A stretch of 64,000 bases of DNA, from contig CAZMTL010000003.1 in NCBI GenBank assembly GCA_964569575.1, positions 7,197-71,196 of the forward strand. Direction: 5' to 3'. A program made the translations under genes and the position numbers. The DNA is from an uncultured Gammaproteobacteria bacterium (lineage in GTDB: Bacteria; Patescibacteriota; Patescibacteriia; UBA9934). Of this stretch, positions 1 to 64,000 are shown one piece after another. A model generated the notes under the pieces. It saw only the letters and a program-made list of their open reading frames with translations. It had not been told where the DNA came from and made no database searches. Each line of letters begins with the position of its first letter. The first letter of the stretch is position 1.

Positions 1-2
1 AC

Positions 3-1139
3 GCAGCGAATAAAAAGACACTACTACCCGAAATAACACTTGCGCCAGGAGCATTTCACATCGTAGAAAATCCAGCCGGTAACCTAAACAACGCAAGCGA
101 ATCTGTCTTCTTACTAAACGCAAACAACGAAACGGTTGACCAAGTACACTACGGCACCGAATCGCTCGCCGCGCCAAAAAAAGGTGAAAGCCTTGCGCGC
201 GTAAACAACGAATGGATTGTAACAACAAACATAACAAAAGCCGCTGCAAATCAGTCAGCGGAACTAACAAGCGCTTCCGCGAACGAGTCGGAAGAAACCT
301 ATGCATCAACAAACAATGGAGTGGGATCGTCTACTAACACTAGTCAAAACAGCTCAACAGCTGAATCACAAACAGTTTCGGGAACTAACAATTCATCCCA
401 AAACCAACAAACAGTCGTCGCTACCGCTACCGGAAATAATCAATCATCAAACAGCTCTTCTGGAACAACAAGCAGCACAAACAAATCAATCGTAGAAGGA
501 ACCGTCACGGCACTACCAGGAATATTCGGCTCACAAATCGCCTACATCAACGGAACGCAGCTCTACTTTTACTATGCAGATTGGCCAACACTAAAACTTG
601 GTGACACAGTAAAAGTAACAGGCGAATACTCAAGCAACCGCGGCGAAACACGACTCAAAATCGCAAAGAAGGACGACATTCAAATCATCAGTTCCGAAGA
701 AATTCGCCCAACATTTGTAGACGGATCAACCATTCACGCACAAACAGCAGGATCACTCATCACGATGACAGGTGATGTCCTGAAACGTGAAGGAAAATTC
801 TACCTCGTAGATCAGCACGGCGAAATCGAACTAGTTATTCATGCAAACACAAACATCAAGTCAACAGAACTCGCCGGCAGCTACATGAACATCACAGGTG
901 TTGTACGCGTTTTCGACGGCACACGAAAACTCTACCCACGCAGCGAAGAAGATGTTGAACACGCAGAATCACCAATCACCGAAGAAGAATCAAAAAACAC
1001 CGAACCAGCAACACCGGTACTACGAACTCAATCAACAACACCATGGATCGGCGGAGGCCTTGCAACGCTAGCGCTCGGCACCCTCGGCTTCTGGTACGCA
1101 AAACACAAAAAACTTAACTTCATTCAACAGCCAGCATAA
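3..1139 (+). CDS. 5'-truncated cell-surface protein with a lamin-tail-like domain, two OB-fold-like segments, an S/T/N/Q-rich linker and a C-terminal TM anchor
   Basis: The frame is open from the window edge (codons start at nt 3). An LTD-like motif (ITLAPGAFHIVENPAG...SVFLLNANNETVDQVHYG...KGESLARV) is present. A low-complexity S/T/N/Q tract follows. Two OB-fold-like blocks occur (LYFYYADWPTLKLGDTVKVTGEY; KFYLVDQHGEIELVIH). The C terminus is a hydrophobic helix plus KHKK. Confidence 0.5.
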   Translation, partial: AANKKTLLPEITLAPGAFHIVENPAGNLNNASESVFLLNANNETVDQVHYGTESLAAPKKGESLARVNNEWIVTTNITKAAANQSAELTSASANESEETYASTNNGVGSSTNTSQNSSTAESQTVSGTNNSSQNQQTVVATATGNNQSSNSSSGTTSSTNKSIVEGTVTALPGIFGSQIAYINGTQLYFYYADWPTLKLGDTVKVTGEYSSNRGETRLKIAKKDDIQIISSEEIRPTFVDGSTIHAQTAGSLITMTGDVLKREGKFYLVDQHGEIELVIHANTNIKSTELAGSYMNITGVVRVFDGTRKLYPRSEEDVEHAESPITEEESKNTEPATPVLRTQSTTPWIGGGLATLALGTLGFWYAKHKKLNFIQQPA

Positions 1140-1141
1140 AT

Positions 1142-1348
1142 ATGAACATCGTAAAAAATCCTCAAGCAAAATGGTACATGGAATTAATGGATAAATTTAA
1201 TCACCTAATGGAACGGATGGGAGTTCCCGAAAGCATCTCAAACGAATTCAAAGTCCTCCTTATCGACGTTGCCCGAGACCAATACATGGCTGGCAACCGC
1301 TCAGGAATTTCGTGGATCAAAAAACAAATGGCCGGTGAACGTGCGTAA
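1142..1348 (+). CDS. small hypothetical protein (68 aa)
   Basis: The ORF starts 3 nt after the upstream stop, suggesting coupling. There is no recognisable motif. Confidence 0.3.
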   Translation: MNIVKNPQAKWYMELMDKFNHLMERMGVPESISNEFKVLLIDVARDQYMAGNRSGISWIKKQMAGERA

Positions 1349-1350
1349 AC

Positions 1351-1384
1351 AAAAAAGGGTCCCGACAAACATCGGGACCCTTCT
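1351..1384. terminator. hairpin GGGTCCCG-loop-CGGGACCC with flanking A/T runs; terminator between convergent genes
   Basis: An 8-bp GC stem is preceded by AAAAAA on the plus strand, which reads as a T-run on the minus strand. Confidence 0.5.
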
Positions 1385-1394
1385 CGAAAGGAAT

Positions 1395-1805
1395 CTAACC
1401 AATCAAATGAATAATCAACGCCATCACCATCAAACTCACCAACCAATAAGAAGAGTTGATCGCGTACAGCTTCAACGTACGTTTTTCCCAAAGCACCGTA
1501 TTTAACAAAATCGGCAATACAAACCCCAACCACACCCAAAACGCCGAAGTAAACACATTTCCAACATCCAACGCCGAAGACATTGCAGCTACATACGCCA
1601 ATACATACGCAACAAGAATACTCCCAACGACCGCAAAGAAAACGCGTGTAAACATATCCTTCGCACTCAATCGTTGACCCATGCTGACACCAACCTCCTT
1701 CATCCAAGGCTTACCCAAAAAAGCAGGCGAATACCAAGTCATTCCAAGAACAATATTCGAAAGACCCGCAAGCACAATAGCGAGTAAAGACGTTTCCAAT
1801 AACAT
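1395..1805 (-). CDS. DUF1761-family small membrane protein
   Basis: MLLETSLLAIVLAGLSNIVLGMTWYSPAFLGKPWMK matches the DUF1761 N-terminal pattern. There are 4 TM segments. The start was moved to the internal ATG at 1805 because the longer ORF runs into the tRNA. Confidence 0.55.
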   Translation of the reverse strand: MLLETSLLAIVLAGLSNIVLGMTWYSPAFLGKPWMKEVGVSMGQRLSAKDMFTRVFFAVVGSILVAYVLAYVAAMSSALDVGNVFTSAFWVWLGFVLPILLNTVLWEKRTLKLYAINSSYWLVSLMVMALIIHLIG

Positions 1806-1832
1806 AGTAAAGATAATTAAATAATGCGCTAA

Positions 1833-1880
1833 GTATAAACAAATTTTCACAAAAATAAAACACACCGGCAAACCGGTGCA
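1833..1880 (-). terminator. hairpin CACCGG-TTTG-CCGGTG followed by a T-rich tract downstream of tRNA-Gly (an A/T run on the plus side too)
   Basis: The inverted repeat caccggcaaaccggtg is flanked by T-runs on both strands. Confidence 0.5.
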
Positions 1881-1898
1881 TCTTCTTTTTTTTACGCT

Positions 1899-1973
1899 TG
1901 GAGCGGTAGACCGGGTTCGAACCGGCGACCTCTTCCTTGGCAAGGAAGCGTTCTACCACTGAACTACTACCGC
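1899..1973 (-). tRNA. tRNA-Gly (anticodon GCC), CCA encoded
   Basis: The reverse complement gives GCGGTAGTAGTTCAGTGGTAGAACGCTTCCTTGCCAAGGAAGAGGTCGCCGGTTCGAACCCGGTCTACCGCTCCA. This folds as a cloverleaf with a GGTTCGAA T-loop and anticodon loop TTGCCAA. Confidence 0.85.
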
Positions 1974-2090
1974 TTATGTGGACCGATTGTAGCAAGGCTC
2001 AAAACCGTCGTCAACGAGCAAGTGATCAATTTCGTTGACAAACACGCTATTTTCGAGTGTTATAATGGCAACTCGTTCCTTGGAGCCTTC

Positions 2091-2537
2091 ATGAAGCGTA
2101 AGCTCAGCAACACGGCAATCGGCAAGCCACTCTTCAGCGACGAACACAAGCTCGAACTCAGTCTGCCGGACGAGTTCCCAGACATCCAACGACTGATTGA
2201 GGTGATTCTAACAGAGAACTACCGACGTGGAATACTCTTCGCCTACCTGAGGCGTGAGCTAGGGGAAACACCGCTGTATCTCAAGAAATGGAGATTCAGG
2301 TGTCTCGGACCGGCAGCCGGAGCAACAAACACGGTGCTGAGACAGATCCCGAACAACCCGGCCTGGATCGACATGGTAAAAGAACGCTACTTCTGGAGTC
2401 CTCTCGAGGCACACCAGTTGCTCCTCCTGGCATGGCTAACAGGAGACGTGAAACCAGAACTCACCTATGGTTACCCAAAGCTGCAAGAAGCGGTGGACGA
2501 AAAAACACTCCCTCTTCTCAAGCGTCAAGCATGGTAA
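2091..2537 (+). CDS. hypothetical protein in an atypical-composition segment next to tRNA-Gly (alternative GTG start at 2022)
   Basis: The 171-codon ORF has higher GC (about 53%) and a codon style distinct from its neighbours. A GGAG Shine-Dalgarno sits 8 nt before the ATG at 2091. A GC-rich terminator follows at 2551-2586. Confidence 0.45.
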   Translation: MKRKLSNTAIGKPLFSDEHKLELSLPDEFPDIQRLIEVILTENYRRGILFAYLRRELGETPLYLKKWRFRCLGPAAGATNTVLRQIPNNPAWIDMVKERYFWSPLEAHQLLLLAWLTGDVKPELTYGYPKLQEAVDEKTLPLLKRQAW

Positions 2538-2550
2538 CCGCACCCCTCAA

Positions 2551-2586
2551 CGCACCGCCCAACAGCGCGGTGCGTCTTCTTTTTCA
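2551..2586 (+). terminator. intrinsic terminator CGCACCGC-loop-GCGGTGCG followed by TCTTCTTTTTC
   Basis: An 8-bp GC stem is followed by a T-run. Confidence 0.6.
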
Positions 2587-3114
2587 AAATAAATGGGGGT
2601 TCTTGAACGGCGAAAGCGCGAGCATAACGGCGTGCACATATTCACCACGCCGATCAATCGCGTCATCGGTCAAAAAACCAATAATCCCACCCTGCGTCTT
2701 GCAGCTATCTGATTTAAAAATAACATCATTCGCATCCCCCATCTCCAACCCCGAATCAATCCCATCACGCACAGCAACTGGAATCGCATACATCACCGTC
2801 TTCGCCCTTCCCCAAACACCACCCTTCGACAACACCGCCATCCAAGCAAACGTAAACATTTCCCCATAAAAACAATCAACCCCACCTTCCAGTCCAACAA
2901 AAAAATCTCCATCAGCAACCAATTCCTTCGCCCCTTTCGCGCGATTCATCGCCCCACGCAACGTCTCTTCGTCACTCTTCGGCTGATCCGCAACACCCGA
3001 ATTAACCGAGACACCTTCAAACACAAACTTCTCATCCGGAAACATCAACCCAAACGCCTCCTCCACCGCCCCAATCTTCACAGGATTTTTCGATGCCACA
3101 ACAACTTTTTTCAT
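2584..3114 (-). CDS. yjjX: inosine/xanthosine triphosphatase, YjjX-family non-canonical NTPase
   Basis: MKKVVVASKNPVKIGAV...SGVADQP...AVMLALSPFKNP matches the YjjX/Maf-Ham1-like pattern. The start was taken at the internal ATG. Confidence 0.65.
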   Translation of the reverse strand: MKKVVVASKNPVKIGAVEEAFGLMFPDEKFVFEGVSVNSGVADQPKSDEETLRGAMNRAKGAKELVADGDFFVGLEGGVDCFYGEMFTFAWMAVLSKGGVWGRAKTVMYAIPVAVRDGIDSGLEMGDANDVIFKSDSCKTQGGIIGFLTDDAIDRRGEYVHAVMLALSPFKNPHLF

Positions 3115-3115
3115 A

Positions 3116-3412
3116 CTAATATTCATCCAAAACCACCCGCCCCTCAAATCCTCCTCGCTCCTCCTTTTTCGAAACTCGCACCCGCTCCACCTCCTCGCGC
3201 TCAATGTTCTTAAACTTCAAAATAGCCTCAATCACCTCAAACACATCCGCCATCTCCTCCACACTCTCCGCCTCCAAAAACTCCCCCACCTCTTCCATCA
3301 ATTTTTCCTTTAACCGCCCCCAATACTCAACATCCTCCGCAACATGATGCACGCACGCCTCACCCTTACTTTCAATAATCCGCGGAATGAAATCACGAAC
3401 CAATTTTGTCAT
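3116..3412 (-). CDS. MazG-like / PRA-PH family nucleotide pyrophosphohydrolase
   Basis: MTKLVRDFIPRII...EEMADVFEVIEAIL...KKEERGGFEGRVVLDEY. It is adjacent to yjjX as a house-cleaning NTPase pair. Confidence 0.6.
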   Translation of the reverse strand: MTKLVRDFIPRIIESKGEACVHHVAEDVEYWGRLKEKLMEEVGEFLEAESVEEMADVFEVIEAILKFKNIEREEVERVRVSKKEERGGFEGRVVLDEY

Positions 3413-3439
3413 ACCCACAAAGTATACCAACCCAAACAA

Positions 3440-3466
3440 AAAACGCCGAGTAATCAGCGTTTTTTG
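3440..3466. terminator. hairpin AACGC-loop-GCGTT followed by TTTTT, on both strands
   Basis: Seen in sequence between tRNA-Leu and the MazG-like gene. Confidence 0.5.
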
Positions 3467-3550
3467 GTGGGCCGGGCGGGATTCGAACCCGCAAGGTCTT
3501 TCGACCAGGAAATTTTAAGTCTCCCGTGTATACCCTTCCACCACCGGCCC
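3465..3550 (-). tRNA. tRNA-Leu (anticodon TAA), long variable arm, CCA encoded
   Basis: The reverse complement gives GGGCCGGTGGTGGAAGGGTATACACGGGAGACTTAAAATTTCC...GGTTCGAATCCCGCCCGGCCCACCA. The anticodon loop is CTTAAAA. Confidence 0.85.
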
Positions 3551-4018
3551 TTATTTTCTATTCGCACCCCTATGCGTCGCCTTTAAGCTATGGCAATTGG
3601 GGCAAAGAACGCGCAAATTTTCCAAACGATGATCTCGCGAATCTCCATTAATGTGATCAAGCTCTAACGGCAGCCTACCATCGGCAGAAATCCGAGCCCA
3701 CCCGCATTCTTCACAATTTTGCGGCTTAAGTCTAGCGCGAAACAATCTTTTTTTCAATTTATACGTTTGGTACGAACTATTCTGGACCAAAATACTCTCC
3801 AATGGAATACGTGGAGAAAATTGTTTACTAACACCCTTAGACCAAGATCGACCAACAAAATGGGAAATATCAATATTATATAACTGCAAATATTTCTTAA
3901 TTTGAGAATAATTACCCCCTGCCTCCTTCAATCCAAGACACGTCAAAACCTGACGAATGCTTCTCGATTCCTTCACGGCCTTATCCAAATCAATTTTCGA
4001 CCATTTTCTAAGTCTCAT
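3551..4018 (-). CDS. HNH endonuclease (homing-endonuclease-like) directly abutting tRNA-Leu
   Basis: An HNH motif is present (ELDHINGDSRDHRLENLRVLCPNCHSLK). The stop codon is immediately adjacent to the tRNA 5' end. The start was taken at the internal ATG. Confidence 0.7.
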   Translation of the reverse strand: MRLRKWSKIDLDKAVKESRSIRQVLTCLGLKEAGGNYSQIKKYLQLYNIDISHFVGRSWSKGVSKQFSPRIPLESILVQNSSYQTYKLKKRLFRARLKPQNCEECGWARISADGRLPLELDHINGDSRDHRLENLRVLCPNCHSLKATHRGANRK

Positions 4019-4109
4019 ACTAGCAGAATAGCAAATGGCAGAGGTACAAACAAGACACAACACCAACCTCTGCCTAATAATAAAATCAAAGATTCAGTAT
4101 AATGAAGAC

Positions 4110-5123
4110 ATGATCGAATCAAACCAGGAAGAAACCGAACGTGTCGTTGAACCGAAAGCGGGGGAAGAAGAGCAACGATTCGAAGTCGGACTTCGACCGC
4201 AGTCGCTACAAGATTTTATAGGTCAGGAGGGCTTGAAAGAAGGCCTTTCTATTTTTATTGAAGCTGCGAAAAAGCGCGAAGAGCCGCTGGAACACGTCCT
4301 TCTCTACGGAAACCCAGGTCTAGGAAAAACTACCCTGGCTCACATTATCGCAAACGAAATGGGATCAAACATCAAAATCACCAGCGGCCCCGCATTGGAA
4401 CGCGTAGGTGATTTGGCAGCCATTCTCTCCAACCTTCAAAAAGGCGACGTACTCTTCATCGACGAAATCCACCGTCTCAACAAATCCATCGAAGAAATTC
4501 TCTACCCAGCCATGGAAGATTACGCGCTCGATTTAGTGGTCGGCAAAGGACCATCCGCTCGAACACTGCGATTAGGACTAGAAAAGTTCACCGTTATCGG
4601 AGCAACCACCAAACTCTCCCTTCTCTCTTCCCCACTCCGCGACCGATTCGGCTCCACCTACAACCTTCATTTCTATACAGAAGATGAAATGAGCAAAATA
4701 ATCGGCCGAAGCGCACAGCTTCTAAACGTAAACGCAGACCAACCAACTTGCGACTTAATTGCCACACGCTGCCGAAAAACCCCGCGTATCGCCAACCGCC
4801 TTCTAAAACGCGTCCGCGATTTCGCTGAAGTACGACACGACGGAACGCTTACCGCCACAATCGCAAACGAAGCACTCAACATGCTGGGCGTTGATGAACT
4901 CGGACTAGATGGTACCGATCGCATGATTCTTCAAACCCTAATCGAAAAATTCCAAGGCGGCCCAGTCGGCCTCCAAACCCTCGCCGCCGCAACTCACAGC
5001 GAAGAAGAAACCCTCGAACTCGTCCACGAACCCTTCATGCTCCAACTAGGCCTACTAGAACGAACCCCTCGAGGCCGCATGGCAACAAAGGCAGCGTACG
5101 AACATTTAAAGAAAAAACTTTAG
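4110..5123 (+). CDS. ruvB: Holliday junction branch-migration helicase RuvB
   Basis: Walker A motif [22 protein letters not shown] within a RuvB-like AAA+ N-terminal region and winged-helix C terminus. TATAAT lies 6 nt upstream of the ATG at 4110. Confidence 0.9.
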
Positions 5124-5127
5124 CAAA

Positions 5128-5160
5128 AACATCCCAGAAATATGGGGTGTTTTTGCCTAT
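5128..5160 (+). terminator. ruvB terminator hairpin (ACATCCC/GGGGTGT) followed by TTTTT
   Basis: Seen in sequence. Confidence 0.5.
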
Positions 5161-5497
5161 AAACCAACAAAATGCAATCACTCATCAAGGCAAGTTGAGA
5201 GTGGTCACGCACGAATCCTCCTCATCTTAAATCATCGTCATCTCGATCCTGATCCGGAATCCATCGCCTCTCAGACGCACTTCCTGCCCTTACCAAGGGG
5301 AGGTTCCGCACTGATCAAATGCGATCACCTCACCTTGTCGGCAAGCAAAACGTGGCAATCTATTCGATTGCGCAAGAGACGAGAGATTGCCACGTCGACT
5401 GCATCTCCTCGCAATGACAAAGTGAATTTCCACCCCTACTCCCTACCGCCGAAACACTACTCTCTCCTCTCCCTCCCCAACATGCTATAATCACCTC

Positions 5498-5758
5498 ATG
5501 ACCTTCCCACTCACCTACCTTCTCATTCTCTACGCACTTGCGGCATTTCTAGGATTTTTATTTACGTTCTTCAATGTCTTTCACATTGCAAAGTTTGGAT
5601 TACAATCAACCAAAACAAGCATCATCATCATGATCTACACCTTTGCATTTATTGGAATTCTAACGGTCAGCGGTCTAGCTATTCTCACGTTCAACTGGAA
5701 CGCCGTCATCGCTCTGCCAAACATTTTTTCGTTCGGAACACTTACGATAGGCCAATAA
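5498..5758 (+). CDS. small 3-TM membrane protein (86 aa)
   Basis: The protein is hydrophobic. An extended -10 (TGcTATAAT, 5483-5491) lies 6 nt upstream of the ATG, implying a leaderless transcript. Confidence 0.4.
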   Translation: MTFPLTYLLILYALAAFLGFLFTFFNVFHIAKFGLQSTKTSIIIMIYTFAFIGILTVSGLAILTFNWNAVIALPNIFSFGTLTIGQ

Positions 5759-5759
5759 T

Positions 5760-6335
5760 ATGTTGAACCTGAAAAATCTTCCAAATCAACAACGCGACGA
5801 AAAAACAGTTCTCTTTCTTCGCCGTCATTGGATCGAACTTCTCCAAATCGCCCTCTACTTCATTGTACTAACCGGAGTACCAATTGGATTCTTGTTCCTA
5901 CTAAACGAAATAAGCACCCAATCGCCCGCAGGATACTGGCCGCAGATTTTAACACTCCTCCTTTCCTGCTACGCCTTCTGCGTTATCATTATCACCATGA
6001 CCCAGTTCACGGATTTTTACCTCGACACATGGATTGTAACGAATGAGCGAATTATCAACATCGAACAAAAAGGACTCTTCTCGCGCATCGTGTCGGAACT
6101 ACACCTGAACCAAGTCCAGGACGTTACAAGCGAAACCCACGGATTCCTTCCAACGATGTTGAGCTACGGAAACGTCTACATTCAAACCGCCGGAACACGC
6201 GAACGATTCAACTTCAAAACAGTCGACAACCCAGACGAAGTAAAAAAAATCATTACTCGATTAGTGGAAGAAGATAAACGACGACACGGCGACGCTTCTC
6301 AACCAACCACCGCGCCACTGACTCCCGCAACATAA
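5760..6335 (+). CDS. membrane-flanked bacterial PH-domain protein (bPH_2, YdbS/YdbT-like)
   Basis: Two N-terminal TM helices are followed by a PH-like domain (TWIVTNERIINIEQKGLFSR...YGNVYIQTAG). The start is 1 nt after the upstream stop. Confidence 0.55.
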   Translation: MLNLKNLPNQQRDEKTVLFLRRHWIELLQIALYFIVLTGVPIGFLFLLNEISTQSPAGYWPQILTLLLSCYAFCVIIITMTQFTDFYLDTWIVTNERIINIEQKGLFSRIVSELHLNQVQDVTSETHGFLPTMLSYGNVYIQTAGTRERFNFKTVDNPDEVKKIITRLVEEDKRRHGDASQPTTAPLTPAT

Positions 6336-6362
6336 AAAGAGCCATCAAGGCTCTTTTTTCAT
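6334..6362. terminator. bidirectional terminator AGAGCC-loop-GGCTCT with A-run/T-run flanks
   Basis: Located between convergent genes. Confidence 0.6.
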
Positions 6363-6376
6363 TCATCATATTGGAA

Positions 6377-7450
6377 CTACTGTCTGTCCCAGTCATACAC
6401 CTGCCAGGCCCAGCGAGCCAAACTCGCCGCGTCATCAAAGCTCTCGCGCCGCGAATCCCCTCCAAACAACACAATCAACACAGACTCATCATACGTCCCA
6501 TCCATCGGGTGCATGCGCACAACCAAATTCCATCCTGATTCGTTCAAATATCCAGTCTTCCCTGCGGTCACATACACATCATCATATGCACGATCGTACA
6601 GCAACCAATTCGTACTACTAATCGCGCGATCATATTCTGGATTACTGATACTCTGAATCTTCAAAGCTGATGTCCCCGAAAATCGTCGAACCGTTTCATC
6701 TTCAAAAATCTCACGCGCCATAAATGCCACTTCGCGCGCCGTTGAAACGTTTCCAAGCTCAATTCCAGTCGGATCAACAAACCGCGTGCGCCCCAAATTC
6801 ATCCGCTCCGCCTCGCTATTCATTCGCTCAATAAATGTCCCTTTCGAAAGTCCGCTCAATCGAGCCACCGCATTCGCCGCATTATTCGCCGAAGCAATCA
6901 ACGTCGCTCGCAACAAATCCATTGTATAAAACGTACTTCCCGAATTCGCATACAACTTTGCGCCCCCAACATCATCCGCATCCAACACATTCCCCACTCC
7001 GTACAAATCCAACCCTTGATCAATCGCCACTTTTGACGTCATCAACTTTGTAATCGAAGCGATCGGCCACAACTGCTCAGCTCCCTGCGCAGCTAAAATG
7101 TCACCAGTAGCATTATCGATCACAATATAATAATCCGATGTAACCGTAGGCACGGGTCGAGTAGAAACAAACCGAAGCGAGGGAACGGCCGGCGCAAACG
7201 CAGCTAATTCGGGATACTCTCGCCATCCGTACTGCCGAGCCCAATCCTCAACATCGATCAAAAACCCAGCCGCCGTTCCGGGAATCGCCCGCAACGTTTC
7301 AATCTCAAACGCCGCCTGCAAATCACCTCGCGATTCATACACCTTGCGCAAAACAGACGCGTCCTGAGCATGCACAAAACCAGGCGCAAACAATGCGGTA
7401 AAAAAACAAAGCGCTAATGCAGTTGAGGTAATACGCATACTTATCGCCAC
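6377..7450 (-). CDS. D-alanyl-D-alanine carboxypeptidase (serine-type, PBP5/DacC-like) with signal peptide
   Basis: SxxK (SITKLMT), SxN (SAN) and KTG (AGKTGY) motifs are present, along with an N-terminal signal peptide. Confidence 0.75.
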   Translation of the reverse strand: MAISMRITSTALALCFFTALFAPGFVHAQDASVLRKVYESRGDLQAAFEIETLRAIPGTAAGFLIDVEDWARQYGWREYPELAAFAPAVPSLRFVSTRPVPTVTSDYYIVIDNATGDILAAQGAEQLWPIASITKLMTSKVAIDQGLDLYGVGNVLDADDVGGAKLYANSGSTFYTMDLLRATLIASANNAANAVARLSGLSKGTFIERMNSEAERMNLGRTRFVDPTGIELGNVSTAREVAFMAREIFEDETVRRFSGTSALKIQSISNPEYDRAISSTNWLLYDRAYDDVYVTAGKTGYLNESGWNLVVRMHPMDGTYDESVLIVLFGGDSRRESFDDAASLARWAWQVYDWDRQ

Positions 7451-9279
7451 TTTTTCACTAAATCAACTCCTTGATAAAAATACATCAAAATCTCATCAAA
7501 CTTCTTCCCATCCTTCGCCATACAAAGCGCCCCCGAAGCCGGCATTCCTACTCCATGCCCCCACTGCGTCTTCCCCTTGTCACACGCAACCTCTACAGAC
7601 TTAATATACGGAATGTTGCCACTCCAAACCTGATTCCAATCCTTTGTTTTTCCATTCGATCGCGCAAAGTACGAAGCAAGCGCAACATCACCCTGGTACA
7701 TAATCGCCATACCACGCGTCTCTTCTACAGCTTTCACAATAGTTGGAGATCGTCTTTCTTGCTCATAACCGTTATACACCTGATCTTCCGACCAACTTAC
7801 CAAATGAACATGATCCTTCACGCGCTTGGTATTCCGGGTCCAGTGATAGAAAGCAAAACTTCGAGCAGCGGTGATCATTGACTTTTGATATTCATGATCA
7901 TCATTATTTGAAGTCTCGCCAAGCCCACGAAGGTAATACTCAATTTGCAATTCGTTGATCAACCAAAGACGATCTTTCGATTCCGAATACCGCAATTCGA
8001 GTACATTTCGAAATTCATTAAACGCGTGAATGTGCCCGCGTGTTGCTCTGCGATCAAAATTGGTCACCTTCATAACCGCATGATCAACTTCCGGAACAAA
8101 CCGCAAACCAGAAGTCGTCTGCTTCATCTCGCCATCAACCTCATAAAAATACACACCGTTTCGGTAATGCGCCGTCACCTTCTTTCCTTTTTTCACCTCT
8201 GCAAGCACAGCACCACTCAAATCAGTCACTGTAAACGCAGACTCCTCCGAAGTAATCACTACCTCATCATCCGTTTCTTCATCCACAATCAACACACCAA
8301 CACGTAAAACAGGTTGTTCAACAATCTGAGATTCATCAATTGCCTCCGCGACTTCTTCATCATCTCGAATCGGAGCCTGCGCAGCTTCGCCACTTCCACC
8401 TGTCACATCCACCGGAATACGAATCTCTCCACCTTCCACCAACTCACCATTCGCCTTCAAAGCGAAAACGGCAGCATGACTTCCATTTGTCGCCGGCGCC
8501 GTGAAGGCAAATTGCACAACACCCACTTCACCCGGCTTCACCGCACCCTCTCCAAGTCCAACGCGCGACCCAGACCACGAAAGATGCCTAAACGAAGTCA
8601 CTGCATTCGCCACACGTAAATCATCTTCGTACAAACCAAACTCGTTCCAAGTAGTTTTTCCGGTATTTGTAAACGCAACCGTAAACAACACCGGCTTTCC
8701 AGCAACCACCTTCACCTGATTCGCGCTTCGCATCGCCACTTCTGCCGACAAAGCACTCGAAGCGTCAGCATCATCAGTAGGAACCTCTGCAGTGGCGTCT
8801 TCCGAAACCGTAATAGCTAATTTCAATTCCGCGCCACCAATCCACGCCTTATTCTCGGAAGCCAACCAAAAAACCTCCTGATACTCCCCAACCTTGTCCG
8901 GCGCATGCAATTCAAACGACATAGTCGCAATAGCGCCCGGCACAACACTCGCCTGCTCAATTCGCTTCAACTGATCACCCCAAATCCACGTCCCTGGGTC
9001 GAACACACTTCGACGATACTTTGGCCCGTGCGTATACAGCGAAACAAATCCCGGGCCATCATTCTTCCAAGTCTCGGTACCTGTATTTTTAAATGAAACA
9101 TCTACCGTCACCTTTTCACCAGGAGCCATCGTAATCACACCATCATCCGTCACGCTTACAATTTCCGCTGCATACGCAGCTGCAAACGTAGGCTGAACAA
9201 AAGCAAATAAACTAACAAAAAACGCAAAGAACACCGCCACGCCAACAAGTCGAGTCGAAATAATAGATGAAGTAAACAT
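7441..9279 (-). CDS. SpoIID/LytB-domain protein with signal peptide and Ig-like repeats
   Basis: The C-terminal SpoIID-like region is ...ELQIEYYLRGLGE...AARSFAFYH. Confidence 0.6.
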   Translation of the reverse strand: MFTSSIISTRLVGVAVFFAFFVSLFAFVQPTFAAAYAAEIVSVTDDGVITMAPGEKVTVDVSFKNTGTETWKNDGPGFVSLYTHGPKYRRSVFDPGTWIWGDQLKRIEQASVVPGAIATMSFELHAPDKVGEYQEVFWLASENKAWIGGAELKLAITVSEDATAEVPTDDADASSALSAEVAMRSANQVKVVAGKPVLFTVAFTNTGKTTWNEFGLYEDDLRVANAVTSFRHLSWSGSRVGLGEGAVKPGEVGVVQFAFTAPATNGSHAAVFALKANGELVEGGEIRIPVDVTGGSGEAAQAPIRDDEEVAEAIDESQIVEQPVLRVGVLIVDEETDDEVVITSEESAFTVTDLSGAVLAEVKKGKKVTAHYRNGVYFYEVDGEMKQTTSGLRFVPEVDHAVMKVTNFDRRATRGHIHAFNEFRNVLELRYSESKDRLWLINELQIEYYLRGLGETSNNDDHEYQKSMITAARSFAFYHWTRNTKRVKDHVHLVSWSEDQVYNGYEQERRSPTIVKAVEETRGMAIMYQGDVALASYFARSNGKTKDWNQVWSGNIPYIKSVEVACDKGKTQWGHGVGMPASGALCMAKDGKKFDEILMYFYQGVDLVKKWR

Positions 9280-9628
9280 GAAACAAAAACAAGAGAGATG
9301 TTATGGCTAAAGTATACCGAATTTCACCCTCAAAAAATAGACGACTTTTCCACCGAAGATGAATTTTTCGCAACAGTTAACCAAATTCCTAAAACGATTG
9401 TTCAGGAACACAATTAGGCATCAAATATTCCCTCTCTACATGACGGTTCGGGGCCGTCACCAACAACACAATAATCACCACTCCCACAAGCACCAACACC
9501 GACAACAAAACAACGATCAATTTTTGAAACAAGGTCATAGGAAACAAGTATAGCAAACCCGTCATCGTTTATCCGCGACGGAAAAACACCTACCAAAAAA
9601 GCCCAAAAACCACTACACTAAACACACT

Positions 9629-11071
9629 ATGAGTGAACACAAAAAGCTTGCAATCAGTTCGGTGGTACAAATCGGAGGAAAAGTATTAGCCGTTGTATTC
9701 GGAGTCTACACGGTTGCCATTTTTACACGACATCTTGGAGAAGCAGGCTACGGACAACTTTCAACCGTACTCAGCTACCTATCTGTGTTCGCGATCATTG
9801 TGGATTTTGGACTTACGCTCACCACAACACAGATGATTTCCGAAAAAGAAGCCGACGAAAAATCACTCATCGGAAACCTAGTCACGCTTCGAGTCGTCTC
9901 AGCAAGCATCTTCCTCGCCCTCGCTCCACTTATCGCAATCGCTGCCCCCTTCCTTCCCTACGACAACACCATGATCGTCGCGATCGCAATCGGTGCCATT
10001 TCGTACCTATTCGGCAGCACGTCTCAACTATTCGTTGGGGTATTCCAAAAGCGCCTCCTCATGGGACGCGTCGCGTTCGCCGAAATGATCAACCGCCTCG
10101 CCGTATTCTTGGGCGCAATTCTCGCCCCAATTCTAGGGTTCGGCATCGTGGAAATTATCTGGCTAATGACTATTGGAAACGCCTTTCAACTCATTTTAAA
10201 CATCATCTTCGCTCGCCAACTGCTCAAATTCAGTCTGGAATGGAACATCTCAACCTGGATAGAGGTAATTAAACGCAGCTGGCCAATCGGCGCATCCATC
10301 TTTTTCAACCTCATCTACCTGCGCGGAGACATGATCTTCCTCTCTATTTACCGTTCATTCGAAGAAATCGGTCAATACGCTGCGGCGTACAAAATAATGG
10401 ACGTGGTAACCGTGGTACCGGTCATGTTCATGGGACTCATTTTGCCAAAACTGGTACATGACTGGAAAGAAGGGAACAAAGACGCCTTCAACAACCGACT
10501 TCAAACCACGTTCAACCTGTTTTCGTTAATCGCGCTTCCATTCGCCTTCGGAGCTATCGTGACCGGGGTGCCTTTAATGGTACTTATCTCTGGTGACAAC
10601 TTCGCGGAAGCCGGACGTGTCCTTGCAATTCTGGGCCCTGCCGCCGCCATCGTCTTCTACGGCGCCCTTTCCGGCCACGCCATTGTTGGCCTTCAAAAAC
10701 AAAAAGTGATGACGTGGGGATACCTACTCGTCGCCATCATCACCGTCGCCGGCTACATGTACTTCATTCCAACCTACGGAATCTGGGCCGCCGCTTGGTG
10801 GACGCTAATCGCAGAAATTCTGATCTTCCTTCTTACAGCCGCCGTTGTGATAAAAATCACAAACTTCAAACCAAACTTCACCTCAACCGCCAAAGCACTC
10901 GCCGCCAGCATCATCATGACCATCGCTCTCTACACCCTGCCAAACATGCACGTGATCTTCACCATCACTATCGGAACCATCATCTACACCATCTGTCTCC
11001 TCCTCTTCCAAGAACCAACCCTGAAGAAAGCTTCAATGCTATTTTTACCAGAAAATCCACCCATAAAATAA
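9629..11071 (+). CDS. polysaccharide biosynthesis protein / oligosaccharide flippase (Wzx, MOP superfamily)
   Basis: About 14 TM helices and Wzx-like N-terminal region. Confidence 0.7.
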   Translation: MSEHKKLAISSVVQIGGKVLAVVFGVYTVAIFTRHLGEAGYGQLSTVLSYLSVFAIIVDFGLTLTTTQMISEKEADEKSLIGNLVTLRVVSASIFLALAPLIAIAAPFLPYDNTMIVAIAIGAISYLFGSTSQLFVGVFQKRLLMGRVAFAEMINRLAVFLGAILAPILGFGIVEIIWLMTIGNAFQLILNIIFARQLLKFSLEWNISTWIEVIKRSWPIGASIFFNLIYLRGDMIFLSIYRSFEEIGQYAAAYKIMDVVTVVPVMFMGLILPKLVHDWKEGNKDAFNNRLQTTFNLFSLIALPFAFGAIVTGVPLMVLISGDNFAEAGRVLAILGPAAAIVFYGALSGHAIVGLQKQKVMTWGYLLVAIITVAGYMYFIPTYGIWAAAWWTLIAEILIFLLTAAVVIKITNFKPNFTSTAKALAASIIMTIALYTLPNMHVIFTITIGTIIYTICLLLFQEPTLKKASMLFLPENPPIK

Positions 11072-11125
11072 CGACATCGATCCCTTTTTGAATAAGGGAG
11101 CAGCTTAGCAACCTCATCACCCTCT

Positions 11126-12403
11126 ATGCTTCATTCCCTCTTTCCAGCCCTCATCACGACTCTCACCCTCGCCGTCGCTTTCCTCTCCTACAAAAACGCC
11201 AAAATGGCACTGACACTTTTGTTTGGATTGCTTCCTTTGTACCTTGTTCAATTCTCAATCGGCTTTTTTCCGACAAATTTATTTGAACTTATCGCAACTG
11301 CGTTCATCGTGACACAACTGCCAAAAATTTCGTGGCAACGTGACAGGTACATACTTGCTCTTCCGCTCACACGACCACTCATCCTTCTTCTTGCCGCCGC
11401 TTGTTTCGGTGTCGTCATCGCAAATGACTCTATAAGCGCGCTTGGGATTTGGAAATCCTACTTCATTCTTCCAGCCGCACTTTATTACTTCAGCCTTAAA
11501 ACATTCACACACGAACAAGACTGGAAACACGCATTCGCGGCACTCGCCACAAGCGCAATCGCCCTTTCAGTATTCGCCATCGCACAAGCAACAACAGGAA
11601 TCGGGGTTGTGCCGCCGTGGGACACAGACGGGCGCATGACCAGTTTCTTCCTCTATCCAAATGCCCTTGGACTGTTCCTGGCTCCAATCACAGCAGCGGC
11701 AATCGTACTCGCGACACAAAAGTCGTATCGAACGCTCTGGATCATCACGGCCCTACTCGGAACAACCGGAATTCTGCTCGCGCAAACCGAAGCGGCCCTC
11801 GCCGCAATCCCAGCAGGACTACTTGCCGCTTTTCTTATCTCGAAAGGCCAGACAAATATGAAAATCCGTGTCACGGCCGAAATCATTATCCTAGGCATTC
11901 TGGCATTCGCCATTTCACCATTCCTGCGAAGCAAAATCCTGCTCCAAGATACCTCCGGCCAAACACGACTGGCGCAATGGGGCGAAACACTCGCACTGCT
12001 AAAAACACGCCCTCTCACAGGCGCTGGACTAAACGAATATCCAAACGCACTCAAACCATTCCACGACCCAACCTTTTACGAAATTTTCCAATACCCACAC
12101 AACATCATCCTCAACACCTGGACTGAACTGGGTGCACTCGGATTAATCGCTCTCGCATGGATCGCGTTGCGCACAATGACAGCGACTAAAACACAAAACA
12201 GCAATCCACTCATCCTAGCCGCGTTCGCAGCGCTCGTCACCATGGCAATTCACGGACTGGTCGACGTTCCGTATTTCAAAAACGATCTAGCCGTCATGAC
12301 CTGGTTTTTCTTCGCCCTTCTATCCGCACAGCACCTATTCTCTTCAAAGAAAGAACCAAAAACACCTCCACAAAAACCAACAACGAAAACAATCACAACA
12401 TAA
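11126..12403 (+). CDS. O-antigen ligase/polymerase family protein (Wzy_C domain)
   Basis: Polytopic protein with the Wzy_C motif YPHNIILNTWTELGALGLIA. Confidence 0.7.
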   Translation: MLHSLFPALITTLTLAVAFLSYKNAKMALTLLFGLLPLYLVQFSIGFFPTNLFELIATAFIVTQLPKISWQRDRYILALPLTRPLILLLAAACFGVVIANDSISALGIWKSYFILPAALYYFSLKTFTHEQDWKHAFAALATSAIALSVFAIAQATTGIGVVPPWDTDGRMTSFFLYPNALGLFLAPITAAAIVLATQKSYRTLWIITALLGTTGILLAQTEAALAAIPAGLLAAFLISKGQTNMKIRVTAEIIILGILAFAISPFLRSKILLQDTSGQTRLAQWGETLALLKTRPLTGAGLNEYPNALKPFHDPTFYEIFQYPHNIILNTWTELGALGLIALAWIALRTMTATKTQNSNPLILAAFAALVTMAIHGLVDVPYFKNDLAVMTWFFFALLSAQHLFSSKKEPKTPPQKPTTKTITT

Positions 12404-12406
12404 CTT

Positions 12407-12796
12407 ATGAAAATTCTTGCCATCATCACAGCACTTGGCGTCACCGCCATCATCGCCTTCTTTGCACTCAACCAACACATTTACAATCAAAAGCAGCAGC
12501 CTAACATTGCAGAAGCTTACCAAGCAGAACTCTCTGGCACCTACGTTTGTCTTCCGCACAAATACACAGACGGCACGCAAACAGACGAATGTGCCGCAGG
12601 CATACAAACACAAAACGACGAATACTACGCCCTCGATCTCGCTCTGCTGTCGCAAGGCGCGCCCGAACTCTCGATCGGTGACAACATCTCAGCAAACGGA
12701 ACCATCACCCCCATCGAACTCCTCAGCACCAACCACTGGCAACAATACAACATAGAAGGAATTTTCTCCGTAACTGACTCCCTCCAAATAAACTAA
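12407..12796 (+). CDS. secreted hypothetical protein (signal peptide)
   Basis: The N-terminal signal is MKILAIITALGVTAIIAFFAL. It is coupled 3 nt after the ligase stop. Confidence 0.4.
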   Translation: MKILAIITALGVTAIIAFFALNQHIYNQKQQPNIAEAYQAELSGTYVCLPHKYTDGTQTDECAAGIQTQNDEYYALDLALLSQGAPELSIGDNISANGTITPIELLSTNHWQQYNIEGIFSVTDSLQIN

Positions 12797-12825
12797 AAAG
12801 AGCCACCCGGCTCTTTTTAGTTTTA
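12795..12825. terminator. bidirectional terminator AGAGCC-ACCC-GGCTCT + TTTTT
   Basis: Located between convergent genes. Confidence 0.6.
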
Positions 12826-12838
12826 AACCCCTCCATTC

Positions 12839-13753
12839 CTACCCCCTACTCCCTCCCTCAAACGCCTCCTCCAACATGCCGACATCCAACTTCTTCATTT
12901 TCAACATCACTTCAGTCATACGATCCACCTGCTCCTGCGTCCCACGAATCATCATGTCGTTCATTGAACGTGGAACAATTTGCCACGAAACACCAAACTG
13001 ATCCTTCACCCACCCACACTGCTCCGCTTCGGGAACAGCCGAAAGTTTCTGCCAGTAATAATCAACCTCTGCCTGATCATCGCACATCACCATCAGCGAA
13101 ACCGCTTCGTTAAAAATAAACTTGTGATTCTGCGCGCTATCCATCGCCGCAAACCAGGTGTCATACAACGAAAAATCCGCAAACATCACCCCCTCTTCTT
13201 TTTCGGGTGGATGTTCAGCACCATAACGCGCAATCTGACCCTTCTTCGACTGCTTAAACACCGACGTATAAAAATCGACCGCCTCCTCGGCACGGCCATA
13301 CACATCACCCACAAACAACAGCGAAGGGATAATATTCGGCCTCTCTTCACCATCCGGATCAGTCAAAATCAATTGCCACGAAAACCCATATTTATCCTGA
13401 ATCCAACCGTAACGCTTGCTAAATGGATATGCATCAAGCGGCATCAATACCTTTGCGCCATCCGACAACTTCTCCCAAAGGGTATTCAAATGCTCTTCAG
13501 CCTTCTCGTCGCGCGAAGGATCAAAATTAACCATGAAGGAAATCGATGGATTTGGAACAAAATATGGACCAGCGCTAATCGCCATAAACGGCTGACCAGC
13601 AAGTTGAAACGAAAGAACATCGCAATCGCCCGAAGGAGTCTTGGTTAACAACGCACTTCCAAGAACTTTTGAATCCGGAAACGCCGACACATAAAAATCA
13701 ACCGCCTCTTTTGCCTGATGATCGAACCACAAATGAGGAACAATTTTATTCAT
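12839..13753 (-). CDS. VOC-superfamily protein with two tandem PhnB-like (3-demethylubiquinone-9 3-methyltransferase-like) domains
   Basis: HLWFDHQAKEAVDFY... and a second repeat LLFVGDVYGRAEEAVDFY.... The start was taken at the internal ATG (MNKIVPHLWFD). Confidence 0.55.
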   Translation of the reverse strand: MNKIVPHLWFDHQAKEAVDFYVSAFPDSKVLGSALLTKTPSGDCDVLSFQLAGQPFMAISAGPYFVPNPSISFMVNFDPSRDEKAEEHLNTLWEKLSDGAKVLMPLDAYPFSKRYGWIQDKYGFSWQLILTDPDGEERPNIIPSLLFVGDVYGRAEEAVDFYTSVFKQSKKGQIARYGAEHPPEKEEGVMFADFSLYDTWFAAMDSAQNHKFIFNEAVSLMVMCDDQAEVDYYWQKLSAVPEAEQCGWVKDQFGVSWQIVPRSMNDMMIRGTQEQVDRMTEVMLKMKKLDVGMLEEAFEGGSRG

Positions 13754-13804
13754 ACACGAAGAATTTAATATCAAACTCTTCCACTGTACCACATCCTCAT
13801 CGCG

Positions 13805-14635
13805 CTAAAACAACTTCGCAGCAGCAAGAAAGAAAAGAATCGCGCCAATAACAGTATTTACAAACGGAAACACACGGTACACGGCAAAAATTCCACCTGA
13901 ACCTTTTACAAACGAAGCAATCATCAATGCCACATAGACACCCGCAAACACCACAGCAAAAATCGGATGATGTAACGCAAACAATCCACCAGCCGCAACA
14001 TACAACAACCCGCACAGCACCAACGTACGCGTAAACCCAAGTGCCGTTGCAATCGTACGCAGCTTTACCGCACGATCAGCCTCAATATCAGGAACAGCCG
14101 AATACGCATGCATCGCCATCGCCCACAAACACGCCGCAAAAACCAATTCAAATGGCGGAGCGACTTCCGAAACAAGAAACCATCCCACAAGCGCAGGACA
14201 AATATACAAAATGTTATACGCTGAATCCAAAAACGGCCGAGCCTTTGCACGAATAGGCGTCGCCGAATAAAAATACCCAAAAAAGAAAAACGCCGTTAAT
14301 GCCGCGACCGCAGAAGTGGGCAACAGAAAAAATAACGGCACAAAAGGCAACACACTCCACGCAATCGCACGCTTCAACCGCACATGATCCGAACGATCCA
14401 CCCGCACTTCATATGTCTGCTTCTTCGCATTCACCGCATCCGTCTCATAATCAAACAAATCATTTACGCCGTAAATGAACAAATTTGCCGGAAACGTAAA
14501 AAAGAGCGCTGCATACAGCAACAACGGATCAAGCAACATCTGAGCCGACTCAACCGAAGCTATCACCCCAATCGCAAACGGACCAAGTAAATACACCCAA
14601 AACCGAGGGCGACTAATCAAAAGTAAGGATTTCAT
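13805..14635 (-). CDS. UbiA-family prenyltransferase (lycopene-elongase-like; CrtEb/LyeJ-type candidate)
   Basis: NDxxDxxxD motif (GVNDLFDYETDAVN), a second Asp-rich motif (VPDIEADRAV) and 8-9 TM helices. It sits in the carotenoid gene neighbourhood. Confidence 0.6.
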   Translation of the reverse strand: MKSLLLISRPRFWVYLLGPFAIGVIASVESAQMLLDPLLLYAALFFTFPANLFIYGVNDLFDYETDAVNAKKQTYEVRVDRSDHVRLKRAIAWSVLPFVPLFFLLPTSAVAALTAFFFFGYFYSATPIRAKARPFLDSAYNILYICPALVGWFLVSEVAPPFELVFAACLWAMAMHAYSAVPDIEADRAVKLRTIATALGFTRTLVLCGLLYVAAGGLFALHHPIFAVVFAGVYVALMIASFVKGSGGIFAVYRVFPFVNTVIGAILFFLAAAKLF

Positions 14636-14657
14636 ACATCGAGTATACTATACCCGT
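14636..14657. promoter_or_regulatory. 22-bp divergent spacer with overlapping palindromic -10 boxes (TATACT on both strands) 6 and 8 nt from the two ATGs
   Basis: The spacer is acatcgagTATACTATAcccgt, and no Shine-Dalgarno is present on either side. Leaderless initiation is inferred. Confidence 0.5.
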
Positions 14658-15383
14658 ATGAAACACCGCATAATCACCGCAACAATCATCCTCTCGGCCA
14701 TCAGCGCCTTTTTCACGTACAAATTCATTCAGGAATCACCCACATTTCTCACCCCAATCTTCATCGCCGCCATCGCCCTACCAACCATTATCGGCCTTTG
14801 GAAGTCCTTAAAATGGCGAGGACTAGCGCTCTTCCTCGCGCTCGGTGCATTCGCCTGCGCAATCGAAACCATCGGCATCATCACCGGATTCCCTTACGGA
14901 GAATTCACCTACTCAAACGCACTCGGCGCAAAATTATTTGGCACAACACCCTTCCCCGTCTTCTTCGCCTGGTCGCCTCTCGTATTCGGATCGCTCGCCC
15001 TCGCGCAAATCACAACCAAAAAAATCACCTCACAATTTCTTCTCGCCCTAGCACTCCTCATCACCACCGATCTCATCCTAGACCCCGGCAGCGTCGCCCT
15101 CGGTTTCTGGACATGGAAAAACCCAGGCGCGTACTATGGCGTTCCGCTCATCAACTACCTCGGATGGATCATCTCGGGATCGATCGGCATCGCGATCGCA
15201 CAAGCGATGCAAAAACATCATGAACACAAAAGAGCGTCAGCAAGCACATGGATTATTCTGCCGCTGCTGTTCAGCATCTATTTCTGGACCGCAATAAATA
15301 TTCTTGTCACAAACAGCATTCCAGCCATACTAGGCATCGTTTTCTCAGTAATCACGACCGTACTATTCTACAAAAAAATATGA
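14658..15383 (+). CDS. carotenoid biosynthesis membrane protein (Caroten_synth/DUF422, CruF-like candidate carotenoid 1,2-hydratase)
   Basis: About 7 TM helices and a GFPYGEFTY motif. The stop overlaps the photolyase start (ATGA). Confidence 0.45.
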   Translation: MKHRIITATIILSAISAFFTYKFIQESPTFLTPIFIAAIALPTIIGLWKSLKWRGLALFLALGAFACAIETIGIITGFPYGEFTYSNALGAKLFGTTPFPVFFAWSPLVFGSLALAQITTKKITSQFLLALALLITTDLILDPGSVALGFWTWKNPGAYYGVPLINYLGWIISGSIGIAIAQAMQKHHEHKRASASTWIILPLLFSIYFWTAINILVTNSIPAILGIVFSVITTVLFYKKI

Positions 15384-16732
15384 TCGACCCACGCCGAATC
15401 CGCTCGCACAACACACATGAATACAAAAATGGTCCAGTCATCTACTGGATGGACCGCGACATGCGCGCCTCGGACAACTGGGCGCTTCTTCACGCAGCCG
15501 AGCTCGCAAAAAAACACAACGCCCCTCTCGCCGTCGTCTACAATTTAGTCACGGATTTTTTAGGCGGCGGCGCAAGACAACTCGACTTCAAACTCCGCGC
15601 ACTCGAATTGCTGGAAGAAATGTTTCAAAAGAAACACATCTCGTTCACCGTTCTTGTAACAGACGATTCAACAAAAGACCTTCAGGATTTTTTCAAGAAA
15701 ACAAAAGCTGGCTGCATCGTAACAGACTTCTCTCCACTAAAAATCCAACGCAAATGGAAAGCTGAGCTCGCAAAAACGCTCACCGTTCCCTTCCGCGAAG
15801 TCGACACACACAACATCGTGCCTGCTTGGGAAGCATCGAACAAAAAAGAATTCGGAGCCTACACCATCCGACCAAAAATCCACCGCCAACTTAGCGATTT
15901 TCTTGTTGAATTTCCAAAACTCACAAAAACCGAATCGATTTCCCCGCCAACAAAAAACAATTGGACCGAATGGAAAAAATTAATTGGCACTCACCCAACG
16001 CCCCTCACCCTTCCCGCCGGCGAAACAGCCGCAAAAAAAGCGCTTCAGCACTTTTTCAAAAACCGCCTACGAGGCTACGCCGAAAAACGAAACGACCCAA
16101 CGCTCGACGGCCAATCAAACCTGTCACCCTATCTCCACTACGGCCACATCAGCACTCAACGCATCGCGCTCGAACTCAAAAAAGAACACTCGCCACTCGA
16201 AGACAAAGAAGCATTTTTCGAAGAACTTGTCGTCCGAAAAGAACTGGCCGATAATTTTTGCTACTACGAACCCAACTACGATTCCACAAAAGGATTCCCG
16301 ACCTGGGCAAAGCAAACCCTTCTCGACCACGCAAACGACGAACGCGCATTCCTCTACACCAAAAAAGAATTCGAACAGGCAAAAACACACGATCAGCTCT
16401 GGAATGCGGCTCAAATGGAAATGGTGCTAACCGGAAAAATGCACGGCTACATGCGCATGTACTGGGCAAAGAAAATTCTCGAATGGACAAAATCACCAGA
16501 CGAAGCGATGAAAATCGCCATCTACCTCAACGACACCTACGAACTAGACGGCCGCGATCCAAACGGGTACACCGGAATTTCGTGGTCCATCGGCGGCACC
16601 CACGACCGAGCCTGGGGCACCCGTCCAATCTTCGGCAAAATCCGCTACATGAACGACAAAGGCGCAAAGCGGAAATTTGATGTTGAAGCGTACGTAAATA
16701 AATGGATGGGAACGGGCGGATTAGGAATATAA
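15380..16732 (+). CDS. class II CPD (deoxyribodipyrimidine) photolyase
   Basis: The N terminus is GPVIYWMDRDMRASDNWAL. The C-terminal class II signature is WSIGGTHDRAWGTRPIFGKIRYMNDKGAKRKFDVEAYV. Confidence 0.8.
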   Translation: MIDPRRIRSHNTHEYKNGPVIYWMDRDMRASDNWALLHAAELAKKHNAPLAVVYNLVTDFLGGGARQLDFKLRALELLEEMFQKKHISFTVLVTDDSTKDLQDFFKKTKAGCIVTDFSPLKIQRKWKAELAKTLTVPFREVDTHNIVPAWEASNKKEFGAYTIRPKIHRQLSDFLVEFPKLTKTESISPPTKNNWTEWKKLIGTHPTPLTLPAGETAAKKALQHFFKNRLRGYAEKRNDPTLDGQSNLSPYLHYGHISTQRIALELKKEHSPLEDKEAFFEELVVRKELADNFCYYEPNYDSTKGFPTWAKQTLLDHANDERAFLYTKKEFEQAKTHDQLWNAAQMEMVLTGKMHGYMRMYWAKKILEWTKSPDEAMKIAIYLNDTYELDGRDPNGYTGISWSIGGTHDRAWGTRPIFGKIRYMNDKGAKRKFDVEAYVNKWMGTGGLGI

Positions 16733-16785
16733 ACACGAAACCTCCCTTCCGTCCTTCGCTAAAGCTTCAGAGGACCCCCCCGTAG

Positions 16786-16915
16786 CCTTGGCGAAGGTGG
16801 GTAGTCCTCATTGTGGATCTAAGAAGGAGGGGAAACGCGTTTTGATTTTCGCCGAAAGACCCCTCCTCACCTCCCCTTGGTAAGGGGAGGAAACGCTTCG
16901 AGCTCATGCTCTCCC
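16786..16915. repeat. GC-rich palindromic repeat element, copy A (core tgtggatctaagaaggaggggaaacgcgttttgattttcgccgaaag plus hairpin ctccccttggtaaggggag)
   Basis: Its reverse complement is about 85% identical to the element at 63880-63929. Confidence 0.6.
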
Positions 16916-17267
16916 CTACGAAGAGAGACGAAGTCGAACGCCAGCGGAGCTCAACAAGCTGTGACAAAGAAAACGTGTAACTAAATCACTGTAACAAAAT
17001 CAGCGAAGGTCGAGCATTTTTCTCGTGTCTGCGGAGAGGGCTTGACCCTCGGAGACAGACATTGCAAAGAAAAATGCGATCGGTCACTTTCCAAAATTTA
17101 AAAATAAATGTTCGTGCCGCCGAGCCAGGAAAGGCTCTTTCTTTTGCCTACTTCTCTTTGAGCCAGCAAAGAAAAGTAGGTCGGGGTTCGGGGGTGAAAC
17201 TCCCGATCGTTGTGACAAAGTCGAAGCGACGCAGTCGCCTCAGACTCGCGCGCGATCGATCAGCGCG

Positions 17268-17342
17268 TAACCACCCCTCACCCCTCCTTGCGGATCTGAG
17301 AAGAAAGGGAAGCGCGTTATGATTTTCGCTCGAAACAAAAAA
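17268..17342. repeat. GC-rich palindromic repeat element, copy B
   Basis: tgcggatctgagaagaaagggaagcgcgttatgattttcgctcgaaac is about 80% identical to copy A. Confidence 0.6.
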
Positions 17343-17486
17343 GCGATGGATCCCAGCCTGCCCGGCCTTTAGTGCCGGGGATCAGGTCCGGGATGACAAA
17401 TATTTAGAACAATCAAAAAAACGACGCACGCGCTCCCGAAAGAACACGGCGTCGTCAGAAACAGGATCCAAAAATCCACCCTCACC

Positions 17487-19001
17487 CTAAACCTCATTCA
17501 ACGGCCCCGCCGTCCCATCCCCCACCATCCTTTTATAAACCAACTCCGCACTAATCAAACACGTCGGCATCCCGATTCCCGGATTTGTACTGGCTCCCAC
17601 ATAGTACAAATTCGGAATTTTTTTACTCACCGTATCTGGTCGAAAAATAGCCGTCTGAAAAAACGTATGCGCTAACCCGAGAGCCGTCCCTTTAAACGAA
17701 TTGTATCGCTCTTCAAAATCCCGTCCCGAAAAAATCCGTTTATAACAAATCCGCTCCCGCAAATTTGCAATCCCCATATCGCGCTCCATTCCCTCCAACA
17801 CCTTTTCTGCATACGCTTCAAGCAACGCATCATCTTCTTCCATCCCCGGCGCAATCGGCACCAGCACAAATAAATTCTCCTTCCCTGCAGGCGCCACAGA
17901 ATCATCCGTTACACTTGGCGCGCACACGTAATACGAAGGATCATCCGGCCATGTTGGTTGATCAAAAATCTGACCAAAATTTTTCTTCCAATCTTTCGAA
18001 AACACTAAATTATGATGAACCACTTCGGGAATCTTCCCTTCTACTCCCAAGTACAAAATAAACGCTGAAGGCGAAAGCACACGCTTTTCCCAATACGCAT
18101 CCGTAAACGAACGATGCGACGCGTCGAGCAGCTTCGTTTCAGTAAAATGAATATCGGCATTCGACACAACTTCATCCGCAAAATGTTCTTCTCCATTTTC
18201 GAGTCGAACACCAACAGCCCGACCATCCTTCACCAAAATCGTCTCCACCGCCGCCGAAGTCCGAATCTGAACCCCATGCTTTTGCGCAATCTTCACAAGT
18301 GCCTCGATAATCGTATAAATCCCACCCATCGGGTAATACACACCCATATTGAAATCGATGTGACTCATAATGTTATACAAAGCCGGCGTGTTATAAGGCG
18401 AGCTTCCCAAAAACACGAGAGGGTACTGCACAATCTTCTGCACTTCGTCGGTTGAAAAAAACTTCGACACATACCGCTGCATACTAGAAAAAACCGACAA
18501 CTTCGGACCCTGTGTCATCACCTCCCAAGTAAGAAAATCAAAAATGTTGCGATAATTTTTATACATAAACCGCTGCGTCGCAATCGCATATTGCTTTTCG
18601 GCCCGCGCCAAATAATCACGCATGCGATCGGCACTTCCAGGCTCCAACTTCTCGAGCGTCGCTGCATCACGGCTCATGTCTGAAAAAATCTCTACCTCTT
18701 TGCCGGTATCTTTAAAAAAGATTTTATAAGAAGGCTCCAATCGATGCAGCTGCAAATGATCTTCCACGCGCTCACCCATCAACCGAAAAAACTGCTCAAA
18801 AATATCGGGCATCAAATACCACGAAGGTCCCATATCAAATCGAAATCCTTCCGCCTCAAACACACTTGCTCGACCGCCAGGCGCTTCGTTCTTCTCAAAC
18901 ATCTGGACTTTGGCTCCAGCTTTACCAAGCAAACAAGCAGCCCCTAGTCCACCAAACCCCGAACCAATTACGATTACGTTCTTTCCTTCAAGCTTTGCCA
19001 T
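17487..19001 (-). CDS. crtI: phytoene desaturase CrtI
   Basis: N-terminal FAD fold (KNVIVIGSGFGGLGAACLL) consistent with the CrtI family. The start at the internal ATG overlaps the crtB 3' end by 28 nt. Confidence 0.8.
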   Translation of the reverse strand: MAKLEGKNVIVIGSGFGGLGAACLLGKAGAKVQMFEKNEAPGGRASVFEAEGFRFDMGPSWYLMPDIFEQFFRLMGERVEDHLQLHRLEPSYKIFFKDTGKEVEIFSDMSRDAATLEKLEPGSADRMRDYLARAEKQYAIATQRFMYKNYRNIFDFLTWEVMTQGPKLSVFSSMQRYVSKFFSTDEVQKIVQYPLVFLGSSPYNTPALYNIMSHIDFNMGVYYPMGGIYTIIEALVKIAQKHGVQIRTSAAVETILVKDGRAVGVRLENGEEHFADEVVSNADIHFTETKLLDASHRSFTDAYWEKRVLSPSAFILYLGVEGKIPEVVHHNLVFSKDWKKNFGQIFDQPTWPDDPSYYVCAPSVTDDSVAPAGKENLFVLVPIAPGMEEDDALLEAYAEKVLEGMERDMGIANLRERICYKRIFSGRDFEERYNSFKGTALGLAHTFFQTAIFRPDTVSKKIPNLYYVGASTNPGIGMPTCLISAELVYKRMVGDGTAGPLNEV

Positions 19002-19843
19002 AAAAGCGGTGCAATAAATAAACATTTTTCAAAAAAACTAGTACGTGCGCGACCAAGAAACGGGTTACAATCCTGCGCCTCTAACTTCTCCAAAATCGCT
19101 TCGTACAACCTAGACGCCACGCGCACAGAAAACCGACCACCTCGATTGAGCATCGGAATCCCCAGGTCCGCCTCGCGATACAGTGCCCGAGCACGAGCGA
19201 TTTCAAACTGCATCAACTGCTTAAACGCGTCATCAAAACGTCGTTCAACAATCTGCTCACGCGTCACTCCGAAACGCTTCAAATCTTCTTCCGGCAAATA
19301 AACGCGCCCGCGTTCAATCATGTCCTCGTCCACATCTCGCAAAAAATTCGTCAGCTGCATCGCGTATCCAAGCGCTTCAGCATACCCAAGCGCACGCGCG
19401 TCCGAATACCCAATTACATACGTCATCATCAACCCAACAACAGCCGCGGAACCATACATATAGCCTTTCAAATCTTCGTACGTGGCATAAGAATCTACAA
19501 ACACATCCTGCTCCATTGCATCCAAAAATGCTTCGCTATATTCAAACGGAATTCCATATCGCGAAAACACCTCCGCCGTCGCGCGCAAAACAGGGTGATC
19601 ACTCTCGCCCGTCGCATATGCACTTCGCCACTTCTCTCGCCACGCACTCAACTCCGCTCGAACATCTTCCTGCGTACGTTCACCTGCAAAATCAACAACG
19701 TCGTCTGGCACCCGAAAAAACGCATATAACACAAACGTCGCCTCGCGCAATTCACGCGAAAAAAACTTCGTCGCAAAATAATAACTCTTCCCATGCTTAC
19801 GATGAATCGCCTCGCAATACGCCACGTCAGTCGCAAGCAACAT
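18974..19843 (-). CDS. crtB: phytoene synthase CrtB (squalene/phytoene synthase family)
   Basis: YCEAIHRKHGKSYYFATKFF...FFRVPDDVVD and a second Asp-rich motif. Confidence 0.8.
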   Translation of the reverse strand: MLLATDVAYCEAIHRKHGKSYYFATKFFSRELREATFVLYAFFRVPDDVVDFAGERTQEDVRAELSAWREKWRSAYATGESDHPVLRATAEVFSRYGIPFEYSEAFLDAMEQDVFVDSYATYEDLKGYMYGSAAVVGLMMTYVIGYSDARALGYAEALGYAMQLTNFLRDVDEDMIERGRVYLPEEDLKRFGVTREQIVERRFDDAFKQLMQFEIARARALYREADLGIPMLNRGGRFSVRVASRLYEAILEKLEAQDCNPFLGRARTSFFEKCLFIAPLLWQSLKERT

Positions 19844-19844
19844 A

Positions 19845-20888
19845 TTACGAAAGTCGTTTTACAATCTTGCCAAGCAAATCCGAAAACTGACCGCGCAACT
19901 CATCCTTCACAGCACCACTGTCCAAAACAGATTTCGCCGACTCGAAATGACCATCCATAATCTGCCGTACGTTCTGCACAACGTCATTCTTTTCAAAAAA
20001 ATCCCGTAACTGCCCTCGCTCTTCTTCCCGAAAATCTCGTCCAAAAAATCCTTCAAAAAACTCCTTATCTTCCACACTTCCTTCCGACCGAATCTTCATC
20101 GACAAATACGTATGCTGACCATCTCGCACATCCGAAAACAATCGCTTTCCGGTCTTTTCCTCGTCCCCAATCACATCAAGTAAATCATCCTGAATCTGAA
20201 ACCCAATCCCAAGCTCACGCCCGAACGCATCAGCAAAAGCAAAGTAATCACCATTCAGCCCCGCAAGCGCAAACCCAATCCGCAACGGTCGCACAAACGT
20301 ATAACTCGCCGTTTTAAAATACATCTTCGCTAAAATATCTGCTTGCTCGGCCTGCGCGCTAGTCATCAAATCAACATCCAACATCTGACCAACGACCACT
20401 TCATCCATCATCATCCGCACCTCACGCCAAGCAGCTGCATTCGCACCAATCGAAGAATACAACGCATCCAAGGCCCATCCGAACACTAAATCACCTACTA
20501 ACACGGCCTGACTATTAGAAAGATGTCCCACGTCACCTCGCGCCTCGCGCGCAAGCATCGTCCGCAAAAAATACGCATGCACTGTCTCCTCCCCACGCCG
20601 CAACGCCGCACGATCAATCACGTCGTCATGAATCAAGCAAAACGCATGAAACAATTCAATCCCAACCAACGCCGAAACAATCTCTTCCCGCGACTTCCCG
20701 CCCGCCGTATACGCAAGTGCAATAATATAAGGACGAATCCGCTTCCCCGTCGCACTAATCCGCTGCACCCGCCTTAAAGCATCGAGCAATTCTTGATTGT
20801 CGGTCATTCCCGCCACCTCCAAAATTCGATCCGAAATCACCTCCGAAAACCGTGGATCAAACCACTCCCGAAATTCCTGTAGAGACAT
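19845..20888 (-). CDS. crtE: polyprenyl synthetase (GGPP synthase, CrtE/IdsA-like)
   Basis: FARM motif LIHDDVID and SARM motif GFQIQDDLLD. The start was taken at the internal ATG. Confidence 0.75.
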   Translation of the reverse strand: MSLQEFREWFDPRFSEVISDRILEVAGMTDNQELLDALRRVQRISATGKRIRPYIIALAYTAGGKSREEIVSALVGIELFHAFCLIHDDVIDRAALRRGEETVHAYFLRTMLAREARGDVGHLSNSQAVLVGDLVFGWALDALYSSIGANAAAWREVRMMMDEVVVGQMLDVDLMTSAQAEQADILAKMYFKTASYTFVRPLRIGFALAGLNGDYFAFADAFGRELGIGFQIQDDLLDVIGDEEKTGKRLFSDVRDGQHTYLSMKIRSEGSVEDKEFFEGFFGRDFREEERGQLRDFFEKNDVVQNVRQIMDGHFESAKSVLDSGAVKDELRGQFSDLLGKIVKRLS

Positions 20889-20988
20889 AGTGCACCAAAT
20901 ATAACAAAAAGAGGCAGATTTGGGAAAATGAAACAAATAAAAAACACCCCTTACTGCTCCTAATATTCAAACCAGAAACAAAAAGGGG

Positions 20989-21078
20989 TGGCGGAGAGAG
21001 AGGGATTCGAACCCTCGATACCCGTAAAGGCATACACGATTTCGAGTCGTGCGCTTTCGACCACTCAGCCATCTCTCC
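20989..21078 (-). tRNA. tRNA-Ser (anticodon CGA), long variable arm, CCA encoded
   Basis: The reverse complement gives GGAGAGATGGCTGAGTGGTCGAAAGCGCACGACTCGAAATCGTG...GGTTCGAATCCCTCTCTCTCCGCCA. Confidence 0.85.
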
Positions 21079-21149
21079 AAAAACACCACCAAATTATCAC
21101 GACCACAAAAGTTGAGCAACGTACAACAAACCGAGTACAATAAAGCTAT

Positions 21150-21503
21150 ATGCGCACAACAAAGCCAGCCGGCTCAATTCCCGACTATATAAAATCGGCT
21201 CCAAAAGAAGTCCAACCCATCCTGAAAAAAATCTACAAAATCATCCAATCAGCCGCGCCAGAAGCAGTCGAAAGTATCACCTACGGAATGCCTGCCTTCA
21301 AACTGAACAAAAAACCCCTCGCCTACTTCGCCGCCTTCAAACACCACATCGGCCTCTACCCACCCGCTCCAAAATCCCTAACGAAGGAGGTAAAAAAATA
21401 CGCCGGCCCAAAAAACAACCTAAAATTCCCACTAGACGAACCAATTCCTTACGTGCTGATTAAGAAAATCATTCAGACACGGACGAAGGAGATGAAAGAA
21501 TAA
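21150..21503 (+). CDS. DUF1801-domain protein (YdhG-like)
   Basis: YIKSAPKEVQPILKKIYKII...AFKHHIGLYP pattern. TACAAT lies 8 nt upstream of the ATG. Confidence 0.5.
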   Translation: MRTTKPAGSIPDYIKSAPKEVQPILKKIYKIIQSAAPEAVESITYGMPAFKLNKKPLAYFAAFKHHIGLYPPAPKSLTKEVKKYAGPKNNLKFPLDEPIPYVLIKKIIQTRTKEMKE

Positions 21504-21619
21504 CTCCGGACTCAAAACGCTAACCTTGATAGACCTGATCGGATTCAAATCGATATATCGCGGGTGACAATTCTGCGTGAATTGACGCTATTCTACAGGC
21601 CCATACTTGCCTCAAAAGA

Positions 21620-21662
21620 AATAAAATACTCCCTCACAATAAAGTGATGGGAGTATTTTTTT
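21620..21662. terminator. bidirectional terminator ATACTCCCTCAC-loop-GTGATGGGAGTAT + TTTTTTT
   Basis: A 12-bp stem lies between convergent genes. Confidence 0.65.
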
Positions 21663-21750
21663 GTCACCCACGAATAACCTCGAAAGATTCACACCGGATG
21701 ATTTCAACGTAACAAATCGCTGCATCATCAATAAAATATCAACTACAACC

Positions 21751-22248
21751 CTACACCATCTCATCCTTCTTAATCTTCTCCACCAAGGGCCCATCTTCCA
21801 GTCGGACTTTAAACTGATCAAAAATCGTCACGTCAAAAGTTGTATGGTGTGGGCGGACAACTTTTTCGAAAATGATTCCTTTTTCCTCAAGATCGTAAAC
21901 AAAATCTTCCAACTGTCCGGACTTGGGATACAATTCAATATGATCAAACCCGCTCACCTGACTTCCGTCCGGCTTCTGATCCGACAATTCCAAAAACGAA
22001 ATGTCACCCAACGACGTCGCGATCGGAGTCAAAAACTTTACAATCGCAATCCGTCGCTTCGAAATAATCGATTGGTACACAAACACACTCTCCCCTTCAA
22101 ACATCGCCCTCATCCGCTCAAACTCCTCCGCACTCTCGCACTTAAAACAAATGTGATCCGCCACCGCATCCGGCGCAACCCGCAAAACCCACTCATCAAA
22201 CCGCGAAACAATCACGCGTGCTTGAGTAAAAAAATCTTGAATATTCAT
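21751..22248 (-). CDS. YecM-like VOC-fold protein
   Basis: ADHICFKCESAEEFERMRAMFE and FDHIELYP resemble the YecM family. Confidence 0.45.
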   Translation of the reverse strand: MNIQDFFTQARVIVSRFDEWVLRVAPDAVADHICFKCESAEEFERMRAMFEGESVFVYQSIISKRRIAIVKFLTPIATSLGDISFLELSDQKPDGSQVSGFDHIELYPKSGQLEDFVYDLEEKGIIFEKVVRPHHTTFDVTIFDQFKVRLEDGPLVEKIKKDEMV

Positions 22249-22337
22249 ACATAGACAGTATAACATCAGGAAAGGAACGCATTGCCTCAATCACAAAAAA
22301 AGACTAAAATACTTCAATCAATCTTCAGAAACCTACT

Positions 22338-23324
22338 ATGAACATTCTTGTCACCGGCGGAGCTGGATTTATTGGGTCAAACCTTGTTCGTCGACTACTC
22401 GCCTCGGGCCACCAAGTAACAGCCTACGACGCCCTTACAACGGGAGTAAAAAAGAACCTTGAAGGCGTAGATGTTGAATTAATCGAAGACAACATCATCA
22501 ACTTCGACGCGCACGATGTCTCAAAATTCGACGCCATCATCCACCTTGGAATGCCAAGCACCATGATGATTTACCGAAACGATTCAGTAGGAGCAACTCA
22601 GGAGGCAACCGTTGGAATGCACAAAATTCTTGAAGCGTGCCGAAAACACAACATCAAACTGATTTTCGCAAGTTCATCAAGCGTCTATAACGGACTCGAA
22701 CTGCCACACCACGAAGAACGCGAAGTGCTCATCAAAGACTTCTACACCGAAGCACGCATCACCATGGAACGCCTCGCGAAACTCTACACAGATTTATACG
22801 GCATCAACTCTATCGGCTTCCGATTCTTCGCTGTTTATGGCCCTCACGAAGAAGCGAAAAAAGGCTACGCAAACATGATTTCACAATTCATGTGGGGAAT
22901 TATGAAGGGTGAGCCGCTTCAAGTATTCGGAGACGGTACACAAACACGCGACTTCACCTACGTAGATGACGTAACACGCATTCTGGAAGAAGCCCTTACA
23001 AAGAAATTTGATCGAACCGAAATTTTCAACATCGGAACATCACACAACTACACCTTTAACGACATTATTGCGGCTATTGGAAAAGAATTGGGAATCGAGC
23101 CAAAAATCGACTACATCGAAAATCCCATTCGAAACTACGTTCATTCACTTCTAGCCGACACAACAAAGTTGAATCAACATTTTGGCAAAGCCGAAATTCA
23201 ACTCGAAGAAGGGGTGAAGCGATTAGCGGACTACTACCGAAGCGAATCAACTCCACCGGAAATGAAGGAGATGCTTAGCTACTACGTCTCGAACGTAAAA
23301 ACAAAAGACCCAAATGAAAAATAG
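22338..23324 (+). CDS. NAD-dependent epimerase/dehydratase (UDP-sugar 4-epimerase-like)
   Basis: Rossmann N terminus ILVTGGAGFIGSNLVRRLL and a YxxxK-type catalytic region. Confidence 0.75.
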   Translation: MNILVTGGAGFIGSNLVRRLLASGHQVTAYDALTTGVKKNLEGVDVELIEDNIINFDAHDVSKFDAIIHLGMPSTMMIYRNDSVGATQEATVGMHKILEACRKHNIKLIFASSSSVYNGLELPHHEEREVLIKDFYTEARITMERLAKLYTDLYGINSIGFRFFAVYGPHEEAKKGYANMISQFMWGIMKGEPLQVFGDGTQTRDFTYVDDVTRILEEALTKKFDRTEIFNIGTSHNYTFNDIIAAIGKELGIEPKIDYIENPIRNYVHSLLADTTKLNQHFGKAEIQLEEGVKRLADYYRSESTPPEMKEMLSYYVSNVKTKDPNEK

Positions 23325-23334
23325 CTCACTCGAG

Positions 23335-24267
23335 CTATTTTTCTGTATGCACTACTTCACCTTGTTTCGCGCCCCCTTCAATCACCGCGTTCGCATTCAC
23401 CACACAGTCTTCCAATCGCGCATCCGACACACGCGCACCGGCGAGCACAATACAATTTTTCAAATGTGAACGCTCCACCTTGGCCGTTGCGTGCACATGA
23501 TTCACACCTTCAAACACATTCCCAAGCGAATCATCGAACAATTCCGCAGGCACATCCTGATCTGCAACACGCTTATGCGCATCCATATACGCATTCATGG
23601 TTCCAATATCATTCCAATAGCCATCAAATGTATACACCTTGGGCGTTAACCCATTTTTCAAAAAATGTTCAAACATCCCGCCAAGCCGATCGGGCGTTTT
23701 CGCCGCCAGCTCGTGCAATAACCCAAACGCGGTTTGCGGCACATAAAAACAACACGTCGCCACCAACGTCGAACGCGGCGCCTGTGGCTTTTCTTCAAAA
23801 TCAATCAAACTCTCGCCTTCCGCAACCGCAACACCATATTTCTTCGCCTCTTCCAACGACTTCACGTCATACACGGCAAGCATCGGGTCGACACCGGCGC
23901 GCGAAATAAAATCATCAATCGAAAACGAAAACACATTATCACCTCCCAAAATCAATAAATCATCCTGCAAATCATTCTTCTCCAAAAACAACGAAACCGC
24001 TCCAAGCGAACCCTTCTTTGTTTCTTCAGAAAACGCATCTTCCACAAAAACCGTAATTTTATACTCAGGATGCAGCGCCTTCCATTCCTCAAACGCCGGC
24101 GCAAAAAACGCATTCGTGCTCACAAAAATTTCGTGCACCGCGTCCACGCTCGACAAAATACGCGAAATAACCGAACGACTCCCAAGTGGCAACAAGGGTT
24201 TCGCTTTTTGCAATGTAATTGGGTGCAATCGCTTAGCAAATCCGCCAGCTAACAACAAAATCTTCAT
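23335..24267 (-). CDS. sugar-phosphate nucleotidyltransferase with C-terminal left-handed beta-helix
   Basis: MKILLLAGGFAKRLHPITLQKAKPLLPLG nucleotidyltransferase motif. Confidence 0.65.
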   Translation of the reverse strand: MKILLLAGGFAKRLHPITLQKAKPLLPLGSRSVISRILSSVDAVHEIFVSTNAFFAPAFEEWKALHPEYKITVFVEDAFSEETKKGSLGAVSLFLEKNDLQDDLLILGGDNVFSFSIDDFISRAGVDPMLAVYDVKSLEEAKKYGVAVAEGESLIDFEEKPQAPRSTLVATCCFYVPQTAFGLLHELAAKTPDRLGGMFEHFLKNGLTPKVYTFDGYWNDIGTMNAYMDAHKRVADQDVPAELFDDSLGNVFEGVNHVHATAKVERSHLKNCIVLAGARVSDARLEDCVVNANAVIEGGAKQGEVVHTEK

Positions 24268-24379
24268 ACGCCTTTGTTTTATCACAAAAACAAATTATTC
24301 GAAACCAAAACGCTCACATTCACCATCACCATTTCCTGCGCTCTATGTTATAATTCCCCTATAAATATCGTGATCATCT

Positions 24380-25249
24380 ATGAATATCAGAACCGCTATT
24401 ATTCCTGTTGCCGGCATGGGAACTCGATTTCTTCCAGCAACAAAAGCTCAGCCAAAAGAAATGCTTGCCGTGGTAGACAAACCCGTCATTCAATACATTG
24501 TTGAAGAAGCTGTATCTGCCGGAATCGAAAACATCATTTTCGTGACAGCAATTGGAAAACGAGCCCTGGAAGATCACTTCGACCGCAACTTCGAGCTAGA
24601 ATACCGACTCGAACAAAAGAAAAAAACAAACGAACTAGAACTGGTACAGCGCATCGGAAAATTGGCGAAATTTTCATTCGTTCGCCAAGACAAACCACTC
24701 GGTGACGGTCATGCAATCCTAACCGCCCTGCCATTTGTTGATCCAAACGAACCTGTCGCGGTACTATTCGGAGACGACATCATCGACGCAAAAAAACCGG
24801 TCATTGGACAGCTCATCGAAACCTACAAAAAATACGGAGACCCGGTAGCAGCAGTGCAAGAAGTCCCTAAAAAAGACGTATCTTCGTACGGAGTAATCGG
24901 CGGAAAAGCTATCAACGAAACCGTTTGGGAAGTAAACAAATTCGTCGAAAAACCAGCGATCAGCGAAGCCCCTTCAAATCTAGCAATTGTTGGTCGATAC
25001 GTGATCACGCCCGAAATCATGCACCTGCTTAAAACACAAAAAGCTGGAAAAGATGGCGAAATTCGACTCGCCGACGCGTTCATCACTCACCTCAAAAACG
25101 GCCGACCAATCTACGGAAAGAAATTTGAAGGCGTGCGCTACGACTGCGGAAACAAACTACAGTTCATTCGAGCGCAAATCGAACTTGGATTAAAACATCC
25201 AGAAGTGAAAAAAGGACTAAAAGCGTATTTAAAAAAACTTGGCCTATGA
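24380..25249 (+). CDS. galU: UTP--glucose-1-phosphate uridylyltransferase GalU
   Basis: AIIPVAGMGTRFLPATKAQPKEMLAVVDKPVIQYIVEEA. Confidence 0.8.
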   Translation: MNIRTAIIPVAGMGTRFLPATKAQPKEMLAVVDKPVIQYIVEEAVSAGIENIIFVTAIGKRALEDHFDRNFELEYRLEQKKKTNELELVQRIGKLAKFSFVRQDKPLGDGHAILTALPFVDPNEPVAVLFGDDIIDAKKPVIGQLIETYKKYGDPVAAVQEVPKKDVSSYGVIGGKAINETVWEVNKFVEKPAISEAPSNLAIVGRYVITPEIMHLLKTQKAGKDGEIRLADAFITHLKNGRPIYGKKFEGVRYDCGNKLQFIRAQIELGLKHPEVKKGLKAYLKKLGL

Positions 25250-26640
25250 AGCACTTCAAAAGAATAACCTCTACCTTGCTTGCCCTAAGCGTCTTTGTGT
25301 TCGTCGGGCAAGGGTGTATTGGTGGCGGAGGATCAACCGCAGGACAAACCATTCCACAGGTCACACTGGAATACTGGCGCGTGTTCGATGGTGAAGAAAG
25401 TTTCCGCACAACCATCAACGCGTACCGGGCTCTACATCCAAACGTACGTATCAACTACCGACGACTGCGATTCGATGAATACGAGCAAGAATTACTCCAA
25501 GCCTTCGCCGAAGGACGCGGTCCGGACATCCTTTCCATTCACAACACGTGGATGAAAGAATATCAACCACTGCTTCAGCCAATGCCAGCGTCCGTAACCA
25601 TCGTGCAGCAAGAACAGCGTGGTAGCCTGCGAAAAGAAGTGGTGAACGTCGCCGTAGAAAAACCAACTATTTCACAAAAAAATCTACGCGAACAATACGT
25701 AGACACGGTTCCCCTCGACGTTATTCTGACCGATCCAGATGCTCAACAAGGCAGCGCCGACAAAATCTACGGTCTTCCTCTTTCGGTCGACACCCTAGCC
25801 CTGTTCTACAATCGAGATCTACTAAACAGCGCCGGCATCGCAACTCCTGCGACAGACTGGCAAACATTGATGGATCATGTAGAAACGCTCACAACGCTAA
25901 ATACGTCAGGTGATGTCCTACAAGCAGGAATCCCTCTTGGAACAGCAGAGAACGTGGAAAGATCAGCCGATATCCTCTCACTGCTGATGATGCAAACCGG
26001 CACAAATATGACCGACGAACGAGGCCGAATCGCCTTCCACACAGCTCCAGCCGGATTCGCAAACGATCTTCCAGCCGTAAACGCGCTTCAGTTCTACACC
26101 GATTTCGCACGCCCAGTACAAAGCGTCTACACATGGAACGACGACATGCCAAATTCATTCGAAGCATTCACAAACGGAACAGCGGCCTACTTCCTTGGAT
26201 ACAGCTACCACACGCCACTCATCCAAACAGCAGCGCCACGACTGAACTTCGGTGTTTCAACCGTGCCACAAATTGCTGGTTCGCAAGAAGTAAACTACGC
26301 AAACTACTGGATCGAAACAGTCTCAAAACAAACCGAATTCAGTGACTGGGCATGGGATTTTCTCCAGTTCGCTTCTCAGCCAGCGAATGTGACAAGCTAC
26401 TTGAACGCAACAAAAAAACCAACCGCTCTTCGACTTCTACGCGAAGAACAGTTGGACGATGAGTTGATCGGTCCATTTGCAGAACAACTTCTGACAGCAA
26501 AAACATGGTACCGCGGTCGCGATGTCGGAGCAGCAGAAACAGCCCTACGACAATTAATCAACGACATTCTAAACGGCACCTACCAAAGTCCCGAGGAAGC
26601 CCTCACCGTTGCCGCAAACAAAGTAAGTCAAACCCTATAA
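25246..26640 (+). CDS. ABC-transporter substrate-binding (extracellular solute-binding family 1-like) lipoprotein, orphan
   Basis: The signal/lipobox-like N terminus is followed by a solute-binding-protein-sized domain. ATGA overlap with galU. No permease or ATPase gene is adjacent. Confidence 0.55.
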   Translation: MKHFKRITSTLLALSVFVFVGQGCIGGGGSTAGQTIPQVTLEYWRVFDGEESFRTTINAYRALHPNVRINYRRLRFDEYEQELLQAFAEGRGPDILSIHNTWMKEYQPLLQPMPASVTIVQQEQRGSLRKEVVNVAVEKPTISQKNLREQYVDTVPLDVILTDPDAQQGSADKIYGLPLSVDTLALFYNRDLLNSAGIATPATDWQTLMDHVETLTTLNTSGDVLQAGIPLGTAENVERSADILSLLMMQTGTNMTDERGRIAFHTAPAGFANDLPAVNALQFYTDFARPVQSVYTWNDDMPNSFEAFTNGTAAYFLGYSYHTPLIQTAAPRLNFGVSTVPQIAGSQEVNYANYWIETVSKQTEFSDWAWDFLQFASQPANVTSYLNATKKPTALRLLREEQLDDELIGPFAEQLLTAKTWYRGRDVGAAETALRQLINDILNGTYQSPEEALTVAANKVSQTL

Positions 26641-26665
26641 AAGCAGGCGAAAGCCTGTTTTTATT
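26641..26665 (+). terminator. terminator CAGGC-GAAA-GCCTG + TTTTT
   Basis: Seen in sequence. Confidence 0.55.
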
Positions 26666-26777
26666 ATTCCCGCCAAAAAACAAGAGGGGCCCCGAGCAGA
26701 ACACGCAGTCGCGCATTCAACTCAGAGCCCCGAAGCCCCGATCCCCACCACACGTAAGCGGTGAGGATATCAGACTT

Positions 26778-28835
26778 CTACTTCACCACGTCACAGGCGC
26801 AGCGTCCGACCTTCTTCAAGGCATGGACACAGAGCCGATCGTAATCCGCCTGCGTGATCACGCAAGCGGAAGCCGTGGCAGTTGGTACTGCTACGACCAC
26901 CATCTGACGCGTTTGCCACACCGCCAGAATGCCGGTTGTGGCTACGGTGCCGAGGATGACCAGGGTCATCGTACGGCTGACAGCACGGCTGGCCGCGTAA
27001 GCCATGGTTCCGTAGACGTCCTTGTCGTTGACCTTCGGTCCGAGCATCGTCAGGAGCTCGGCACAGAGACCAAGAACAACGCCCGAAGTGGTGTAGAGCC
27101 ACCCCGCGAACCGAACGACCGAGCTGAAGCCGTGCATGGCCGGAAAGCCCGCCAGGTTGATCAGCAGGATCACCAACGACACGACGTTCGCGCGAACCGC
27201 GATACCGACAAGTCGAGGATGAGGAGGCTTGGCATGCGGGTTGCGCTCACGCTCCTTCTCGAGAAGCGAGAACACCCGACGCCGATCCTCTGCGCTCTGC
27301 TGAGCCCACCGTTGCAAGGGCTCGAGGTCAGAGACGCCCACCTTGACGAGGAGGTCCTTCATTGCGGTTGCGGGGAACGTGAGCCAGTTGGGGTTCGGGA
27401 TGAACCCTCCCAGCATGCTGATGACGTCGTCCTGCAGTCGAGCGATCAGCCGACCAAGGAAGACGAGTACGGCGCCCGAAGCCGAAACGGTCAACAGGAG
27501 CGCGTGCAGCCACGCGGGTCCCGAAAAACCGATGATGGCCGGAACCGCCATGGTGCCGACGAAGGTAAACGCGTGCAGGAAGTACCCGCCCACGATCGCC
27601 AACCACGGCACCACCATGAACACCAGGAAGGTGCCCAAGGCCAGCACGGATCCGCCACCCATCATCACCGCCAGGACTCGAATGAGCCAGGGCAGGTCAC
27701 GGAAGCGGCCTTCACGCAGGTTGGTGAACTGCCGCACGAACCAGGCCCGGATCAGCGGAACCGGCACGAACCGATCGATCTGGTCCATGCCCCAGGCATA
27801 CCAGCTCGGCGTATGCATCGTGGAGATGTCCACGACGAACTTGCCAAGCGCGGCATGGATCTGCGCAGGAGTCGACGCGTCGTTGAGCTCCGGCAGAATG
27901 CTGATGAGCGCCTGCGGATTGTTCCTCGCAAGCGTGATCAGCCCCTCGAAAGCGCTGTAGGCAAAGCCGTCGTAGGACGGCGGCAGCTGCCCCAGAATCC
28001 ACCCCTCACGTCCGGGGGTGAAGTTCGCAATACGACCACCAGGCATGACCTGATTCAGTCGTTCCTGCGCCTGGTCGGTGTCGCGGTACATGTACCACAC
28101 CAAGTTCCAGTACAGGATGTAGAACCCTGGCAAGAGGTGTTCCGGACACTGCTGCAGGAAGGTCTTGGCGACCCCTGCGTCGGTCGGCGGCTCGCCTTCC
28201 GGCTCCTCGTCCGGACTCACCGTCTCGACGACGATCGTAACCACATCGTTAGGGAAGCAGTCACGACAGAAGGCCTTGTGGAGATTCTCGAGAACCTCGA
28301 GACCACTCAGCTCAATCGAACGGTGATCGCCGGAAACCCCACACAGCACGCCCTTTCGATGAATGTTGTGCTGCCGATGTGGCCCGGTCTGGAACTTCTT
28401 CTCTTCCAGATCGCGCTTTTCGCTCGAGTTGTTCCACGAGTCCATAATGCGCGCCTTCAGGTCATCCTCACTCAAATCGCCATTCGAAAGGATGTTCTTT
28501 GCCATGGAGGCAAAGTTACCAATGAACATGCCGATCGGGTATCGAATAACCAGCGGAACACCCTTCATGCTCTTCACGGTCTCGCCCATCAACTGACCCA
28601 GGAAGATTCGTACGGGCACAGGAATGGCCACGAAGGCGCGGTAGACAAACTCCCAGAAGGGAGCCTTACCGAGCGCCTCCTTCAGGCTATCGCGATGCTC
28701 ATGGAAGAACTTCCCCATGAACTTACGCAGAAGCTCTTGAGTGCCTTGATCGATGGTCTCACCGACCACCGACTCCAGCCCGGGCACGGCGTCGATTCCC
28801 TTCTTGAATTCACGCACCAGCAGGTCGATATTCAT
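26778..28835 (-). CDS. uncharacterised 685-aa polytopic membrane protein (about 390-aa N-terminal soluble domain plus 6 or more TM helices) in the high-GC island
   Basis: The minus-strand ORF has clear TM helices. A GGAG Shine-Dalgarno sits 6 nt upstream of the internal ATG (MNIDLL), and GC is about 62%. Confidence 0.5.
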   Translation of the reverse strand: MNIDLLVREFKKGIDAVPGLESVVGETIDQGTQELLRKFMGKFFHEHRDSLKEALGKAPFWEFVYRAFVAIPVPVRIFLGQLMGETVKSMKGVPLVIRYPIGMFIGNFASMAKNILSNGDLSEDDLKARIMDSWNNSSEKRDLEEKKFQTGPHRQHNIHRKGVLCGVSGDHRSIELSGLEVLENLHKAFCRDCFPNDVVTIVVETVSPDEEPEGEPPTDAGVAKTFLQQCPEHLLPGFYILYWNLVWYMYRDTDQAQERLNQVMPGGRIANFTPGREGWILGQLPPSYDGFAYSAFEGLITLARNNPQALISILPELNDASTPAQIHAALGKFVVDISTMHTPSWYAWGMDQIDRFVPVPLIRAWFVRQFTNLREGRFRDLPWLIRVLAVMMGGGSVLALGTFLVFMVVPWLAIVGGYFLHAFTFVGTMAVPAIIGFSGPAWLHALLLTVSASGAVLVFLGRLIARLQDDVISMLGGFIPNPNWLTFPATAMKDLLVKVGVSDLEPLQRWAQQSAEDRRRVFSLLEKERERNPHAKPPHPRLVGIAVRANVVSLVILLINLAGFPAMHGFSSVVRFAGWLYTTSGVVLGLCAELLTMLGPKVNDKDVYGTMAYAASRAVSRTMTLVILGTVATTGILAVWQTRQMVVVAVPTATASACVITQADYDRLCVHALKKVGRCACDVVK

Positions 28836-28940
28836 GTTGCACTCCACGCAGCTTAGCTGCATTTATGTTTCGGGATATTGAAGTAGAATGTGAAAGAATA
28901 TCCGCAATGCGGAACGCTAAAAAATAACAGATTTTAAGGC

Positions 28941-29011
28941 TTTTGTCAATGTTAAGTCATCAAAACAAACAAAGACTAATGAATGAAATACACGTGCCAA
29001 CATTGACAAAA
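28941..29011. promoter_or_regulatory. 13-bp inverted repeat TTTTGTCAATGTT ... AACATTGACAAAA in the AT-rich divergent promoter region of the island
   Basis: The two perfect arms are 45 bp apart. This is a candidate operator. Confidence 0.4.
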
Positions 29012-29077
29012 AGCATTTTTTCTGATAAATAAAGAGGTTCCGTAATTCACGGAAGCAAAACCACCAAGGAGTACATC

Positions 29078-29365
29078 ATGTTCCTGCTATTCCTCGGCAT
29101 CACCAGCGCAAACCCGCCCTCGCCCTTCGCGAAGGCGGAGGAGAACCTGGTGCTCACCGAAGCACAACGCAGCGAGATGGTATCGCTGCGTAGTCAGCGA
29201 GACGAGCTGGCAGACGAGCTGCTGAAGGCCCTGAAGGAAGTCGACCGGCTGAAGAGCCTGGTACAGACCACCGAAGCGGAGCGCGACAAGTTCAAAGGCA
29301 CGGCGAGCAAGTACGAGCAGTGCCAAGCGGCGCTGACCGACCTGCTCGAGGAGTGTGCCCAGTGA
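29078..29365 (+). CDS. small coiled-coil protein with hydrophobic N terminus (95 aa), island
   Basis: An AAGGAG Shine-Dalgarno sits 7 nt upstream. The sequence is heptad-like (LADELLKALKEVDRLKSLV). Confidence 0.4.
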   Translation: MFLLFLGITSANPPSPFAKAEENLVLTEAQRSEMVSLRSQRDELADELLKALKEVDRLKSLVQTTEAERDKFKGTASKYEQCQAALTDLLEECAQ

Positions 29366-29883
29366 ACGTCCTGTTCCTGCTGCTCGCGAACGCGTCGGCA
29401 AGCGACACGATCGACGAGCTGTGCAACAAGCATCCGGGTCTGCAGACCTGCGCAGCACGCGCAACTGCAGAGCACCCGTACTACATCTGCAAGGTGGGTC
29501 TTTCGCTGGAAGCGTTGAATTGGTCCGACGCCATCAGCGTCACCAACAACCCAAACGGCGAAATTGCGCTCGCCGTTGACGGAAACGAAGTGAAAATCGT
29601 AGACGTCAACAACAGGGCGCAGCTGGCCCAGACCGTCGACGGAACCTGGGTCTACATGCTGAAGCCCAGGCAGTCCTGCACCATGATGGTGCCCGCCCAG
29701 GACCAGTGGCAGGTCACCGCAACGAAGGTGGGCAGCAACAACAACGGCGGCACCATCGAAACGGAAGTGGTGGCCTGGCGCAGCGGTCGAGTACAGCTGT
29801 ACGCGACCTACACACAACCTCTCGGCGGCAGGGGCTACGGAAAGCACTGGGTGCTGACCCCAAGCCTGTTCAAGAAACCGTGA
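29362..29883 (+). CDS. secreted beta-rich hypothetical protein (signal peptide), island
   Basis: A GTG start overlaps the upstream stop (GTGA). The signal peptide is LFLLLANASA. Confidence 0.4.
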   Translation: MNVLFLLLANASASDTIDELCNKHPGLQTCAARATAEHPYYICKVGLSLEALNWSDAISVTNNPNGEIALAVDGNEVKIVDVNNRAQLAQTVDGTWVYMLKPRQSCTMMVPAQDQWQVTATKVGSNNNGGTIETEVVAWRSGRVQLYATYTQPLGGRGYGKHWVLTPSLFKKP

Positions 29884-29899
29884 ACGGCTCGCCGAAATC

Positions 29900-29947
29900 A
29901 AAAGCCCCCGACCACACGCTGTGCGGTCGGGGGCAATCTGTTTTTAT
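29900..29947. terminator. strong GC-rich terminator GCCCCCGACC-loop-GGTCGGGGGC + TTTTT
   Basis: The 10-bp GC stem sits at the island's right border and downstream of a pilin-like gene. Confidence 0.7.
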
Positions 29948-29950
29948 TAA

Positions 29951-30340
29951 CTAAGTAGTGGTAGCGTTTCCTAATTCGGTAATCACGAATTCCGAAATCG
30001 CATAAGCACTCAAGATGATCACTAAACCAATTACAGCTTGTACCAACAATTTCTTTGCTTTTTCAACGTTATCAGTATTACCAGCCGCCGTCATCCAAAG
30101 TCCACCAGCGTAAAGCACGAGAACTAAAAAGACGATTCCTAAAAAGCCCAAAACTGCCTGAATCAAACTTCCCAAAGTCTCCTCTAACGTTCTTCCACCA
30201 GAACCAAACGCCTCATCTCCGACATCGCTAAGTCCAGTTGTTAAATCAATCTGCGCTTGCGCAGGAGTACTAGCGAACAAACCTGCCAACAAAACAAATC
30301 CCACCGTCGGAACCGCTAAAAACTTTAATGCCAAATTCAT
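29951..30340 (-). CDS. VirB2/TrbC-topology pilin-like protein (T4SS pilin-like), paralog 1
   Basis: A signal peptide ending AQA is followed by a variable region. The C-terminal conserved two-helix module is LGFLGIVFLVLVLYAGGLWMTAAGNTDNVEKAKKLLVQAVIGLVIILSAYAI. Confidence 0.55.
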   Translation of the reverse strand: MNLALKFLAVPTVGFVLLAGLFASTPAQAQIDLTTGLSDVGDEAFGSGGRTLEETLGSLIQAVLGFLGIVFLVLVLYAGGLWMTAAGNTDNVEKAKKLLVQAVIGLVIILSAYAISEFVITELGNATTT

Positions 30341-30444
30341 AAATAAATTAAGTAATTACTCAATTAGTACTTCTAGTATAGCACGTTCAGCAACAACCTA
30401 AAGGATATCTGGGGATAGTCTTGAAACCGCGATCAAAACAGAGA

Positions 30445-30858
30445 CTATTCCACAGCAGGAATACCCTGCGTACCTTCTTGAACGCTATCCGTGGTAATGC
30501 CGGAAAGCTCATTCATTACCGTAGTCGTAATGACGTATGCTGAAATAATAAGCACTAAGCCTATCACAGCCTGAACAATTAAACGCTTTGCCTTCGCAAC
30601 CAATTCTACATTTCCTCCAGCTGTCATCCACAAAAAACCTGCGTACAGCATCAGTACAAGAAAGAGAATACCCACGAATCCAAGAGCAGGTGCAATAATG
30701 CGCTCCCCTAAAAAGTCAGGCAAACTCGTTTCTGCGTCAGCTCCATACACAGCAGTGCCCGTAGCTGTTAATCCACTATTTTCAGGATCAAACTGCGCAA
30801 ATGCAAAAATTGGCATCAACAGCAAAGAAATGGCGAGGAGGGATAGCAGTTTTCGCAT
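30445..30858 (-). CDS. VirB2/TrbC-topology pilin-like protein, paralog 2
   Basis: The module is LGFVGILFLVLMLYAGFLWMTAGGNVELVAKAKRLIVQAVIGLVLIISAYVI. Confidence 0.55.
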   Translation of the reverse strand: MRKLLSLLAISLLLMPIFAFAQFDPENSGLTATGTAVYGADAETSLPDFLGERIIAPALGFVGILFLVLMLYAGFLWMTAGGNVELVAKAKRLIVQAVIGLVLIISAYVITTTVMNELSGITTDSVQEGTQGIPAVE

Positions 30859-30902
30859 AACGGAACGTTCGAAGAAAGTTCGAACGAACCGTCATGTGAC
30901 AA

Positions 30903-31316
30903 CTAGTTAGTTGCTCCAATGATGGCTCCAACCACGAATTGCGCGATTGCCCATGCAGAGAAAATGATGGCAAGACCGATCACTCCAGAAATAAGGAGTT
31001 TCTTGGCTTCCTGCACCTTTTCGTCGTTTCCTCCCGCGGTCATCCATTTGAATCCCGCGAAAAGCACGATGATCACCGCAATGATTCCGAGGAATCCAAG
31101 CACAGCATTGATCAACCCACCAATCGTTTCCTGAAGATCAGTGTCTCCAAGACCCGTGTTGGCACGGAAGTCGTCGTCCAAGATTGTACTTGGATCATTT
31201 GCATCAAACTGAGCGTGCGCGATTTGAGTCATTCCAAGGAATGAAAGCGCGAGCGCTAGTCCGACACCAATGCTTGCTACATAGCGTAGAAGTGTGTGCG
31301 TCATAAAATATGACAT
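30903..31316 (-). CDS. VirB2/TrbC-topology pilin-like protein, paralog 3
   Basis: The module is LGFLGIIAVIIVLFAGFKWMTAGGNDEKVQEAKKLLISGVIGLAIIFSAWAI. Confidence 0.55.
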   Translation of the reverse strand: MSYFMTHTLLRYVASIGVGLALALSFLGMTQIAHAQFDANDPSTILDDDFRANTGLGDTDLQETIGGLINAVLGFLGIIAVIIVLFAGFKWMTAGGNDEKVQEAKKLLISGVIGLAIIFSAWAIAQFVVGAIIGATN

Positions 31317-31340
31317 TGTTAAGGTTTATTAGACATGTTA

Positions 31341-31691
31341 TTAGCCCGTAACACTACCGGTCGCAAGACCTTGGAAGATAGCCGTTACAAGCACATAAGA
31401 AGAAGCGATGAGTACCAGGCCCATAACGGCCCAAAGTAACACATTCTTCCCCTTTTCCACCGCCGTGGCGTTCCCGGCTGAAGTCAGCCACAGAAACCCA
31501 CCATACACAAACATCAGCAACGCTACCGAACCTACAATCGAAAGGGCAGCCTGAATCACTCGCGCAATAATCAAGCGAGGATCAGTCACACCATCTCCAA
31601 GCGGATTCACAAGCGTCACGACGTCCTGAGCATGCACAACGATTGGAAGAAAAAGCAGACTTATGAAAATAAGATAAGGAAGCTTTTTCAT
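31341..31691 (-). CDS. VirB2/TrbC-topology pilin-like protein, paralog 4
   Basis: The module is LSIVGSVALLMFVYGGFLWLTSAGNATAVEKGKNVLLWAVMGLVLIASSYVL. Confidence 0.5.
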   Translation of the reverse strand: MKKLPYLIFISLLFLPIVVHAQDVVTLVNPLGDGVTDPRLIIARVIQAALSIVGSVALLMFVYGGFLWLTSAGNATAVEKGKNVLLWAVMGLVLIASSYVLVTAIFQGLATGSVTG

Positions 31692-31743
31692 ACAAGTATT
31701 ATAACATTAATACAAACACTCATGAACACGATTGTGTATATGT

Positions 31744-32232
31744 TTACTGCGTGTCGATAACATTCGTCGCGCCACTTACATCTTCAACCGTCTGTCCGTC
31801 GCTTGGGAGCTGCCCCGTACGAATCAAACTGATCACAATCGTAATCAACGAATACGACGTAAAAATAATCACAAGCCCAATCAACGCTCCAACTAAAATC
31901 TGCTTCCCTTGCTCAACACGTGCCGCATTCCCACCAGAAATCAACCAAAGAAATCCGCCATACACAAACATCAACAAAGCAAGCGAACCCGAAATACTCA
32001 AAATCAACGTAATAATATTCACCATCACCTGCAAAATATCTGAAATTTCGCAGTCGCCACTATCACGACAAGGACATTCCGCGGCACTCGAAGTACAGAT
32101 GCCGGCAAAAATAACTCCCTGCTGACGAATCTGTTCGTATGTTACCGGGCCACCTTGAGCAAACGCAGCCGTTGGAACAAAAAAAGAAACAAAGAGTGCA
32201 AACGACAAAACAAGTTTCGAAAACATATACAA
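31744..32232 (-). CDS. VirB2/TrbC-topology pilin-like protein, paralog 5 (Cys-rich variable region)
   Basis: The module is LSISGSLALLMFVYGGFLWLISGGNAARVEQGKQILVGALIGLVIIFTSYSL. It has 6 Cys in the exposed region. Confidence 0.5.
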   Translation of the reverse strand: MYMFSKLVLSFALFVSFFVPTAAFAQGGPVTYEQIRQQGVIFAGICTSSAAECPCRDSGDCEISDILQVMVNIITLILSISGSLALLMFVYGGFLWLISGGNAARVEQGKQILVGALIGLVIIFTSYSLITIVISLIRTGQLPSDGQTVEDVSGATNVIDTQ

Positions 32233-32272
32233 AAGTATAACACAACCGGTTCTCGGTTGTGTGAATGACTAT

Positions 32273-33265
32273 CTAGCTAATCGTCACCTTGTTCAAAAGC
32301 GCAGAATAATACGCAAGGAAATAACCAAACTGCAGCAACTCAGCTACTTCGTCGAGCGGAGTTTTGCCGCGCGCCTCGTAATCAATCACTTCGGCACCCG
32401 CTTCTTCCAATCCATCTACCACATCCGAAAGTCGCTTCTTCAATGTCTTGTCATACAAATGAGAACGTAGAGCAAAAATGCGCGAAGAAGATCGAGCAGC
32501 GTCCGGCGCCTCTTTCAAAACCGACGCACTCGGAGCGATAGATTCATCCGCAAACACCGCCAACCAAAATTGAATCAACGCCCGAGTCGACACCAAGTGC
32601 CCTTCCGCCAACAACAAGGAACGCTCACCATGCAACGCATTTGCCACAATTTTCGCCGGATTTTCTTCTGATTTTACAGTGATATCGGACGAATCAATCA
32701 CCTCAATCATGGCGTTGACCGCATTACGCACACGCCCCTTTCCAATTTTACAAACACTAGCAACCTGCAAAACACCTAGCAATATACCAGCAAAAAATCC
32801 TCCATGAACACGCTGGCGGTGCATATCATCTTCAGAATCAAACGAAAAATACGTACAACCTTCCTTTTTCGCAAGTGCAGCAAATTTCGAACTCAACCCC
32901 GCGCACAACACCTTCAGTTTCTTCGCACGCGCCTGTCGAACAATGGTCGAAACAAACAAACTATCTTCAATATCAAACGCCACAACAAGCGTATTCGTTC
33001 GCGCAAACTTCGGAAGCTCACCCTCAGTCAAAACAACTACCGGAACAGAAATCTCGGCCTGCAGTGCCGACAAAAACGCCCGAGAAACAAGCGCTGTTCG
33101 CGTATCCGCACAAATCAAAACCGATTCGATCTTCTTTGGAAGAACGCCCTTCTTCACCTCCTGAACAACTTCCCAAGCTCGCATCATCGCCTCCGGCAAA
33201 CGTTCGATACTAAAATTCAGCTCTCCTGGATCAAACGCTTCGTAAGTTTTAATGTCGTCGAGCAT
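32273..33265 (-). CDS. SIS-domain sugar isomerase (bifunctional PGI/PMI-like family)
   Basis: Its length and SIS-like segments fit the family, but the match is weak. Confidence 0.35.
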   Translation of the reverse strand: MLDDIKTYEAFDPGELNFSIERLPEAMMRAWEVVQEVKKGVLPKKIESVLICADTRTALVSRAFLSALQAEISVPVVVLTEGELPKFARTNTLVVAFDIEDSLFVSTIVRQARAKKLKVLCAGLSSKFAALAKKEGCTYFSFDSEDDMHRQRVHGGFFAGILLGVLQVASVCKIGKGRVRNAVNAMIEVIDSSDITVKSEENPAKIVANALHGERSLLLAEGHLVSTRALIQFWLAVFADESIAPSASVLKEAPDAARSSSRIFALRSHLYDKTLKKRLSDVVDGLEEAGAEVIDYEARGKTPLDEVAELLQFGYFLAYYSALLNKVTIS

Positions 33266-33270
33266 AGATA

Positions 33271-34449
33271 CTATACTAATTGAAATAATTCTTTGTTCTT
33301 AATCGCATTCGTGATCGCTTGTCGTCGGGAAACATCTCCAATCATGACTGCGCCAACCGTTCGCCCGTCCCGGTCAAACAATTCAAGCGACTCGCCATCC
33401 GTTGCAACCAGTTGCCGAACGGTCGCCTGCTCACGATCCACATCCCCAATAAACACCGCATCCTTCCCCAAAAAATCCGTTGCATACGACGACACAAGTT
33501 CGAACGGTGTTCGCTCCCCTGTCATCACCCGCGCAACATGACGTCCCTGCATAAGCGCATTCATCCAGTTACCAAGAAGTAACCGGCGCTCCGAAACAAT
33601 ATCAAAAAATTCAGCAACGTCCCCTGCAGTATACACGTTTTTCTGCGATGTTTCGAGAAATTCGTTTGCAACGACTCCGCCACCAACCTCAAAACCCGCA
33701 TCTGTAAATAATTCAAACGAACTTTCGATTCCCAAACCAACGCCCAATAATTGAACCTTCACCTCGGTCCCATCCTTCAAACGCACACCCTGCAACTGCT
33801 TTTCTCCAATCAATTCAGGCTGAGGTTCATTCAAAAACACACGAACACCCTGCGCTTCAACATGCGTTTTCATCACCTGCTGAGAATGCTGCGAAAGAAT
33901 CCGCGACCAAAACCCACCAGCTCGCATCGCAAGCGAGGTCGCAAACCCATGCGCATGAAAAATATTCAAATACTCAAGCGCAATAAACCCTCCGCCATAC
34001 ACAAACGCCGATCGCTCCGCGCCAAATTCCGTTTTCGCCTCCCCAATCATCTGCAATAACTGATCAACATCATCCAGTGTTCTCAGATACGAAACTCCGC
34101 GCACATCAGATTCGAGCAAACGAACATCTCCACCCGAAGCAATCAACAATTTGTCATACGGCAATTCGCGCCCATCAAACAACTCAACAAACGCATTTGA
34201 GACATCAATCTTTACCACCCGCATTTCGGGCAAGTATTCAATATTCTGAGCGGCATACCACTCCGGTTTCTTCAAAAAAACCTTCTCACGAGGAACACGC
34301 CCTTCTGCATAATGCGGAAGCAATACACGTGAATACAATCGGTGCGCTTCAGCTTCAACAATCGTAATCGAAGCCTCCGAATCACGCTTTCGCAATTCTT
34401 CCGCCGCCGTTACTCCAGCAATTCCGCCACCAATAATCACGTACTGCAT
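33271..34449 (-). CDS. FAD-dependent pyridine nucleotide-disulfide oxidoreductase (ferredoxin/rubredoxin reductase-like)
   Basis: YVIIGGGIAGVTAAEELRKRD plus a second NAD fold. Confidence 0.7.
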   Translation of the reverse strand: MQYVIIGGGIAGVTAAEELRKRDSEASITIVEAEAHRLYSRVLLPHYAEGRVPREKVFLKKPEWYAAQNIEYLPEMRVVKIDVSNAFVELFDGRELPYDKLLIASGGDVRLLESDVRGVSYLRTLDDVDQLLQMIGEAKTEFGAERSAFVYGGGFIALEYLNIFHAHGFATSLAMRAGGFWSRILSQHSQQVMKTHVEAQGVRVFLNEPQPELIGEKQLQGVRLKDGTEVKVQLLGVGLGIESSFELFTDAGFEVGGGVVANEFLETSQKNVYTAGDVAEFFDIVSERRLLLGNWMNALMQGRHVARVMTGERTPFELVSSYATDFLGKDAVFIGDVDREQATVRQLVATDGESLELFDRDGRTVGAVMIGDVSRRQAITNAIKNKELFQLV

Positions 34450-34450
34450 A

Positions 34451-34717
34451 CTAAATATCTGGAAACAACTGCACTCCTGCTTCATCAAAAATAAAAATCG
34501 CTAACGTTGGACAAGACTGGGCCGCCAAAATAAGCTGCTCCTTCTCGTCTTCATTCATCTCAACCGTGCGTTCGTACACGGGACCCCCTTCTTCCATCCC
34601 ATGATCAAGCACTTCCGCCTTATTTTCGGTATTCAAAACAAATGTCTGAGGATCAATAGTCACACAACTCGCCGCCCCAATACAAAGGTCTGGATCAACA
34701 ACTATACGTAATTTCAT
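34451..34717 (-). CDS. small ferredoxin (single Fe-S cluster)
   Basis: VDPDLCIGAASCVTIDPQTF...AAQSCP. It is adjacent to the reductase. Confidence 0.55.
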   Translation of the reverse strand: MKLRIVVDPDLCIGAASCVTIDPQTFVLNTENKAEVLDHGMEEGGPVYERTVEMNEDEKEQLILAAQSCPTLAIFIFDEAGVQLFPDI

Positions 34718-34868
34718 AAAAAAAATAGTTCGTGTCTATCCTAACATACAAAAACAACCGAAGAAAAGAACCAGCCAGATAAAACGAATACAAGAACAAA
34801 AAACCACTAAAGTATCGACTGGTACTTTAGTGGTTTTGATCAACCGCTTAAATCAGACCCCCACCACC

Positions 34869-35570
34869 CTACCCAAAATACTTCTCCTTATAAAACCGAA
34901 TCAACTCTTCAACCGCCGGCAACACGCCAGGATTCCCAACTCCAACCTTTGTCTTTTTCTGAACCGCCTCAAGCGTAATCGCGCCTTCCAAAACCGCTTC
35001 TTCAATATCGTGATCCGTCACTTTAGAAACAGGGTCAATCACGCGGGATGCCTCGACAACAATGTCGTCAAATCGCTCCGCTCGTCGGTAAAAATCATTA
35101 ATCGCATCTCGCAACGCCTTGTCGCACAACACCGAGCAATGAAATTTGCGCGCAGGCAACCCACCTAGTCGCGCCATAATGTCCTGAGGCTTAAGTGATC
35201 GAGCTTCGCTCAACGTCATTCCGCCATTTTCCGTCACCATTACCGAAGCAATCGACGTCGATGCAATTGCAGAACCGCAACCAAAAGTCTTCCAAGCAAA
35301 TCGCTCAATACGCTCAGTCTCTGGATTAACACGCAACCACACCTTCAACTCATCTCCACAAGCAGGTGACCCAACCTTTCCCAACGCATTAAATTCACCT
35401 TCTTCCGGTTCGTGATCCAAAAAATTCTTTGGATTAAAAAAGTGTTCCTTCACCATGTCTGTATAAAACCAAGATTGAGACTTATCGTGACTACTCACGT
35501 CTCCACCCGAACCTGCCTTTGCTTTCAATGCGTAATCATCTTTCATATTATTCAAAATATTTTTCATCAA
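34869..35570 (-). CDS. NifU-like Fe-S cluster scaffold (IscU-type N domain plus BFD-like domain)
   Basis: GSPACGDELKV, FGCGSAIASTS and ARKFHCSVL motifs. It overlaps the nifS 3' end. Confidence 0.7.
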   Translation of the reverse strand: MMKNILNNMKDDYALKAKAGSGGDVSSHDKSQSWFYTDMVKEHFFNPKNFLDHEPEEGEFNALGKVGSPACGDELKVWLRVNPETERIERFAWKTFGCGSAIASTSIASVMVTENGGMTLSEARSLKPQDIMARLGGLPARKFHCSVLCDKALRDAINDFYRRAERFDDIVVEASRVIDPVSKVTDHDIEEAVLEGAITLEAVQKKTKVGVGNPGVLPAVEELIRFYKEKYFG

Positions 35571-36756
35571 CTCGAACCGGACTAATTTTTCGAAGACGCT
35601 CTACCAGATCTGGCAAAACATCTAAAACATACTCAACATCTTCTTTGGTCGTCGAACGCCCCAACGTAAATCGAATACTTCCATGCGCGACTTCATACGG
35701 AAGTCCTAACGCAAGAATAACATGCGAAGGATCAAGCGACGCACTTGTACACGCAGAACCTGTTGCCGCATACACACCCTTCGCATCCAAATAAAGCAAC
35801 AAAGCCTCTCCTTCAATGTCCATGAAAGAAATATTCACGTTATTTGGCAAACGATTCACTCGATCTCCATTAATACGAATCTTCGGAATACGAGCAACAA
35901 CGCCTTCGATCAACTGCTCACGAAGCGGAGTCAGTCGAGCAACAAATGCTTCACGCTCTGCTTCGGCGATACGCATCGCTTCACCCAACCCAACAATCCC
36001 AGAAACAAATTCTGTTCCAGGACGTCGTCCCTTTTCCTGCTGTCCACCAAACTGAAGCGGCTCCAACTTTAAACCACGCTTCACGTAAAGCGCACCGACC
36101 CCCTTCGGTCCATAGATCTTCGAACCATTCACCGTCATCATGTCCACGTGCAAAGCGACCACATTCAAACTTAACGCTCCTGTCGCCTGACAGGCATCCG
36201 TATGAAAAACTGGATACAAACTTTTCTTCTCCTGCTTCAATTTTTGAATCCGCTTACCAATCTCGGCAATCGGCAAAATCGTTCCAATTTCATTATTGGC
36301 GTACATCAACGTCACCAAAATCGTATCCGGTCGAATAGCCGCCAAAACAGCTTCGGGCTCAATATTTCCTGCACGATCAACCTCTAAAAATGTCACTTCA
36401 AATCCCTCCTTCGCAACCAAATGCTCAACCGCTTCCAACACGGCCGGATGCTCCGTTTTTACACTCACAATATGTTTTCCGTGTTCAGCATTTTTTCGAG
36501 CAAATCCAAGAACCGCTAAATTGTCCGCCTCGGTTCCACCGGAAGTAAATGTTATTTCATCAGGTCGAGCACCCAAAACCACAGCAACCTGCTCGCGCGC
36601 TTCTTCAACCGCATCCTTTGCACGCTTTCCTACAATATGAAAACTGGAAGGATTTCCATATTCCATCTCTAAAAACGGTCGCATTCGCTCAAGTACACGC
36701 GCATCAATCGGCGTGGTCGAAGCATGGTCTAAATAAACATGTCGTTCTGCAAACAT
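35548..36756 (-). CDS. nifS: cysteine desulfurase NifS/IscS
   Basis: VYLDHASTTPIDARVLERMRPFLEMEYGNPSSFH and the SGHK-type PLP region. Confidence 0.85.
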   Translation of the reverse strand: MFAERHVYLDHASTTPIDARVLERMRPFLEMEYGNPSSFHIVGKRAKDAVEEAREQVAVVLGARPDEITFTSGGTEADNLAVLGFARKNAEHGKHIVSVKTEHPAVLEAVEHLVAKEGFEVTFLEVDRAGNIEPEAVLAAIRPDTILVTLMYANNEIGTILPIAEIGKRIQKLKQEKKSLYPVFHTDACQATGALSLNVVALHVDMMTVNGSKIYGPKGVGALYVKRGLKLEPLQFGGQQEKGRRPGTEFVSGIVGLGEAMRIAEAEREAFVARLTPLREQLIEGVVARIPKIRINGDRVNRLPNNVNISFMDIEGEALLLYLDAKGVYAATGSACTSASLDPSHVILALGLPYEVAHGSIRFTLGRSTTKEDVEYVLDVLPDLVERLRKISPVRVDEKYFE

Positions 36757-36851
36757 AAGAAGTCATCATACCAAAAACAAAAGAAAAGTCAATCAAAAAA
36801 ACAATCGCATTTAAACGATTGTTCTTCAAATAGACGATCAAACCACCCGAA

Positions 36852-37898
36852 CTATAGATCTCGACAACCCTGAAAGGTAAAGGCAAACAGCTCTAAATTG
36901 TCTGACGCTGTTTTAATCTTCAACGTTCCATGGTGATACGTACCAGAATCGATCAAATTATACATCCGAGCCTCTTTCACTTGTACAACAGCAACGCCAT
37001 CTTTAAAAACAACGTCATCCCCGGCCATGTCTTCCGGCAGCGGCTGACCATCAAGCTCAACAATAAATTGACTCTGCTTCTTACGACCGCTCAAGATCGG
37101 TCGAGCAACAACGTTCACCGAAAACGCACTGTAACGCACCGCCACAAACTCATTCGGCACAGCAAGTGCTCGAGTATGACGAATGCTCTCCCCGGCCATT
37201 TCCCAATGCCCATGCAGATACGCGACATCCTCTTCTTTTTCACCAACATCTTCAAAAACAGATTCATTATTCGGCACAAAACGATCCGAATTCCCCACTC
37301 TTCCACGCAAAAAACCTAAATACAATTCCGGCGTCATTCGATAACAAATACCTCCGCCAATGGATTCGTCTGACGAAACCGCAGGCAAGTGATTCTGCCC
37401 ATTCGCCATTAACGCTTTTTGAATCGCTTGTTCAGTTTCGGCATATCCACCTTCTCCAACATGATCATACACAATCACGCCCTTCGCATCGATCAAAAAC
37501 TTCCGTGGCCACCACCTATTCGCATACAGATGCCAAATTTTATAATCCGGATCAAGCACAACAGGATACGAAATCCCCAGCCTCTCAATCGCCGCCTCCA
37601 CTGTTGATTGATCCTGTTCAAAAGAAAATTCTGGCGTATGCACACCAATGACCACCAGCCCTTTATCCGCATATTTTTGATGCCATTCATTCACACGAGG
37701 AATCGTTCGCAAGCAATTCACACACGAAAGCGTCCAAAAATCTAACAAAACAACCTTTCCAGAAAGTCGTTTCATGGAAAGCGGATCAGATTGAAGCCAA
37801 GTGAGTTTTGAAGGGAATTCAGGCGCGCGAACTTTTCCCAATCGATGCAGAAACATGAGGTGAAAAAATGAATTTGAGCACAACAACGTTACACTCAA
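36852..37898 (-). CDS. thioredoxin-fold thiol-disulfide oxidoreductase (TlpA/ResA-like, CxxC = CVNC) with C-terminal beta-sandwich (DipZ-C-like)
   Basis: GKVVLLDFWTLSCVNCLRTIP...WWPRKFLID. Confidence 0.55.
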   Translation of the reverse strand: MSVTLLCSNSFFHLMFLHRLGKVRAPEFPSKLTWLQSDPLSMKRLSGKVVLLDFWTLSCVNCLRTIPRVNEWHQKYADKGLVVIGVHTPEFSFEQDQSTVEAAIERLGISYPVVLDPDYKIWHLYANRWWPRKFLIDAKGVIVYDHVGEGGYAETEQAIQKALMANGQNHLPAVSSDESIGGGICYRMTPELYLGFLRGRVGNSDRFVPNNESVFEDVGEKEEDVAYLHGHWEMAGESIRHTRALAVPNEFVAVRYSAFSVNVVARPILSGRKKQSQFIVELDGQPLPEDMAGDDVVFKDGVAVVQVKEARMYNLIDSGTYHHGTLKIKTASDNLELFAFTFQGCRDL

Positions 37899-37904
37899 AA
37901 CACA

Positions 37905-38576
37905 TTACGCCACCGCGGCCTGCGAAAGATCAAACAATGCCGACGCTCCTTGCCCGATAAAAAATCCCAAGAGCGCCGCGCAAAGCGAAACAACCAACAT
38001 CTCAAGTCCATTTCGAAATACCGATGTCTTTGTCATCAATCCAACGCCCATGCCCAGGAAAAACAAGACAGCCCCAGTTAACACAATCGAGGGCAAAATA
38101 GCTTCTTGCACCGAGAAAAATAGATACGGCAACAACGGAAACACGCCACCAACCAAATAAAACACTCCCATCACGAATGCAGCCACCAACGCGCCAGAAC
38201 GAATCGAGCGCGGTGATCGAAAAATAGAACTAACTAGCACACCAATATCACGCTTTGCTAATCCTTTTTTTAACAACCATTCCTGCATACGCAGCGCTCC
38301 GACACGCTTTTCCAAAAACTCCGCGCCGCGTTCTTCAACGCTCCCGCGTTCCATTTCCGAAGCAGATTTTGTCGACAAATAACTTCCAGCCGACATCGAA
38401 AGTGCTTCCACAAAAATCAACACAACGCCCGAAAGCAACACAATCTTCAAATCCCCCGTTCCAGCCGCCATTCCGGTCACGGCACCAAGCGTCGAAACTA
38501 AACTATCCTCCAAACCAAACACAATTTCACGCACATTGTCTCGTACAACAGATCGTCTCAAAAATCCTCCTAACAT
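37905..38576 (-). CDS. VIT1/CCC1-family iron/manganese transporter
   Basis: FGLEDSLVSTLGAVTGMAAG and 5 TM helices. Confidence 0.65.
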   Translation of the reverse strand: MLGGFLRRSVVRDNVREIVFGLEDSLVSTLGAVTGMAAGTGDLKIVLLSGVVLIFVEALSMSAGSYLSTKSASEMERGSVEERGAEFLEKRVGALRMQEWLLKKGLAKRDIGVLVSSIFRSPRSIRSGALVAAFVMGVFYLVGGVFPLLPYLFFSVQEAILPSIVLTGAVLFFLGMGVGLMTKTSVFRNGLEMLVVSLCAALLGFFIGQGASALFDLSQAAVA

Positions 38577-38616
38577 ATGAAGCCATTATAACACAGGCAA
38601 ATATTTGCTATACTAA

Positions 38617-39048
38617 ATGCGTATGAAAATTTCTGAACAATATCCGGCATACGAGAAAAAAACGCTGATCATCGTAACAAACAATGAAGTGGCCAGATTA
38701 TTCCTTGCCGTTGATCGCGAAATAGAAGAAATACTAAACGTTTTCGCCACAGATTCGGGGAAGAAACAAAAAAACATCGAACTCGAAAACGAAAAAACAG
38801 AAGAAGATCAAAAAAACGATCGCAAAAAACTACACAAACACATCTTGAAAGCATTAAAAAAACACGAAGCAGCTTACGAATCACTCACCCTCTGCGCACC
38901 CGAAGCATTAAAAAATGAACTTTTCGAAGCGCTTCCAGAAAAATACAAACAACTCAGTAACGAAGTGGTACCAAAAAATCTGGCATCACTCCCAATCGAT
39001 CAAATCGTCCGAATTCTCCAAGAGAAAAAAACAAACACCCGCCCGTAG
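38617..39048 (+). CDS. hypothetical protein (143 aa)
   Basis: The ORF has coding-like composition, but no motif is recognised. Confidence 0.35.
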   Translation: MRMKISEQYPAYEKKTLIIVTNNEVARLFLAVDREIEEILNVFATDSGKKQKNIELENEKTEEDQKNDRKKLHKHILKALKKHEAAYESLTLCAPEALKNELFEALPEKYKQLSNEVVPKNLASLPIDQIVRILQEKKTNTRP

Positions 39049-39063
39049 GCGGATGTTTTTTTA
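39035..39063. terminator. bidirectional terminator CCGCC-CGTA-GGCGG + TTTTTTT
   Basis: Located between convergent genes. Confidence 0.55.
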
Positions 39064-41991
39064 TTCTTCCTCTTGATCACCTCCCAACAGGTCAATCACG
39101 AGCCCCGGAGGACCCGCTGGGTCCTCCACCTTCACGCGAATAGGCGCAGCATCCACTGTTTGACCGTTCTGACGCGTCGCGCGTGCCGACAGAACATAAT
39201 GAGCTTCGTCCGGCAACGTCCAGCTAAACGACGTAATCGACTGCGGATTCGAAACTTCACCAATCACCGATTCGGCACCAGTCCACAAATTGCGAGCCGA
39301 CAACGTAAGCGAAGTAAGGTCTGCAATATTCTGCGATTCGATAATAATACTGTATGGCTGATCACTCTTTTCAATCGTCTGTAAGTTGAACGGATTTGTG
39401 ATACTGATACCTCGTACTACTTCACCATTTTGAATATCAATCTTGATTTCATCGGTTCCACTATTTTCAACATCATCGTAGGCCGTCACAGTCAACGTGC
39501 GACTTCCGCTTCCGACCCATGTCGGCAATTGAAGTGTGACGCCGGAAGGATTTTCATCTACTCGCACTAACGTTCCGTCAACAAAGTACTCAACTCGCAA
39601 GATCGGACGATTAGAGTTAATACGCAAATCAACTTCAAACGAACCCTGCACGGTCTGATTCGTTCCTGGCTGACGAATAGTTACACCCGGACGATTCTGC
39701 GCTGTATGAACATCGTCTGACTCGGTAGGAATTTCACACACCTCCATCGCTGGCTCTCCTGTTTCTTCAGCCTTTACTCGCTGTCGTTCCAAGTACGCCT
39801 GAACTCCAGATTCCCAAGAAGCATACATCGGATTTCGCTCAGGGTTCGAAGGCGCATCCCCACGAGGATTCGATGGATTCACGAAGTGTAGAATAGTGTG
39901 AAACTCTCCACACGTTTTTGTTTCGCGGAATCGCTCTGGAGTTTCTTCGGTCGCAAGTAATCCAGAAACTGAATCAATCGTCACCGTTTCGGAAGGAATT
40001 TTTCCATCCAAAATATCTTTTCCGGTAACCGGAATGCTCGGTGCCGTAAAGTTCAACGCCGGCTCGCCTTCAAGCGCACGTCGCATATACGCATTCCAAA
40101 TAGGTGCCGCCGCACTCGAACCTCCTGCACGATTCATCTGAGTTCCGTCCGTATTCCCGGTCCAAACACCTGTAACTAATTGCGGAGTGTACCCCATCGT
40201 CCAAGCGTCGTTGTAATCATTTGTCGTTCCTGTCTTTGCAGCCACACGTCGTCCAGGAAGTGTCAGGTTGCTATTTCGTCCGAACGCATACGCGCGCGCA
40301 GCATCATCTGAAAGCACATCCGAAACCATTCGAGCCACATTCGCATCCATCACCCGCTCTCCTTCCGACTCGGTCCATTCTTGCAACACATCCCCAGCGC
40401 TTGTCTGCACCTTCAAAATCGGAACCGGTTCATGGTACACACCATCGTTCGCAAACGCCGCGTACGCTGCCGTATGCTCGATCAACTGAACTTCCGCCCC
40501 TCCAAGCACGATCGCCAACCCAAATCGCGAACGATCCCCAAATCCTGTATAGTGAAGTTTTTCCGCAAAATCCAATCCGCTATCAACACCAATCAACGCA
40601 AGCATCTTCACTGCCGGAATATTCAACGAACCCTGCAAAGCCTTACGAATCGTCACTGGACCATTCTCGTTCAAACTATAATTCCGAGGATGATAATTTC
40701 CAGTCGATGTCGCAAAATCTGTTTCCACATCCCACAAAATTGAGTTTGGCGTGTACCCAGCCTCGAACCCTGCAGCATAAATAATTGGCTTAAAACTAGA
40801 ACCTGGCTGTAACGGTCGAAGCGCCACATTTACCTGACCATCAATTTCGTCATCAAAATAATCGGCCGATCCAACCATCGAAACGATATGACCATTCGAC
40901 GGATCAAGAGCAACCAATCCAGAATTATTAAACTGATAACGCTCTCCGTTTTCGGCTTTATTATTCACCACAACCTCTTCTGCAATCTTCTGCTTTTCAT
41001 AATCAAGCGAGGTAATAACGGTCAATCCACCCTGCTCAACCATCCGTTCTCCATACTCTTCCACCAATAACTCCTTGACCCACAAAACAAAGTGAGGCGC
41101 TTCAATAGAACTAAAAGAGAGGACAACCGGCGTTGACTCTGCCTTCGCAGCATCAGCTTCTTCGCGAGTGATATAGCCCTCCTCAACCATGCTGTCCAAG
41201 ATCCAATGCTTTCGCCATTCCAAACGTTCCGGATTATTCAAAAATCGAGAAGGTGATTGTGGAAGTGCTGCAAGCGTCGCTGCTTCAGCTAGCGTTAGAT
41301 CTTTCGTAGACTTTTTAAAGTATGCTTGCGCAGCTGATTCAATTCCATAATTCCTCGACCCATATGGAATCTCATTCAAATACAACTGCAAAATCTCGTC
41401 CTTCTCATAACGTCGTTCAAGCGCAAGCGAAAGAAGAATTTCTTTCACCTTTCGAATATACGATTTTTCATTCGTCAAAATCGCATTTTTCACTAACTGC
41501 TGTGTAATCGTCGAAGCACCTTCGCCTGTCGGGTCAAAGCTGGTGATATTGCTAAACACGGCACGCATGATTCCCTTGATATCAATCCCCCTATGCTTGT
41601 AGAACTTTCGATCTTCCGCCGTAATTGTTGCATGCAAAAGATAATCCGGCATCTGATCAAGCGTGACCAATGTGCGCTTTTCGTCACCAGAAATTTCGTA
41701 CAACAAATGTTCGCCCGTGCGATCATAAATCTTTGTAGATTCCGGAACTTCACGTAAAGCAAGCGAATTTGGATCCGGAAGATCGCGAGAGATATACGCA
41801 AAAAATCCAAGGAATAAAATGATACAAAGCAATCCAAAAGCAACCACGCCAAGAAGAATATTCTTCAACATGCCTGTTTTTTTCAAACGTTCGTACACTG
41901 AACCAAGGGATTTTTTGATATTCGTAAGGTCAAAAAAGCGTTTTCGACGCTTCGAACTCCAACTCTGCCCTGTTCGCGGTAACTTGCTCAT
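39061..41991 (-). CDS. class A penicillin-binding protein (PBP1A: transglycosylase plus transpeptidase) with about 300-aa C-terminal extension
   Basis: GT51 motifs (EDRKFYKHRGID, TITQQLVKN), transpeptidase motifs SSFK, SLN and KTGT, and an N-terminal TM anchor. Confidence 0.85.
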   Translation of the reverse strand: MSKLPRTGQSWSSKRRKRFFDLTNIKKSLGSVYERLKKTGMLKNILLGVVAFGLLCIILFLGFFAYISRDLPDPNSLALREVPESTKIYDRTGEHLLYEISGDEKRTLVTLDQMPDYLLHATITAEDRKFYKHRGIDIKGIMRAVFSNITSFDPTGEGASTITQQLVKNAILTNEKSYIRKVKEILLSLALERRYEKDEILQLYLNEIPYGSRNYGIESAAQAYFKKSTKDLTLAEAATLAALPQSPSRFLNNPERLEWRKHWILDSMVEEGYITREEADAAKAESTPVVLSFSSIEAPHFVLWVKELLVEEYGERMVEQGGLTVITSLDYEKQKIAEEVVVNNKAENGERYQFNNSGLVALDPSNGHIVSMVGSADYFDDEIDGQVNVALRPLQPGSSFKPIIYAAGFEAGYTPNSILWDVETDFATSTGNYHPRNYSLNENGPVTIRKALQGSLNIPAVKMLALIGVDSGLDFAEKLHYTGFGDRSRFGLAIVLGGAEVQLIEHTAAYAAFANDGVYHEPVPILKVQTSAGDVLQEWTESEGERVMDANVARMVSDVLSDDAARAYAFGRNSNLTLPGRRVAAKTGTTNDYNDAWTMGYTPQLVTGVWTGNTDGTQMNRAGGSSAAAPIWNAYMRRALEGEPALNFTAPSIPVTGKDILDGKIPSETVTIDSVSGLLATEETPERFRETKTCGEFHTILHFVNPSNPRGDAPSNPERNPMYASWESGVQAYLERQRVKAEETGEPAMEVCEIPTESDDVHTAQNRPGVTIRQPGTNQTVQGSFEVDLRINSNRPILRVEYFVDGTLVRVDENPSGVTLQLPTWVGSGSRTLTVTAYDDVENSGTDEIKIDIQNGEVVRGISITNPFNLQTIEKSDQPYSIIIESQNIADLTSLTLSARNLWTGAESVIGEVSNPQSITSFSWTLPDEAHYVLSARATRQNGQTVDAAPIRVKVEDPAGPPGLVIDLLGGDQEEE

Positions 41992-42218
41992 AGAATCGTA
42001 AAAGATAATCAGTCAATTTGAATAATAGGCGTTTTTACAAAAAAAGGCAAAAATGACCAATTTTTCACTTCGCTAACATTAGCGAAAAAATAGACGTTTC
42101 GATTGACAAAAGGCCTAAAATATGGTAATGTGTGCTCATCCTCGAATTGACGAGGTATTTTTTATTGGCAAATTTCGTCAATTCACTTAGGTCTCATGGC
42201 GTCACAATAAGTGGCGCG

Positions 42219-42791
42219 ATGAGCTCTAACTTTCCCCCTATGAAAAAGACCATTTATTCGGCCATTTTCAAAACAATCAAAAAATCTCCCGTAGAATACG
42301 GATTTATCGCGCTTTCACTGATTGTGATCAGTGCCGTGATTGGGCCAAAAATCGCTCAAATTGCGTATGCGGAAGCCGAAGAAATCAACCAAACAATCCA
42401 AATTGAAACCGAATGGAAAGTAGCTCAGCTTAATAACGACGTACTTCCACACGGTTCATTGCCAAAATCAGAACGCGCAGCGCCACGCGAAGTAAGTAAA
42501 ATGACCGTTACAGCCTACAACTCCGTTCCGTGGCAAACCGACGATACTCCATGTATTGGAGCACAGGGAACAGACATTTGTGCCATTTACGCATCAGGAG
42601 AAAACGTGTGTGCAGCCAACTTCGTTCCGCTTGGAACCATCCTTCATGTTGAAGGACTAGGTGACTGTACCGTACGAGACCGTATGAATGCTCGATACCA
42701 TTACCGAGTAGACTGGTACATGGGAATGGACATCGACGGAGCACGACAGATTGGTGCAACGCAAAAAACCGTATCAAAATACAATTCCTAA
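42219..42791 (+). CDS. 3D-domain protein (MltA/YocH-like) with N-terminal membrane anchor
   Basis: TAYNSVPWQTDDTPCIGAQGTD...VPLGTILHVEGLGDCTVRDR. The start is uncertain (GTG 42132, ATG 42219 or 42240). Confidence 0.5.
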   Translation: MSSNFPPMKKTIYSAIFKTIKKSPVEYGFIALSLIVISAVIGPKIAQIAYAEAEEINQTIQIETEWKVAQLNNDVLPHGSLPKSERAAPREVSKMTVTAYNSVPWQTDDTPCIGAQGTDICAIYASGENVCAANFVPLGTILHVEGLGDCTVRDRMNARYHYRVDWYMGMDIDGARQIGATQKTVSKYNS

Positions 42792-42855
42792 ATCCAAAGA
42801 CGACCATTGCAGGTCGTCTATTGGTTTGTTAGGATGCTAAAAACAAAAGAAATCT

Positions 42856-43395
42856 ATGAAAAAACTCGCCCTACTCTTCCTTCCCCTTCTCCTCGTTGGA
42901 GCAGGTTGCGCCACTTCTCAAAATCAAGAAGTTGCAGACCAATCTTGGCATCTAACATTCGAACTTCCTGAAGGATGGGTCGAAACCACAGCATATAACG
43001 ACGGTGACGTTCGTAATGCTGAAAAAGAACTAACAAAAGAACTCGGAGACATCTACATTCAAAGCACTAACAAAACCGTTCTTCGTGGCGGAGCGGCCGC
43101 TGGAGAAATCGAAACCCTTTCTGAAGAACAAATCGAAAGCGAAAACTACAGCTTAATCCACGCATTCGCCCTCTCTCAACGACGAGCGATTCCAAGCGAG
43201 GCGGAAGATCTTGGAAATGGATTTTATAAAGTACAGGTGTGTAGCGAAGGAGAAGAATGTGAACAATACGGCGGAACCCTCTACGACTATTATCTAAAAG
43301 GCGAGAACGCAAACTACCAGTTCAAAGTCTACGAACGTGGAAATGGAGAAAATCAGTCCGAATCAGTTATCCTCTCAGCAACAGAAGTAAAATAA
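42856..43395 (+). CDS. putative lipoprotein (lipobox LVGAGC)
   Basis: MKKLALLFLPLLLVGAGCATS. Confidence 0.45.
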   Translation: MKKLALLFLPLLLVGAGCATSQNQEVADQSWHLTFELPEGWVETTAYNDGDVRNAEKELTKELGDIYIQSTNKTVLRGGAAAGEIETLSEEQIESENYSLIHAFALSQRRAIPSEAEDLGNGFYKVQVCSEGEECEQYGGTLYDYYLKGENANYQFKVYERGNGENQSESVILSATEVK

Positions 43396-43397
43396 AG

Positions 43398-43430
43398 AAA
43401 CCCTGCCCTTCCGGCAGGTTTTTCTTTTTC
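43398..43430 (+). terminator. terminator CCTGCC-CTTCC-GGCAGG + T-run
   Basis: Seen in sequence. Confidence 0.6.
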
Positions 43431-43503
43431 CATTTTACTCAACAATCACAATCAAGAACGCGCTTGATTCCTCCAAAAAAATCTGATACTTTAGCTCGCA
43501 CAT

Positions 43504-43579
43504 GGCCGCATGGCGAAGTGGGAACGCAGGGGTCTGCAAAACCTCGATTGAGTCGGTTCGATTCCGACTGCGGCCTCCA
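43504..43579 (+). tRNA. tRNA-Cys (anticodon GCA), U73 discriminator, CCA encoded
   Basis: GGCCGCATGGCGAAGTGGGAACGCAGGGGTCTGCAAAACCTCGATTGAGTCGGTTCGATTCCGACTGCGGCCTCCA. Confidence 0.8.
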
Positions 43580-43599
43580 CCAGACAAATAAATATCAAA

Positions 43600-43633
43600 A
43601 AAGCACCAGTGAAAACCGGTGCTTTTTTTTATT
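43600..43633. terminator. hairpin AGCACC..GGTGCT + TTTTTTTT after tRNA-Cys and facing the dnaN 3' end
   Basis: Seen in sequence. Confidence 0.5.
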
Positions 43634-43649
43634 TAAAACATGCCAATAC

Positions 43650-44792
43650 TTACTGACGAATAGGCATTACAATGTGACGATATCGTTCGTCGGCCGACTC
43701 GAATGCGGTAATTGTTAACGGTGAATTCTTCTCGATCCAAGAACAAAGCACCTTCTCGGCCCCAATCGCATTTACCGCGTCCATCAAATACCGAAAATTC
43801 ACCAAAATCGAATTCTCCTCCCCAGTAATCATCGCTTCAACTTCAACCTGGTTTTCCCCACGCTGACTATCGGTCGCATACAGCGTCAATTTCTGCTCAG
43901 CAACATTAGTTTTCATTTCCACGTCAAACAATCCATTCTTCGAAAACAAACTCACCGCCTTCACCGCCTTCAAAAACGACTGCTTGTCCGCCGCAACCGT
44001 TGTCTTCGCCTCTGTCGGAATAATGCGCTGGTACTCCGGATACGGTCCGTCGATAGTTCGCGAAGTAATCTCCACGCCCGCATAACGAAAGGCTGCCTGA
44101 TTTTCGAGTAACTCCACTTCAACCGCATCTCCCGCATCCACATCATCTTTAAAAACACCAAACACACGATTCAATTCAAGTAATGTGCGCTGAGGAATAA
44201 TCACCTGACGCATTTCATCACTTCCACCCGAAACACCAATAATCGCTTCTCCTAATCGATAACTATCCGTCGCGGCTAACACCAAGGTTCCTGCCCCTGC
44301 TGATTCGCCATGGAAGGACAGCAGTACCCCCGCCAACTCGGGACGTGACTCATTTGTCGCGGCAGCAAACAAAACCTGCGACAGCGCCCGCGAGAGGGCT
44401 TTAGAGGGCAGTGAATACTTCACGCCCCCCTCCACTGGAGGGATTGGAGGAAATTCCGATGTATCAATTCCTTTAATCTTCGTCTTCGCCTTCCCGCAAG
44501 CAACCGAAAGCGCATCATCGAGTAAATCGATTTGCACATTCTCATTTGGAAGCAAGTTCACGTAGTCAAAAAACAATTTTCCCGGAACAGTATATTCCCC
44601 TTGCTGCTCAACACGTCCCCGGACATGACAAGTAATAGCAATCTCTAGATTTGTCGAAATCAATTTCAATCCCCCAGAATCTGCTTTCAAATAAACATTA
44701 CTCAATATAGGCAAATGAACATTCTTTGTTCCAATATGACTTGTAATAGCAAGTCCTTGGTGCAAGTTTTCTTTGGTACAGGTAAGTTTCAC
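43650..44792 (-). CDS. dnaN: DNA polymerase III beta sliding clamp DnaN
   Basis: Three-domain beta clamp (MKLTCTKENLHQGL...). It lies immediately downstream of dnaA. Confidence 0.9.
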   Translation of the reverse strand: MKLTCTKENLHQGLAITSHIGTKNVHLPILSNVYLKADSGGLKLISTNLEIAITCHVRGRVEQQGEYTVPGKLFFDYVNLLPNENVQIDLLDDALSVACGKAKTKIKGIDTSEFPPIPPVEGGVKYSLPSKALSRALSQVLFAAATNESRPELAGVLLSFHGESAGAGTLVLAATDSYRLGEAIIGVSGGSDEMRQVIIPQRTLLELNRVFGVFKDDVDAGDAVEVELLENQAAFRYAGVEITSRTIDGPYPEYQRIIPTEAKTTVAADKQSFLKAVKAVSLFSKNGLFDVEMKTNVAEQKLTLYATDSQRGENQVEVEAMITGEENSILVNFRYLMDAVNAIGAEKVLCSWIEKNSPLTITAFESADERYRHIVMPIRQ

Positions 44793-45026
44793 AAGTTCAG
44801 TGTTATTAATAAATTAAGTACTAAATAGATACAGTAGTAATAGTAAGGGGTGTGTACAGCTCGGATAAGTCGATTTTTTGGCGAATGTAGGGCTCAATTT
44901 TTTCCACATTCTGTGCATGGACCAGGGTATGAACTGGTGGATGAAAGGTGGACAACTTTTGAAGCTCGGAAGCAAGGAGAAGTTGACCACAGGGTTTTCA
45001 ACATATTCGAGCGACTTATCGACAAG
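44793..45026. promoter_or_regulatory. dnaA-dnaN intergenic region: AT-rich tract plus degenerate DnaA boxes (oriC half, candidate)
   Basis: AT-rich 44797-44847, and box-like ggtggacaa / ttgaccaca. Confidence 0.4.
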
Positions 45027-46454
45027 TTACCCACTGTAGAGCTTTTGCTTGATAAGTTCGACATCTCGCTGCAATTGATCATCATTCTTGAGCAATTTCG
45101 AGATTTTGGTGTACGCATGCATGGCAGTCGTGTGATCCCGCCCTCCAAGCTCTCCTCCGATCGACGGATATGAGATCTTCATCTCTTCGCGCAGAAGGAA
45201 CATAATGATCTGCCGAGGGAACGCTAATCGTTTTTCGCGACTCTTCCCAAGAACGTCATCTGTCGAAATATCGAAGTACTCAGCAACTGTTGTAATGATG
45301 AACCGAGGAGAGACGGTCTTTTTGATCGCGTTCGTTTCCAAAGTAGCAATAAGCGGCTTAATGCTTTCGAGCGACGGAATCAAGTTCTTAAACTGGTGAT
45401 ACGCCATGATTTTATTAAGCGCACCCTCCAACTCTCGAACATTCGAATTGATATTCGAAGCAATATAGTGAAGAATATCGTGAGGAAGCTTAAGCGGTTT
45501 GTTCTGAGCTTTGATTTCCAAAATCGCTACACGCGTTTCTAGGTCAGGTGCCCCAACGTCAACCAACATCCCCCATTCAAGTCGAGACAAAAGACGTTTT
45601 TCGAGAGAAGCAATCGCCTTCGGTGGACGGTCCGAACAAATAACGATCTGTTTATTGTCCTGGTGAAGCGCGTTGAATGTATGGAAGAATTCCTCCTGCG
45701 TTCCCTCTTTTCCGGTAATAAATTGAATATCATCGATTAAAAGAAGATCCGCTTTTCGATACTTATCTTTAAATTCCTTCGCTTTCCCAGAACGAACTGC
45801 TTGAATAAAGTCATTCGTAAAGTGCTCGCAGGTCACATAGACAATGTTTGCGTTCGCATTTCGCTTCAAAGTTTCGTTTCCGATCGCGTGCAGCAAGTGC
45901 GTCTTTCCAAGCCCAACACCGCCGTAGATAAAGACAGGGTTATACGTTCCGCCTGGTTGAGCAGCGACCGCCTGAGCAGCAGCATGCGCGAGTTCATTCT
46001 GTTTACCAACGACGTATGAATGAAAGGTGTAAGAAGGATTGATGCTTACGCGCCCACCTCGAGCAGGCGGTTCCTCGTAAGTGCTAAAACCAAAGTCTTG
46101 CGAAGGATGTTGTGAATGCGCTGGTTGAGCAAACTCTTCCCTTTTTGGTGGTTCGATTGTTTCAAAAACAATAGGCTTAGGCTCCGTGGCACGCGTCTCC
46201 ACACGGTAGCTAAGCCGTTTAATATTCTTTTCTGTAATGTTTTGAAGCGAAACAAGAATGTCCTTGTGGTACTTTTTTTCAAGCCACGCTTTAGTAAATG
46301 TATTTGGAACGCCGATAATAATCTCTTCGGGTTGAAAATCTGAAATGAAAGTACTCCGAAACCAAGTGGTAAAGTGCGCTTTTGAAAGCTTGAGTTCAAG
46401 CTCGCCAAGAGCGGCCTGCCAAAGTTCGTGAGTATTCATAAGCGATTGAAGCAA
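45027..46454 (-). CDS. dnaA: chromosomal replication initiator DnaA
   Basis: AAA+ motif GGVGLGKTHLLHAIGN and C-terminal DNA-binding domain. Confidence 0.9.
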   Translation of the reverse strand: MLQSLMNTHELWQAALGELELKLSKAHFTTWFRSTFISDFQPEEIIIGVPNTFTKAWLEKKYHKDILVSLQNITEKNIKRLSYRVETRATEPKPIVFETIEPPKREEFAQPAHSQHPSQDFGFSTYEEPPARGGRVSINPSYTFHSYVVGKQNELAHAAAQAVAAQPGGTYNPVFIYGGVGLGKTHLLHAIGNETLKRNANANIVYVTCEHFTNDFIQAVRSGKAKEFKDKYRKADLLLIDDIQFITGKEGTQEEFFHTFNALHQDNKQIVICSDRPPKAIASLEKRLLSRLEWGMLVDVGAPDLETRVAILEIKAQNKPLKLPHDILHYIASNINSNVRELEGALNKIMAYHQFKNLIPSLESIKPLIATLETNAIKKTVSPRFIITTVAEYFDISTDDVLGKSREKRLAFPRQIIMFLLREEMKISYPSIGGELGGRDHTTAMHAYTKISKLLKNDDQLQRDVELIKQKLYSG

Positions 46455-46519
46455 AAATGGCGTCTCTTTTCTCGAAAAAATTGAGAGAAGAGCGCGACGA
46501 CGTGAGTATTTTATACCAG

Positions 46520-46606
46520 ATATCCACAGGGGTACAAGGGGCGACCCTGAGTGTAACCTGAGGATGAAGTGTGGATAAGATGTGAATTATGCACAGGTTA
46601 TCCAAA
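46520..46606. promoter_or_regulatory. DnaA boxes upstream of dnaA (aTATCCACA 46520-28, TGTGGATAA 46570-78, TTATCCAaA 46598-06)
   Basis: One perfect and two one-mismatch 9-mers lie between dnaA and rpmH. Confidence 0.6.
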
Positions 46607-46726
46607 TTCTTGACAAAAAGGGGGTCGAATGATATCTTTTCGTCACTTGTTGAGTTGCTGACAAAGGCAGGTAAGCCTTTCACAACAACAGCGTTTTGTG
46701 TAAACAGAGCGTGAAATAAGCCCATT

Positions 46727-46879
46727 ATGCCGAAGAGAACGTTTCAGCCAAAAAAACGGCGTCGGGCAAAGCGGCACGGCTTTCGCACTCGGATGAAGAC
46801 AAAGACAGGGCGATCGACACTACAACGTCGTCGCGCTAAAGGACGAAAGCGTCTTGCAGTTGCTGCACGACCCCGATAA
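46727..46879 (+). CDS. rpmH: 50S ribosomal protein L34
   Basis: Manual translation gives [50 protein letters not shown]. It is absent from the ORF track because it is under 60 aa. Confidence 0.85.
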
Positions 46880-46919
46880 ACAAACGAGCCCTAGTGGCTC
46901 ATTTGTTTTTGTATAATAA

Positions 46920-47267
46920 ATGCATATGCTTTCAAAAGAATTCCGACTTCGTCGAGATAAAGATTTTCAAACGCTATTTAAATCAAAAAAAGGAGTGTTT
47001 GATTCGGTTTGCGGAATTAAATTCAAACCAAACGGACTTTCGATCTCGCGATTCGCTGTTGTGGTAGGAGTGAAGGTAAGTAAAAGTGCCGTAAAGCGAA
47101 ATAAAATACGCCGACACTACCAAGAAATCCTCCGTCACCATAAAGAAGAGATCCTGACCGGATTCGACATCGTTCTACTTACAAGCAAGCCGGCGCTCGA
47201 TCTGGAATACGCAAAAAAAGAAATCCGTCTTTTACAAGTATTAAAAAAAGGAAAGCTTTTAAAATAA
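46920..47267 (+). CDS. rnpA: RNase P protein component
   Basis: Basic RnpA-like sequence follows rpmH. TATAAT at 46912-17 lies 8 nt upstream of the second ATG (46926). Confidence 0.8.
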   Translation: MHMLSKEFRLRRDKDFQTLFKSKKGVFDSVCGIKFKPNGLSISRFAVVVGVKVSKSAVKRNKIRRHYQEILRHHKEEILTGFDIVLLTSKPALDLEYAKKEIRLLQVLKKGKLLK

Positions 47268-47273
47268 TTAGGT

Positions 47274-47540
47274 ATGCCAACAGTAATTATTGGCAGAATA
47301 AGAAAGGCGTGGAGAAAGGTCGCGGCATTTCCGATAGTTATCTACCAAAAAACCCTATCGCCTGATCACGGACCGCTGAAGGCACTTTTCCCTTACGGCT
47401 ACTGTCGCTTTCATCCAACGTGCAGTGAATATACAAAGCAAACTATTTACAAAAGAGGCCTCACGATCGGAATCCTGAAAGGAAGTTGGCGCATTCTTCG
47501 TTGCAATCCATTCTCGAAAGGCGGAATCGATCCCGCATAA
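47274..47540 (+). CDS. yidD: membrane protein insertion efficiency factor YidD
   Basis: [39 protein letters not shown]. Confidence 0.8.
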
Positions 47541-47544
47541 AACA

Positions 47545-47575
47545 AAAGCAGCCCCGAAGGGCTGTCTTTTATTTC
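47545..47575. terminator. bidirectional terminator GCAGCCC-CGAA-GGGCTGT + TTTT
   Basis: Located between yidD and the convergent typA. No yidC follows. Confidence 0.6.
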
Positions 47576-49365
47576 TTTCCACTGCGCTTTCGGTCCGCTT
47601 CCGTCAAAAACTTCTTTCGGATACGTACAGATTGCGGCGTTGCTTCTACATATTCATCGTCACCAATGTATTCAAGTGCTCGCTCCAACGTCATGTCGAT
47701 TGGCGGCGTCAATTGAATTGAATCATCTGCACCGCTCGCTCGCATGTTCGTAAGCTGCTTCCCTTTTGTTGGGTTTACAGTCATTGATTCCTTCGAGCTC
47801 ATACCGATCACCATCCCTTCGTACACATCAACTCCAGGTCCAACGAACAACGTTCCTCGTTCCTGTAAGTTGTTAAGCGAGAAGGCGAGAGTCGTTCCGC
47901 CTACTCCCGAAATCATCGAACCGGTATTTCGTCGTTCAATTTCTCCAACGTACGGACCGTACTGCGCGAAGATGTGCGAAAGCGTTCCTTCTCCCTTTGT
48001 TGCGGTAACGAATTCAGTTCTAAATCCGAGCAATCCGCGTGTAGGAATGATGTATTCAAGTCGTGTAGACCCGTTCTCGCTTTGCATCTGCTTCATTTCC
48101 CCTTTTCGTTTTCCTAACCGTTCAATAATGGTTCCGGCAAAGGCATCTGGTAAATCGATGGTAACATTTTCGTACGGTTCCTGCTTTTCACCATTTTCTT
48201 CACGGAAGATTACCTGCGGCTGACTTACCTGAATTTCGTATCCTTCGCGTCGCATGGTTTCGATCAATACAGAAAGGTGCATTTCTCCGCGACCACTTAC
48301 TTTAAACATATCGGCAGAATCCGGAAACTCCACCTGCAAACCAACGTTCGTTTCAAGTTCGCGTTCTAGTCGTTCTCGAATCTGTCGAGAAGTCACAAGC
48401 GAACCTTCTTTACCGGCAAACGGAGAGTTGTTTACAAGGAAGTTCATAACAAGCGTAGGCGGATCGATTTTGATCGCTTCCAATGCTTCAGCATCAGCGT
48501 TTTCCGCAACCGTTTCACCTACGTTGATGTTTGGAATTCCAGCGATTGAAACAATGTCTCCAGAAAAGGCTTCCGTTACTTCAACTTTCGCTAATCCTTT
48601 TGAAGTAAGAATTTTGCTGATCTTGTGCTTTTCGCGTGTTCCATCAAGTTTGATGACGGTAACGGTTGAACCCGTCTTTAGCGTTCCTTCAAAGATTCGT
48701 CCAGTTGCAAGTCGACCAACGAAATCATCGTACCCAAGGTTAACGGGCTGAAATCGCAACGGCGCAGCAACATCGCTTTTTGCCGGAGGAACTTCTTTCA
48801 AAATCATATCAAACAACGGCTGCAAATCCTTTCCTTGATCGGTCGGCGAATTAACCGCAATTCCATCACGTGCAATCGCGTAGATATACTTAAATTCCAA
48901 CTGTTCTTCCGAAGCACCAAGTTCCACGAACAAGTCAAAAACCATGTTCAACACTTCGTCGGGTCGTGCCGTTGGCTTGTCGATTTTATTAATAACCAAA
49001 ATAGGCTTCAATCCAAGAGCAAGTGATTTTCGAAGCACGAACTTTGTTTGCGGCATCGGACCTTCGTACGCGTCCACCAACAAAAGTACAGAATCAACCA
49101 TACGCAACACACGTTCAACTTCCGAACCAAAGTCGGCGTGACCTGGGGTGTCGACGATGTTGATCTTGTCATCGCCAATCTGGATGGCAGTATTCTTGGC
49201 GTAAATAGTGATCCCACGTTCTTTTTCAAGATCGTTGCTGTCCATTACGCGCTCCTCAATAACGTCACGGTCAGAAAAAGTTCCTGACTGCTTCAGCATG
49301 GCGTCTACCAGGGTTGTTTTTCCGTGGTCAACGTGAGCGATAATGGCGATGTTTCGAAAATTCAT
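47569..49365 (-). CDS. typA: translational GTPase TypA/BipA
   Basis: NIAIIAHVDHGKTTLVD, DTPGHADF and NKID. The start was taken at the internal ATG. Confidence 0.9.
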   Translation of the reverse strand: MNFRNIAIIAHVDHGKTTLVDAMLKQSGTFSDRDVIEERVMDSNDLEKERGITIYAKNTAIQIGDDKINIVDTPGHADFGSEVERVLRMVDSVLLLVDAYEGPMPQTKFVLRKSLALGLKPILVINKIDKPTARPDEVLNMVFDLFVELGASEEQLEFKYIYAIARDGIAVNSPTDQGKDLQPLFDMILKEVPPAKSDVAAPLRFQPVNLGYDDFVGRLATGRIFEGTLKTGSTVTVIKLDGTREKHKISKILTSKGLAKVEVTEAFSGDIVSIAGIPNINVGETVAENADAEALEAIKIDPPTLVMNFLVNNSPFAGKEGSLVTSRQIRERLERELETNVGLQVEFPDSADMFKVSGRGEMHLSVLIETMRREGYEIQVSQPQVIFREENGEKQEPYENVTIDLPDAFAGTIIERLGKRKGEMKQMQSENGSTRLEYIIPTRGLLGFRTEFVTATKGEGTLSHIFAQYGPYVGEIERRNTGSMISGVGGTTLAFSLNNLQERGTLFVGPGVDVYEGMVIGMSSKESMTVNPTKGKQLTNMRASGADDSIQLTPPIDMTLERALEYIGDDEYVEATPQSVRIRKKFLTEADRKRSGKK

Positions 49366-49459
49366 AAAAGTATATTTGAAGGCGCAAGAATAGCACAAGC
49401 TGGCGACTTTGTAAATCTTTAAAGGCTAGTTTACCTCAGAAAATAACAGAATTTGCACG

Positions 49460-49705
49460 CTACCGCCTAATCTCAACCAGTTTTTTAGGGCTATTTACCC
49501 CTGTTTTAATGAAAATAAGACTCTTTGCTACGTCAAAATGAGCAGAAAGCACTTCAATTAACTCTTCGTTCGCTTTTCCGTCTCGAGCAGCGGCGCGCAG
49601 GGCGATGCGATAAGAATGTTCATCAATTTGTTCAATTCCAGGCTTTTTTGAATTCGGTCGAACGGTAATAGAGAGAATCATATATTCCAAAATTATTGAC
49701 AACAT
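49460..49705 (-). CDS. DUF167 (YggU-like) protein
   Basis: ITVRPNSKK...DGKANEELIEVLSAHF...KLVEI. Confidence 0.5.
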   Translation of the reverse strand: MLSIILEYMILSITVRPNSKKPGIEQIDEHSYRIALRAAARDGKANEELIEVLSAHFDVAKSLIFIKTGVNSPKKLVEIRR

Positions 49706-49747
49706 AGCAAAGATTCAGTATCCTCGCACGTCGTAGAGAGGTGAACG

Positions 49748-49921
49748 ATGGAAGAAGATGAGGAGTCGGATGAAGGGCAGGCGCCTCGCAGGCGAATGCC
49801 ATGCTTACTGGAAGAGAGTCACGACATCAGGAACGCCCAGTCTGCAGTGAATGTAGGAAGCGCCACAGCGGCGCAGCGAGAGCTTCTCGAGTGGTATCGT
49901 GAGGTTATGGGTGAACTGTGA
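49748..49921 (+). CDS. candidate small acidic protein (57 aa) with Shine-Dalgarno and strong terminator
   Basis: GAGAGGTG sits 6 nt upstream of the ATG. Translation gives MEEDEESDEGQAPRRR.... A GC hairpin terminator lies at 49927-49968. It is not in the ORF track. Confidence 0.3.
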   Translation: MEEDEESDEGQAPRRRMPCLLEESHDIRNAQSAVNVGSATAAQRELLEWYREVMGEL

Positions 49922-50008
49922 CAACGCGGGGCTCCGGCGAACATGTCGTCGGAGCCCCTATCATTTTCAAATAAACAAAAAAACGAGCTCAGGGCCCGTT
50001 TTTTTGTT

Positions 50009-51295
50009 CTACTTAACAATCTTTCCTTTCAAGAAATCAATCGTCTTTCGATTGGTCATCTGGTGCTTAACGTAATCTCGATACTGCGGATCGAACACAC
50101 GCTTTCGAGCATCCTCATTGTCTTTATATTGCTCGGCAACGCGATCAATTTCTGCATCCAATGTTTTTTCATCAATTTCGATCTTTTCTTTTGCAGCAAC
50201 TTCCTTCAATACAATCGCAACTTTGATTCGTTGAATGGCATTTGGGGTTAAATCAAGCTTTAATTCGGCCAACGACTTTCCGGACTGCTTCAAATATTCT
50301 TCAAAATCCCCACCTTGCTCAGTAATCTGATGTTTCATTTCATGCAACATCTTTTCAATTTCCTGATTTACCAACAAATCTGGGATTTTCTCGAACGTTG
50401 ATTTTTCAACAATCGCATCCAAAACCGCCTTGTCCTGGCGAACCGCTTCTTCGTGTTCATTTTCGCGCGTAAGATTTTCGTTCAGCTTCTGATCAAGTTC
50501 CTTGCGATCCTTCAATCCAACCGACTTCGCGAATTCGTCATTCATTTCTGGGGCATCCAATTTAAAAATCTCTTTCACGGCAACATCGAAATCAACTTTC
50601 TGATCTGCAAGATGTTTTTGGTAATGATCCTTCGGAAACTTCAGCGTGAACTGCTTCGACTCCCCTTCTTTCAGTCCAAGAAGTTCTTTTACAAATCCTT
50701 TTACGTAATGTTCTTCCCCTGTGTAAATTCCGTGGTCCTGACTCTCTCCGCCTTCAAGCACAACGCCGTCCTTCTTCATGCCAAGTGCAAGAACAACCTT
50801 GTCTCCAGCTTCAACGACTGACCCAGAATCTTTACGCACTTCCTTTGTCTGCATGTTGGCAAGATCTTTCAATGCGCGATCGATCATTTCTTTTGTAGGT
50901 TCAGTCGACTTCTTTTCAACTGACAGCTTCGAGTAATCTGCAAGCTTTGTTATCTTCGGGAAGAGGGCAACTTCCGCCGTGAACACAAGATCGTTTCCTG
51001 GAGCCATTTTTTCAACATTGAAGTACGGCTGACCAACAGTTTCCAAATCTTCCTCGATCATTGCTTTCAAAAAGTGGTCGCGGATCAATCCTTCAATAGC
51101 CGCTTCAAGCAACGGCATTTCGCCAACTCGACGCTTTACCGTTTCATAATCAGCCTTTCCTGGTCGGAAACCAGGAATTTTTGATGATTCCGCAAACTGT
51201 CCAGCAGCTTCTTTCATTCCAGCTTCAACCTCTGCGTGAGGAACAGTAATAGTGAGAGTGGCTTTGTTGTCTTTTGTTTCGATTTTGTATGGCAT
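50009..51295 (-). CDS. tig: trigger factor
   Basis: Three-domain trigger factor with an FKBP-type PPIase region. The start was taken at the internal ATG (MPYKIE). Confidence 0.85.
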   Translation of the reverse strand: MPYKIETKDNKATLTITVPHAEVEAGMKEAAGQFAESSKIPGFRPGKADYETVKRRVGEMPLLEAAIEGLIRDHFLKAMIEEDLETVGQPYFNVEKMAPGNDLVFTAEVALFPKITKLADYSKLSVEKKSTEPTKEMIDRALKDLANMQTKEVRKDSGSVVEAGDKVVLALGMKKDGVVLEGGESQDHGIYTGEEHYVKGFVKELLGLKEGESKQFTLKFPKDHYQKHLADQKVDFDVAVKEIFKLDAPEMNDEFAKSVGLKDRKELDQKLNENLTRENEHEEAVRQDKAVLDAIVEKSTFEKIPDLLVNQEIEKMLHEMKHQITEQGGDFEEYLKQSGKSLAELKLDLTPNAIQRIKVAIVLKEVAAKEKIEIDEKTLDAEIDRVAEQYKDNEDARKRVFDPQYRDYVKHQMTNRKTIDFLKGKIVK

Positions 51296-51389
51296 ATTGG
51301 GCGGAGTGTACGAAAAATAGGAGTGATTGTCAAAAGTCGCAAGCTTAAAATCAAGCAAATAAAAAAGAGAGCCCGCAGGCTCTTCTTTT

Positions 51390-53390
51390 TTACATAATGT
51401 TTGCAAGAACGATCAGGATAGCAACGATGTTCACAATTTTGATCATCGGGTTGATCGCAGGACCTGCAGTATCTTTGTACGGATCTCCCACCGTGTCTCC
51501 AGTAACCGCCGCTTCATGAGCAGGTGATTTCTTTCCACCGTAGTTTCCATCTTCAATATACTTCTTCGCATTGTCCCAAGCACCTCCTCCGGTTGTCATC
51601 GAAATGGCAAGGAAAAGTCCAGTAACAATCGATCCCATCAGCAATCCTCCCAACGCCGCTGGTCCAAGGAAGTATCCAACAAGGATCGGTACAACCACTG
51701 GAATAAGCGCAGGAACAATCATTTCGTTTAAAGCAGCCTTTGTAACGATGTCTACCGCTCGGCTGTAGTCAGGCTTCGCAGTTCCTTCCATGATTCCGTG
51801 AATTTCCTTGAACTGACGTCGTACTTCTTCCACAACCTTTCCAGCCGCCTTTCCAACCGCCTCCATTGCGTATGCAGAGAAGATGTATGGAAGCAGACCT
51901 CCGATAAATAGACCGACGATTACAAGTGGATCAGAAAGTGAGAAATCAACATCGATGTCTCGTAGAATCAATTCTTCTGTATAACTTGCAAACAATACAG
52001 TTGCGGCAAGTCCAGCAGAAGCAATCGCGTATCCTTTTGTAACGGCCTTTGTTGTGTTTCCAACAGCGTCAAGCGGGTCTGTTACTTCACTTCGAACCGA
52101 ACTTGGCAAATCAGCCATTTCGGCAATTCCGCCAGCGTTGTCGGTAATTGGACCATACGCATCAAGCGTTACAACCATACCGGTAAGTGAAAGCATCGAA
52201 GTCACAGCAAGAGCCGCTCCATAAATGCCTCCAAATTCGTACGCAAGCAAGATTCCACCAGCGATCACAAGTACCGGCAATACAGTTGAACGCATCGAAA
52301 GCGCTAGACCGGCGATAATGTTTGTTCCGTGTCCAGTCTGTGAAGCGGCTGCGATGTGACGAACAGGACCGTAAGCAGTCGAGGTGTAATATTCAGTAAT
52401 GACAACCATCAATGCAGTCACGACCAATCCGATAAGCAACGAAGCGAATACCGCATTTGTATCGATTCCAGCTACATCTGCAAGAAGGTATCGAGATGCG
52501 AAGTAGAACGCCACAGCCGAAACTAGTCCAGCTGCGATAAGTCCTTTATAAAGCGCGCCCATGATTGCTTTCGAACCAGTTCCAAGACGAATAAACTGAA
52601 CTCCAATCAATGTAGCGATAACCCCGATTGCTCCAATAGCAAGTGGGAAGGTAATGATCGCAGTAATATTTCCGAACAAAATCGATCCAAGAAGCATGGC
52701 TGCAACTGTCGAAACAGCGTATGTTTCGAACAAGTCAGCCGCCATTCCGGCACAGTCTCCAACGTTGTCTCCAACGTTGTCTGCGATAACGGCAGGGTTG
52801 CGAGGGTCATCTTCTGGAATTCCAGCTTCTACTTTTCCGACCAAATCTGCGCCAACGTCAGCGGCTTTTGTGAAAATTCCTCCACCAAGTCGAGCAAAAA
52901 CAGAGATAAGTGAACCTCCGAATCCAAGACCGATCAACGCATGCATGTCGCCTGTAAGAAGGTAAAGACCAGCAACTCCTAGAAGCCCAAGGGCAACAAC
53001 GATGATTCCTGTTACAGCACCACCGCGAACGGCAATGTTAAGAGCAGGCTTCATTCCAAGCTTTGCTGCTTCAGCCGTTCGTACATTGGCTCGTACCGAA
53101 ACAAGCATTCCAGTGTATCCAGCAAGACCAGAAAGGATCGCTCCAACAGCGAAACCAAGAGCAATTCCCCAGTCAACAAGTCCTAAAATAACGAACACAA
53201 CGGCACCGATAAGGGCAATAACACGGTACTGACGGTTCAAAAACGCATTCGCACCTTCCTGGATCGCAAGAGCGATACCAATCATCTTTCCTTCACCAGC
53301 TGGTTGTTGCATGATCCAGCGAATCATAAACGCGGTGTACACAAGTGCTACCGCTGCAACGATAATAGAGAGCAAGCTAATATCTGGCAT
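51390..53390 (-). CDS. hppA: membrane-bound H+(Na+)-translocating pyrophosphatase
   Basis: [27 protein letters not shown] and [13 protein letters not shown] motifs. Confidence 0.9.
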
Positions 53391-53605
53391 AGAGCCGTTT
53401 ACATAATAAATTAACAAGAAAAACGTGGTTATAATACGAATTCCATACAAACGTGTCAATGACAAAAAGACATTTTTCAATTGACGAAAAGCCAAAAAAA
53501 CGGTATTCTACCAAGGCCTAAACCGGCAAAAGTATTTCGTTAAAAGAATCGATTACACAAAAATTAGCAGGCTTAGGACTGGCTGGAATCCGTATTCTGG
53601 TCGCA

Positions 53606-54916
53606 TTGAAGCCATATATCCTAGGTGCAGGAAAAGCTGCATTTACACCGGTAAGAAGAATCGGACAAATTTTTTTGGACGGTTTTTTTGTACCCATCTA
53701 TCGAATCGCCTACACAATAAAGAAGCAATTTGATGCGTTCTGGCGACCGGCAAAGAATAAAATGATGGTATTCGTCACGAATCGTTACGCCGTTCACGTA
53801 GCAGTAGGTGTAATCGCCTGTGCGGTAGTGTTTTTAAATATTGGAACAAGTGAAGTACGTGCGGAGACATTTGGTGAAAAAAGCTTGATGTTCGCCATCG
53901 CGACAAACCAAGATGTCGAAATCATCGAAGAATTTGCCATCGACACAGAACGAGCAGAATACATGGCATTTTCGTACCGACCAGCCACAGCAATTTCGGC
54001 ATCTGGACGAGGCGGCACGGACTTCATAAACGAGGACACGGCGAGCCTGTCGGTAATCGGCGGTGGTGCACTGACGGCACCCACGATCTCGGAAGGAGCA
54101 GAATCAACCGCGCCACGAACAGAGGTCGAAACATATGCAGTCGCGCAAGGAGACACACTTTCAACCATCGCCGCAAAGTTCGGTATCTCGTTAAACACAC
54201 TTCTCTGGGCAAATAGTTTGACGGTGAATTCATCCATTAAGCCAGGAACCGAGCTAACCATCCTTCCGACAACAGGAGTTCAGCATAAAGTGGTGAGCGG
54301 AGACACCGTTTCAAAAATTGCGACAAAATATAAGGTAGAAGAAGCAGAAATTATCGCATTCAATCGACTCGCGAGCGCCGAAGACATCATTATCGGAGAA
54401 AGCTTGATCGTGCCGAACGGTGAAGTTCAGGCAGCGGCACCTGCTCGGCGACCAACAAGCGTAACCACCGTCTTTACACCGCCAGCAACGTCGTCATCGA
54501 TCCCAACAACCACAACGCCGTCAACGACAGCTCCGGCAACAGGCAGCGCATCAGGGTCAGGTGTAATGGTTTGGCCAACAGATCTGCGCGTGATCACTCA
54601 GTACTATGGATGGAGTCATACAGGGATCGATGTAGATTGTCACTTTACTCATGATAACTACGCAGCAGATTCAGGAGTAGTGCAATACGCGGGATGGAAG
54701 GGAGGATATGGGTATGCAGTCGAGATCAATCACGGGAACGGACTGGTGACCCGGTACGGCCATCACGCCTCGATGTATGTTTCTGCAGGCGAAACAGTAT
54801 CAAAAGGACAAGCGATAGGACGATGCGGAACAACTGGAATTTCGACAGGAACTCACCTTCACTTCGAAGTGATGTCCGGCGGAGCTTTCAAGAACCCGCT
54901 TGAGTACATTAGATAA
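53606..54916 (+). CDS. LysM-domain M23 metallopeptidase (peptidoglycan DD-endopeptidase)
   Basis: Two LysM repeats (YAVAQGDTLSTIAAKFGI; HKVVSGDTVSKIATKY). M23 motifs HTGIDV and GHHASMY...GTHLHFEV. Confidence 0.75.
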   Translation: MKPYILGAGKAAFTPVRRIGQIFLDGFFVPIYRIAYTIKKQFDAFWRPAKNKMMVFVTNRYAVHVAVGVIACAVVFLNIGTSEVRAETFGEKSLMFAIATNQDVEIIEEFAIDTERAEYMAFSYRPATAISASGRGGTDFINEDTASLSVIGGGALTAPTISEGAESTAPRTEVETYAVAQGDTLSTIAAKFGISLNTLLWANSLTVNSSIKPGTELTILPTTGVQHKVVSGDTVSKIATKYKVEEAEIIAFNRLASAEDIIIGESLIVPNGEVQAAAPARRPTSVTTVFTPPATSSSIPTTTTPSTTAPATGSASGSGVMVWPTDLRVITQYYGWSHTGIDVDCHFTHDNYAADSGVVQYAGWKGGYGYAVEINHGNGLVTRYGHHASMYVSAGETVSKGQAIGRCGTTGISTGTHLHFEVMSGGAFKNPLEYIR

Positions 54917-54956
54917 AGAACAAAGGGGCGAAAGCCTCTTTTTCTGTTGAGTGATA

Positions 54957-56483
54957 TTACTCAACAAGTTTCGGGCGATACTGCAGTGCTTCCGCAAGAT
55001 GCGAAACAGAAATAGATTCTATGTCATCCAAATCAGCAATTGTGCGAGCTACCTTCACGACTCGAGTGTAGGCACGTGCAGAAAGGTGTAGTCGTGCAAC
55101 GGCTTGTTTGAGCAGATCGAAACAATCAGCGGAAAGTGAACAGAATTCCGCTAAGTGCTTGCTCGTCAATTCCGAGTTAGAACAAATACCAAGCGACGCA
55201 TACCGTAAGCGTTGACGATTGACCGCATTCTGAACTCGAGCTCGAATCGAATCCGAATTTTCAACAGGCTGAGCATTAGTTAATTTATCGAAATCGACCC
55301 GAGGCACGTCGAGCGCTAAATCAATGCGATCAAGCAAGGGGCCCGAGATTTTTTGCTGGTAGCGATGAACCTGACTTGGCGTGCACTGGCATGCGCGCGT
55401 GGGTTCTGTGGCGTATCCGCACGGACAAGGATTCATTGCGGCAATCAGCATAAATTTAGCAGGAAATTCTAGTCGACCGGCCGCGCGAGAAATCGAAACG
55501 ATGCCATCTTCAAGTGGTTGACGCAAGTTCTCGATCGCGGTGCGTGGGAATTCTGGGAATTCATCCAAAAACAAAATACCCCGATGCGCCAACGAAACAT
55601 CGCCCGGCATCGGCCAAGTGCCTCCACCAATTAGTGCTACACTCGAACTAGAGTGATGCGGGGCACGAAACGGACGCACGCGCACCAGATTCGTTAACGG
55701 ACGCGAAGAAGAGATGGAAAGAATTTTGGTAATTTCGAGCGCTTCTTGAAAAGACAAATCTGGCAAAATAGAAGGTGTCGCACGAGCCAACATAGTCTTC
55801 CCGCTACCAGGAGGGCCCGTAAAAAGAATATTGTGACTACCGGCAGCCGCAATTTCGAGCGCACGTTTTGCCTGTTCCTGCCCCTTTACGTCTTCCATGC
55901 CAAACTGAGCTTTATGAGCCGAAAGCTTCTTGCGACTACGACGCGTAGGCATGACCGGTGCCTCGATAGTGCCATTTAAAAATTGAATCGCTTCCTGAAG
56001 AGTTGAAACAGGAACTACCCTTACACCTTTTACTAAAGCGGCCTCGTGCGCGCTTTCGCGAGGAACCATGATGGACTTAATGCCCTCGTCTCGAGCGAGA
56101 GCGGACGCGAGCAGAACGCTATTCGTTGGTCGTACATCGCCTTGTAGCGAAAGCTCGCCAACGATTAAGCACTCGCGTAATGCGTCCAGTCGCTGCAGCA
56201 CGCCTTCCGACGCCAAGATCCCGAGCGCAATGGCCAAATCAAATGCCGGTCCCTGCTTTTTAATATGCGCAGGAGCTAAATTGACCGTGACGCGTGTTCG
56301 CGGAAACGAAAATCCACAGTTCTTAATTGCCGCCCGAACGCGATCCCGCGACTCCGAAATAGCGGCATCCGGCAACCCGACAACTCTAAACGAAGGCAGC
56401 CCAGACGAAATATCTGTCTCAACTCGAATTAAATACGCTTCTAATCCAAAATGTGTCGCCGAGCGAATAAAAAAATCTCCCAT
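54957..56483 (-). CDS. YifB/ComM-family Mg-chelatase-like AAA+ ATPase
   Basis: Lon-like N domain plus Walker A FTGPPGSGKTMLA. Confidence 0.85.
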   Translation of the reverse strand: MGDFFIRSATHFGLEAYLIRVETDISSGLPSFRVVGLPDAAISESRDRVRAAIKNCGFSFPRTRVTVNLAPAHIKKQGPAFDLAIALGILASEGVLQRLDALRECLIVGELSLQGDVRPTNSVLLASALARDEGIKSIMVPRESAHEAALVKGVRVVPVSTLQEAIQFLNGTIEAPVMPTRRSRKKLSAHKAQFGMEDVKGQEQAKRALEIAAAGSHNILFTGPPGSGKTMLARATPSILPDLSFQEALEITKILSISSSRPLTNLVRVRPFRAPHHSSSSVALIGGGTWPMPGDVSLAHRGILFLDEFPEFPRTAIENLRQPLEDGIVSISRAAGRLEFPAKFMLIAAMNPCPCGYATEPTRACQCTPSQVHRYQQKISGPLLDRIDLALDVPRVDFDKLTNAQPVENSDSIRARVQNAVNRQRLRYASLGICSNSELTSKHLAEFCSLSADCFDLLKQAVARLHLSARAYTRVVKVARTIADLDDIESISVSHLAEALQYRPKLVE

Positions 56484-56518
56484 ACAAAAGTAAGCGGGAG
56501 TATTTAATCGTCCAAACT

Positions 56519-56968
56519 CTACAAACGAGTCGGTTCTTTTTTAGTATAGACCAAAAGCAAAATCGCGCCAGTCACAATGAGGATATCTGCCAAATTAATT
56601 GCCGATCGTCCAAAGAAAAGAAGGTAATCGGTTGTAAATCCGTTCACAAGTCGGTCAACCAAGTTATCCAACGCTCCAAAAAAAATCATCGAGGCAAACC
56701 CGCTACGCAAAGGCGCTTTCCTGAACTCGCGCAGAATGAAGTACCCTAGCAAACAGAGTAAGGCCAAGCTAATCGGTACAACGACAAAGAGTGGAGCGGG
56801 AATACTAAAAGCGATTCCTGGGTTTTTGTAGAGAAAGATTTGAAACAATCCCCCGCGTTGCGTTTCGTTTCCTTCCAGTAATTGCAGAGCGAGTACCTTA
56901 AAAACAATATCAGCCGCGGTAATCACGACTGATAGTGTAAGGAAAAAGTAAAAATACTTCTGACGCAT
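56519..56968 (-). CDS. lspA: lipoprotein signal peptidase II
   Basis: FGALDNLVDR and NLADILIVTGAILLL. 4 TM helices. Confidence 0.7.
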   Translation of the reverse strand: MRQKYFYFFLTLSVVITAADIVFKVLALQLLEGNETQRGGLFQIFLYKNPGIAFSIPAPLFVVVPISLALLCLLGYFILREFRKAPLRSGFASMIFFGALDNLVDRLVNGFTTDYLLFFGRSAINLADILIVTGAILLLVYTKKEPTRL

Positions 56969-56970
56969 GA

Positions 56971-57369
56971 TTAAAGTTCCTGTGTGAGTGTTTTTTTGCT
57001 GGCAACAGTGCTTGTCGAAGTCGGACGAGCACGCAAACGATCTTCGCCAATTGGTTCGTTTGTGTACTTGTCGATGCCGTAAGTACCTTTTTGAATACGT
57101 TCAAGCGCAGATTCTACATCTCGCAGCTCTTTTTCCAGCTCCTGTTCTAAAGAGAGGTTGTTGCTGTAATCTGCGATTTCCACAGCGTTCTCGTCTTCGT
57201 CGTCGCCGTATTCTGGAAAGCGAGCATCGTAATCTTCTTCGCTGGCAGAAATATTCTTCTTCGCAAAACGCGCGAGTGAAGTTGTGAGTCTTGTCTGTTC
57301 TTCTTCTAGTTTTGCACGCATTTCATCCAAAAACTCCTGACTGTACGAACCTGATGATTTTTTTGTCAT
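56971..57369 (-). CDS. DksA/TraR-family regulator (YteA-like, no Cys4 finger)
   Basis: GTYGIDKYTNEPIGEDRLRARP C-terminal motif and a coiled-coil N terminus. Confidence 0.5.
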   Translation of the reverse strand: MTKKSSGSYSQEFLDEMRAKLEEEQTRLTTSLARFAKKNISASEEDYDARFPEYGDDEDENAVEIADYSNNLSLEQELEKELRDVESALERIQKGTYGIDKYTNEPIGEDRLRARPTSTSTVASKKTLTQEL

Positions 57370-57940
57370 ATAACGTAATTACTTACAGAAAGTCTAGAGC
57401 AATTAACGGAAGAAAACAAGCAAAGGGCTGAAATGAGGAAAAAAGTGAGCAAATTGTTGTATAGAAAAAAGGAGCGCGGTTGTTGACAGGCATCTTTGTG
57501 GTTGTCCTGTACGGCTGCGCTCCTTACGAGCGACTTTTTGAAGGACACCGTTCATTGAAGGCTGGGCTCTTGAGACACCCCGATCTCTCGAGAACTCAAC
57601 CTTCAGTCGGCGTCGACTTTGAAAAAGTCTTTTGACTCTGACCGCTCTACCTCGTCCGGGATTGCACGGCGTGCAAAGAACGTGTGTGAACGACGCGGTG
57701 GATCCATGGTTCGCTTCCTTTCCCCCGAACTGAAGCGAGAAAACAAGATGGAGTACAGCGGTGAGATAATTCCCAGAGGTGGGGCTCTGGAAAATTTCCC
57801 CTGAGTCATGTTCGATCAATAATTGATCGAACGACGGGATTGTTGAAGGAGCGATCGAACTTGTAACTACATTGTATGATGGTGAACACTTAATGTCAAC
57901 AACGTATTAGTACCGAATTTATTGAGTAAAACGCGAAAAC

Positions 57941-58011
57941 TGTGGATAAGATTTTAAACTGTGGATAAAGAATATGTGGATAACTCTTAGTTCATGCACT
58001 GTTTATCCACA
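57941..58011. promoter_or_regulatory. cluster of four perfect DnaA boxes: TGTGGATAA at 57941-49, 57960-68 and 57975-83, and TTATCCACA at 58003-11
   Basis: All four are exact 9-mer consensus. Boxes 3 and 4 form an inverted pair. An AT-rich tract lies at 57884-57940. Confidence 0.65.
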
Positions 58012-58023
58012 GGCTGCGTGAAC

Positions 58024-59244
58024 TTAATAACAGAGCCGAATGCCATGTTTGTGCACGCGAATCTGTTCAAATAACAAAGGAAAAGCAGAGAATGACCCAA
58101 TGTCTGTTGATGAATCTAGGCGTAAAGTCGCGACCGACGGATACAAAAACAGTTCATTCGTTTTTACTGGGCATTTCGAAAAAGTGCTAGGCAGGCGTGG
58201 ACTTTCAGAATTCTTCCGCTCGATCCGAAGAAGTGTCTCGCCCGAAGCTCGCTCGAGCCGCAAACTAACAATCAACTCTTCGCTTGCGAAGGTGGTTCCA
58301 TAATATTCATCCGTGGTCTCGACAGTTACATCCCGAGTCTCCCCAATCGACAATTCTTGATAAAGTGAACCATCCGGCAGTGATGCGGAAGTACTGGTAA
58401 TAGAAAGAAGTCCAAAAACCTGTCGTCCAAGGCTGCCGAGCGACTCCAAATCCAGGTCAGAGCTAAAACGCACCTCGGTAATGTAAGAATTATTCAACGT
58501 ATATTCTGAAATAAGGCTTTCTTCCGAAATTTGATCAAAAAAGGCATTTAGTTGAGCCTGTGTATCGAGCTGCTCAGTGAACGTATCAAGTCCAACAACC
58601 TGCAGTGGAGAAAACGCCATAATCGGCGTCGAACCCTCGGGGAACAGATTAGTAGCGATAAAATCAGAGCGATGCTTTAGGAAAAGCGCGCCATGACGAT
58701 GAGACATGCGCGAAACCTCGAGATGATCAGCGAATTGAATAAAAAGCCCCGCATATCCAGGCAAAACACCTCGCGCGCCTAGGCGTTGTCCACCTTCTTC
58801 GGTAGCTAGATCATTCAGGGTCACAAGCGTACGTTTCTTCGATCGATAAACAGAGAGACGATCCGAAAGCTCATTTTCGAGCGTTTCATTCCCGATTCGT
58901 CCAACAGAAACACCAATTAAATCAGTCGAATCATAATAAAGGACCACATCCCCTTTTGAATGAGTGAGCAACTGCTCAAGCGTCCAAGGGTGCTGCGGAA
59001 GCAATGCTTGTGACCCGAGCTGCTGCAATAAAAAAGTCATATTCTTCCCAGTACGCGGGAATTCGATGGCATATTCCGTTGTGCTCGGATACGTGACTCT
59101 AGCCACAGAAGAAAGTGTAATAACACGGTAAACGCTCCACAAAACAAGAAAACTAAACAAGCAAATAACAAACATCCAAACAACCCGCCAGGATTTCCGG
59201 CGGGTGTTGGATGCATTCAAAGGGATGTTTAGATTGGTGTGCAT
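58024..59244 (-). CDS. hypothetical membrane-anchored protein (406 aa)
   Basis: The N-terminal TM anchor is VVWMFVICLFSFLVLWSVY. No motif is recognised. Confidence 0.4.
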   Translation of the reverse strand: MHTNLNIPLNASNTRRKSWRVVWMFVICLFSFLVLWSVYRVITLSSVARVTYPSTTEYAIEFPRTGKNMTFLLQQLGSQALLPQHPWTLEQLLTHSKGDVVLYYDSTDLIGVSVGRIGNETLENELSDRLSVYRSKKRTLVTLNDLATEEGGQRLGARGVLPGYAGLFIQFADHLEVSRMSHRHGALFLKHRSDFIATNLFPEGSTPIMAFSPLQVVGLDTFTEQLDTQAQLNAFFDQISEESLISEYTLNNSYITEVRFSSDLDLESLGSLGRQVFGLLSITSTSASLPDGSLYQELSIGETRDVTVETTDEYYGTTFASEELIVSLRLERASGETLLRIERKNSESPRLPSTFSKCPVKTNELFLYPSVATLRLDSSTDIGSFSAFPLLFEQIRVHKHGIRLCY

Positions 59245-59246
59245 GG

Positions 59247-61478
59247 TTATTTTGAACTTTGCGGTCGACGTGCAGGACGCTGATCGCGTCGTGGAGGTCG
59301 AGAAGAGCCAGAAGGCTTTCGTTCTCCGCTTGGCGCTGTTTGAGCTTTGGCTTTCATTTCGTCGGTGTAGACATTACCTTCCGCCTGCTTCATAGAAAGG
59401 TTGATACGTCCCATATCATCGATTTCGATCACCTTTACATGAACCTTTTGATCTATTTTAACAATATCGTTCACATTTTCAACTCTCCAAGGAGCAAGCT
59501 CCGAAATGTGAACCATTCCGTCTTTACCTGGAAGGACTTGAACGAAGGCACCAAAGTCCATAATTCTTACAACCGTTCCTTCAAAAAGCTCTCCTTTTTG
59601 AATCTCGCGAGTCAAATTATGAATCCAGTCATACGCCTTCGAACCACTTTCTCCATCTGTGGCTGTAATCATCACCAGTCCGTCTTGTTCGATGTCGATG
59701 GCTTGAACGCCAGTCTTCTCAATGATTTCGTTGATCATCTTTCCGCCCGGTCCGATTACTTCGCGAATTTTATCTGGGTGAATCTTGAGTTTAAGAATAC
59801 GTGGAGCAAACTTTGAAAGTTCGGCTCGCGGTTCCGCGATAACGGCGCGCATTTGCTTCAAAATTTCCAAACGAGCATTTTTCGATTGTCGCAAAATCTC
59901 TTCCATCATTTCCTGCGTGATTCCGTCGGTCTTCGTGTCCATCTGGATCGCTGTAATTCCTGCGTCTGTTCCAGTTGCTTTGAAGTCCATTCCACCCTTT
60001 CCGTCTTCCAAATCTTGAATGTCGGTAATGACCTTCCAATCGTTACCAATCGAGGCAAGTCCGATAGCGATCCCGGCAACCGGCGCACTGATTGGGACTC
60101 CTGCATCCATCAACGCAAGTGTTGAAGCGCACGTAGAAGCCATCGAGCTAGAACCGTTCGAGTTCATTGTTTCCGAAACCACACGAACCGCATAAGGAAA
60201 ATCTTCTTTCGAAGGAATCACCGGAATCAACGCTTTTTCCGCAAGCGCTCCATGACCGATTTCGCGTCGTCCTGCGCCTCGCAGCGGTTTCGCTTCACCA
60301 ACCGAAAACGGAGGGAAGTTGTAGTGGTGCATGTAGCGCTGTTCACCAACGGTTTCCATTCCATCAAGTGTCTGCTGATCTCCCGGCGCACCAAGTGTAC
60401 AAACGGAGAGGATGTGCGTTTCACCTCGATTGAAATGTCCGCTTCCGTGAACACGTGGCAACAATCCAACTTCGATTTCAAGATCTCGAACCTCTTCAAT
60501 CCCTCGTCCGTCCACGCGCTTCCCTTCTTCCAAAATCATTCGCGAAATTTCGTGTTGAACAAAGTCGTAAATCAAGTTCGTTCCAATTTTCAATTTATCT
60601 TCTGCGATTCCCTGTGAAAGAAGATGCTGTTGCAAGTCCGCTTTCAACTGTTCCTTCGCGTCATTCCGTTCTTGCTTCGTCGCCTTTGGGGCAGCAAAGA
60701 ACAGTTCCTGAATGCGTCCAATCATGAAGTCTTTCGAAAGCGCTTCGATACGTTCTTGTTCTTCTGTTGGAGTAGAAACAAGAATCGCTTTTTCTTTTCC
60801 AAGTTCGCCGCGAACGTGTTCGATAAGAGCGATGACAGGTGCAAGCTCTGCACGCCCTCGAGCAAATGCCTCAGCGATCACTTCTTCCGGAACCTGGTTC
60901 GCTCGCGCTTCGATCATACAAATCTTTTCGGTTGTTCCGGCAAGATCTAAATCAAACGAAGTAGATGTTCGTTGCGTGTAGGTTGGATTAAACACCCACT
61001 CATCTTCAATCTTACTCACGCGCACAGCAGCGATTGGACCACTCCAAGGAATGTTGCTCATGTGAAGCGCGCAAGAAGCGCCGATCAACCCAAGAATATC
61101 CGGATCATGTTCTTCGTCGAAAGAAAGTACGGTACAAATAATCTGAACTTCATTTCGAAGTGAATCATCGAACAGCGGTCGAATCGCACGATCAATAAAT
61201 CGACTTACAAGCACCGCTTCGTCAGTCGGTCGTCCTTCGCGTTTAATAAATCGCGAACCCTTAATACGTCCCGCCGCGTACAGCTTTTCCTCGTAATCAA
61301 CCATCAAAGGGAAAAAATTCATCCCTTCACGTTTTTCCTTGCTCATTACGGCCGTTACAAGAACGATTGTGTCACCCATGCGCACAGTGATGGCCGCATT
61401 TGCTTGCGCACCAAATCGACCACTTTCAATAACCAATTCCTTTCCAGCGAATTGAGTTGTAAATCTCTTAATATCCAT
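59247..61478 (-). CDS. pnp: polyribonucleotide nucleotidyltransferase (PNPase)
   Basis: Two RNase PH domains, KH and S1 domains. Confidence 0.9.
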   Translation of the reverse strand: MDIKRFTTQFAGKELVIESGRFGAQANAAITVRMGDTIVLVTAVMSKEKREGMNFFPLMVDYEEKLYAAGRIKGSRFIKREGRPTDEAVLVSRFIDRAIRPLFDDSLRNEVQIICTVLSFDEEHDPDILGLIGASCALHMSNIPWSGPIAAVRVSKIEDEWVFNPTYTQRTSTSFDLDLAGTTEKICMIEARANQVPEEVIAEAFARGRAELAPVIALIEHVRGELGKEKAILVSTPTEEQERIEALSKDFMIGRIQELFFAAPKATKQERNDAKEQLKADLQQHLLSQGIAEDKLKIGTNLIYDFVQHEISRMILEEGKRVDGRGIEEVRDLEIEVGLLPRVHGSGHFNRGETHILSVCTLGAPGDQQTLDGMETVGEQRYMHHYNFPPFSVGEAKPLRGAGRREIGHGALAEKALIPVIPSKEDFPYAVRVVSETMNSNGSSSMASTCASTLALMDAGVPISAPVAGIAIGLASIGNDWKVITDIQDLEDGKGGMDFKATGTDAGITAIQMDTKTDGITQEMMEEILRQSKNARLEILKQMRAVIAEPRAELSKFAPRILKLKIHPDKIREVIGPGGKMINEIIEKTGVQAIDIEQDGLVMITATDGESGSKAYDWIHNLTREIQKGELFEGTVVRIMDFGAFVQVLPGKDGMVHISELAPWRVENVNDIVKIDQKVHVKVIEIDDMGRINLSMKQAEGNVYTDEMKAKAQTAPSGERKPSGSSRPPRRDQRPARRPQSSK

Positions 61479-61613
61479 AGTACATAAATGTTTCGGTTCG
61501 AATCGGAAGATCGCTCAGTTTTGAATGAATCAAAACAAGATCTCGACGGCTCGAACCGAATAGAATTAATAAATGAACCAGCCCTGCGGTCGCGTAACCG
61601 CAGAAAAGAGCAT

Positions 61614-62150
61614 CTATTCCGACTTTGTTTTTTTGGAAGCTGTACGCTTTCGATCAGAAATCAAAAACGTTTTTCGATTGTTGGAAAGGTTTGTGTAAAG
61701 ATCAGCTGATTCGGCCAAAATGCCCGAAGTCGATTCGCGGAACGAAGCAACATGGAAGATCCTTCCGTGCGAACGCACGTAGTCCCCAAGCGGAACGAAG
61801 TCGCCGTCTCCAGAAACCAGCACTACCACGTCCAACATGCTAAGCGAGCGCACGACATCGATGGTCAACCCAACATCCCAATCCCCTTTCTTGGTACCAG
61901 AATCGAACTCGAGCAAGTCTTTCGAAATCACCTCAATCCCATTTGTCTCAAGCGCATCAAAAAAGGCTTCCTCCTCTCCACCTTTTGTAGAGATAGTATA
62001 CGCCATCGCACGAATTAATTGAGCATCCCCTACCGTTTCGCGAACAATCGCTGGAAAATTTACTTTACTTTGAAAAAGGTTTCGTGCGCTGTAGTACATG
62101 TTCTGTACGTCGATAAATACACCGACACGCCGTCCATTTGTTAAAATCAT
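61614..62150 (-). CDS. NYN-domain (LabA-like) protein
   Basis: VGVFIDVQNMYY...VVLVSGDGDFVPL. Confidence 0.6.
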   Translation of the reverse strand: MILTNGRRVGVFIDVQNMYYSARNLFQSKVNFPAIVRETVGDAQLIRAMAYTISTKGGEEEAFFDALETNGIEVISKDLLEFDSGTKKGDWDVGLTIDVVRSLSMLDVVVLVSGDGDFVPLGDYVRSHGRIFHVASFRESTSGILAESADLYTNLSNNRKTFLISDRKRTASKKTKSE

Positions 62151-62194
62151 AGTTGTATAAAAAGAACAAAAGCCCGCAAATGCGGGATTTTGTA

Positions 62195-62467
62195 TTACTT
62201 AGCTGTGCGCAACTTAAGCTCTTCTACAAGAGTGTCGTGTGCTGCTTTATTTTCACGTTCCAAATACTTCAGAAGGCGTCGTCGTTCTGTCACCTTCTTT
62301 AGAAGACCTCGTCGAGAGCTGAAATCTTTCTTGTGCTGACGCAAGTGCTGAGTAAGGTACTTGATTTCAGCGGTCAAGATAGCGATCTGCACTTGTGGCG
62401 AACCTGTATCCGACTCGTGAGTTTTAAATTTACTAATAATGCGCTGTTTTGATGCTTTATCTAGCAT
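62195..62467 (-). CDS. rpsO: 30S ribosomal protein S15
   Basis: HESDTGSPQVQIAILTAEIKYLTQHL...RRGLLKKV. The start was taken at the internal ATG (MLDKASKQ). Confidence 0.85.
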   Translation of the reverse strand: MLDKASKQRIISKFKTHESDTGSPQVQIAILTAEIKYLTQHLRQHKKDFSSRRGLLKKVTERRRLLKYLERENKAAHDTLVEELKLRTAK

Positions 62468-62682
62468 AGAAATGAATGTTCGTCTGATGGTCTTAGAAAA
62501 ACGTTGCGCAACGTAAATCCATGGCCAACAGCAATAAATTATGAAGCTAAAATAAGCCAAATCAAGAATAATGTCAATATAAACCATCAAAAACCCCTAA
62601 CTCAATCTCAAGCCCTGATATCTCTCCACCCCTAGTCCCTAACCCCTACAACCTATTCCTCCCAAGCGCCCTCGAAGAAACC

Positions 62683-62711
62683 TTGACAGAAGTGCGAAAT
62701 TCCGCTATATT
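62683..62711 (+). promoter_or_regulatory. sigma70-like promoter TTGACA-17 bp-TATATT
   Basis: A perfect -35 and a 17-bp spacer are seen in sequence. Confidence 0.5.
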
Positions 62712-62717
62712 CAGCGC

Positions 62718-62875
62718 ACTTTCATCTTCCTGGTCCGCCCGGCCAAACCAGCTTCCTCTCGTGCTGGCCGGGTGAGATCGGGAACCTCTCAGACCGCCCT
62801 CTTCGCGCAACTCGATTCGATAACGTACCCACCGTGGATATCGAGCCTGTGCGTAAGAGAGGCGGTCTTTTGATT
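62718..62875 (+). ncRNA. candidate small RNA or leader (about 155 nt) running from the promoter to a long hairpin terminator (GACCGCCCTCTT...AAGAGAGGCGGTC + TTTT)
   Basis: Promoter, internal stems and a terminal stem plus T-run define the unit. Its identity is unknown. Confidence 0.3.
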
Positions 62876-62896
62876 TGTGTCGTATAATATATTTGT

Positions 62897-63814
62897 ATGG
62901 CATCAAACATGGAAAAATGGATCATCCAATTTCTGGAATACCTAGAAGTCGAACGCGGTCGTTCGGTACGAACGGTGCGAAACTACGATTTCTACCTTCG
63001 TCGATTTTCGGAATGGGCAAACAACCCATCCCCCGCTTCGATTTCGCAAGAAATGGTCCACAAATATCGTCTTCACCTAAACCGCGACATCGAAGGACGC
63101 GAAGATGTGAATTTAAAAAAGAGCACCCAAAACTACCACCTTATCGCTCTGAGAGCATTTTTAAAATATCTTCAAAAGATCGACGTCAAAACAATGGCGC
63201 CCGAAAAAATTGAACTCGCAAAACAAACATCACGCAAAGTAGAATTTTTAGAAACAGAAGAACTTGCGCGACTGTTGAGCGAACCAAAAAAAGTCGGAGG
63301 ACTCGTCGGTCTGCGCGACACCGCCATTTTGCAATTACTCTTTTCGACCGGCCTACGCGTCTCCGAACTAGCGTCCTTAAAGATTGAGCAGATAAATTTG
63401 AAGCGCGATGAATTCACAGTGAAAGGAAAAGGGAGCAAGCACCGCATCGTATTCCTTTCGGAAGAAGCGCGCAAAGCATTGAAAGCGTACCTCGATACAC
63501 GAAAAGACGTTTCTCCATTCCTGTTCGTTAGTCACGACCGTGCAAAAGGCTCACGCGACTCGGGAGCAATCACGCCCCGCACCATTCAACGCATCGTAGA
63601 AAAATACGCGCTCGAAGCAGGAATCACAAAACGCATCACGCCTCACACCATCCGCCACACATTCGCCACAGACTTGCTGCGCAACGGTGCAGACATTCGT
63701 TCGGTCCAAGAAATGCTCGGTCACGAATCGATCACTACAACTCAAGTCTACACACACGTGACAAACAAACACCTAAAAAACATCCACAAAAAATTCCACT
63801 CGCAAGGTGAATAA
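62897..63814 (+). CDS. tyrosine recombinase XerC/XerD
   Basis: HTIRHTFATDLLRNGADIRSVQEMLGHESITTTQVYTHV. TATAAT lies 8 nt upstream of the ATG. Confidence 0.8.
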   Translation: MASNMEKWIIQFLEYLEVERGRSVRTVRNYDFYLRRFSEWANNPSPASISQEMVHKYRLHLNRDIEGREDVNLKKSTQNYHLIALRAFLKYLQKIDVKTMAPEKIELAKQTSRKVEFLETEELARLLSEPKKVGGLVGLRDTAILQLLFSTGLRVSELASLKIEQINLKRDEFTVKGKGSKHRIVFLSEEARKALKAYLDTRKDVSPFLFVSHDRAKGSRDSGAITPRTIQRIVEKYALEAGITKRITPHTIRHTFATDLLRNGADIRSVQEMLGHESITTTQVYTHVTNKHLKNIHKKFHSQGE

Positions 63815-63839
63815 AGCTTGCGAACATCACGAGCACTGT

Positions 63840-63940
63840 GAAGTGATCTCTCATCTCGCGCGAGCTCGAGAGATCTCTCGGCGAAATTCAAAACACGTTT
63901 CCCCTCCTTCTCAGATCCACAAGGAGGGGCTAGGGGTGGT
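63840..63940. repeat. GC-rich palindromic repeat element, copy C, plus adjacent palindrome gatctctc...gagagatc
   Basis: ggcgaaattcaaaacacgtttcccctccttctcagatccacaaggagggg matches the reverse complement of copies A and B. Confidence 0.6.
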
Positions 63941-64000
63941 TCTGCTTTTATCGAATGTGAACGCGCCGCGCAAAGTCGATTAACGCTGGATCCCGGATCA

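Follow-up and report, generated by a model that had tools for sequence, protein, structure and literature searches.

The cluster lies within a 64,000-nucleotide stretch of DNA (hereafter the window) and comprises six genes, ubiA, cruF, a photolyase gene, crtI, crtB and crtE, whose coordinates as given in an earlier note on this DNA all hold. At one end, on the minus strand, is a lyeJ-like gene for a UbiA-family prenyltransferase of 276 amino acids (13805..14635; PF01040, NF009516). It is divergently paired, as the earlier note had it, with cruF on the plus strand (241 amino acids, 14658..15383; PF04240, TIGR03460), and direct reading of the sequence puts the two start codons 22 bp apart (14636..14657), a spacer so short that lyeJ and cruF promoters, if any, must overlap coding sequence. 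The class II CPD photolyase gene (450 amino acids, 15380..16732, plus strand) starts at 15380 within the sequence ATGA, the last three letters of which are the cruF stop codon, and the sequence thus bears out the overlap proposed earlier, which amounts to 4 nt. A repeat-bearing non-coding gap of 754 bp (16733..17486) separates it from the convergent crtI gene (CrtID type; 17487..19001, minus strand), which encodes 504 amino acids from its likely true start, the ATG at 19001 (MAKLEG...), within an open reading frame that reaches 19025. Also on the minus strand are crtB, for a candidate phytoene synthase of 289 amino acids (18974..19843), and crtE, for a short-chain trans-prenyl diphosphate synthase (19845..20888), whose open reading frame reaches 20936 and whose true start is likely the ATG at 20888. 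A tRNA-Ser(CGA) gene, called by ARAGORN and Rfam, stands immediately upstream of crtE (20989..21078, minus strand). The crt genes had been described as tightly packed and overlapping. The packing is as described, and crtB and crtI overlap by 28 nt if crtI starts at ATG 19001, as they do in the relative L002, but crtE and crtB are separated by 1 nt and so abut without overlap.

Downstream of lyeJ, 12 bp away on the same strand and possibly co-transcribed with it, is a gene for a two-domain VOC/PhnB-like protein of 317 amino acids (12839..13792, minus strand; PF06983 twice, 230 bits). A homologue is absent from beside the cluster in all of the 80+ related loci, which places this gene outside the conserved module. 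A lineage-specific repeat of ∼47 nt occurs twice in the 754-bp gap, in direct orientation (16806-16852 and 17283-17329, 85% identical), and a third copy is found on the minus strand at 63881-63918. The GC skew of the gap is -0.04 versus about -0.3 in the flanking genes, and it matched no Rfam family. Sites found in a promoter scan were no more frequent than chance (8 found, 7.1 expected), and no promoter, terminator or light-sensing regulator was identified for the cluster.

Family membership of the encoded proteins was judged against curated thresholds. The prenyltransferase passes the LyeJ-type model NF009516 (259 bits, cut-off 205), which the LyeJ orthologue from a haloarchaeal crtI-lyeJ-cruF cluster in Halocatena matches with 426 bits. 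On the actinobacterial CrtEb-type model NF009608 it reaches just 123 bits, versus 469 bits for an Arthrobacter plasmid enzyme; of the two elongase types that the earlier note had considered for 13805..14635, it is therefore the LyeJ type that fits. The NDxxDxxxD motif noted before is present (N58-D59..D62...D66), together with a second DxxxD (D183..D187), and the protein is 39% identical to LyeJ of Halocatena and of Halarchaeum. We predict that it is a lycopene C5-elongase/1,2-hydratase. Many of its relatives have been named '4-hydroxybenzoate polyprenyltransferase' by JGI pipelines, as would suit a quinone, haem O or lipid prenyltransferase at a locus that makes only a lycopene-type C40 pigment. 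That reading is effectively refuted by model scores, gene linkage and phylogeny: among the NCBIfam models for quinone, haem and chlorophyll prenyltransferases none exceeds 43 bits (ChlG, the best), the gene almost always adjoins crtI and cruF, and in the tree the carotenoid-linked prenyltransferases are set apart as one clade (100% bootstrap support) from haloarchaeal paralogues encoded outside carotenoid clusters. A grouping with menaquinone or haem O enzymes, which the earlier note had set against its elongase reading, was thus not seen.

The 241-amino-acid product of 14658..15383 matches Caroten_synth (PF04240) with 162 bits, as anticipated, and passes the bacterioruberin-type equivalog TIGR03460 (168 bits, cut-off 154.7). 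With this pass and that on NF009516, the combination of elongase and CruF-like hydratase postulated from the sequence is substantiated. CruF homologues of Deinococcus and cyanobacteria hydrate C40 substrates, and NCBIfam provides a separate CruF model for these; on this C40 gamma-carotene model the window protein scores 77 bits (cut-off 400). It also falls below the stricter haloarchaeal CruF equivalog (142 bits, cut-off 300) and is 34% identical to Halarchaeum CruF. Its predicted role is that of a hydratase of the C5 side chains, of the bisanhydrobacterioruberin hydratase type.

The product of crtI, 47% identical to the CrtI of the Halarchaeum cluster, passes the model for bifunctional phytoene/3,4-desaturases (CrtID, NF058655) by a margin of 14 bits (654 bits, cut-off 640), and is predicted to act as both phytoene desaturase and carotenoid 3,4-desaturase, like the bifunctional CrtI/CrtD enzyme characterised in Haloarcula japonica (PMC11946383). 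The earlier note had remarked on the lack of CrtY and CrtD. Both absences are real within the window, where no open reading frame of at least 150 amino acids has a cyclase domain and there is no second CrtI-family gene, but the missing CrtD does not amount to a gap in the pathway, since the single CrtI passes the bifunctional model and a separate crtD is not needed. CrtB (PF00494, 258 bits) reaches no NCBIfam equivalog cut-off, its top match being a sub-threshold one to HpnD, and its assignment therefore rests on its conserved position beside crtI. CrtE (PF00348, 160 bits) likewise reaches none; its translation has the motifs DDVID and DDLLD, and its position upstream of crtB is kept in Patescibacteria relatives. 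Its product would be of GGPP length.

The earlier note had suspected a Patescibacteria-like host, and rightly so: the top named matches of the PNPase in the window are from Uhrbacteria and Patescibacteria, with up to 71% identity to an Uhrbacteria protein, and a T4SS-pilin array is present. The module cruF<- ->lyeJ <-crtI <-crtB recurs in 374 species genomes. It is commonest in Acidobacteriota and Abditibacteriota, and its occurrences include MAGs of Acidobacteriota (Pyrinomonadaceae, Blastocatellia), Abditibacteriota and Armatimonadota. Beside ubiA, non-Patescibacteria loci with enough flank have cruF in 40/40 cases, crtI in 38/40 and crtB in 37/40; the figures for Patescibacteria loci are 12/18 for cruF and 18/18 for crtI. 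Patescibacteria account for 22 of the best 80 species-level genomes carrying the prenyltransferase, and a 2023 study described lyeJ, crtD and cruF from Patescibacteria of Lake Baikal (PMC9948471). The cluster is therefore not rare, being already reported and widespread in Patescibacteria, and the earlier expectation that the pathway would be unusual there has to be given up.

We also considered that the cluster might be foreign to this genome, either because the assembly is chimeric or because the genes were recently acquired from Acidobacteriota or Abditibacteriota. Identity of the prenyltransferase to the Acidobacteriota, Abditibacteriota and Patescibacteria versions is much the same (44-51%), and its placement in the tree has 16% bootstrap support, both of which would be compatible with such an origin. 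Yet the cluster agrees with the neighbouring RuvB, SpoIID and Wzy genes in GC content and in its unusually strong GC skew. In three independent assemblies (L088, L089, L090) crtE-crtB-crtI, ubiA and phr2 occupy the same housekeeping slot, flanked by Wzy_C and NTP-transferase/SBP, and the module is also found in the 22 Patescibacteria species genomes. A foreign origin is thus highly improbable.

The window holds what we take to be the complete gene set for a red bacterioruberin-type C50 carotenoid. In the proposed route CrtE would supply GGPP, CrtB would join two GGPP to phytoene, and the single CrtI-family enzyme would convert phytoene to lycopene. Both ends of lycopene would then receive a DMAPP-derived C5 unit from the LyeJ-like enzyme, which would also carry out the 1,2-hydration. 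The CrtI-type enzyme would serve a second time, in the role of CrtD, to introduce the 3,4 double bonds, and hydration of the new C5 side chains by CruF would yield bacterioruberin. The product might instead be a hydroxylated acyclic C40 carotenoid, if CruF worked as a 1,2-hydratase at the ends of lycopene, or else a C45 carotenoid, a partly processed C50 compound or an undescribed prenylated carotenoid. The C40 activity of CruF homologues elsewhere, whose model still registers here, and the missed haloarchaeal equivalog leave room for this. So does the lack of cruF beside lyeJ in L088, L089 and several other Patescibacteria, which means that the end product cannot be the same throughout the group. 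The literature searched yielded no pigment identification for any bacterial phylum with the module or for any member of the non-actinobacterial bacterial clade, so that the C50 chemistry is extrapolated from proteins at 34-47% identity. Against a different product stand the pass of the prenyltransferase on the LyeJ-type equivalog and its near-universal linkage to crtI, a bacterioruberin-type CruF score twice the C40-type score, and a sole desaturase of the CrtID type needed for the bacterioruberin route. We consider a product other than bacterioruberin unlikely.

The bacterioruberin pathway and its crtD-lyeJ-cruF cluster have been described in haloarchaea (PMC8305020), where crtD(crtI), lyeJ and cruF correspond to c0507-c0506-c0505 of Haloarcula japonica, lye of Halobacterium salinarum and HVO_2528-2527-2526 of Haloferax volcanii (PMC8305020, PMC11946383). 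The window has the same three enzyme families, each passing an NCBIfam model matched by haloarchaeal proteins; crtB belongs to the cluster too, as it does in Halarchaeum and Halocatena, and a single CrtI-type enzyme is predicted for both desaturations. The window differs in the low identity of its proteins (only 34-47%) and in the failure of its CruF on the haloarchaea-specific equivalog. Whereas the haloarchaeal genes are co-directional, lyeJ and cruF are divergent here and crtI-crtB-crtE lie on the strand opposite to cruF; the host is a reduced-genome bacterium, and a photolyase is joined to the cruF transcription unit. The Baikal Patescibacteria (Haro-Moreno et al. 2023, PMC9948471), for which a membrane or photoprotective role was proposed, share the phylum-level host group and the inferred pathway, but their genes were described as scattered, lying on separate reads or with cruF a long way from lyeJ and crtD, whereas the window has all five biosynthetic genes within 7 kb, crtE and crtB among them, and the attached photolyase. 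The window is a further instance of the conserved bacterial module, with which it shares the genes, the divergent lyeJ/cruF pair and the overlapping crtB/crtI junction. Its lyeJ-cruF block is turned round with respect to crtI-crtB-crtE, however, so that cruF and not lyeJ converges on crtI, and it has the photolyase after cruF and the repeat-bearing junction spacer. Actinobacterial C50 clusters, such as crtE-crtB-crtI-crtYe/Yf-crtEb of Corynebacterium glutamicum (decaprenoxanthin) and the Arthrobacter bacterioruberin genes (PMC5401885, PMC9122864), also combine a UbiA-family lycopene elongase with crtE, crtB and crtI, and some actinobacterial crt clusters adjoin photolyase genes (PMC5401885); unlike them, the window has an elongase of the LyeJ rather than the CrtEb type and no C50 cyclase genes.

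The photolyase is class II by curated model (TIGR00591, 577 bits, cut-off 550) and by its match to the solved Methanosarcina mazei class II structure 2XRY (E=1e-149), and keeps equivalents of the catalytic and electron-transfer residues W360, W381, W388, N403 and W421. Its linkage to carotenoid genes is confined to a narrow lineage: apart from the window it was found only in L088, L089, L090 and, more loosely, L079, which amounts to 1/80 other species genomes (of the best 80) and 0/80 metagenome loci centred on related photolyases. This rarity would suit a chance neighbourhood produced by descent and local rearrangement, with no meaningful co-regulation, as would the unrelated gene context of L091, whose photolyase is closely related (60% identity), and the arrangement in the syntenic L088 and L089, where the photolyase gene at this chromosomal position is divergent from lyeJ (lyeJ<- ->phr2) and forms no operon with cruF. 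On the other hand, the linkage has outlasted a block inversion and a divergence that has brought protein identity down to about 60-70%, the 4-nt overlap leaves no space for an intergenic terminator or promoter, and other bacteria offer parallels: co-regulation or adjacency of carotenoid and photolyase genes is known from the LdrP regulon of Thermus and from crt clusters of actinobacteria (PMC5401885), and adjacency from heliorhodopsin neighbourhoods (PMC8612252). We regard mere adjacency as rather unlikely. Given the overlap, cruF and the photolyase gene are almost certainly transcribed as one mRNA. In Thermus thermophilus LitR/LdrP activates the crt operon and phrB (PMC5401885), and the window may likewise express carotenoid synthesis and photoreactivation together under light. 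The coupling there acts through regulators, whereas here it would act through an operon of overlapping genes, with no LitR/CarH, LdrP or CrtR-type regulator gene near the cluster and a photolyase of class II.

Taken from its sequence, the locus is probably a chromosomal photoprotection locus of a tiny-celled, Uhrbacteria-related Patescibacterium, encoding a full bacterioruberin-type acyclic C50 route together with a class II CPD photolyase. If cruF and the photolyase gene do share one mRNA, the step that completes the pigment would be expressed along with the light-driven repair of UV dimers.

The genes that the earlier note had described as a bacterioruberin-like (C50) carotenoid set joined to a class II photolyase were all recovered in the ORF list and by direct reading of the sequence. 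The UbiA-family prenyltransferase gene lyeJ (13805-14635, minus strand; PF01040, NF009516) is separated by 22 bp from the divergent cruF (14658-15383, plus strand, 241 codons; PF04240, TIGR03460), whose stop codon overlaps the start of the class II CPD photolyase gene, phr2 (15380-16732, plus strand, 450 codons; TIGR00591), in the ATGA that had been reported. A non-coding gap of 754 bp lies 3' of phr2, and crtI (17487-19025; Amino_oxidase domain, NF058655), crtB (18974-19843) and crtE (19845-20936) converge on it from the minus strand, with a tRNA-Ser(CGA) gene directly upstream of crtE on the same strand. The Pfam families of the six genes are UbiA, Caroten_synth, DNA_photolyase, Amino_oxidase, SQS_PSY and polyprenyl_synt. 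Translation of crtI probably starts at 19001, since its overlap with crtB is then 28 nt, the same as in the related locus L002; crtE probably starts at 20888. Promoter and terminator scans across the cluster returned sites no more numerous than in shuffled sequence, and no light-sensing regulator was identified near it.

The predicted prenyltransferase has the UbiA-type fold (PF01040, 75.6 bits) and both Asp-rich motifs (NDxxDxxxD and DxxxD), in which N58, D59, D62, D66, D183 and D187 were invariant among 28 homologues. It scored 259.3 bits against NF009516 (PRK12875; cut-off 205). Because this model carries the bare name "prenyltransferase", we checked its meaning on haloarchaeal orthologues: canonical crtI-lyeJ-cruF clusters were located by tblastn on plasmids of Halocatena and Halarchaeum, and LyeJ from the Halocatena cluster scored 426 bits. 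Against the CrtEb-type model NF009608 the window protein reached 123 bits versus 469 bits for the Arthrobacter enzyme, which stems from a crtE-crtB-crtI-elongase cluster, and the ChlG model gave 43 bits. The scores against NF009516 and NF009608 indicate that the prenyltransferase is of the LyeJ type and not the CrtEb type. The linkage of lyeJ to cruF and to crtI, 2.9 kb away, is kept in approximately 70 related loci, and identity to the Halarchaeum cluster proteins is 39% for LyeJ, 34% for CruF and 47% for CrtI. The enzyme is predicted to add C5 units to lycopene and isopentenyldehydrorhodopin, with 1,2-hydration.

CruF matches Caroten_synth (PF04240) at 162.3 bits over profile positions 9-208 of 209, that is, over its full length, and passes the cut-off of the bisanhydrobacterioruberin hydratase model TIGR03460 (168 bits, cut-off 154.7). 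It falls far below that of the C40 gamma-carotene CruF model NF045693 (77.5 bits, cut-off 400). The haloarchaeal equivalog NF041333 gave 142.3 bits, under its cut-off of 300, and 356 bits for the Halocatena CruF; this model appears specific to the Halobacteria.

The absence of a CrtD desaturase had been pointed out earlier. It is true that crtI is the only member of its family in the 64-kb window, as it is in the related clusters, but this need not amount to a gap in the pathway, as the window CrtI passes the model for bifunctional phytoene desaturase/3,4-desaturases, the CrtID type (NF058655; 654.3 bits, cut-off 640), albeit by a slim margin. The CrtI of L089, a syntenic relative, also passes (663 bits), that of L002 lies just below the cut-off (629 bits), and the Arthrobacter CrtI fails (453 bits). 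A cluster desaturase of Haloarcula japonica has been shown to possess both CrtI and CrtD activities (PMC11946383), and a CrtID-type enzyme performing both steps would explain the missing CrtD. The reported lack of a lycopene cyclase was borne out, no cyclase domain being found in ORFs of at least 150 aa in the 64-kb window. Neither CrtB nor CrtE reached an NCBIfam equivalog cut-off, and their putative roles are assigned from domain and position. CrtE matches polyprenyl_synt at 160 bits, scores below the GGPP-synthase equivalog cut-off, and its best NCBIfam matches are all sub-cut-off. By the chain-length rules for this family, Phe at position -5 before DDVID is read as a sign of GGPP; the enzyme has this residue, and together with its context this suggests GGPP as the product.

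The photolyase scored 577 bits against the class II model TIGR00591 (cut-off 550). Its structure matches are the Methanosarcina mazei class II enzyme (2XRY, E=1e-149) and 3UMV (E=6e-127), with class I structures far weaker at approximately 1e-8 (1OWL, E=8e-8). The class II Trp chain, the FAD-N5 Asn and the lesion-pocket Trp (W360, W381, W388, N403 and W421 in M. mazei numbering) are conserved, and no fewer than 119 of the 120 relatives have equivalents. With its class II matches and the key residues all present, the enzyme looks functional. An Arg occupies the position of M. mazei W305. We considered whether this was a defect and ruled it out, as all 120 relatives have Arg here and it is the norm for this photolyase subgroup.

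The nearest relatives of the window photolyase (60-61% identity) lie on three contigs, L088, L089 and L090, which are syntenic with the window: all share RuvB, bPH, SpoIID, a polysaccharide synthase and Wzy_C on one side and an NTP-transferase and SBP on the other, and RuvB is 71% identical between the window and these relatives. Their layout is crtE-crtB-crtI-> <-lyeJ phr2->, with lyeJ and the photolyase gene divergent across a 32-bp spacer (L088, 3392-5610; L089, 7126-9344), and the locus lacks cruF. In the window, by comparison, cruF stands between lyeJ and phr2, and the entire lyeJ-cruF-phr2 block is inverted. The simplest history would start from an ancestral phr2<-cruF<- ->lyeJ order; the relatives would then have lost cruF, and the window would have undergone the inversion. 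One further relative at 60% identity (L091) has an unrelated context. We also considered a general carotenoid-photolyase linkage and rejected it, since none of 80 metagenome loci encoding photolyase relatives of 52-56% identity was near carotenoid genes. The fusion of the photolyase gene to the operon is a lineage-specific variation. Precedents for co-expression or co-location of carotenoid and photolyase genes are known from the Thermus LdrP regulon and actinobacterial crt clusters (PMC5401885) and from heliorhodopsin neighbourhoods (PMC8612252).

The gap between phr2 and crtI lacks the GC skew of its surroundings and lies at one edge of the block inverted relative to the syntenic loci. It holds two direct copies (16806-16852 and 17283-17329, plus strand) of a lineage-specific repeat of approximately 47-70 nt, with the core CCCCTCCTTGTGGATCTGAGAAGGAGGGGAAACGCGTTTTGATTTTCGC, in which there is a 9-bp inverted repeat. 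A third copy (63881-63918, minus strand) lies just past a gene for a XerC/D-type tyrosine recombinase (62897-63814), and the repeat was not found in the 91 other loci compared. A site-specific invertible element, with inverted repeat copies bounding the lyeJ-cruF-phr2 block, was considered and dismissed, as both local copies are direct and on one side. Against Rfam, the 754-bp gap gave only a sub-threshold chance match, and folding of the three repeat copies revealed no common structure. On the opposite side, the space from Wzy_C to the cluster is occupied by a two-domain PhnB/VOC-like gene (12839-13792, minus strand), 12 bp downstream of lyeJ, and by an ORF of 129 aa (12407-12796, plus strand) that matches no family. 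Both are missing in the syntenic relatives and so delimit the rearranged block on this side.

We identified the host from the PNPase encoded in the window, whose best named matches are from Candidatus Uhrbacteria (71% identity) and whose remaining named matches are all from Patescibacteria. Exact-protein searches with products of the window returned only short Logan contigs of SRR15237806. The pilin family that the earlier note had taken as a hint of such a host corresponds to an array of five short paralogues (29951-32232, minus strand), of which the two scanned match T4SS_pilin (PF18895); genes of this family also flank the cluster in L089 and L090. The cluster genes agree with flanking genes such as RuvB, SpoIID and Wzy in their GC content and in a GC skew of unusual strength, which argues against a chimeric assembly.

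Other features of the window were noted. The GC skew is extremely strong, approximately -0.3, across the first 42 kb irrespective of gene strand and falls to approximately 0 beyond dnaA (44000-64000) without changing sign. The genes dnaN (43650-44792) and dnaA (45027-46454) are on the minus strand, and DnaA boxes are clustered in two places, upstream of dnaA (46520-46606) and at 57941-58011, where four perfect TTATCCACA boxes fall inside 70 bp at approximately 57.95 kb; with two clusters and no sign change in skew, the position of the origin is ambiguous. The stretch 26700-29900 has a GC content of 0.56-0.58 versus approximately 0.46 and little skew, and may be acquired DNA. It encodes a predicted membrane protein of 694 aa with no Pfam match (26778-28862, minus strand), overlapped on the opposite strand by a probably spurious ORF of 783 aa. 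A membrane-bound H+-translocating pyrophosphatase (51390-53495, minus strand; PF03030, 871 bits) is also encoded in this reduced genome.

To survey the carotenoid module we scanned one genome per species with the prenyltransferase alignment and found a relative in 374 species genomes; the window's own genome is not in this one-per-species set. The best 80 of these are from Acidobacteriota (Pyrinomonadaceae, Blastocatellia), Abditibacteriota, Armatimonadota and 22 Patescibacteria, the latter labelled Uhr-, Parcu-, Pacei- and Saccharibacteria and Peribacteria. Mapping the six window proteins onto the best 80 loci revealed a strongly conserved order, cruF<- ->lyeJ <-crtI <-crtB, in some cases with crtE. 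Among loci with enough flank (40 non-Patescibacteria and 18 Patescibacteria), cruF was beside the prenyltransferase gene in 40/40 and 12/18 respectively, crtI in 38/40 and 18/18, crtB in 37/40 and 6/18, and a photolyase gene in 0/40 and 1/18. The conserved layout and these counts therefore indicate a common bacterial module of which Patescibacteria are regular carriers. Like the syntenic relatives, several other Patescibacteria (L011, L029, L054, L079, L080 and L084) have no cruF beside lyeJ; lineages with no cruF there or elsewhere in the genome would end at an anhydro-bacterioruberin-type product. Five loci (L007, L052, L057, L067 and L076) have the module with crtE-crtB-crtI, like the Patescibacteria versions, and cluster with Uhrbacteria- and Patescibacteria-type sequences in the neighbour-joining tree; they may be taxonomically mislabelled. 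The literature search returned nothing relevant on bacterioruberin in Acidobacteriota, Abditibacteriota or Armatimonadota.

In a bootstrapped neighbour-joining tree of prenyltransferases, with non-carotenoid paralogues as the outgroup, 100% support separates the carotenoid-linked set (haloarchaeal LyeJ, the bacterial module and Arthrobacter CrtEb) from the haloarchaeal paralogues that lie away from carotenoid clusters. The haloarchaeal LyeJ proteins form the sister group of the bacterial clade (87% support), which overturned a first tree, rooted on Arthrobacter, that had suggested their nesting in the bacterial radiation. The placement of the window protein among the bacteria has 16% support, and the tree justifies no claim on the direction of transfer.

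A bacterioruberin pathway is the best-supported reading of the cluster; the analysis shows its gene content, its family membership at curated cut-offs, its synteny and its host, while the activities, product, co-transcription and precursor supply are inferred. GGPP would be converted to phytoene and then lycopene, elongation and hydration by LyeJ would alternate with 3,4-desaturation steps of the CrtID-type enzyme, and hydration by CruF would be the last step to bacterioruberin; the photolyase would be translated from one mRNA with cruF. The core of the original interpretation, a bacterioruberin-type set with a photolyase, holds. In Lake Baikal Patescibacteria, lyeJ, crtD and cruF have already been published as dispersed genes (PMC9948471), whereas the window has the complete pathway in one locus; it is a further, well-ordered case of a module known in Patescibacteria and widespread in bacteria. 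We propose only tentatively, and regard as rather unlikely taken as a whole, that an Uhrbacteria-related lineage vertically keeps a self-contained protective and repair island of C50-carotenoid and class II photolyase genes in which cruF was gained, lost or rearranged, and that the bacterial module, found in 374 species genomes of at least four phyla, may yield a carotenoid not yet described. If this were true, ultra-small and supposedly host-dependent bacteria would produce their own membrane pigment and live in the light. Patescibacteria are commonly depicted as incapable of making their own lipids.

The survey shows that the lyeJ-cruF-crtI(D) module, whose best-known carriers are haloarchaea, is frequent in soil and freshwater bacteria. 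The coupling to the photolyase gene is a modest but clean case of carotenoid synthesis and photoreactivation brought together in one predicted operon and not via a regulator. A single locus amid housekeeping genes that encodes a complete carotenoid pathway adds to published hints that some lineages of Patescibacteria have a membrane pigment of their own (PMC9948471), and such a pigment bears on their exposure to light and their degree of host dependence.

What the first reader, a model, noticed from the sequence alone, without database searches (positions are those of the whole stretch)
14636..14657. Overlapping palindromic -10 boxes in a 22-bp divergent spacer, part of a pervasive leaderless-start pattern
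- The UbiA and CruF-like genes start 22 bp apart on opposite strands. The spacer acatcgagTATACTATAcccgt holds TATACT on both strands, 6 and 8 nt from the respective ATGs, with no Shine-Dalgarno on either side.
- A -10-like hexamer sits 6-9 nt upstream of the start codon at several other genes:
  - ruvB: TATAAT, 6 nt upstream
  - 5498..5758: TGnTATAAT, 6 nt
  - DUF1801 gene: TACAAT, 8 nt
  - rnpA: TATAAT, 8 nt
  - xerC/D: TATAAT, 8 nt
  - tig: TACACT, 9 nt
  - flippase: TACACT, 9 nt
- This implies leaderless mRNAs are common in this organism.
- In contrast, the high-GC island and the gene after tRNA-Gly use Shine-Dalgarno sites, which supports their foreign origin.
Basis: seen in the sequence. 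Interest (0 to 1): 0.55.

Follow-up and report, generated by a model that had tools for sequence, protein, structure and literature searches.

The report
Shared promoter for two leaderless genes
Two carotenoid genes of an uncultured ultrasmall (CPR/Patescibacteria) bacterium start 22 bp apart on opposite strands and appear to share one small two-way promoter that sits right against both start codons. This is one case of a pattern across the window in which ribosome-binding sites are missing and promoters sit where they would normally be.

Summary
The UbiA gene (13805..14635, -) and the CruF gene (14658..15383, +) are separated by 22 bp. That spacer holds the palindrome AGTATACT, which reads TATACT on both strands, 6 and 8 nt from the two ATGs. 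Neither side has a Shine-Dalgarno (SD) motif, and both start codons are backed by homologues.

The pattern is not chance.
- By a fixed first-ATG rule, 15 of 54 genes have TANNNT 6-9 nt upstream, against 5.0 +/- 2.1 in shuffles.
- Only 1 of 54 has an SD motif, against 45% of 728 non-CPR genes run through the same pipeline.
- The positioned hexamers are enriched for the extended -10 TGn.
- Two of them directly follow a terminator hairpin.

The organism is a Patescibacteria/CPR bacterium. In 29 related CPR loci, ruvB usually has a -10-like box 6-11 nt before its ATG. SD-free CPR loci show a sharp spike at a spacing of exactly 6.

My best reading is that leaderless or 0-3-nt-leader mRNAs are common here. 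The focal spacer would then be a bidirectional promoter with predicted start sites 23 bp apart, a distance already reported as preferred for such promoters. No transcription start sites have been mapped.

Both mechanisms are known. I found no paper in the held library that links leaderless mRNAs to CPR. I file this as a new member of a known kind, of moderate interest.

The parts
13805..14635 (-). UbiA-family prenyltransferase gene (LyeJ-like), start ATG at 14635
   Evidence: Pfam UbiA 4.7e-21. M1 aligns with M1 of three homologues. The public gene call uses the same start.
14658..15383 (+). CruF-like carotenoid hydratase gene, start ATG at 14658
   Evidence: Pfam Caroten_synth PF04240 2e-47. 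It is the only start candidate in the ORF. Homologues have the same length, 234-251 aa.
15380..16732 (+). Photolyase gene; its ATG overlaps the CruF stop (ATGA), so it is an operon-internal gene
   Evidence: Pfam DNA_photolyase. The gene call in L001 is 450 aa.
14636..14657 (.). 22-bp divergent spacer, the entire non-coding region between the two genes
   Evidence: Identical in the independent assembly L001.
14642..14649 (.). Palindrome AGTATACT formed by the two overlapping TATACT hexamers
   Evidence: Single occurrence in the window.
14644..14649 (+). -10 candidate TATACT for CruF, 8 nt before the ATG (would favour a start at G 14656, a 2-nt leader)
14646..14651 (+). -10 candidate TACTAT for CruF in the canonical register (6 nt before the ATG, start site = A of ATG)
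14642..14647 (-). -10 candidate TATACT for UbiA, 6 nt before the ATG (start site = A of ATG)
14647..14652 (-). Second -10-like hexamer TATAGT on the - strand, 11 nt before the UbiA ATG
14630..14663 (.). 8-nt inverted repeat TTTCATAC / GTATGAAA; both genes begin gtATGAAA, so the whole region is pseudo-symmetric
4098..4103 (+). TATAAT 6 nt before ruvB ATG 4110
   Evidence: RuvB homologues align from residue 1-10 of this start.
4025..4030 (-). TGcTATTCT 6 nt before the HNH-endonuclease gene ATG 4018
5486..5491 (+). TGcTATAAT 6 nt before ATG 5498
9614..9619 (+). TACACT 9 nt before the flippase ATG 9629
20898..20903 (-). TGtTATATT 9 nt before the polyprenyl synthase ATG 20888 (head of the crt operon)
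21136..21141 (+). TACAAT 8 nt before the DUF1801 gene ATG 21150
31698..31703 (-). TGtTATAAT 6 nt before the pilin gene ATG 31691
32234..32262 (-). Terminator hairpin (32262-32240) directly followed by TATACT (32239-32234), 7 nt before the pilin gene ATG 32226
36765..36792 (-). TTGACT-16-TGgTATGAT promoter, 8 nt before the cysteine desulfurase ATG 36756
38585..38614 (.). Second divergent pair with separate boxes: TGtTATAAT (-, 38590-38585), 8 nt before the VIT1 ATG 38576; TGcTATACT (+, 38609-38614), 8 nt before ATG 38623
46886..46917 (+). rpmH terminator hairpin and T-run (46886-46910) directly followed by TATAAT (46912-46917), 8 nt before the rnpA ATG 46926
51305..51333 (-). TTGACA-17-TACACT promoter, 9 nt before the trigger factor ATG 51295
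   Evidence: Trigger_N profile position 1 aligns with residue 1.
62883..62888 (+). TATAAT 8 nt before the xerC/D ATG 62897
28842..29071 (.). Contrast case in the high-GC island: SD GGAG (-, 28845-28842) 6 nt before ATG 28835, and SD AAGGAG (+, 29066-29071) 6 nt before ATG 29078, which lies about 45 nt downstream of a TTGACA-17-TAAATA promoter

Best explanation
**What it is.** The 22-bp spacer is a compact bidirectional sigma-70-type promoter. Its two -10 elements overlap on opposite strands within AGTATACTAT. RNA polymerase bound in one orientation starts the UbiA mRNA at or next to A 14635. Bound in the other orientation, it starts the CruF-photolyase mRNA at A 14658 or G 14656.

**What follows from that.** Both mRNAs have no leader or a leader of at most 2 nt, and no Shine-Dalgarno site. 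The ribosome would recognise the 5'-terminal AUG directly with initiator tRNA. The -35 position of each promoter falls inside the other gene and matches the consensus poorly, so these are -10-driven and probably weak promoters. Because the two polymerase footprints overlap, binding is mutually exclusive.

**Wider pattern.** This is the extreme case of how the organism is organised in this window. It is a Patescibacteria/CPR bacterium with essentially no SD sites. Roughly 30-40% of its genes carry a -10 box, often TGn-extended, 6-9 nt before the ATG.

**Shown:** the sequence anatomy, the start codons, the positional enrichment, the absence of SD, the TGn enrichment, the terminator-promoter-ATG packing, and the recurrence in relatives.

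**Inferred:** the start-site positions, activity in both directions, and the leaderless mode of translation.
For: **Anatomy and starts:**

**Enrichment**
- 15 of 54 genes against 4.97 +/- 2.08 in shuffles.
- Annotation-free odds ratio 6.7, p = 3.6e-8, with no comparable effect at spacings of 10-29 nt.
- Hexamers matching TATAAT in at least 5 of 6 positions: 8 observed, 1.2 expected.

**Promoter nature**
- TGn precedes 6 of 20 positioned hexamers, against 8% of all TANNNT in the window (p = 0.004).
- Full TTGACA-17-TACACT at tig and TTGACT-16-TGgTATGAT at 36756.
- Terminator hairpins run straight into the hexamer at 32262-32234 and 46886-46917.

**No SD**
- 1 of 54 genes in the window.
- 12% of 368 CPR genes and 45% of 728 non-CPR genes in the same pipeline.
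- The top enriched hexamer at 5-9 nt is TATAAT in window plus CPR loci and AGGAGG in non-CPR loci.

**Lineage**
- The closest RuvB sequences are Patescibacteria at 62-70% identity.
- ruvB orthologues keep a -10-like box 6-11 nt from the ATG.
- SD-free CPR loci spike at a spacing of 6: 23 hits against 6.3 per position.

**Literature**
- Bidirectional promoters with shared or overlapping -10 elements prefer start-site separations of 18, 10 and 23 bp (PMC12825309). Here the two ATGs are 23 bp apart, and the canonical registers TACTAT (+) and TATACT (-) share their TA.
- A Pribnow box 6-8 nt from the start codon defines GeneMarkS-2 group C leaderless genomes (PMC6028130).
- About half of Parcubacteria lack the anti-SD motif in 16S rRNA (PMC9297842).
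Against: - No transcription start site data exist for this organism.
- The focal hexamers lack TGn, and both -35 regions match only 2 of 6 positions, so they are among the weaker examples.
- The best + strand hexamer is 8 nt from the ATG, not the optimal 6.
- The palindrome alone is not statistically unusual.
- The short divergent arrangement is not conserved. In the nearest available homologues (46% identity or less) the two genes are convergent, co-directional, or divergent with an 84-bp spacer.
- At least half of the SD-less genes lack a hexamer in this register. rpmH appears to have a leader of about 80 nt, so SD-independent translation of leadered mRNAs must also exist and could apply here.
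- T at -1 is also frequent at operon-internal genes. That fits a signal read on the mRNA better than a leaderless transcript.
Confidence: 0.65

Rival explanations
1. The mRNAs are leadered and SD-less. The real promoters lie further upstream, inside the neighbouring coding regions. The mRNAs have ordinary 5' UTRs that lack SD and are translated through an SD-independent route (an unstructured A/U-rich region, S1, or a U at -1). The hexamers next to the ATGs would then be A/U-rich translation context rather than promoters.
For: - Genes such as rpmH (TTGACA-17-TGaTATCTT about 80 nt upstream), the epimerase gene at 22338 and the gene at 7441..9279 have -10 boxes 25-80 nt upstream and no SD. The organism must therefore translate some leadered SD-less mRNAs.
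- T at -1 occurs in 61% of starts, including operon-internal ones. That suggests an mRNA-level context signal.
- A weak promoter-like match lies inside UbiA on the + strand at 14424-14451.
Against: - TGn enrichment is a DNA-level contact with sigma factor and has no known role in translation.
- Terminator hairpins immediately upstream of the hexamer leave no room for an upstream promoter unless there is read-through.
- The spike at a spacing of exactly 6 in SD-free CPR loci equals the optimal -10-to-start distance (a start site 7 bp downstream of the -10 is reported in PMC12641261).
- The match at 14424-14451 is no better than shuffled expectation: 4 found against 2.0 +/- 1.5.
Confidence: 0.2
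2. The site is an operator. The pseudo-symmetric 34-bp region (TTTCATAC ... AGTATACT ... GTATGAAA) would be the binding site of a dimeric regulator, for example a light-responsive one, that controls the carotenoid and photolyase genes. The resemblance to -10 boxes would be secondary.
For: - The region holds a perfect 8-bp palindrome and a flanking 8-nt inverted repeat.
- In other bacteria, carotenoid and photolyase genes are often light-regulated. This rests on my general knowledge and was not tested here.
Against: - AGTATACT occurs only once in the window and not at the head of the crt operon at 20888.
- The outer repeat is explained by both genes beginning gtATGAAA, and it is off-centre by 1 bp relative to the palindrome.
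- Pfam finds no regulator gene among the adjacent genes.
- Any two overlapping -10 boxes on opposite strands produce a palindrome.
- This reading does not exclude the promoter reading.
Confidence: 0.08
3. The pattern is chance or composition. TANNNT hexamers near ATGs would simply reflect A+T-rich intergenic DNA and mis-assigned start codons.
For: - TANNNT is a loose motif, with 1205 occurrences in the window.
- Upstream regions are A/T-rich.
- Spacings of 0-3 nt are also somewhat enriched (odds ratio 4.2).
Against: - Dinucleotide shuffles of the same upstream regions never reach the observed count in 2000 trials.
- Other spacings within the same regions give 2-5 genes per bin against 13-15.
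- Non-CPR loci of similar GC content show no peak.
- Starts are validated independently by Pfam profile coordinates and homologue alignment.
Confidence: 0.05

Closest known systems
Bacterial leaderless-gene organisation (GeneMarkS-2 'group C': Actinobacteria, Deinococcus-Thermus; dRNA-seq in M. tuberculosis and D. deserti)
   Same: - A Pribnow-type -10 box 6-8 nt from the start codon of first genes in operons.
- No SD at those genes.
- 25-50% of operons affected (PMC6028130).
- Here 28% of genes meet a fixed rule, and about 40% after start refinement.
   Different: - The lineage is a Patescibacteria/CPR bacterium of about 46% GC. I found no paper in the held library that reports this for CPR.
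- In group C genomes the remaining genes use SD. Here SD is almost absent altogether (1 of 54).
- The spacing mode in the window is 8-9 nt as well as 6.
- No start-site data exist.
Bidirectional promoters with shared or overlapping -10 elements (Warman et al. 2021; PMC12825309, PMC10268837)
   Same: - Pseudo-symmetric -10 sequence read on both strands.
- Divergent start sites 7-25 bp apart, with preferred distances of 18, 10 and 23 bp.
- The predicted start sites here are 23 bp apart, and the -12/-11 TA is shared in the canonical registers.
   Different: - In E. coli and Salmonella one of the two RNAs is often non-coding or antisense, and the mRNAs have leaders.
- Here both products would be leaderless mRNAs, so promoter, both start sites and both start codons fit into 28 bp.
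- Activity is predicted, not measured.
Loss of the anti-SD motif in a subgroup of Parcubacteria (Tsurumaki et al. 2022, PMC9297842)
   Same: The phylum is the same, and that paper infers that SD helices do not form. This matches the near-absence of SD motifs in the window and in 13 of 29 related CPR loci.
   Different: - That work examined rRNA and ribosomal proteins, not mRNA 5' regions, and does not mention leaderless mRNAs.
- The 16S rRNA of this organism is not in the window, so its anti-SD status is unknown.
Haloarchaeal and other bacterioruberin-type gene sets (lyeJ/UbiA-cruF-crtI)
   Same: The gene content is the same: a UbiA-family elongase-like gene, cruF, crtI-like, crtB, a polyprenyl synthase, and a photolyase nearby.
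   Different: - The arrangement of UbiA and CruF differs between relatives: convergent, overlapping and co-directional, or divergent with 84 bp.
- The 22-bp divergent spacer is specific to this genome among those retrieved.

Membership tests
Bacterial leaderless mRNA genes (group C signature) | -10 (Pribnow) motif about 6-8 nt upstream of the start codon, enriched over background at first genes of operons | tested here: met
   - 15 of 54 genes against 4.97 +/- 2.08 in shuffles.
- Odds ratio 6.7, p = 3.6e-8.
- By context: divergent 33%, same-strand gap of 26-100 nt 45%, gap of 25 nt or less 18%.
Bacterial leaderless mRNA genes (group C signature) | No Shine-Dalgarno motif upstream of those start codons | tested here: met
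   1 of 54 genes has GGAG, GAGG or AGGA at 4-12 nt. The non-CPR control is 45%.
Bacterial leaderless mRNA genes (group C signature) | Transcription start site coincides with the start codon (5' UTR of 0-5 nt) in primary-transcript mapping | not testable with these tools
   No RNA data are available. The indirect argument rests on the -10 spacing and on terminator hairpins directly before the -10 box.
Bacterial leaderless mRNA genes (group C signature) | Strong preference for AUG over GUG or UUG at leaderless starts | tested here: inconclusive
   All motif-bearing starts are ATG, but my gene-calling rule only considered ATG. The one profile-validated GTG start (dnaN, 44792) has no hexamer in register.
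Bidirectional promoter with overlapping -10 elements | -10-like hexamers on opposite strands that overlap or share bases (pseudo-symmetry) | tested here: met
   TATACT on both strands overlaps by 4 bp. In the canonical registers, TACTAT (+) and TATACT (-) share TA at 14646-14647.
Bidirectional promoter with overlapping -10 elements | Divergent start sites 7-25 bp apart (preferred 18, 10, 23) | not testable with these tools
   The separation is 23 bp if both start sites are the A of each ATG, and 21 bp if the + start is G 14656. The preferred distances come from PMC12825309.
Bidirectional promoter with overlapping -10 elements | Transcription demonstrated in both directions | not testable with these tools
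   This needs in vitro transcription or start-site mapping.
SD-led translation initiation | Purine-rich motif complementary to the 16S 3' end, 4-12 nt upstream of the start codon | tested here: not met
   Absent on both sides of the spacer and in 53 of 54 genes. Present in the high-GC island genes.
Palindromic operator of a dimeric transcription factor | The same palindrome recurs at co-regulated promoters, and a cognate regulator gene is nearby | tested here: not met
   AGTATACT occurs once. It is absent from the head of the crt operon. Pfam finds no regulator among the neighbours.

The most novel reading that the evidence does not exclude
In the Patescibacteria lineages that have lost SD/anti-SD pairing, translation initiation would have shifted broadly to leaderless mRNAs. 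These would be made from -10-only promoters placed directly against the AUG. A conserved U at -1 and stop-start coupling would serve the internal genes. This would be a phylum-scale bacterial counterpart of the archaeal and actinobacterial leaderless mode, tied to the reduced CPR ribosome. The 28-bp dual-leaderless bidirectional promoter would be its most streamlined form. A practical consequence is that many public CPR gene starts would be wrong.
Probability: 0.4. Interest if true: 0.65.

Novelty: new member of a known kind. Interest (0 to 1): 0.45.

Why it matters
CPR/Patescibacteria make up a large share of bacterial diversity and are almost all uncultured, and how they start translation is not settled. 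[quoted passage not shown]

A sequence signature of leaderless transcripts gives a concrete hypothesis that metatranscriptome 5'-end mapping can test. The signature consists of -10 boxes, often TGn-extended, 6-9 nt from the ATG, recurring in relatives.

There is also a practical side. Gene callers that rely on ribosome-binding sites appear to over-extend N-termini here. ruvB is called 25 residues too long, and rnpA and the ORF at 38617 two residues too long. The -10 position could be used to correct CPR gene starts.

The focal locus shows how small a functional two-gene control region could be: 22 bp between the ORFs.

Tried and rejected
- **Source contig.** I tried to reach the rest of the 132.5-kb NCBI contig, to read the 16S 3' end, through the look-up of encoding contigs with XerC and PNPase. 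Neither is on record. Only a 2.85-kb Logan contig was returned for CruF.
- **Organism name.** The cluster look-ups gave no names.
- **Conservation of the spacer.** The closest CruF homologues are 46% identical or less, and their UbiA/CruF arrangement differs. Conservation of the 22-bp spacer could therefore not be tested.
- **Recurrence of short divergent spacers.** Among CPR loci only a handful have spacers of 25 bp or less (L004 and L009 at 20 bp). That is too few for statistics.
- **Consensus promoter scan.** The -35 plus -10 scan does not pick up the focal site, because it has no -35.
- **The palindrome as a stand-alone signal.** Rejected as not significant.
- **Literature.** Searches combining 'leaderless' with CPR, Patescibacteria, Saccharibacteria, Nanosynbacter and similar terms returned only reference-list or unrelated mentions. 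The TM7x transcript-start paper (PMID 35975994) and Warman 2021 (PMC7612053) are not held.
- **Gene caller artefact.** My greedy gene caller dropped CruF, because the photolyase ORF over-extends upstream. The focal + gene is therefore not among the 54 genes used in the statistics, which makes the count conservative.

Full report
**1. The observation**

The spacer 14636-14657 reads acatcgagTATACTatacccgt.
- On the + strand, TATACT (14644-14649) lies 8 nt before ATG 14658.
- On the - strand, TATACT (14647-14642) lies 6 nt before ATG 14635.
- The two hexamers overlap by 4 bp and form the palindrome AGTATACT (14642-14649).
- Two further registers exist. TACTAT on the + strand (14646-14651) is 6 nt from the ATG. 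TATAGT on the - strand (14652-14647) is 11 nt from the ATG.
- Neither strand of the spacer has an SD-like tetramer.

The flanking genes are a UbiA-family prenyltransferase and a CruF-type carotenoid hydratase (Pfam). A photolyase gene follows CruF, and its ATG overlaps the CruF stop codon.

Both start codons are secure. CruF has no other start candidate in its ORF. M1 of UbiA aligns with M1 of three homologues, just before the invariant SRPRFW motif. An independent assembly of the same organism has the identical spacer.

**2. Is it more than chance?**

I called genes with a fixed rule: the longest non-overlapping ORFs of at least 100 codons, with the start at the first ATG.
- 15 of 54 genes have TANNNT 6-9 nt upstream. 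In 2000 dinucleotide-preserving shuffles of the same upstream regions the mean is 4.97 (sd 2.08, maximum 14).
- Hexamers matching TATAAT in at least 5 of 6 positions: 8 observed, 1.2 expected.
- Bins at 12-51 nt in the same regions hold 1-5 genes.
- Without annotation, ATGs preceded by TANNNT at 6-9 nt are the first ATG of a long ORF in 20% of cases, against 3.5% otherwise (odds ratio 6.7, p = 3.6e-8). Spacings of 10-29 nt give odds ratios of 0.35-2.6.
- SD tetramers at 4-12 nt occur in 1 of 54 genes.
- The pipeline does detect SD where it exists. In 728 genes from Firmicutes, Chloroflexi and other loci fetched with the same query, 45% have SD and only 6% have the hexamer.

**3. Are the hexamers promoters?**

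Three independent features say yes.
- The extended -10 dinucleotide TG at -15/-14 precedes 6 of 20 positioned hexamers, against 8% of all 1205 TANNNT in the window (p = 0.004). After start refinement, 8 of about 22 have it.
- Some have full promoters: TTGACA-17-TACACT at tig and TTGACT-16-TGgTATGAT at 36756.
- In two places a terminator hairpin runs directly into the hexamer. Stem 32262-32240 is followed by TATACT 32239-32234 and ATG 32226. The rpmH terminator 46886-46910 is followed by TATAAT 46912-46917 and ATG 46926. Any transcript that starts after those terminators must begin within a few nucleotides of the ATG.

With 6-nt spacing the optimal start site is the A of the ATG. The start site is centred 7 bp downstream of the -10 in many bacteria (PMC12641261). 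With 8-9-nt spacing the seventh nucleotide is almost always a purine at -2 or -3. Leaders of 0-3 nt are therefore expected.

**4. The organism and its relatives**

The closest RuvB sequences (62-70% identity) are from Patescibacteria metagenome-assembled genomes: Uhrbacteria, Buchananbacteria and Parcubacteria. Tandem T4SS-pilin paralogues fit that assignment.

In 29 CPR ruvB loci the orthologous gene usually has a -10-like box 6-11 nt before its ATG and no SD, although the sequences are otherwise unalignable. Examples are TATAAT, TACAAT, TAAAAT, TAGAAT and CATAAT.

Pooled results:
- CPR genes show 24% hexamer and 12% SD.
- The 13 SD-free CPR loci have a sharp spike at a spacing of exactly 6: 23 against 6.3 per position, and 13 against 2.5 for strict matches.
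- An unsupervised hexamer ranking at 5-9 nt puts TATAAT first for window plus CPR loci and AGGAGG first for non-CPR loci.

**5. Mechanism proposed for the focal site**

If both transcripts start at the A of their ATG, the start sites are 23 bp apart. Warman and colleagues report that bidirectional promoters with shared -10 elements prefer start-site separations of 18, 10 and 23 bp (PMC12825309; PMC10268837).

In the canonical registers, the + hexamer TACTAT (-12..-7 relative to 14658) and the - hexamer TATACT (-12..-7 relative to 14635) share their TA at 14646-14647. This geometry gives the 23-bp separation. The better-matching + hexamer TATACT would favour a start at G 14656.

Both -35 positions lie in the opposite coding region and match poorly, and neither hexamer has TGn. 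I therefore expect weak, -10-driven promoters with mutually exclusive polymerase binding. The same authors find that competition matters only when one direction is activated. I take the translation mode from what is established for leaderless mRNAs in other bacteria: a 5'-terminal AUG recognised with initiator tRNA. That step was not tested here.

**6. What does not fit or remains open**
- At least half of the SD-less genes lack a hexamer in register.
- Some have -10 boxes 25-80 nt upstream, so leadered, SD-independent initiation must also occur. Examples are rpmH, with TTGACA-17-TGaTATCTT at 46610-46638, the gene at 22338, and the gene at 7441..9279.
- T at -1 is found at 61% of starts in both the window and the CPR loci. 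The comparison values are 15% of all ATGs in the window and 31% of starts in non-CPR loci. It is also common at operon-internal genes. It co-occurs with the hexamer (14 of 15 against 19 of 39) but is not explained by it alone.
- The divergent 22-bp arrangement is not conserved in the nearest available homologues.

**7. The contrast cases**

The high-GC island (about 26.7-29.95 kb, GC 0.55-0.63) contains genes with GC3 of 0.77-0.82. They have canonical SD sites at the right spacing: AAGGAG-6-ATG at 29078, and GGAG-6-ATG at 28835 on the - strand. A leadered TTGACA-17-TAAATA promoter lies upstream of the first. This supports a foreign origin and acts as an internal control. The gene after tRNA-Gly (ATG 2091, GC about 0.54) has only GGAG-5-ATG and no family match, so that evidence is weak.

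**8. Comparison with what is known, and novelty**

The window-wide pattern matches the definition of GeneMarkS-2 group C genomes, which have a Pribnow box 6-8 nt from the start of first genes in operons (PMC6028130). That group was reported as frequent in Actinobacteria and Deinococcus-Thermus.

Tsurumaki et al. found that about half of Parcubacteria lack the anti-SD motif and that CPR S1 proteins are short. They do not mention leaderless mRNAs (PMC9297842).

None of my searches found a paper in the held library that connects leaderless transcripts with CPR. The library is incomplete, so this is not proof of novelty.

I therefore classify the finding as a new member of known kinds: leaderless organisation and a bidirectional promoter. 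It is of moderate interest because of the lineage and because it offers an answer to what replaces SD in these bacteria.

**9. Verdict**
- Observation: confirmed.
- Interpretation: supported by every computational test available, but not proven without start-site data.
- Confidence that the spacer is a two-way promoter giving two leaderless or near-leaderless mRNAs: 0.65.
- Confidence that -10-adjacent starts are a real, common feature of this organism: about 0.8.

Noticed in passing
window-wide; e.g. 14657, 14636, 31692, 38577, 46925, 62896: T at position -1 of start codons ('TATG') occurs at 33 of 54 starts (61%), against 15% of all ATGs in the window. The figure is again 61% in 368 genes of CPR loci, against 31% in non-CPR loci. 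About 26 of 29 ruvB orthologues have it. It is also frequent at operon-internal starts, so it may be a Kozak-like translation context in SD-poor CPR and not only a start-site preference.
   Followed up: partly
window 13805-20888: A bacterioruberin-type carotenoid gene set sits with a photolyase in a CPR genome: UbiA/LyeJ-like, CruF, photolyase (15380-16732), crtI-like (17487-19025), crtB (18974-19843) and polyprenyl synthase (19845-20888). The closest CruF homologue is only 46% identical.
   Followed up: partly
window 26700-29950: A high-GC island (GC 0.55-0.63, GC3 0.77-0.82) holds a 685-aa - strand gene and two + strand genes with no Pfam or NCBIfam match. It has SD-led starts, an A/T-rich divergent promoter region (28.86-29.07 kb) and a strong terminator at 29903-29945. 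It lies directly next to five tandem T4SS-pilin paralogues (29951-32226).
   Followed up: partly
window 43650-47540: The replication origin region lies inside the window: dnaN (43650-44792, GTG start), dnaA (45027-46439), DnaA-box-like TTATCCACA motifs at about 46.52-46.61 kb, then rpmH (46727-46879), rnpA and yidD.
   Followed up: partly
window 1-42000 versus 44000-64000: There is a very strong strand asymmetry (GC skew about -0.3, AT skew about +0.2) over 1-42 kb, whatever the gene orientation. It fades to about 0 beyond the dnaA region without a clear sign reversal.
   Followed up: no
window 4035/4110, 46920/46926, 38617/38623: Public gene calls use upstream ATGs for ruvB (+25 aa), rnpA (+2 aa) and the ORF at 38617 (+2 aa). 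Versions starting at the -10-compatible ATG are not in the protein collection. N-terminal over-extension may be systematic in CPR annotation.
   Followed up: partly
window 46610-46727: rpmH seems to have a canonical TTGACA-17-TGaTATCTT promoter about 80 nt upstream and no SD. This indicates SD-independent translation of a leadered mRNA in the same organism.
   Followed up: no
window 47569-49365, 61614-62150, 54957-56483: Several validated starts have a -10-like hexamer only 2-4 nt from the ATG. An example is TATACT-ttt-ATG at bipA, whose start is confirmed by Pfam profile coordinates. That is too close for a leaderless transcript from that box and remains unexplained.
   Followed up: no
window 3465-4018: An HNH endonuclease gene (3551-4018, -) lies immediately upstream of tRNA-Leu (3465-3550, same strand) and is divergent from ruvB.
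   Followed up: no

Follow-up and report, generated by a model that had tools for sequence, protein, structure and literature searches.

A GC-rich gene module with Shine-Dalgarno sites adjoins a VirB2-like pilin array in Uhrbacteria-like Patescibacteria

Genes and control elements of the segment

The 64-kb stretch of DNA analyzed here (the window) contains one GC-high stretch, at 26667-29949, which is also the sole run whose GC tops the window's median by 0.08 or more; no other 1-kb bin exceeds 0.53. The segment holds three genes around a divergent control region, lies between two terminators and adjoins five pilin genes:

26644..26668, both strands: bidirectional terminator at the left edge, hairpin CAGGCGAAAGCCTG (26644-26657) followed by TTTTTATTATT on the + strand
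26778..28835, - strand: large membrane protein, 685 aa; GC 0.60, GC3 0.77; Shine-Dalgarno (SD) sequence GGAG at 28845-28842
28836..29077, both strands: AT-rich divergent control region, 36% GC, with predicted back-to-back, near-consensus sigma70-type promoters
28949-28921, - strand: predicted promoter, TTGACA (28949-28944), 17 nt, TG-extended TATTTT ending at 28921
29003-29031, + strand: predicted promoter, TTGACA (29003-29008), 17 nt, TGA-TAAATA (TAAATA at 29026-29031)
29078..29365, + strand: small protein B, 95 aa; GC3 0.82; SD AAGGAG at 29066-29071
29362..29883, + strand: small protein A, 173 aa; GC3 0.80; SD AGGAG; GTGA overlap with B
29904..29949, both strands: bidirectional terminator at the right edge, hairpin 29904-29934 with a 14-bp stem (11 G-C), T-runs on both strands
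29951..32232, - strand: five VirB2/TrbC-like pilin genes (PF18895); host-like composition, GC3 0.38-0.49

We placed the start of the large protein at the ATG at 28835, whose SD lies 6 nt upstream, rather than at 28862, since the latter lacks an SD and the family alignments begin at the Met of 28835. The protein is predicted to comprise a soluble, all-alpha N-domain of ~395 aa, six to seven hydrophobic/TM helices and a Cys-rich C-terminal tail, close to the ~390-aa cytoplasmic N domain and at least six TM helices of the preliminary description. A conserved motif of its N-domain is IH(156)R..C165..(24)..C190xxC193F, and E593, within a TM helix, is invariant; the cytoplasmic Cys/His domain probably binds metal. 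We rejected a zinc-binding anti-sigma (ZAS) assignment, since H186xxxC190xxC193 is present in only three of the five family members and residues 165-193 belong to a 395-aa domain; there was also no zf-HC2 match in Pfam and no adjacent sigma-factor gene. Two AlphaFold models had pLDDT values of 42.6 and 47.6, too low to use.

Protein B begins with a short signal-like N-terminus (MFLLFLGITSA), an addition to the coiled-coil protein described before, and continues as helical/coiled-coil-like sequence. Protein A, read earlier as a signal-peptide protein, likewise has a short signal-like N-terminus, contains four Cys and is predicted to be beta-rich; its translation would be coupled to that of B by the GTGA overlap (29362-29365), a stop/start arrangement that had already been pointed out. 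The three proteins gave no match in Pfam, NCBIfam, PHROGs, PADLOC or PDB, in keeping with the initial statement that none has a recognizable family signature. GC3 periodicity supports the frames and strands of all three genes and marks the longer antisense ORFs (783 aa on the + strand, 235 aa on the - strand) as shadow ORFs.

In the control region, the two -35 boxes form a perfect 13-nt inverted repeat (28941-28953 / 28999-29011), and each leader opens with a hairpin (28913-28901 on the - strand, 29038-29054 on the + strand) and closes with an SD. The left terminator ends the substrate-binding-protein-like (SBP) gene on the + strand and is, on the - strand, the only terminator-like site 3′ of the large gene; the right one is shared by gene A (+) and the first pilin gene (-). 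Terminators had been proposed at both ends and both were found, the right stem being of 14 bp instead of the 10 bp given. The adjoining pilin-like array does consist of five genes, all of the PF18895/TrbC-like type; they are leaderless, have collinear one-to-one orthologs in relatives and lie ~13 kb from dnaA.

Base composition, translation signals and assembly

In 400-nt windows, GC rises from 0.45-0.51 to 0.58-0.635 at ~26.6-28.4 kb and ~29.0-30.0 kb, and dips to 0.45 over the internal spacer. The coding sequences of the large protein, B and A have GC contents of 0.60, 0.62 and 0.61 versus 0.47 in host genes, which bears out the claim of a segment of ~60-63% GC in a chromosome of ~45%. A check of codon usage agrees, with a GC3 of 0.77-0.82 in the module versus 0.47±0.04 in the host genes of the window (n=32: GC3 0.466±0.043, maximum 0.59; GC 0.472±0.018, maximum 0.506), and of 0.38 in the pilin gene that adjoins the module. 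Given that the highly expressed host genes for S15, trigger factor, BipA and PNPase have a GC3 of 0.40-0.45, the codon usage of the module is not in the style of host optimal codons. The GC step sits at the start codons (0.45 upstream versus 0.58-0.62 in the coding sequence), and the non-coding DNA 3′ of the large gene is likewise GC-rich (0.55-0.61). At 4-fold sites, G and C are both raised, as expected of a compositional force.

The translation signals differ as well. SDs (GGAG, AAGGAG and AGGAG) lie 6-7 nt 5′ of the large, B and A starts, respectively, such that an SD core of at least 4 nt is found in 3/3 module genes versus 4/46 host genes in the window (Fisher p=0.0019). Host starts look leaderless: 32 of the 46 have T at position -1, and many carry a -10-like box directly upstream. 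The preliminary description, which saw a leaderless-style chromosome mostly devoid of SDs and SDs at the two divergent genes, was thus right on both counts, the SD of gene A being a new observation. The same holds in the relatives L027, L060 and L063, where independent gene calls give SDs in 7/9 module genes versus 3/41 others (p=3.8e-5). The module is translated in an SD-led manner in otherwise largely leaderless genomes.

As composition changes abruptly at both edges, the segment might be imagined as a fragment of a GC-rich organism joined into a CPR contig during assembly. The chance of such a chimera is practically negligible: in run SRR15237806, Logan contigs, which come from an independent assembly made with a different assembler, span both island edges and agree at every base with window positions 24293-26890 and 28534-30116 (0 mismatches), independent genomes and samples again show the module next to pilins, and the edges were found free of repeats of a length that could misguide a de Bruijn graph.

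Conservation in relatives and origin of the module

Comparison with related genomes located the module at the syntenic site. In relatives, the order is GalU, SBP, pilin array, two small secreted proteins, divergent spacer, large membrane protein and SIS; the window shares this gene set, and its block of pilins and module is inverted between SBP and SIS. Among ~50 loci, the pilins directly follow SBP on the same strand and are inverted only in the window, so that the inversion produces what appears to be an insertion between SBP and pilins; for the pil5|SIS breakpoint, no support from an independent assembly was found. The 685-aa protein has four homologs in 1.84 billion representatives, P0002 (L026, a 186-kb JGI contig), P0003 (L027), P0004 (L060-62) and P0005 (L063-64), with identities of at most 26%, all in the same slot 3′ of the pilin array and before SIS/Pyr_redox in Uhrbacteria-like genomes. 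The module architecture follows the pilin array in at least 10 other genomes, a synteny that ties it to the array; the earlier idea of a membrane/secreted module without a known family is upheld as well. Two small genes and one large gene of raised GC are also found in L003, L004, L005, L023 and L057, and L006/L007 have the module in split form. In L023, L004 and L005, comparison of the large protein with the window family showed no homology (hhalign probability ~1%); these three are tied to the module by position and architecture, a C-terminal Cys pair being shared by L023 and L005. Distant low-GC relatives have other genes at this site (a GT2 and a GT-C-like membrane protein). Where present in relatives, the module always adjoins VirB2-like pilins; virB4 and virB6 were not identified in the window or among the called locus genes of relatives.

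The promoters are conserved together with this arrangement: relatives keep TTGACAAAA-17-TGnTAnnnT promoters in both directions, as well as long leaders and strong SDs, and their spacers stay at 0.36-0.44 GC. In nine genomes, module GC exceeds its own background by +0.130±0.021 (always positive, range +0.09 to +0.15) and tracks host GC (Pearson 0.83, p=0.005; Spearman 0.88, p=0.0016), in a sample that is small and not phylogenetically independent. Such a near-constant offset that follows host GC suggests a maintained property of the locus, not a foreign relic.

These results bear on the proposal that the window genome recently acquired a novel cargo island by horizontal transfer. In its favor are the strong deviation in composition and codon usage, the SD use unlike that of the host, the lack of homologs in word-indexed searches and a perfect 12-nt direct repeat, CTGTTTTTATTA, at both edges (26655-26666 and 29938-29949). 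We nonetheless hold it to be very improbable, as it is contradicted by the same module at the syntenic site of many relatives, by the tracking of host GC and by conserved promoters of native type. The inversion accounts for the edges, and both copies of the 12-mer sit in terminator T-tails, with 7/100 shuffles giving at least two matches at no more than one mismatch. A scan of window genes identified no integrase, transposase or recombinase, no tRNA lies closer than 5.6 kb, and phage, plasmid, viral and metagenome scans returned no match to the module and no donor homolog. Thus, among the marks of a genomic island, atypical composition and codon usage are present, while absence from the syntenic site of relatives, mobility hallmarks and a donor were not found. 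The preliminary description had named a syntenic segment with native-like codon usage in relatives as evidence against recent transfer; the segment is indeed syntenic, but its codon usage is non-native in every genome.

Divergence between species is uneven across the locus. Between the window and L027, identity is 70% for GalU, 61% for SBP and 48-69% for the pilins, versus 23% for the large protein; protein A shows weak similarity, 29% over 87 aa or half its length (E=0.016-0.04), and B none. By position, B corresponds to secreted proteins of 177-272 aa with a coiled-coil C-terminus, being much shorter, and A to signal-peptide proteins of 185-289 aa; the small proteins are barely alignable in any relative. 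Within species, L060 and L061 differ by 41 SNPs, in recombination-like patches with 0 in the module, L060 and L062 differ by 2 SNPs, and L063 is identical to L064; accordingly, no allelic differences in the module were found within these two multi-sample species. Programmed hypervariation (DGR or cassette antigenic variation) was discarded, since the module shows no allelic differences within the two species and there are no template/variable repeats or silent cassettes inside or near the module. Borrelia vls is a GC-rich antigenic-variation locus, and the module resembles it in being tied to the cell surface and clearly richer in GC than the genome around it; unlike vls, it has no silent cassettes or repeats, and its sequences are identical across samples of one species.

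Alternatively, the slot could be refilled recurrently by homologous recombination from GC-rich donors, such as GC-rich members of the clade, in which case the module of each lineage would be a fairly recent, unameliorated import. Conserved flanks around atypical, divergent content, as in O-antigen/capsule loci, the existence of GC-rich relatives (L006, L007 and L033, 0.57-0.62) that carry an analogous module, three large proteins unrelated by sequence and recombination tracts around the locus within one species are all consistent with this. We judge it quite unlikely given that module GC follows that of the recipient, that L027, the closest genome when judged by SBP (61%), is the closest for the large protein too, that no close donor homolog exists in the 1.84 billion representatives or the phage, plasmid, viral and metagenome scans, that the AT-rich promoters are conserved with the module, and that allelic replacement was not observed inside either of two species. 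When read as a fixed-slot surface locus, the site does show conserved flanks (the pilin array and SIS, or SBP as a result of the inversion) with atypical composition in between; alternative contents or alleles among same-species strains were not found in the two species.

A third possibility is that the module is resident in a recombination hotspot, where frequent recombination, arising from diversifying selection on host-contact proteins, lets GC-biased gene conversion drive both GC3 and divergence. Biased conversion classically shows as fast evolution together with GC enrichment, both of which the module has; the rise of both G and C at 4-fold sites and the GC-rich 3′ non-coding DNA point the same way. 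However, the GC3 excess (+0.3) goes far beyond the effect expected of biased conversion in bacteria, the boundaries at start codons are sharp, the adjacent pilin gene is unaffected, and in the only same-species pair with SNP patches suggestive of recombination, none lies in the module, so that this scenario seems rather unlikely. Recombining genes were GC3-richer in 11 of the 14 bacterial groups examined (PMC4450053), which speaks for conversion. The module is like such genes in that its excess lies at third positions and is unrelated to host optimal codons, and unlike them in its much larger magnitude, its sharp boundaries and the lack of raised recombination in the limited within-species data.

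A probable resident accessory module of the pilin locus

Taken together, the evidence makes it likely that Uhrbacteria-like Patescibacteria carry the segment as a resident accessory module of their VirB2-like pilin locus, conserved across the clade, and that it is not a recent island. According to this model, back-to-back strong sigma70-type promoters would drive two divergent transcription units, one encoding the large polytopic membrane protein with its putative metal-binding cytoplasmic Cys/His domain, the other two small Sec-type secreted proteins, a coiled coil and a beta-rich protein with Cys pairs; inversion of the five pilin genes and the module between SBP and SIS would have brought the GC-rich genes next to SBP. 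At these divergences synonymous sites must be saturated, which suggests that the GC3-rich state is actively maintained. As for the cause, we lean, with less than even confidence, toward selection on the transcripts, which would form an mRNA class of their own, with leaders, SD dependence and probably greater stability, over a regional bias in mutation or conversion, because the GC step falls at start codons and is accompanied by strong terminators and by leaders, SDs and 5′ hairpins that are conserved; as a rough weighting, biased conversion as the source of the GC excess appears doubtful. With low confidence, the products may be adhesin/tip or assembly factors that work with the pilus at the cell surface or in host contact and evolve fast between species.

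Several known systems offer partial parallels. The islands beside pilA of P. aeruginosa (tfpO/tfpW-Z) and O-antigen/capsule loci are typically AT-rich, with strain-variable content and recognizable enzymes. Like them, the module places variable surface-structure genes of odd composition in a fixed slot between conserved flanks; unlike them, it keeps a constant architecture, deviates toward GC, does not vary within the two species and encodes unrecognizable domains. VirB5, a secreted helical pilus-tip protein, and the polytopic VirB6/TrbL are comparable in size class, localization signals and adjacency to VirB2 pilins, as a functional analogy only: no T4SS profile matched the window proteins (Pfam, NCBIfam) or 20 module proteins of relatives (Pfam), and VirB6 has no 395-aa Cys/His domain. 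According to a study of Patescibacteria T4SS loci (PMC12102498), these carry arrays of 2-11 variable VirB2-like pilins, often near the origin, and such an array is essential in one cultured species; the study identified no adhesins or VirB5-type partners. Here, the module directly adjoins an array of this kind, the pilins of which are host-like in composition and leaderless, and far better conserved than the module genes, with no virB4 identified among the window genes scanned; GC content and accessory genes of this kind are not mentioned in the searched text of that study.

The locus provides a counter-example to the equation of a compositional island with recent horizontal transfer, since atypical GC, codons and SDs are conserved in a vertically inherited locus, and the scaling of this atypical GC with the GC of each genome calls for local selection or biased conversion. 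It also adds three uncharacterized, extremely fast-evolving families (two secreted, one membrane) that accompany VirB2-like arrays. Given the essentiality of the array in one cultured species and the absence of detected adhesins, as reported in PMC12102498, the module proteins are candidate host-recognition or pilus-assembly factors. It is conceivable, and we put this forward tentatively, that a clade of Patescibacteria keeps a separate expression class beside its pilins, GC3-rich, leadered and SD-dependent, whose composition would be held by a locus-specific force, be it selection on transcript stability or on the mode of translation, or a local bias of conversion or mutation of uncommon strength, and whose three families without known relatives, evolving at an arms-race pace, could set host-cell attachment. 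With its leaderless host genes and SD-led module genes, this tiny genome may run two regimes of translation side by side.

Base composition and expression signals of the module

The preliminary description had singled out a GC-rich segment with three genes, and both sliding-window GC and 1-kb bins bear this out: GC climbs from 0.45-0.51 to 0.58-0.635 over 26.6-28.4 kb and 29.0-30.0 kb, drops to 0.45 over the internal spacer, and outside the module exceeds 0.53 in no 1-kb bin of the whole 64-kb window. The features of the module and its surroundings are the following.

26655-26666 and 29938-29949: perfect 12-nt direct repeat CTGTTTTTATTA
26778-28835, minus strand: large gene (685 aa), GC3 0.77
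28836-29077: divergent spacer, 36% GC
28941-28953 and 28999-29011: perfect 13-nt inverted repeat
29078-29365, plus strand: gene B (95 aa), GC3 0.82
29362-29883, plus strand: gene A (173 aa), GC3 0.80
29951-32232, minus strand: pil1-pil5, five pilin genes of the PF18895/TrbC type
32273-33265: SIS/PGI-like flanking gene

The three frames first proposed are the coding ones, as their GC3 compares with 0.466±0.043 (maximum 0.59) in 32 host genes. Two longer ORFs lie antisense to the GC-rich genes, at 26505-28856 (plus strand, 783 aa) and 29194-29901 (minus strand, 235 aa); they were rejected as genes because their GC is highest at codon position 1, as GC3-rich genes would produce in their shadow frames. 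A gene caller based on length would choose the wrong strand at these loci. Relative to the host, the frequency of Leu CTG rises from 0.10 to 0.55, that of Lys AAG from 0.46 to 0.93 and that of Tyr TAC from 0.48 to 0.95, and at 4-fold sites both C and G are increased. Host translational selection was rejected as the source of the high GC3, since GC3 is low (0.40-0.45) in the highly expressed host genes for S15, trigger factor, BipA and PNPase. The pilin gene adjoining the module has a host-like composition (GC3 0.38). Two independently assembled Logan contigs (run SRR15237806) are identical to positions 24293-26890 and 28534-30116 and thus cross both composition boundaries; the module is not an assembly artefact.

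The module genes also differ from the host in their start signals. A Shine-Dalgarno (SD) core lies 6-7 nt 5′ of the start in all three (GGAG, AAGGAG and AGGAG) vs. 4 of the 46 host genes in the window (Fisher p=0.0019). In host genes, position -1 is instead a T in 32 of 46 (T makes up 23% of the plus strand), and 16 of 46 have a TAnnnT box within -16 to -5; such a -10-like box tends to directly precede the start codon. This is the pattern expected of leaderless mRNAs, and host genes appear leaderless, so that the early reading of SD-bearing genes in an SD-poor host with leaderless-style starts holds on both sides. The T at -1 is also seen in three relatives (L027, L060 and L063), where, by the database's own gene calls, an SD is present in 7 of 9 module genes vs. 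3 of 41 host genes (p=3.8e-5). Nearly all module genes of the relatives carry GGAGG, AGGAGG or AAGGAGG.

In the divergent spacer, the perfect inverted repeat forms two outward-pointing TTGACA -35 boxes, and a spacing of 17 nt separates each from a TG-extended -10. Promoters of the form TTGACAAAA-17-TGnTAnnnT are found in both directions in five relatives (L003, L023, L026, L027 and L057); in two more, L004 and L005, they precede the corresponding genes. The predicted leaders, of ~40 nt for the small-gene operon and ~80 nt for the large gene, both open with a hairpin (29038-29054 and 28913-28901, respectively) and close with the SD. A hairpin terminator was found at either side of the module, as had been proposed. 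The CTGTTTTTATTA repeat marks the exact edges of the GC-rich segment and has no further copy in the window. Each copy forms the T-tail of a terminator, and in a shuffle test at least two matches with at most one mismatch occurred in 7 of 100. A target-site duplication or att site was rejected as the main reading of this repeat, as synteny shows no insertion.

Gene order at the locus in relatives

The adjoining array indeed consists of five pilin genes. On its other side the module is flanked by the gene for a solute-binding protein (SBP), which retrieves relatives of Candidatus Uhrbacteria within the Patescibacteria; identity is 40-55% among GTDB species representatives and 61% in L027. In 20 of 23 genome loci and ~30 metagenome loci of relatives, the pilin array comes immediately after the SBP gene and shares its strand, always arranged as pil5-pil4-pil3-pil2-pil1, while the pilins of the window are on the opposite strand and in reversed order. 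As tblastn of the island proteins against these SBP-found relatives gave no match, the module first appeared to be a lineage-specific insertion at an inversion breakpoint. This reading was overturned when 1.84 billion representative proteins were searched exhaustively with HMMER. Only four relatives of the 685-aa protein emerged (P0002-P0005; E-values 1.7e-18 to 1e-4, 24-27% identity), and their genes in other CPR genomes all occupy one and the same chromosomal slot. The order there is GalU, SBP, 5 to 7 pilins (+), A (-), B (-), spacer, large gene (+), SIS (-) and Pyr_redox (-), and further on the loci have Fer4, NifU, SufS, AhpC, VIT1 and PBP1 in the order seen in the window. The window thus carries the same gene set, with the block of pilins and module inverted between SBP and SIS, which places the large gene beside SBP. 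The orientation of this block (26641-32272, module plus five pilins) is opposite to that in every relative examined (~50 loci). Neither breakpoint (SBP|large gene or pil5|SIS) shows inverted repeats, and independent assembly support covers the left one (SBP|large gene) only.

Two small genes and a 600-830-aa protein, with a soluble N-terminal half and 5-8 TM helices, follow the pilins in L003, L004, L005, L023 and L057. An apparently split version of the large gene is present in the GC-rich loci L006 (17460-19910) and L007 (15677-17714), at a background GC of 0.57; it encodes a soluble protein of 382 aa and a nine-TM protein of 428 aa, each with GC3 ~0.85. This suggests that either two modules were fused in the 685-aa protein or the split pair arose by its fission. 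More distant low-GC relatives have a GT2 gene and a gene for a GT-C-like membrane protein in the slot instead.

Several side observations concern neighboring positions. In L017 and L025, the genes in the post-pilin slot code for a GT2 glycosyltransferase and for a GT-C-like multi-TM protein of 550 aa; L025 adds a gene for a 201-aa lipoprotein-like product (13752-14357, 0.42 GC in a 0.29-GC genome), in a region identical in L044. A GC-high run after the pilins of L035 was considered as a module and proved to be a GT2 gene. In L016, a GC-high run (7201-9800, 0.54 vs. 0.415) lies on the other side of SBP, the usual place of GalU; its three ORFs have GC3 0.62-0.69, and the products of two have four TM helices. 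A second membrane module that stands out in composition may lie here. The SIS/PGI-like flanking gene is unusually divergent, with 21-36% identity to its orthologs vs. 48-84% for its neighbors.

Protein families and their divergence

The three proteins match nothing in Pfam, NCBIfam, PHROGs or PADLOC, in agreement with the lack of a family signature noted at the outset, and no Pfam domain was found in 20 module proteins of eight genomes. The profile of the large-protein family retrieved TM noise only, and no relative, from PDB sequences. Word-indexed searches, whether started from the family alignment or from the 685-aa or 173-aa protein, returned solely the 173-aa protein itself and did not recover P0002-P0005; the word index is swamped by TM-type words, and its negatives carry little weight against the exhaustive search.

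The large protein has a soluble N-terminal region of ~395 aa, all-alpha in a low-confidence AlphaFold2 model, followed by TM helices at ~397-415, 419-437, 446-464, 542-560, 580-598 and 622-640 and a possible seventh at 645-663. In all five aligned sequences, C165, C190, C193, F194, D351, D354, E593 and a C-terminal Cys pair are invariant, the last also found in L003, L023 and L005. An H..C..(24-28)..CxxCF motif, common to the window and P0002-P0005 and partly present in L057, is a probable metal-binding site; its likeness to the HxxxCxxC motif of the ZAS anti-sigma domain does not hold up in position, conservation or profile score. Protein B has a signal-like N terminus and a coiled-coil C terminus, and its version in the window is only 95 aa long vs. 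177-272 aa, with canonical signal peptides, in relatives. Protein A has a signal-like N terminus and Cys pairs and is predicted to be beta-rich. Both AlphaFold2 models are too poor for use, with pLDDT 42.6 for the large protein (five-sequence alignment) and 47.6 for protein A (173 aa, single sequence).

Identity between the window and its closest relative, L027
GalU: 70%
SBP: 61%
Five pilins (collinear, one-to-one): 48-69%
Large protein: 23%
Protein A: 29% over 87 aa (E=0.04)
Protein B: no detectable identity

At 48-55% SBP identity, BLAST no longer detects the large proteins; hhalign ties that of L003 to the family (83% probability, collinear) and gives no link to the window's family for those of L023, L004 and L005. 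Module divergence therefore tracks relatedness, yet is extremely fast. Within species the picture is different. The loci L060 and L061, from two samples of one species, share 99.8% identity. Of the 41 SNPs between them, the 4-kb module contains none; they are clustered in patches of the flanking genes (1151-1303, 3351-3420, 13826-13885 and 15351-15661, in Wzy, GalU, Pyr_redox and NifU/SufS) that look like recombination tracts. A gap between the last pilin and gene A (8151-8244) shows a 56-nt length difference and ~90 unalignable nt. Two SNPs separate L060 from L062, L063 and L064 are identical, and P0004 was found unchanged on 15 contigs. Such within-species identity excludes ongoing hypermutation or cassette switching.

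The module, with two secreted proteins and one membrane protein, is always located beside VirB2-like pilins. Such arrays in Patescibacteria have been described (PMC12102498) as variable and often located close to dnaA; in one cultured species the array is reported to be essential, and adhesins were not identified. From this context, a role at the pilus tip, as an adhesin or in assembly, combined with rapid divergence between species, can be put forward only tentatively for the module products. The window also holds two clusters of DnaA-box-like 9-mers. One, just upstream of dnaA (46520-46598), has four 9-mers, a perfect TGTGGATAA and three with one mismatch; the other, far from dnaA near 58.0 kb (57941-58003), is tighter, with three perfect TGTGGATAA and one perfect TTATCCACA in 63 nt.

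Origin and probable maintenance of the high GC content

Across nine genomes, the module exceeds its own flanks by +0.130±0.021 GC (range +0.09 to +0.154), and its GC follows the background (Pearson 0.83, p=0.005; Spearman 0.88, p=0.0016). Mean module-gene GC3 is 0.60-0.90 in these genomes vs. 0.33-0.52 for the SBP gene in the seven where it was measured, and the divergent spacer is AT-rich in every genome (0.36-0.44 GC). Since synonymous sites must have turned over many times at the divergences observed, this GC3 would be an equilibrium maintained by the locus rather than the fading trace of a donor, as we infer from divergence and nine-genome composition.

This argument speaks against the recent horizontal transfer first proposed, as do synteny, the native promoters and the lack of mobility genes or donor homologs for the module among the window genes scanned and in large protein, phage, plasmid and metagenome databases. 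The 685-aa protein as a single query matched nothing in metagenomes and IMG/VR, blastn and tblastn found no match in phages and plasmids, and an Rfam scan yielded only the four tRNAs. Recurrent replacement of the module from GC-rich donors is less likely, given that module GC follows host GC, that the nearest genome holds the nearest allele and that very large databases hold no close donor sequence.

Mean GC rises from 0.45 in the 90 nt before the start to 0.58 in the first 90 nt of coding sequence and 0.62 in the next 90 nt. Based on this step at start codons, on the untouched neighboring pilin and on a composition that travels with conserved signals, we lean towards selection on transcripts as what keeps GC high; the package travelling with it would comprise a strong promoter, a 5′ hairpin, an SD and a strong terminator, in otherwise leaderless genomes. 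GC-biased conversion at a recombination hotspot, for which a precedent linked to recombination exists (PMC4450053), would also explain the composition: it accounts for fast evolution and high GC3 together and fits the GC-rich 3′ non-coding DNA, but fits less well with the sharp boundaries and with a module free of recombination patches.

The finding is real, and more interesting than an ordinary island, for a reason other than the one first proposed: the CPR pilin locus carries an accessory module that is conserved across the clade, hyper-divergent, and distinct in both composition and translation, and none of its three protein families has known relatives.
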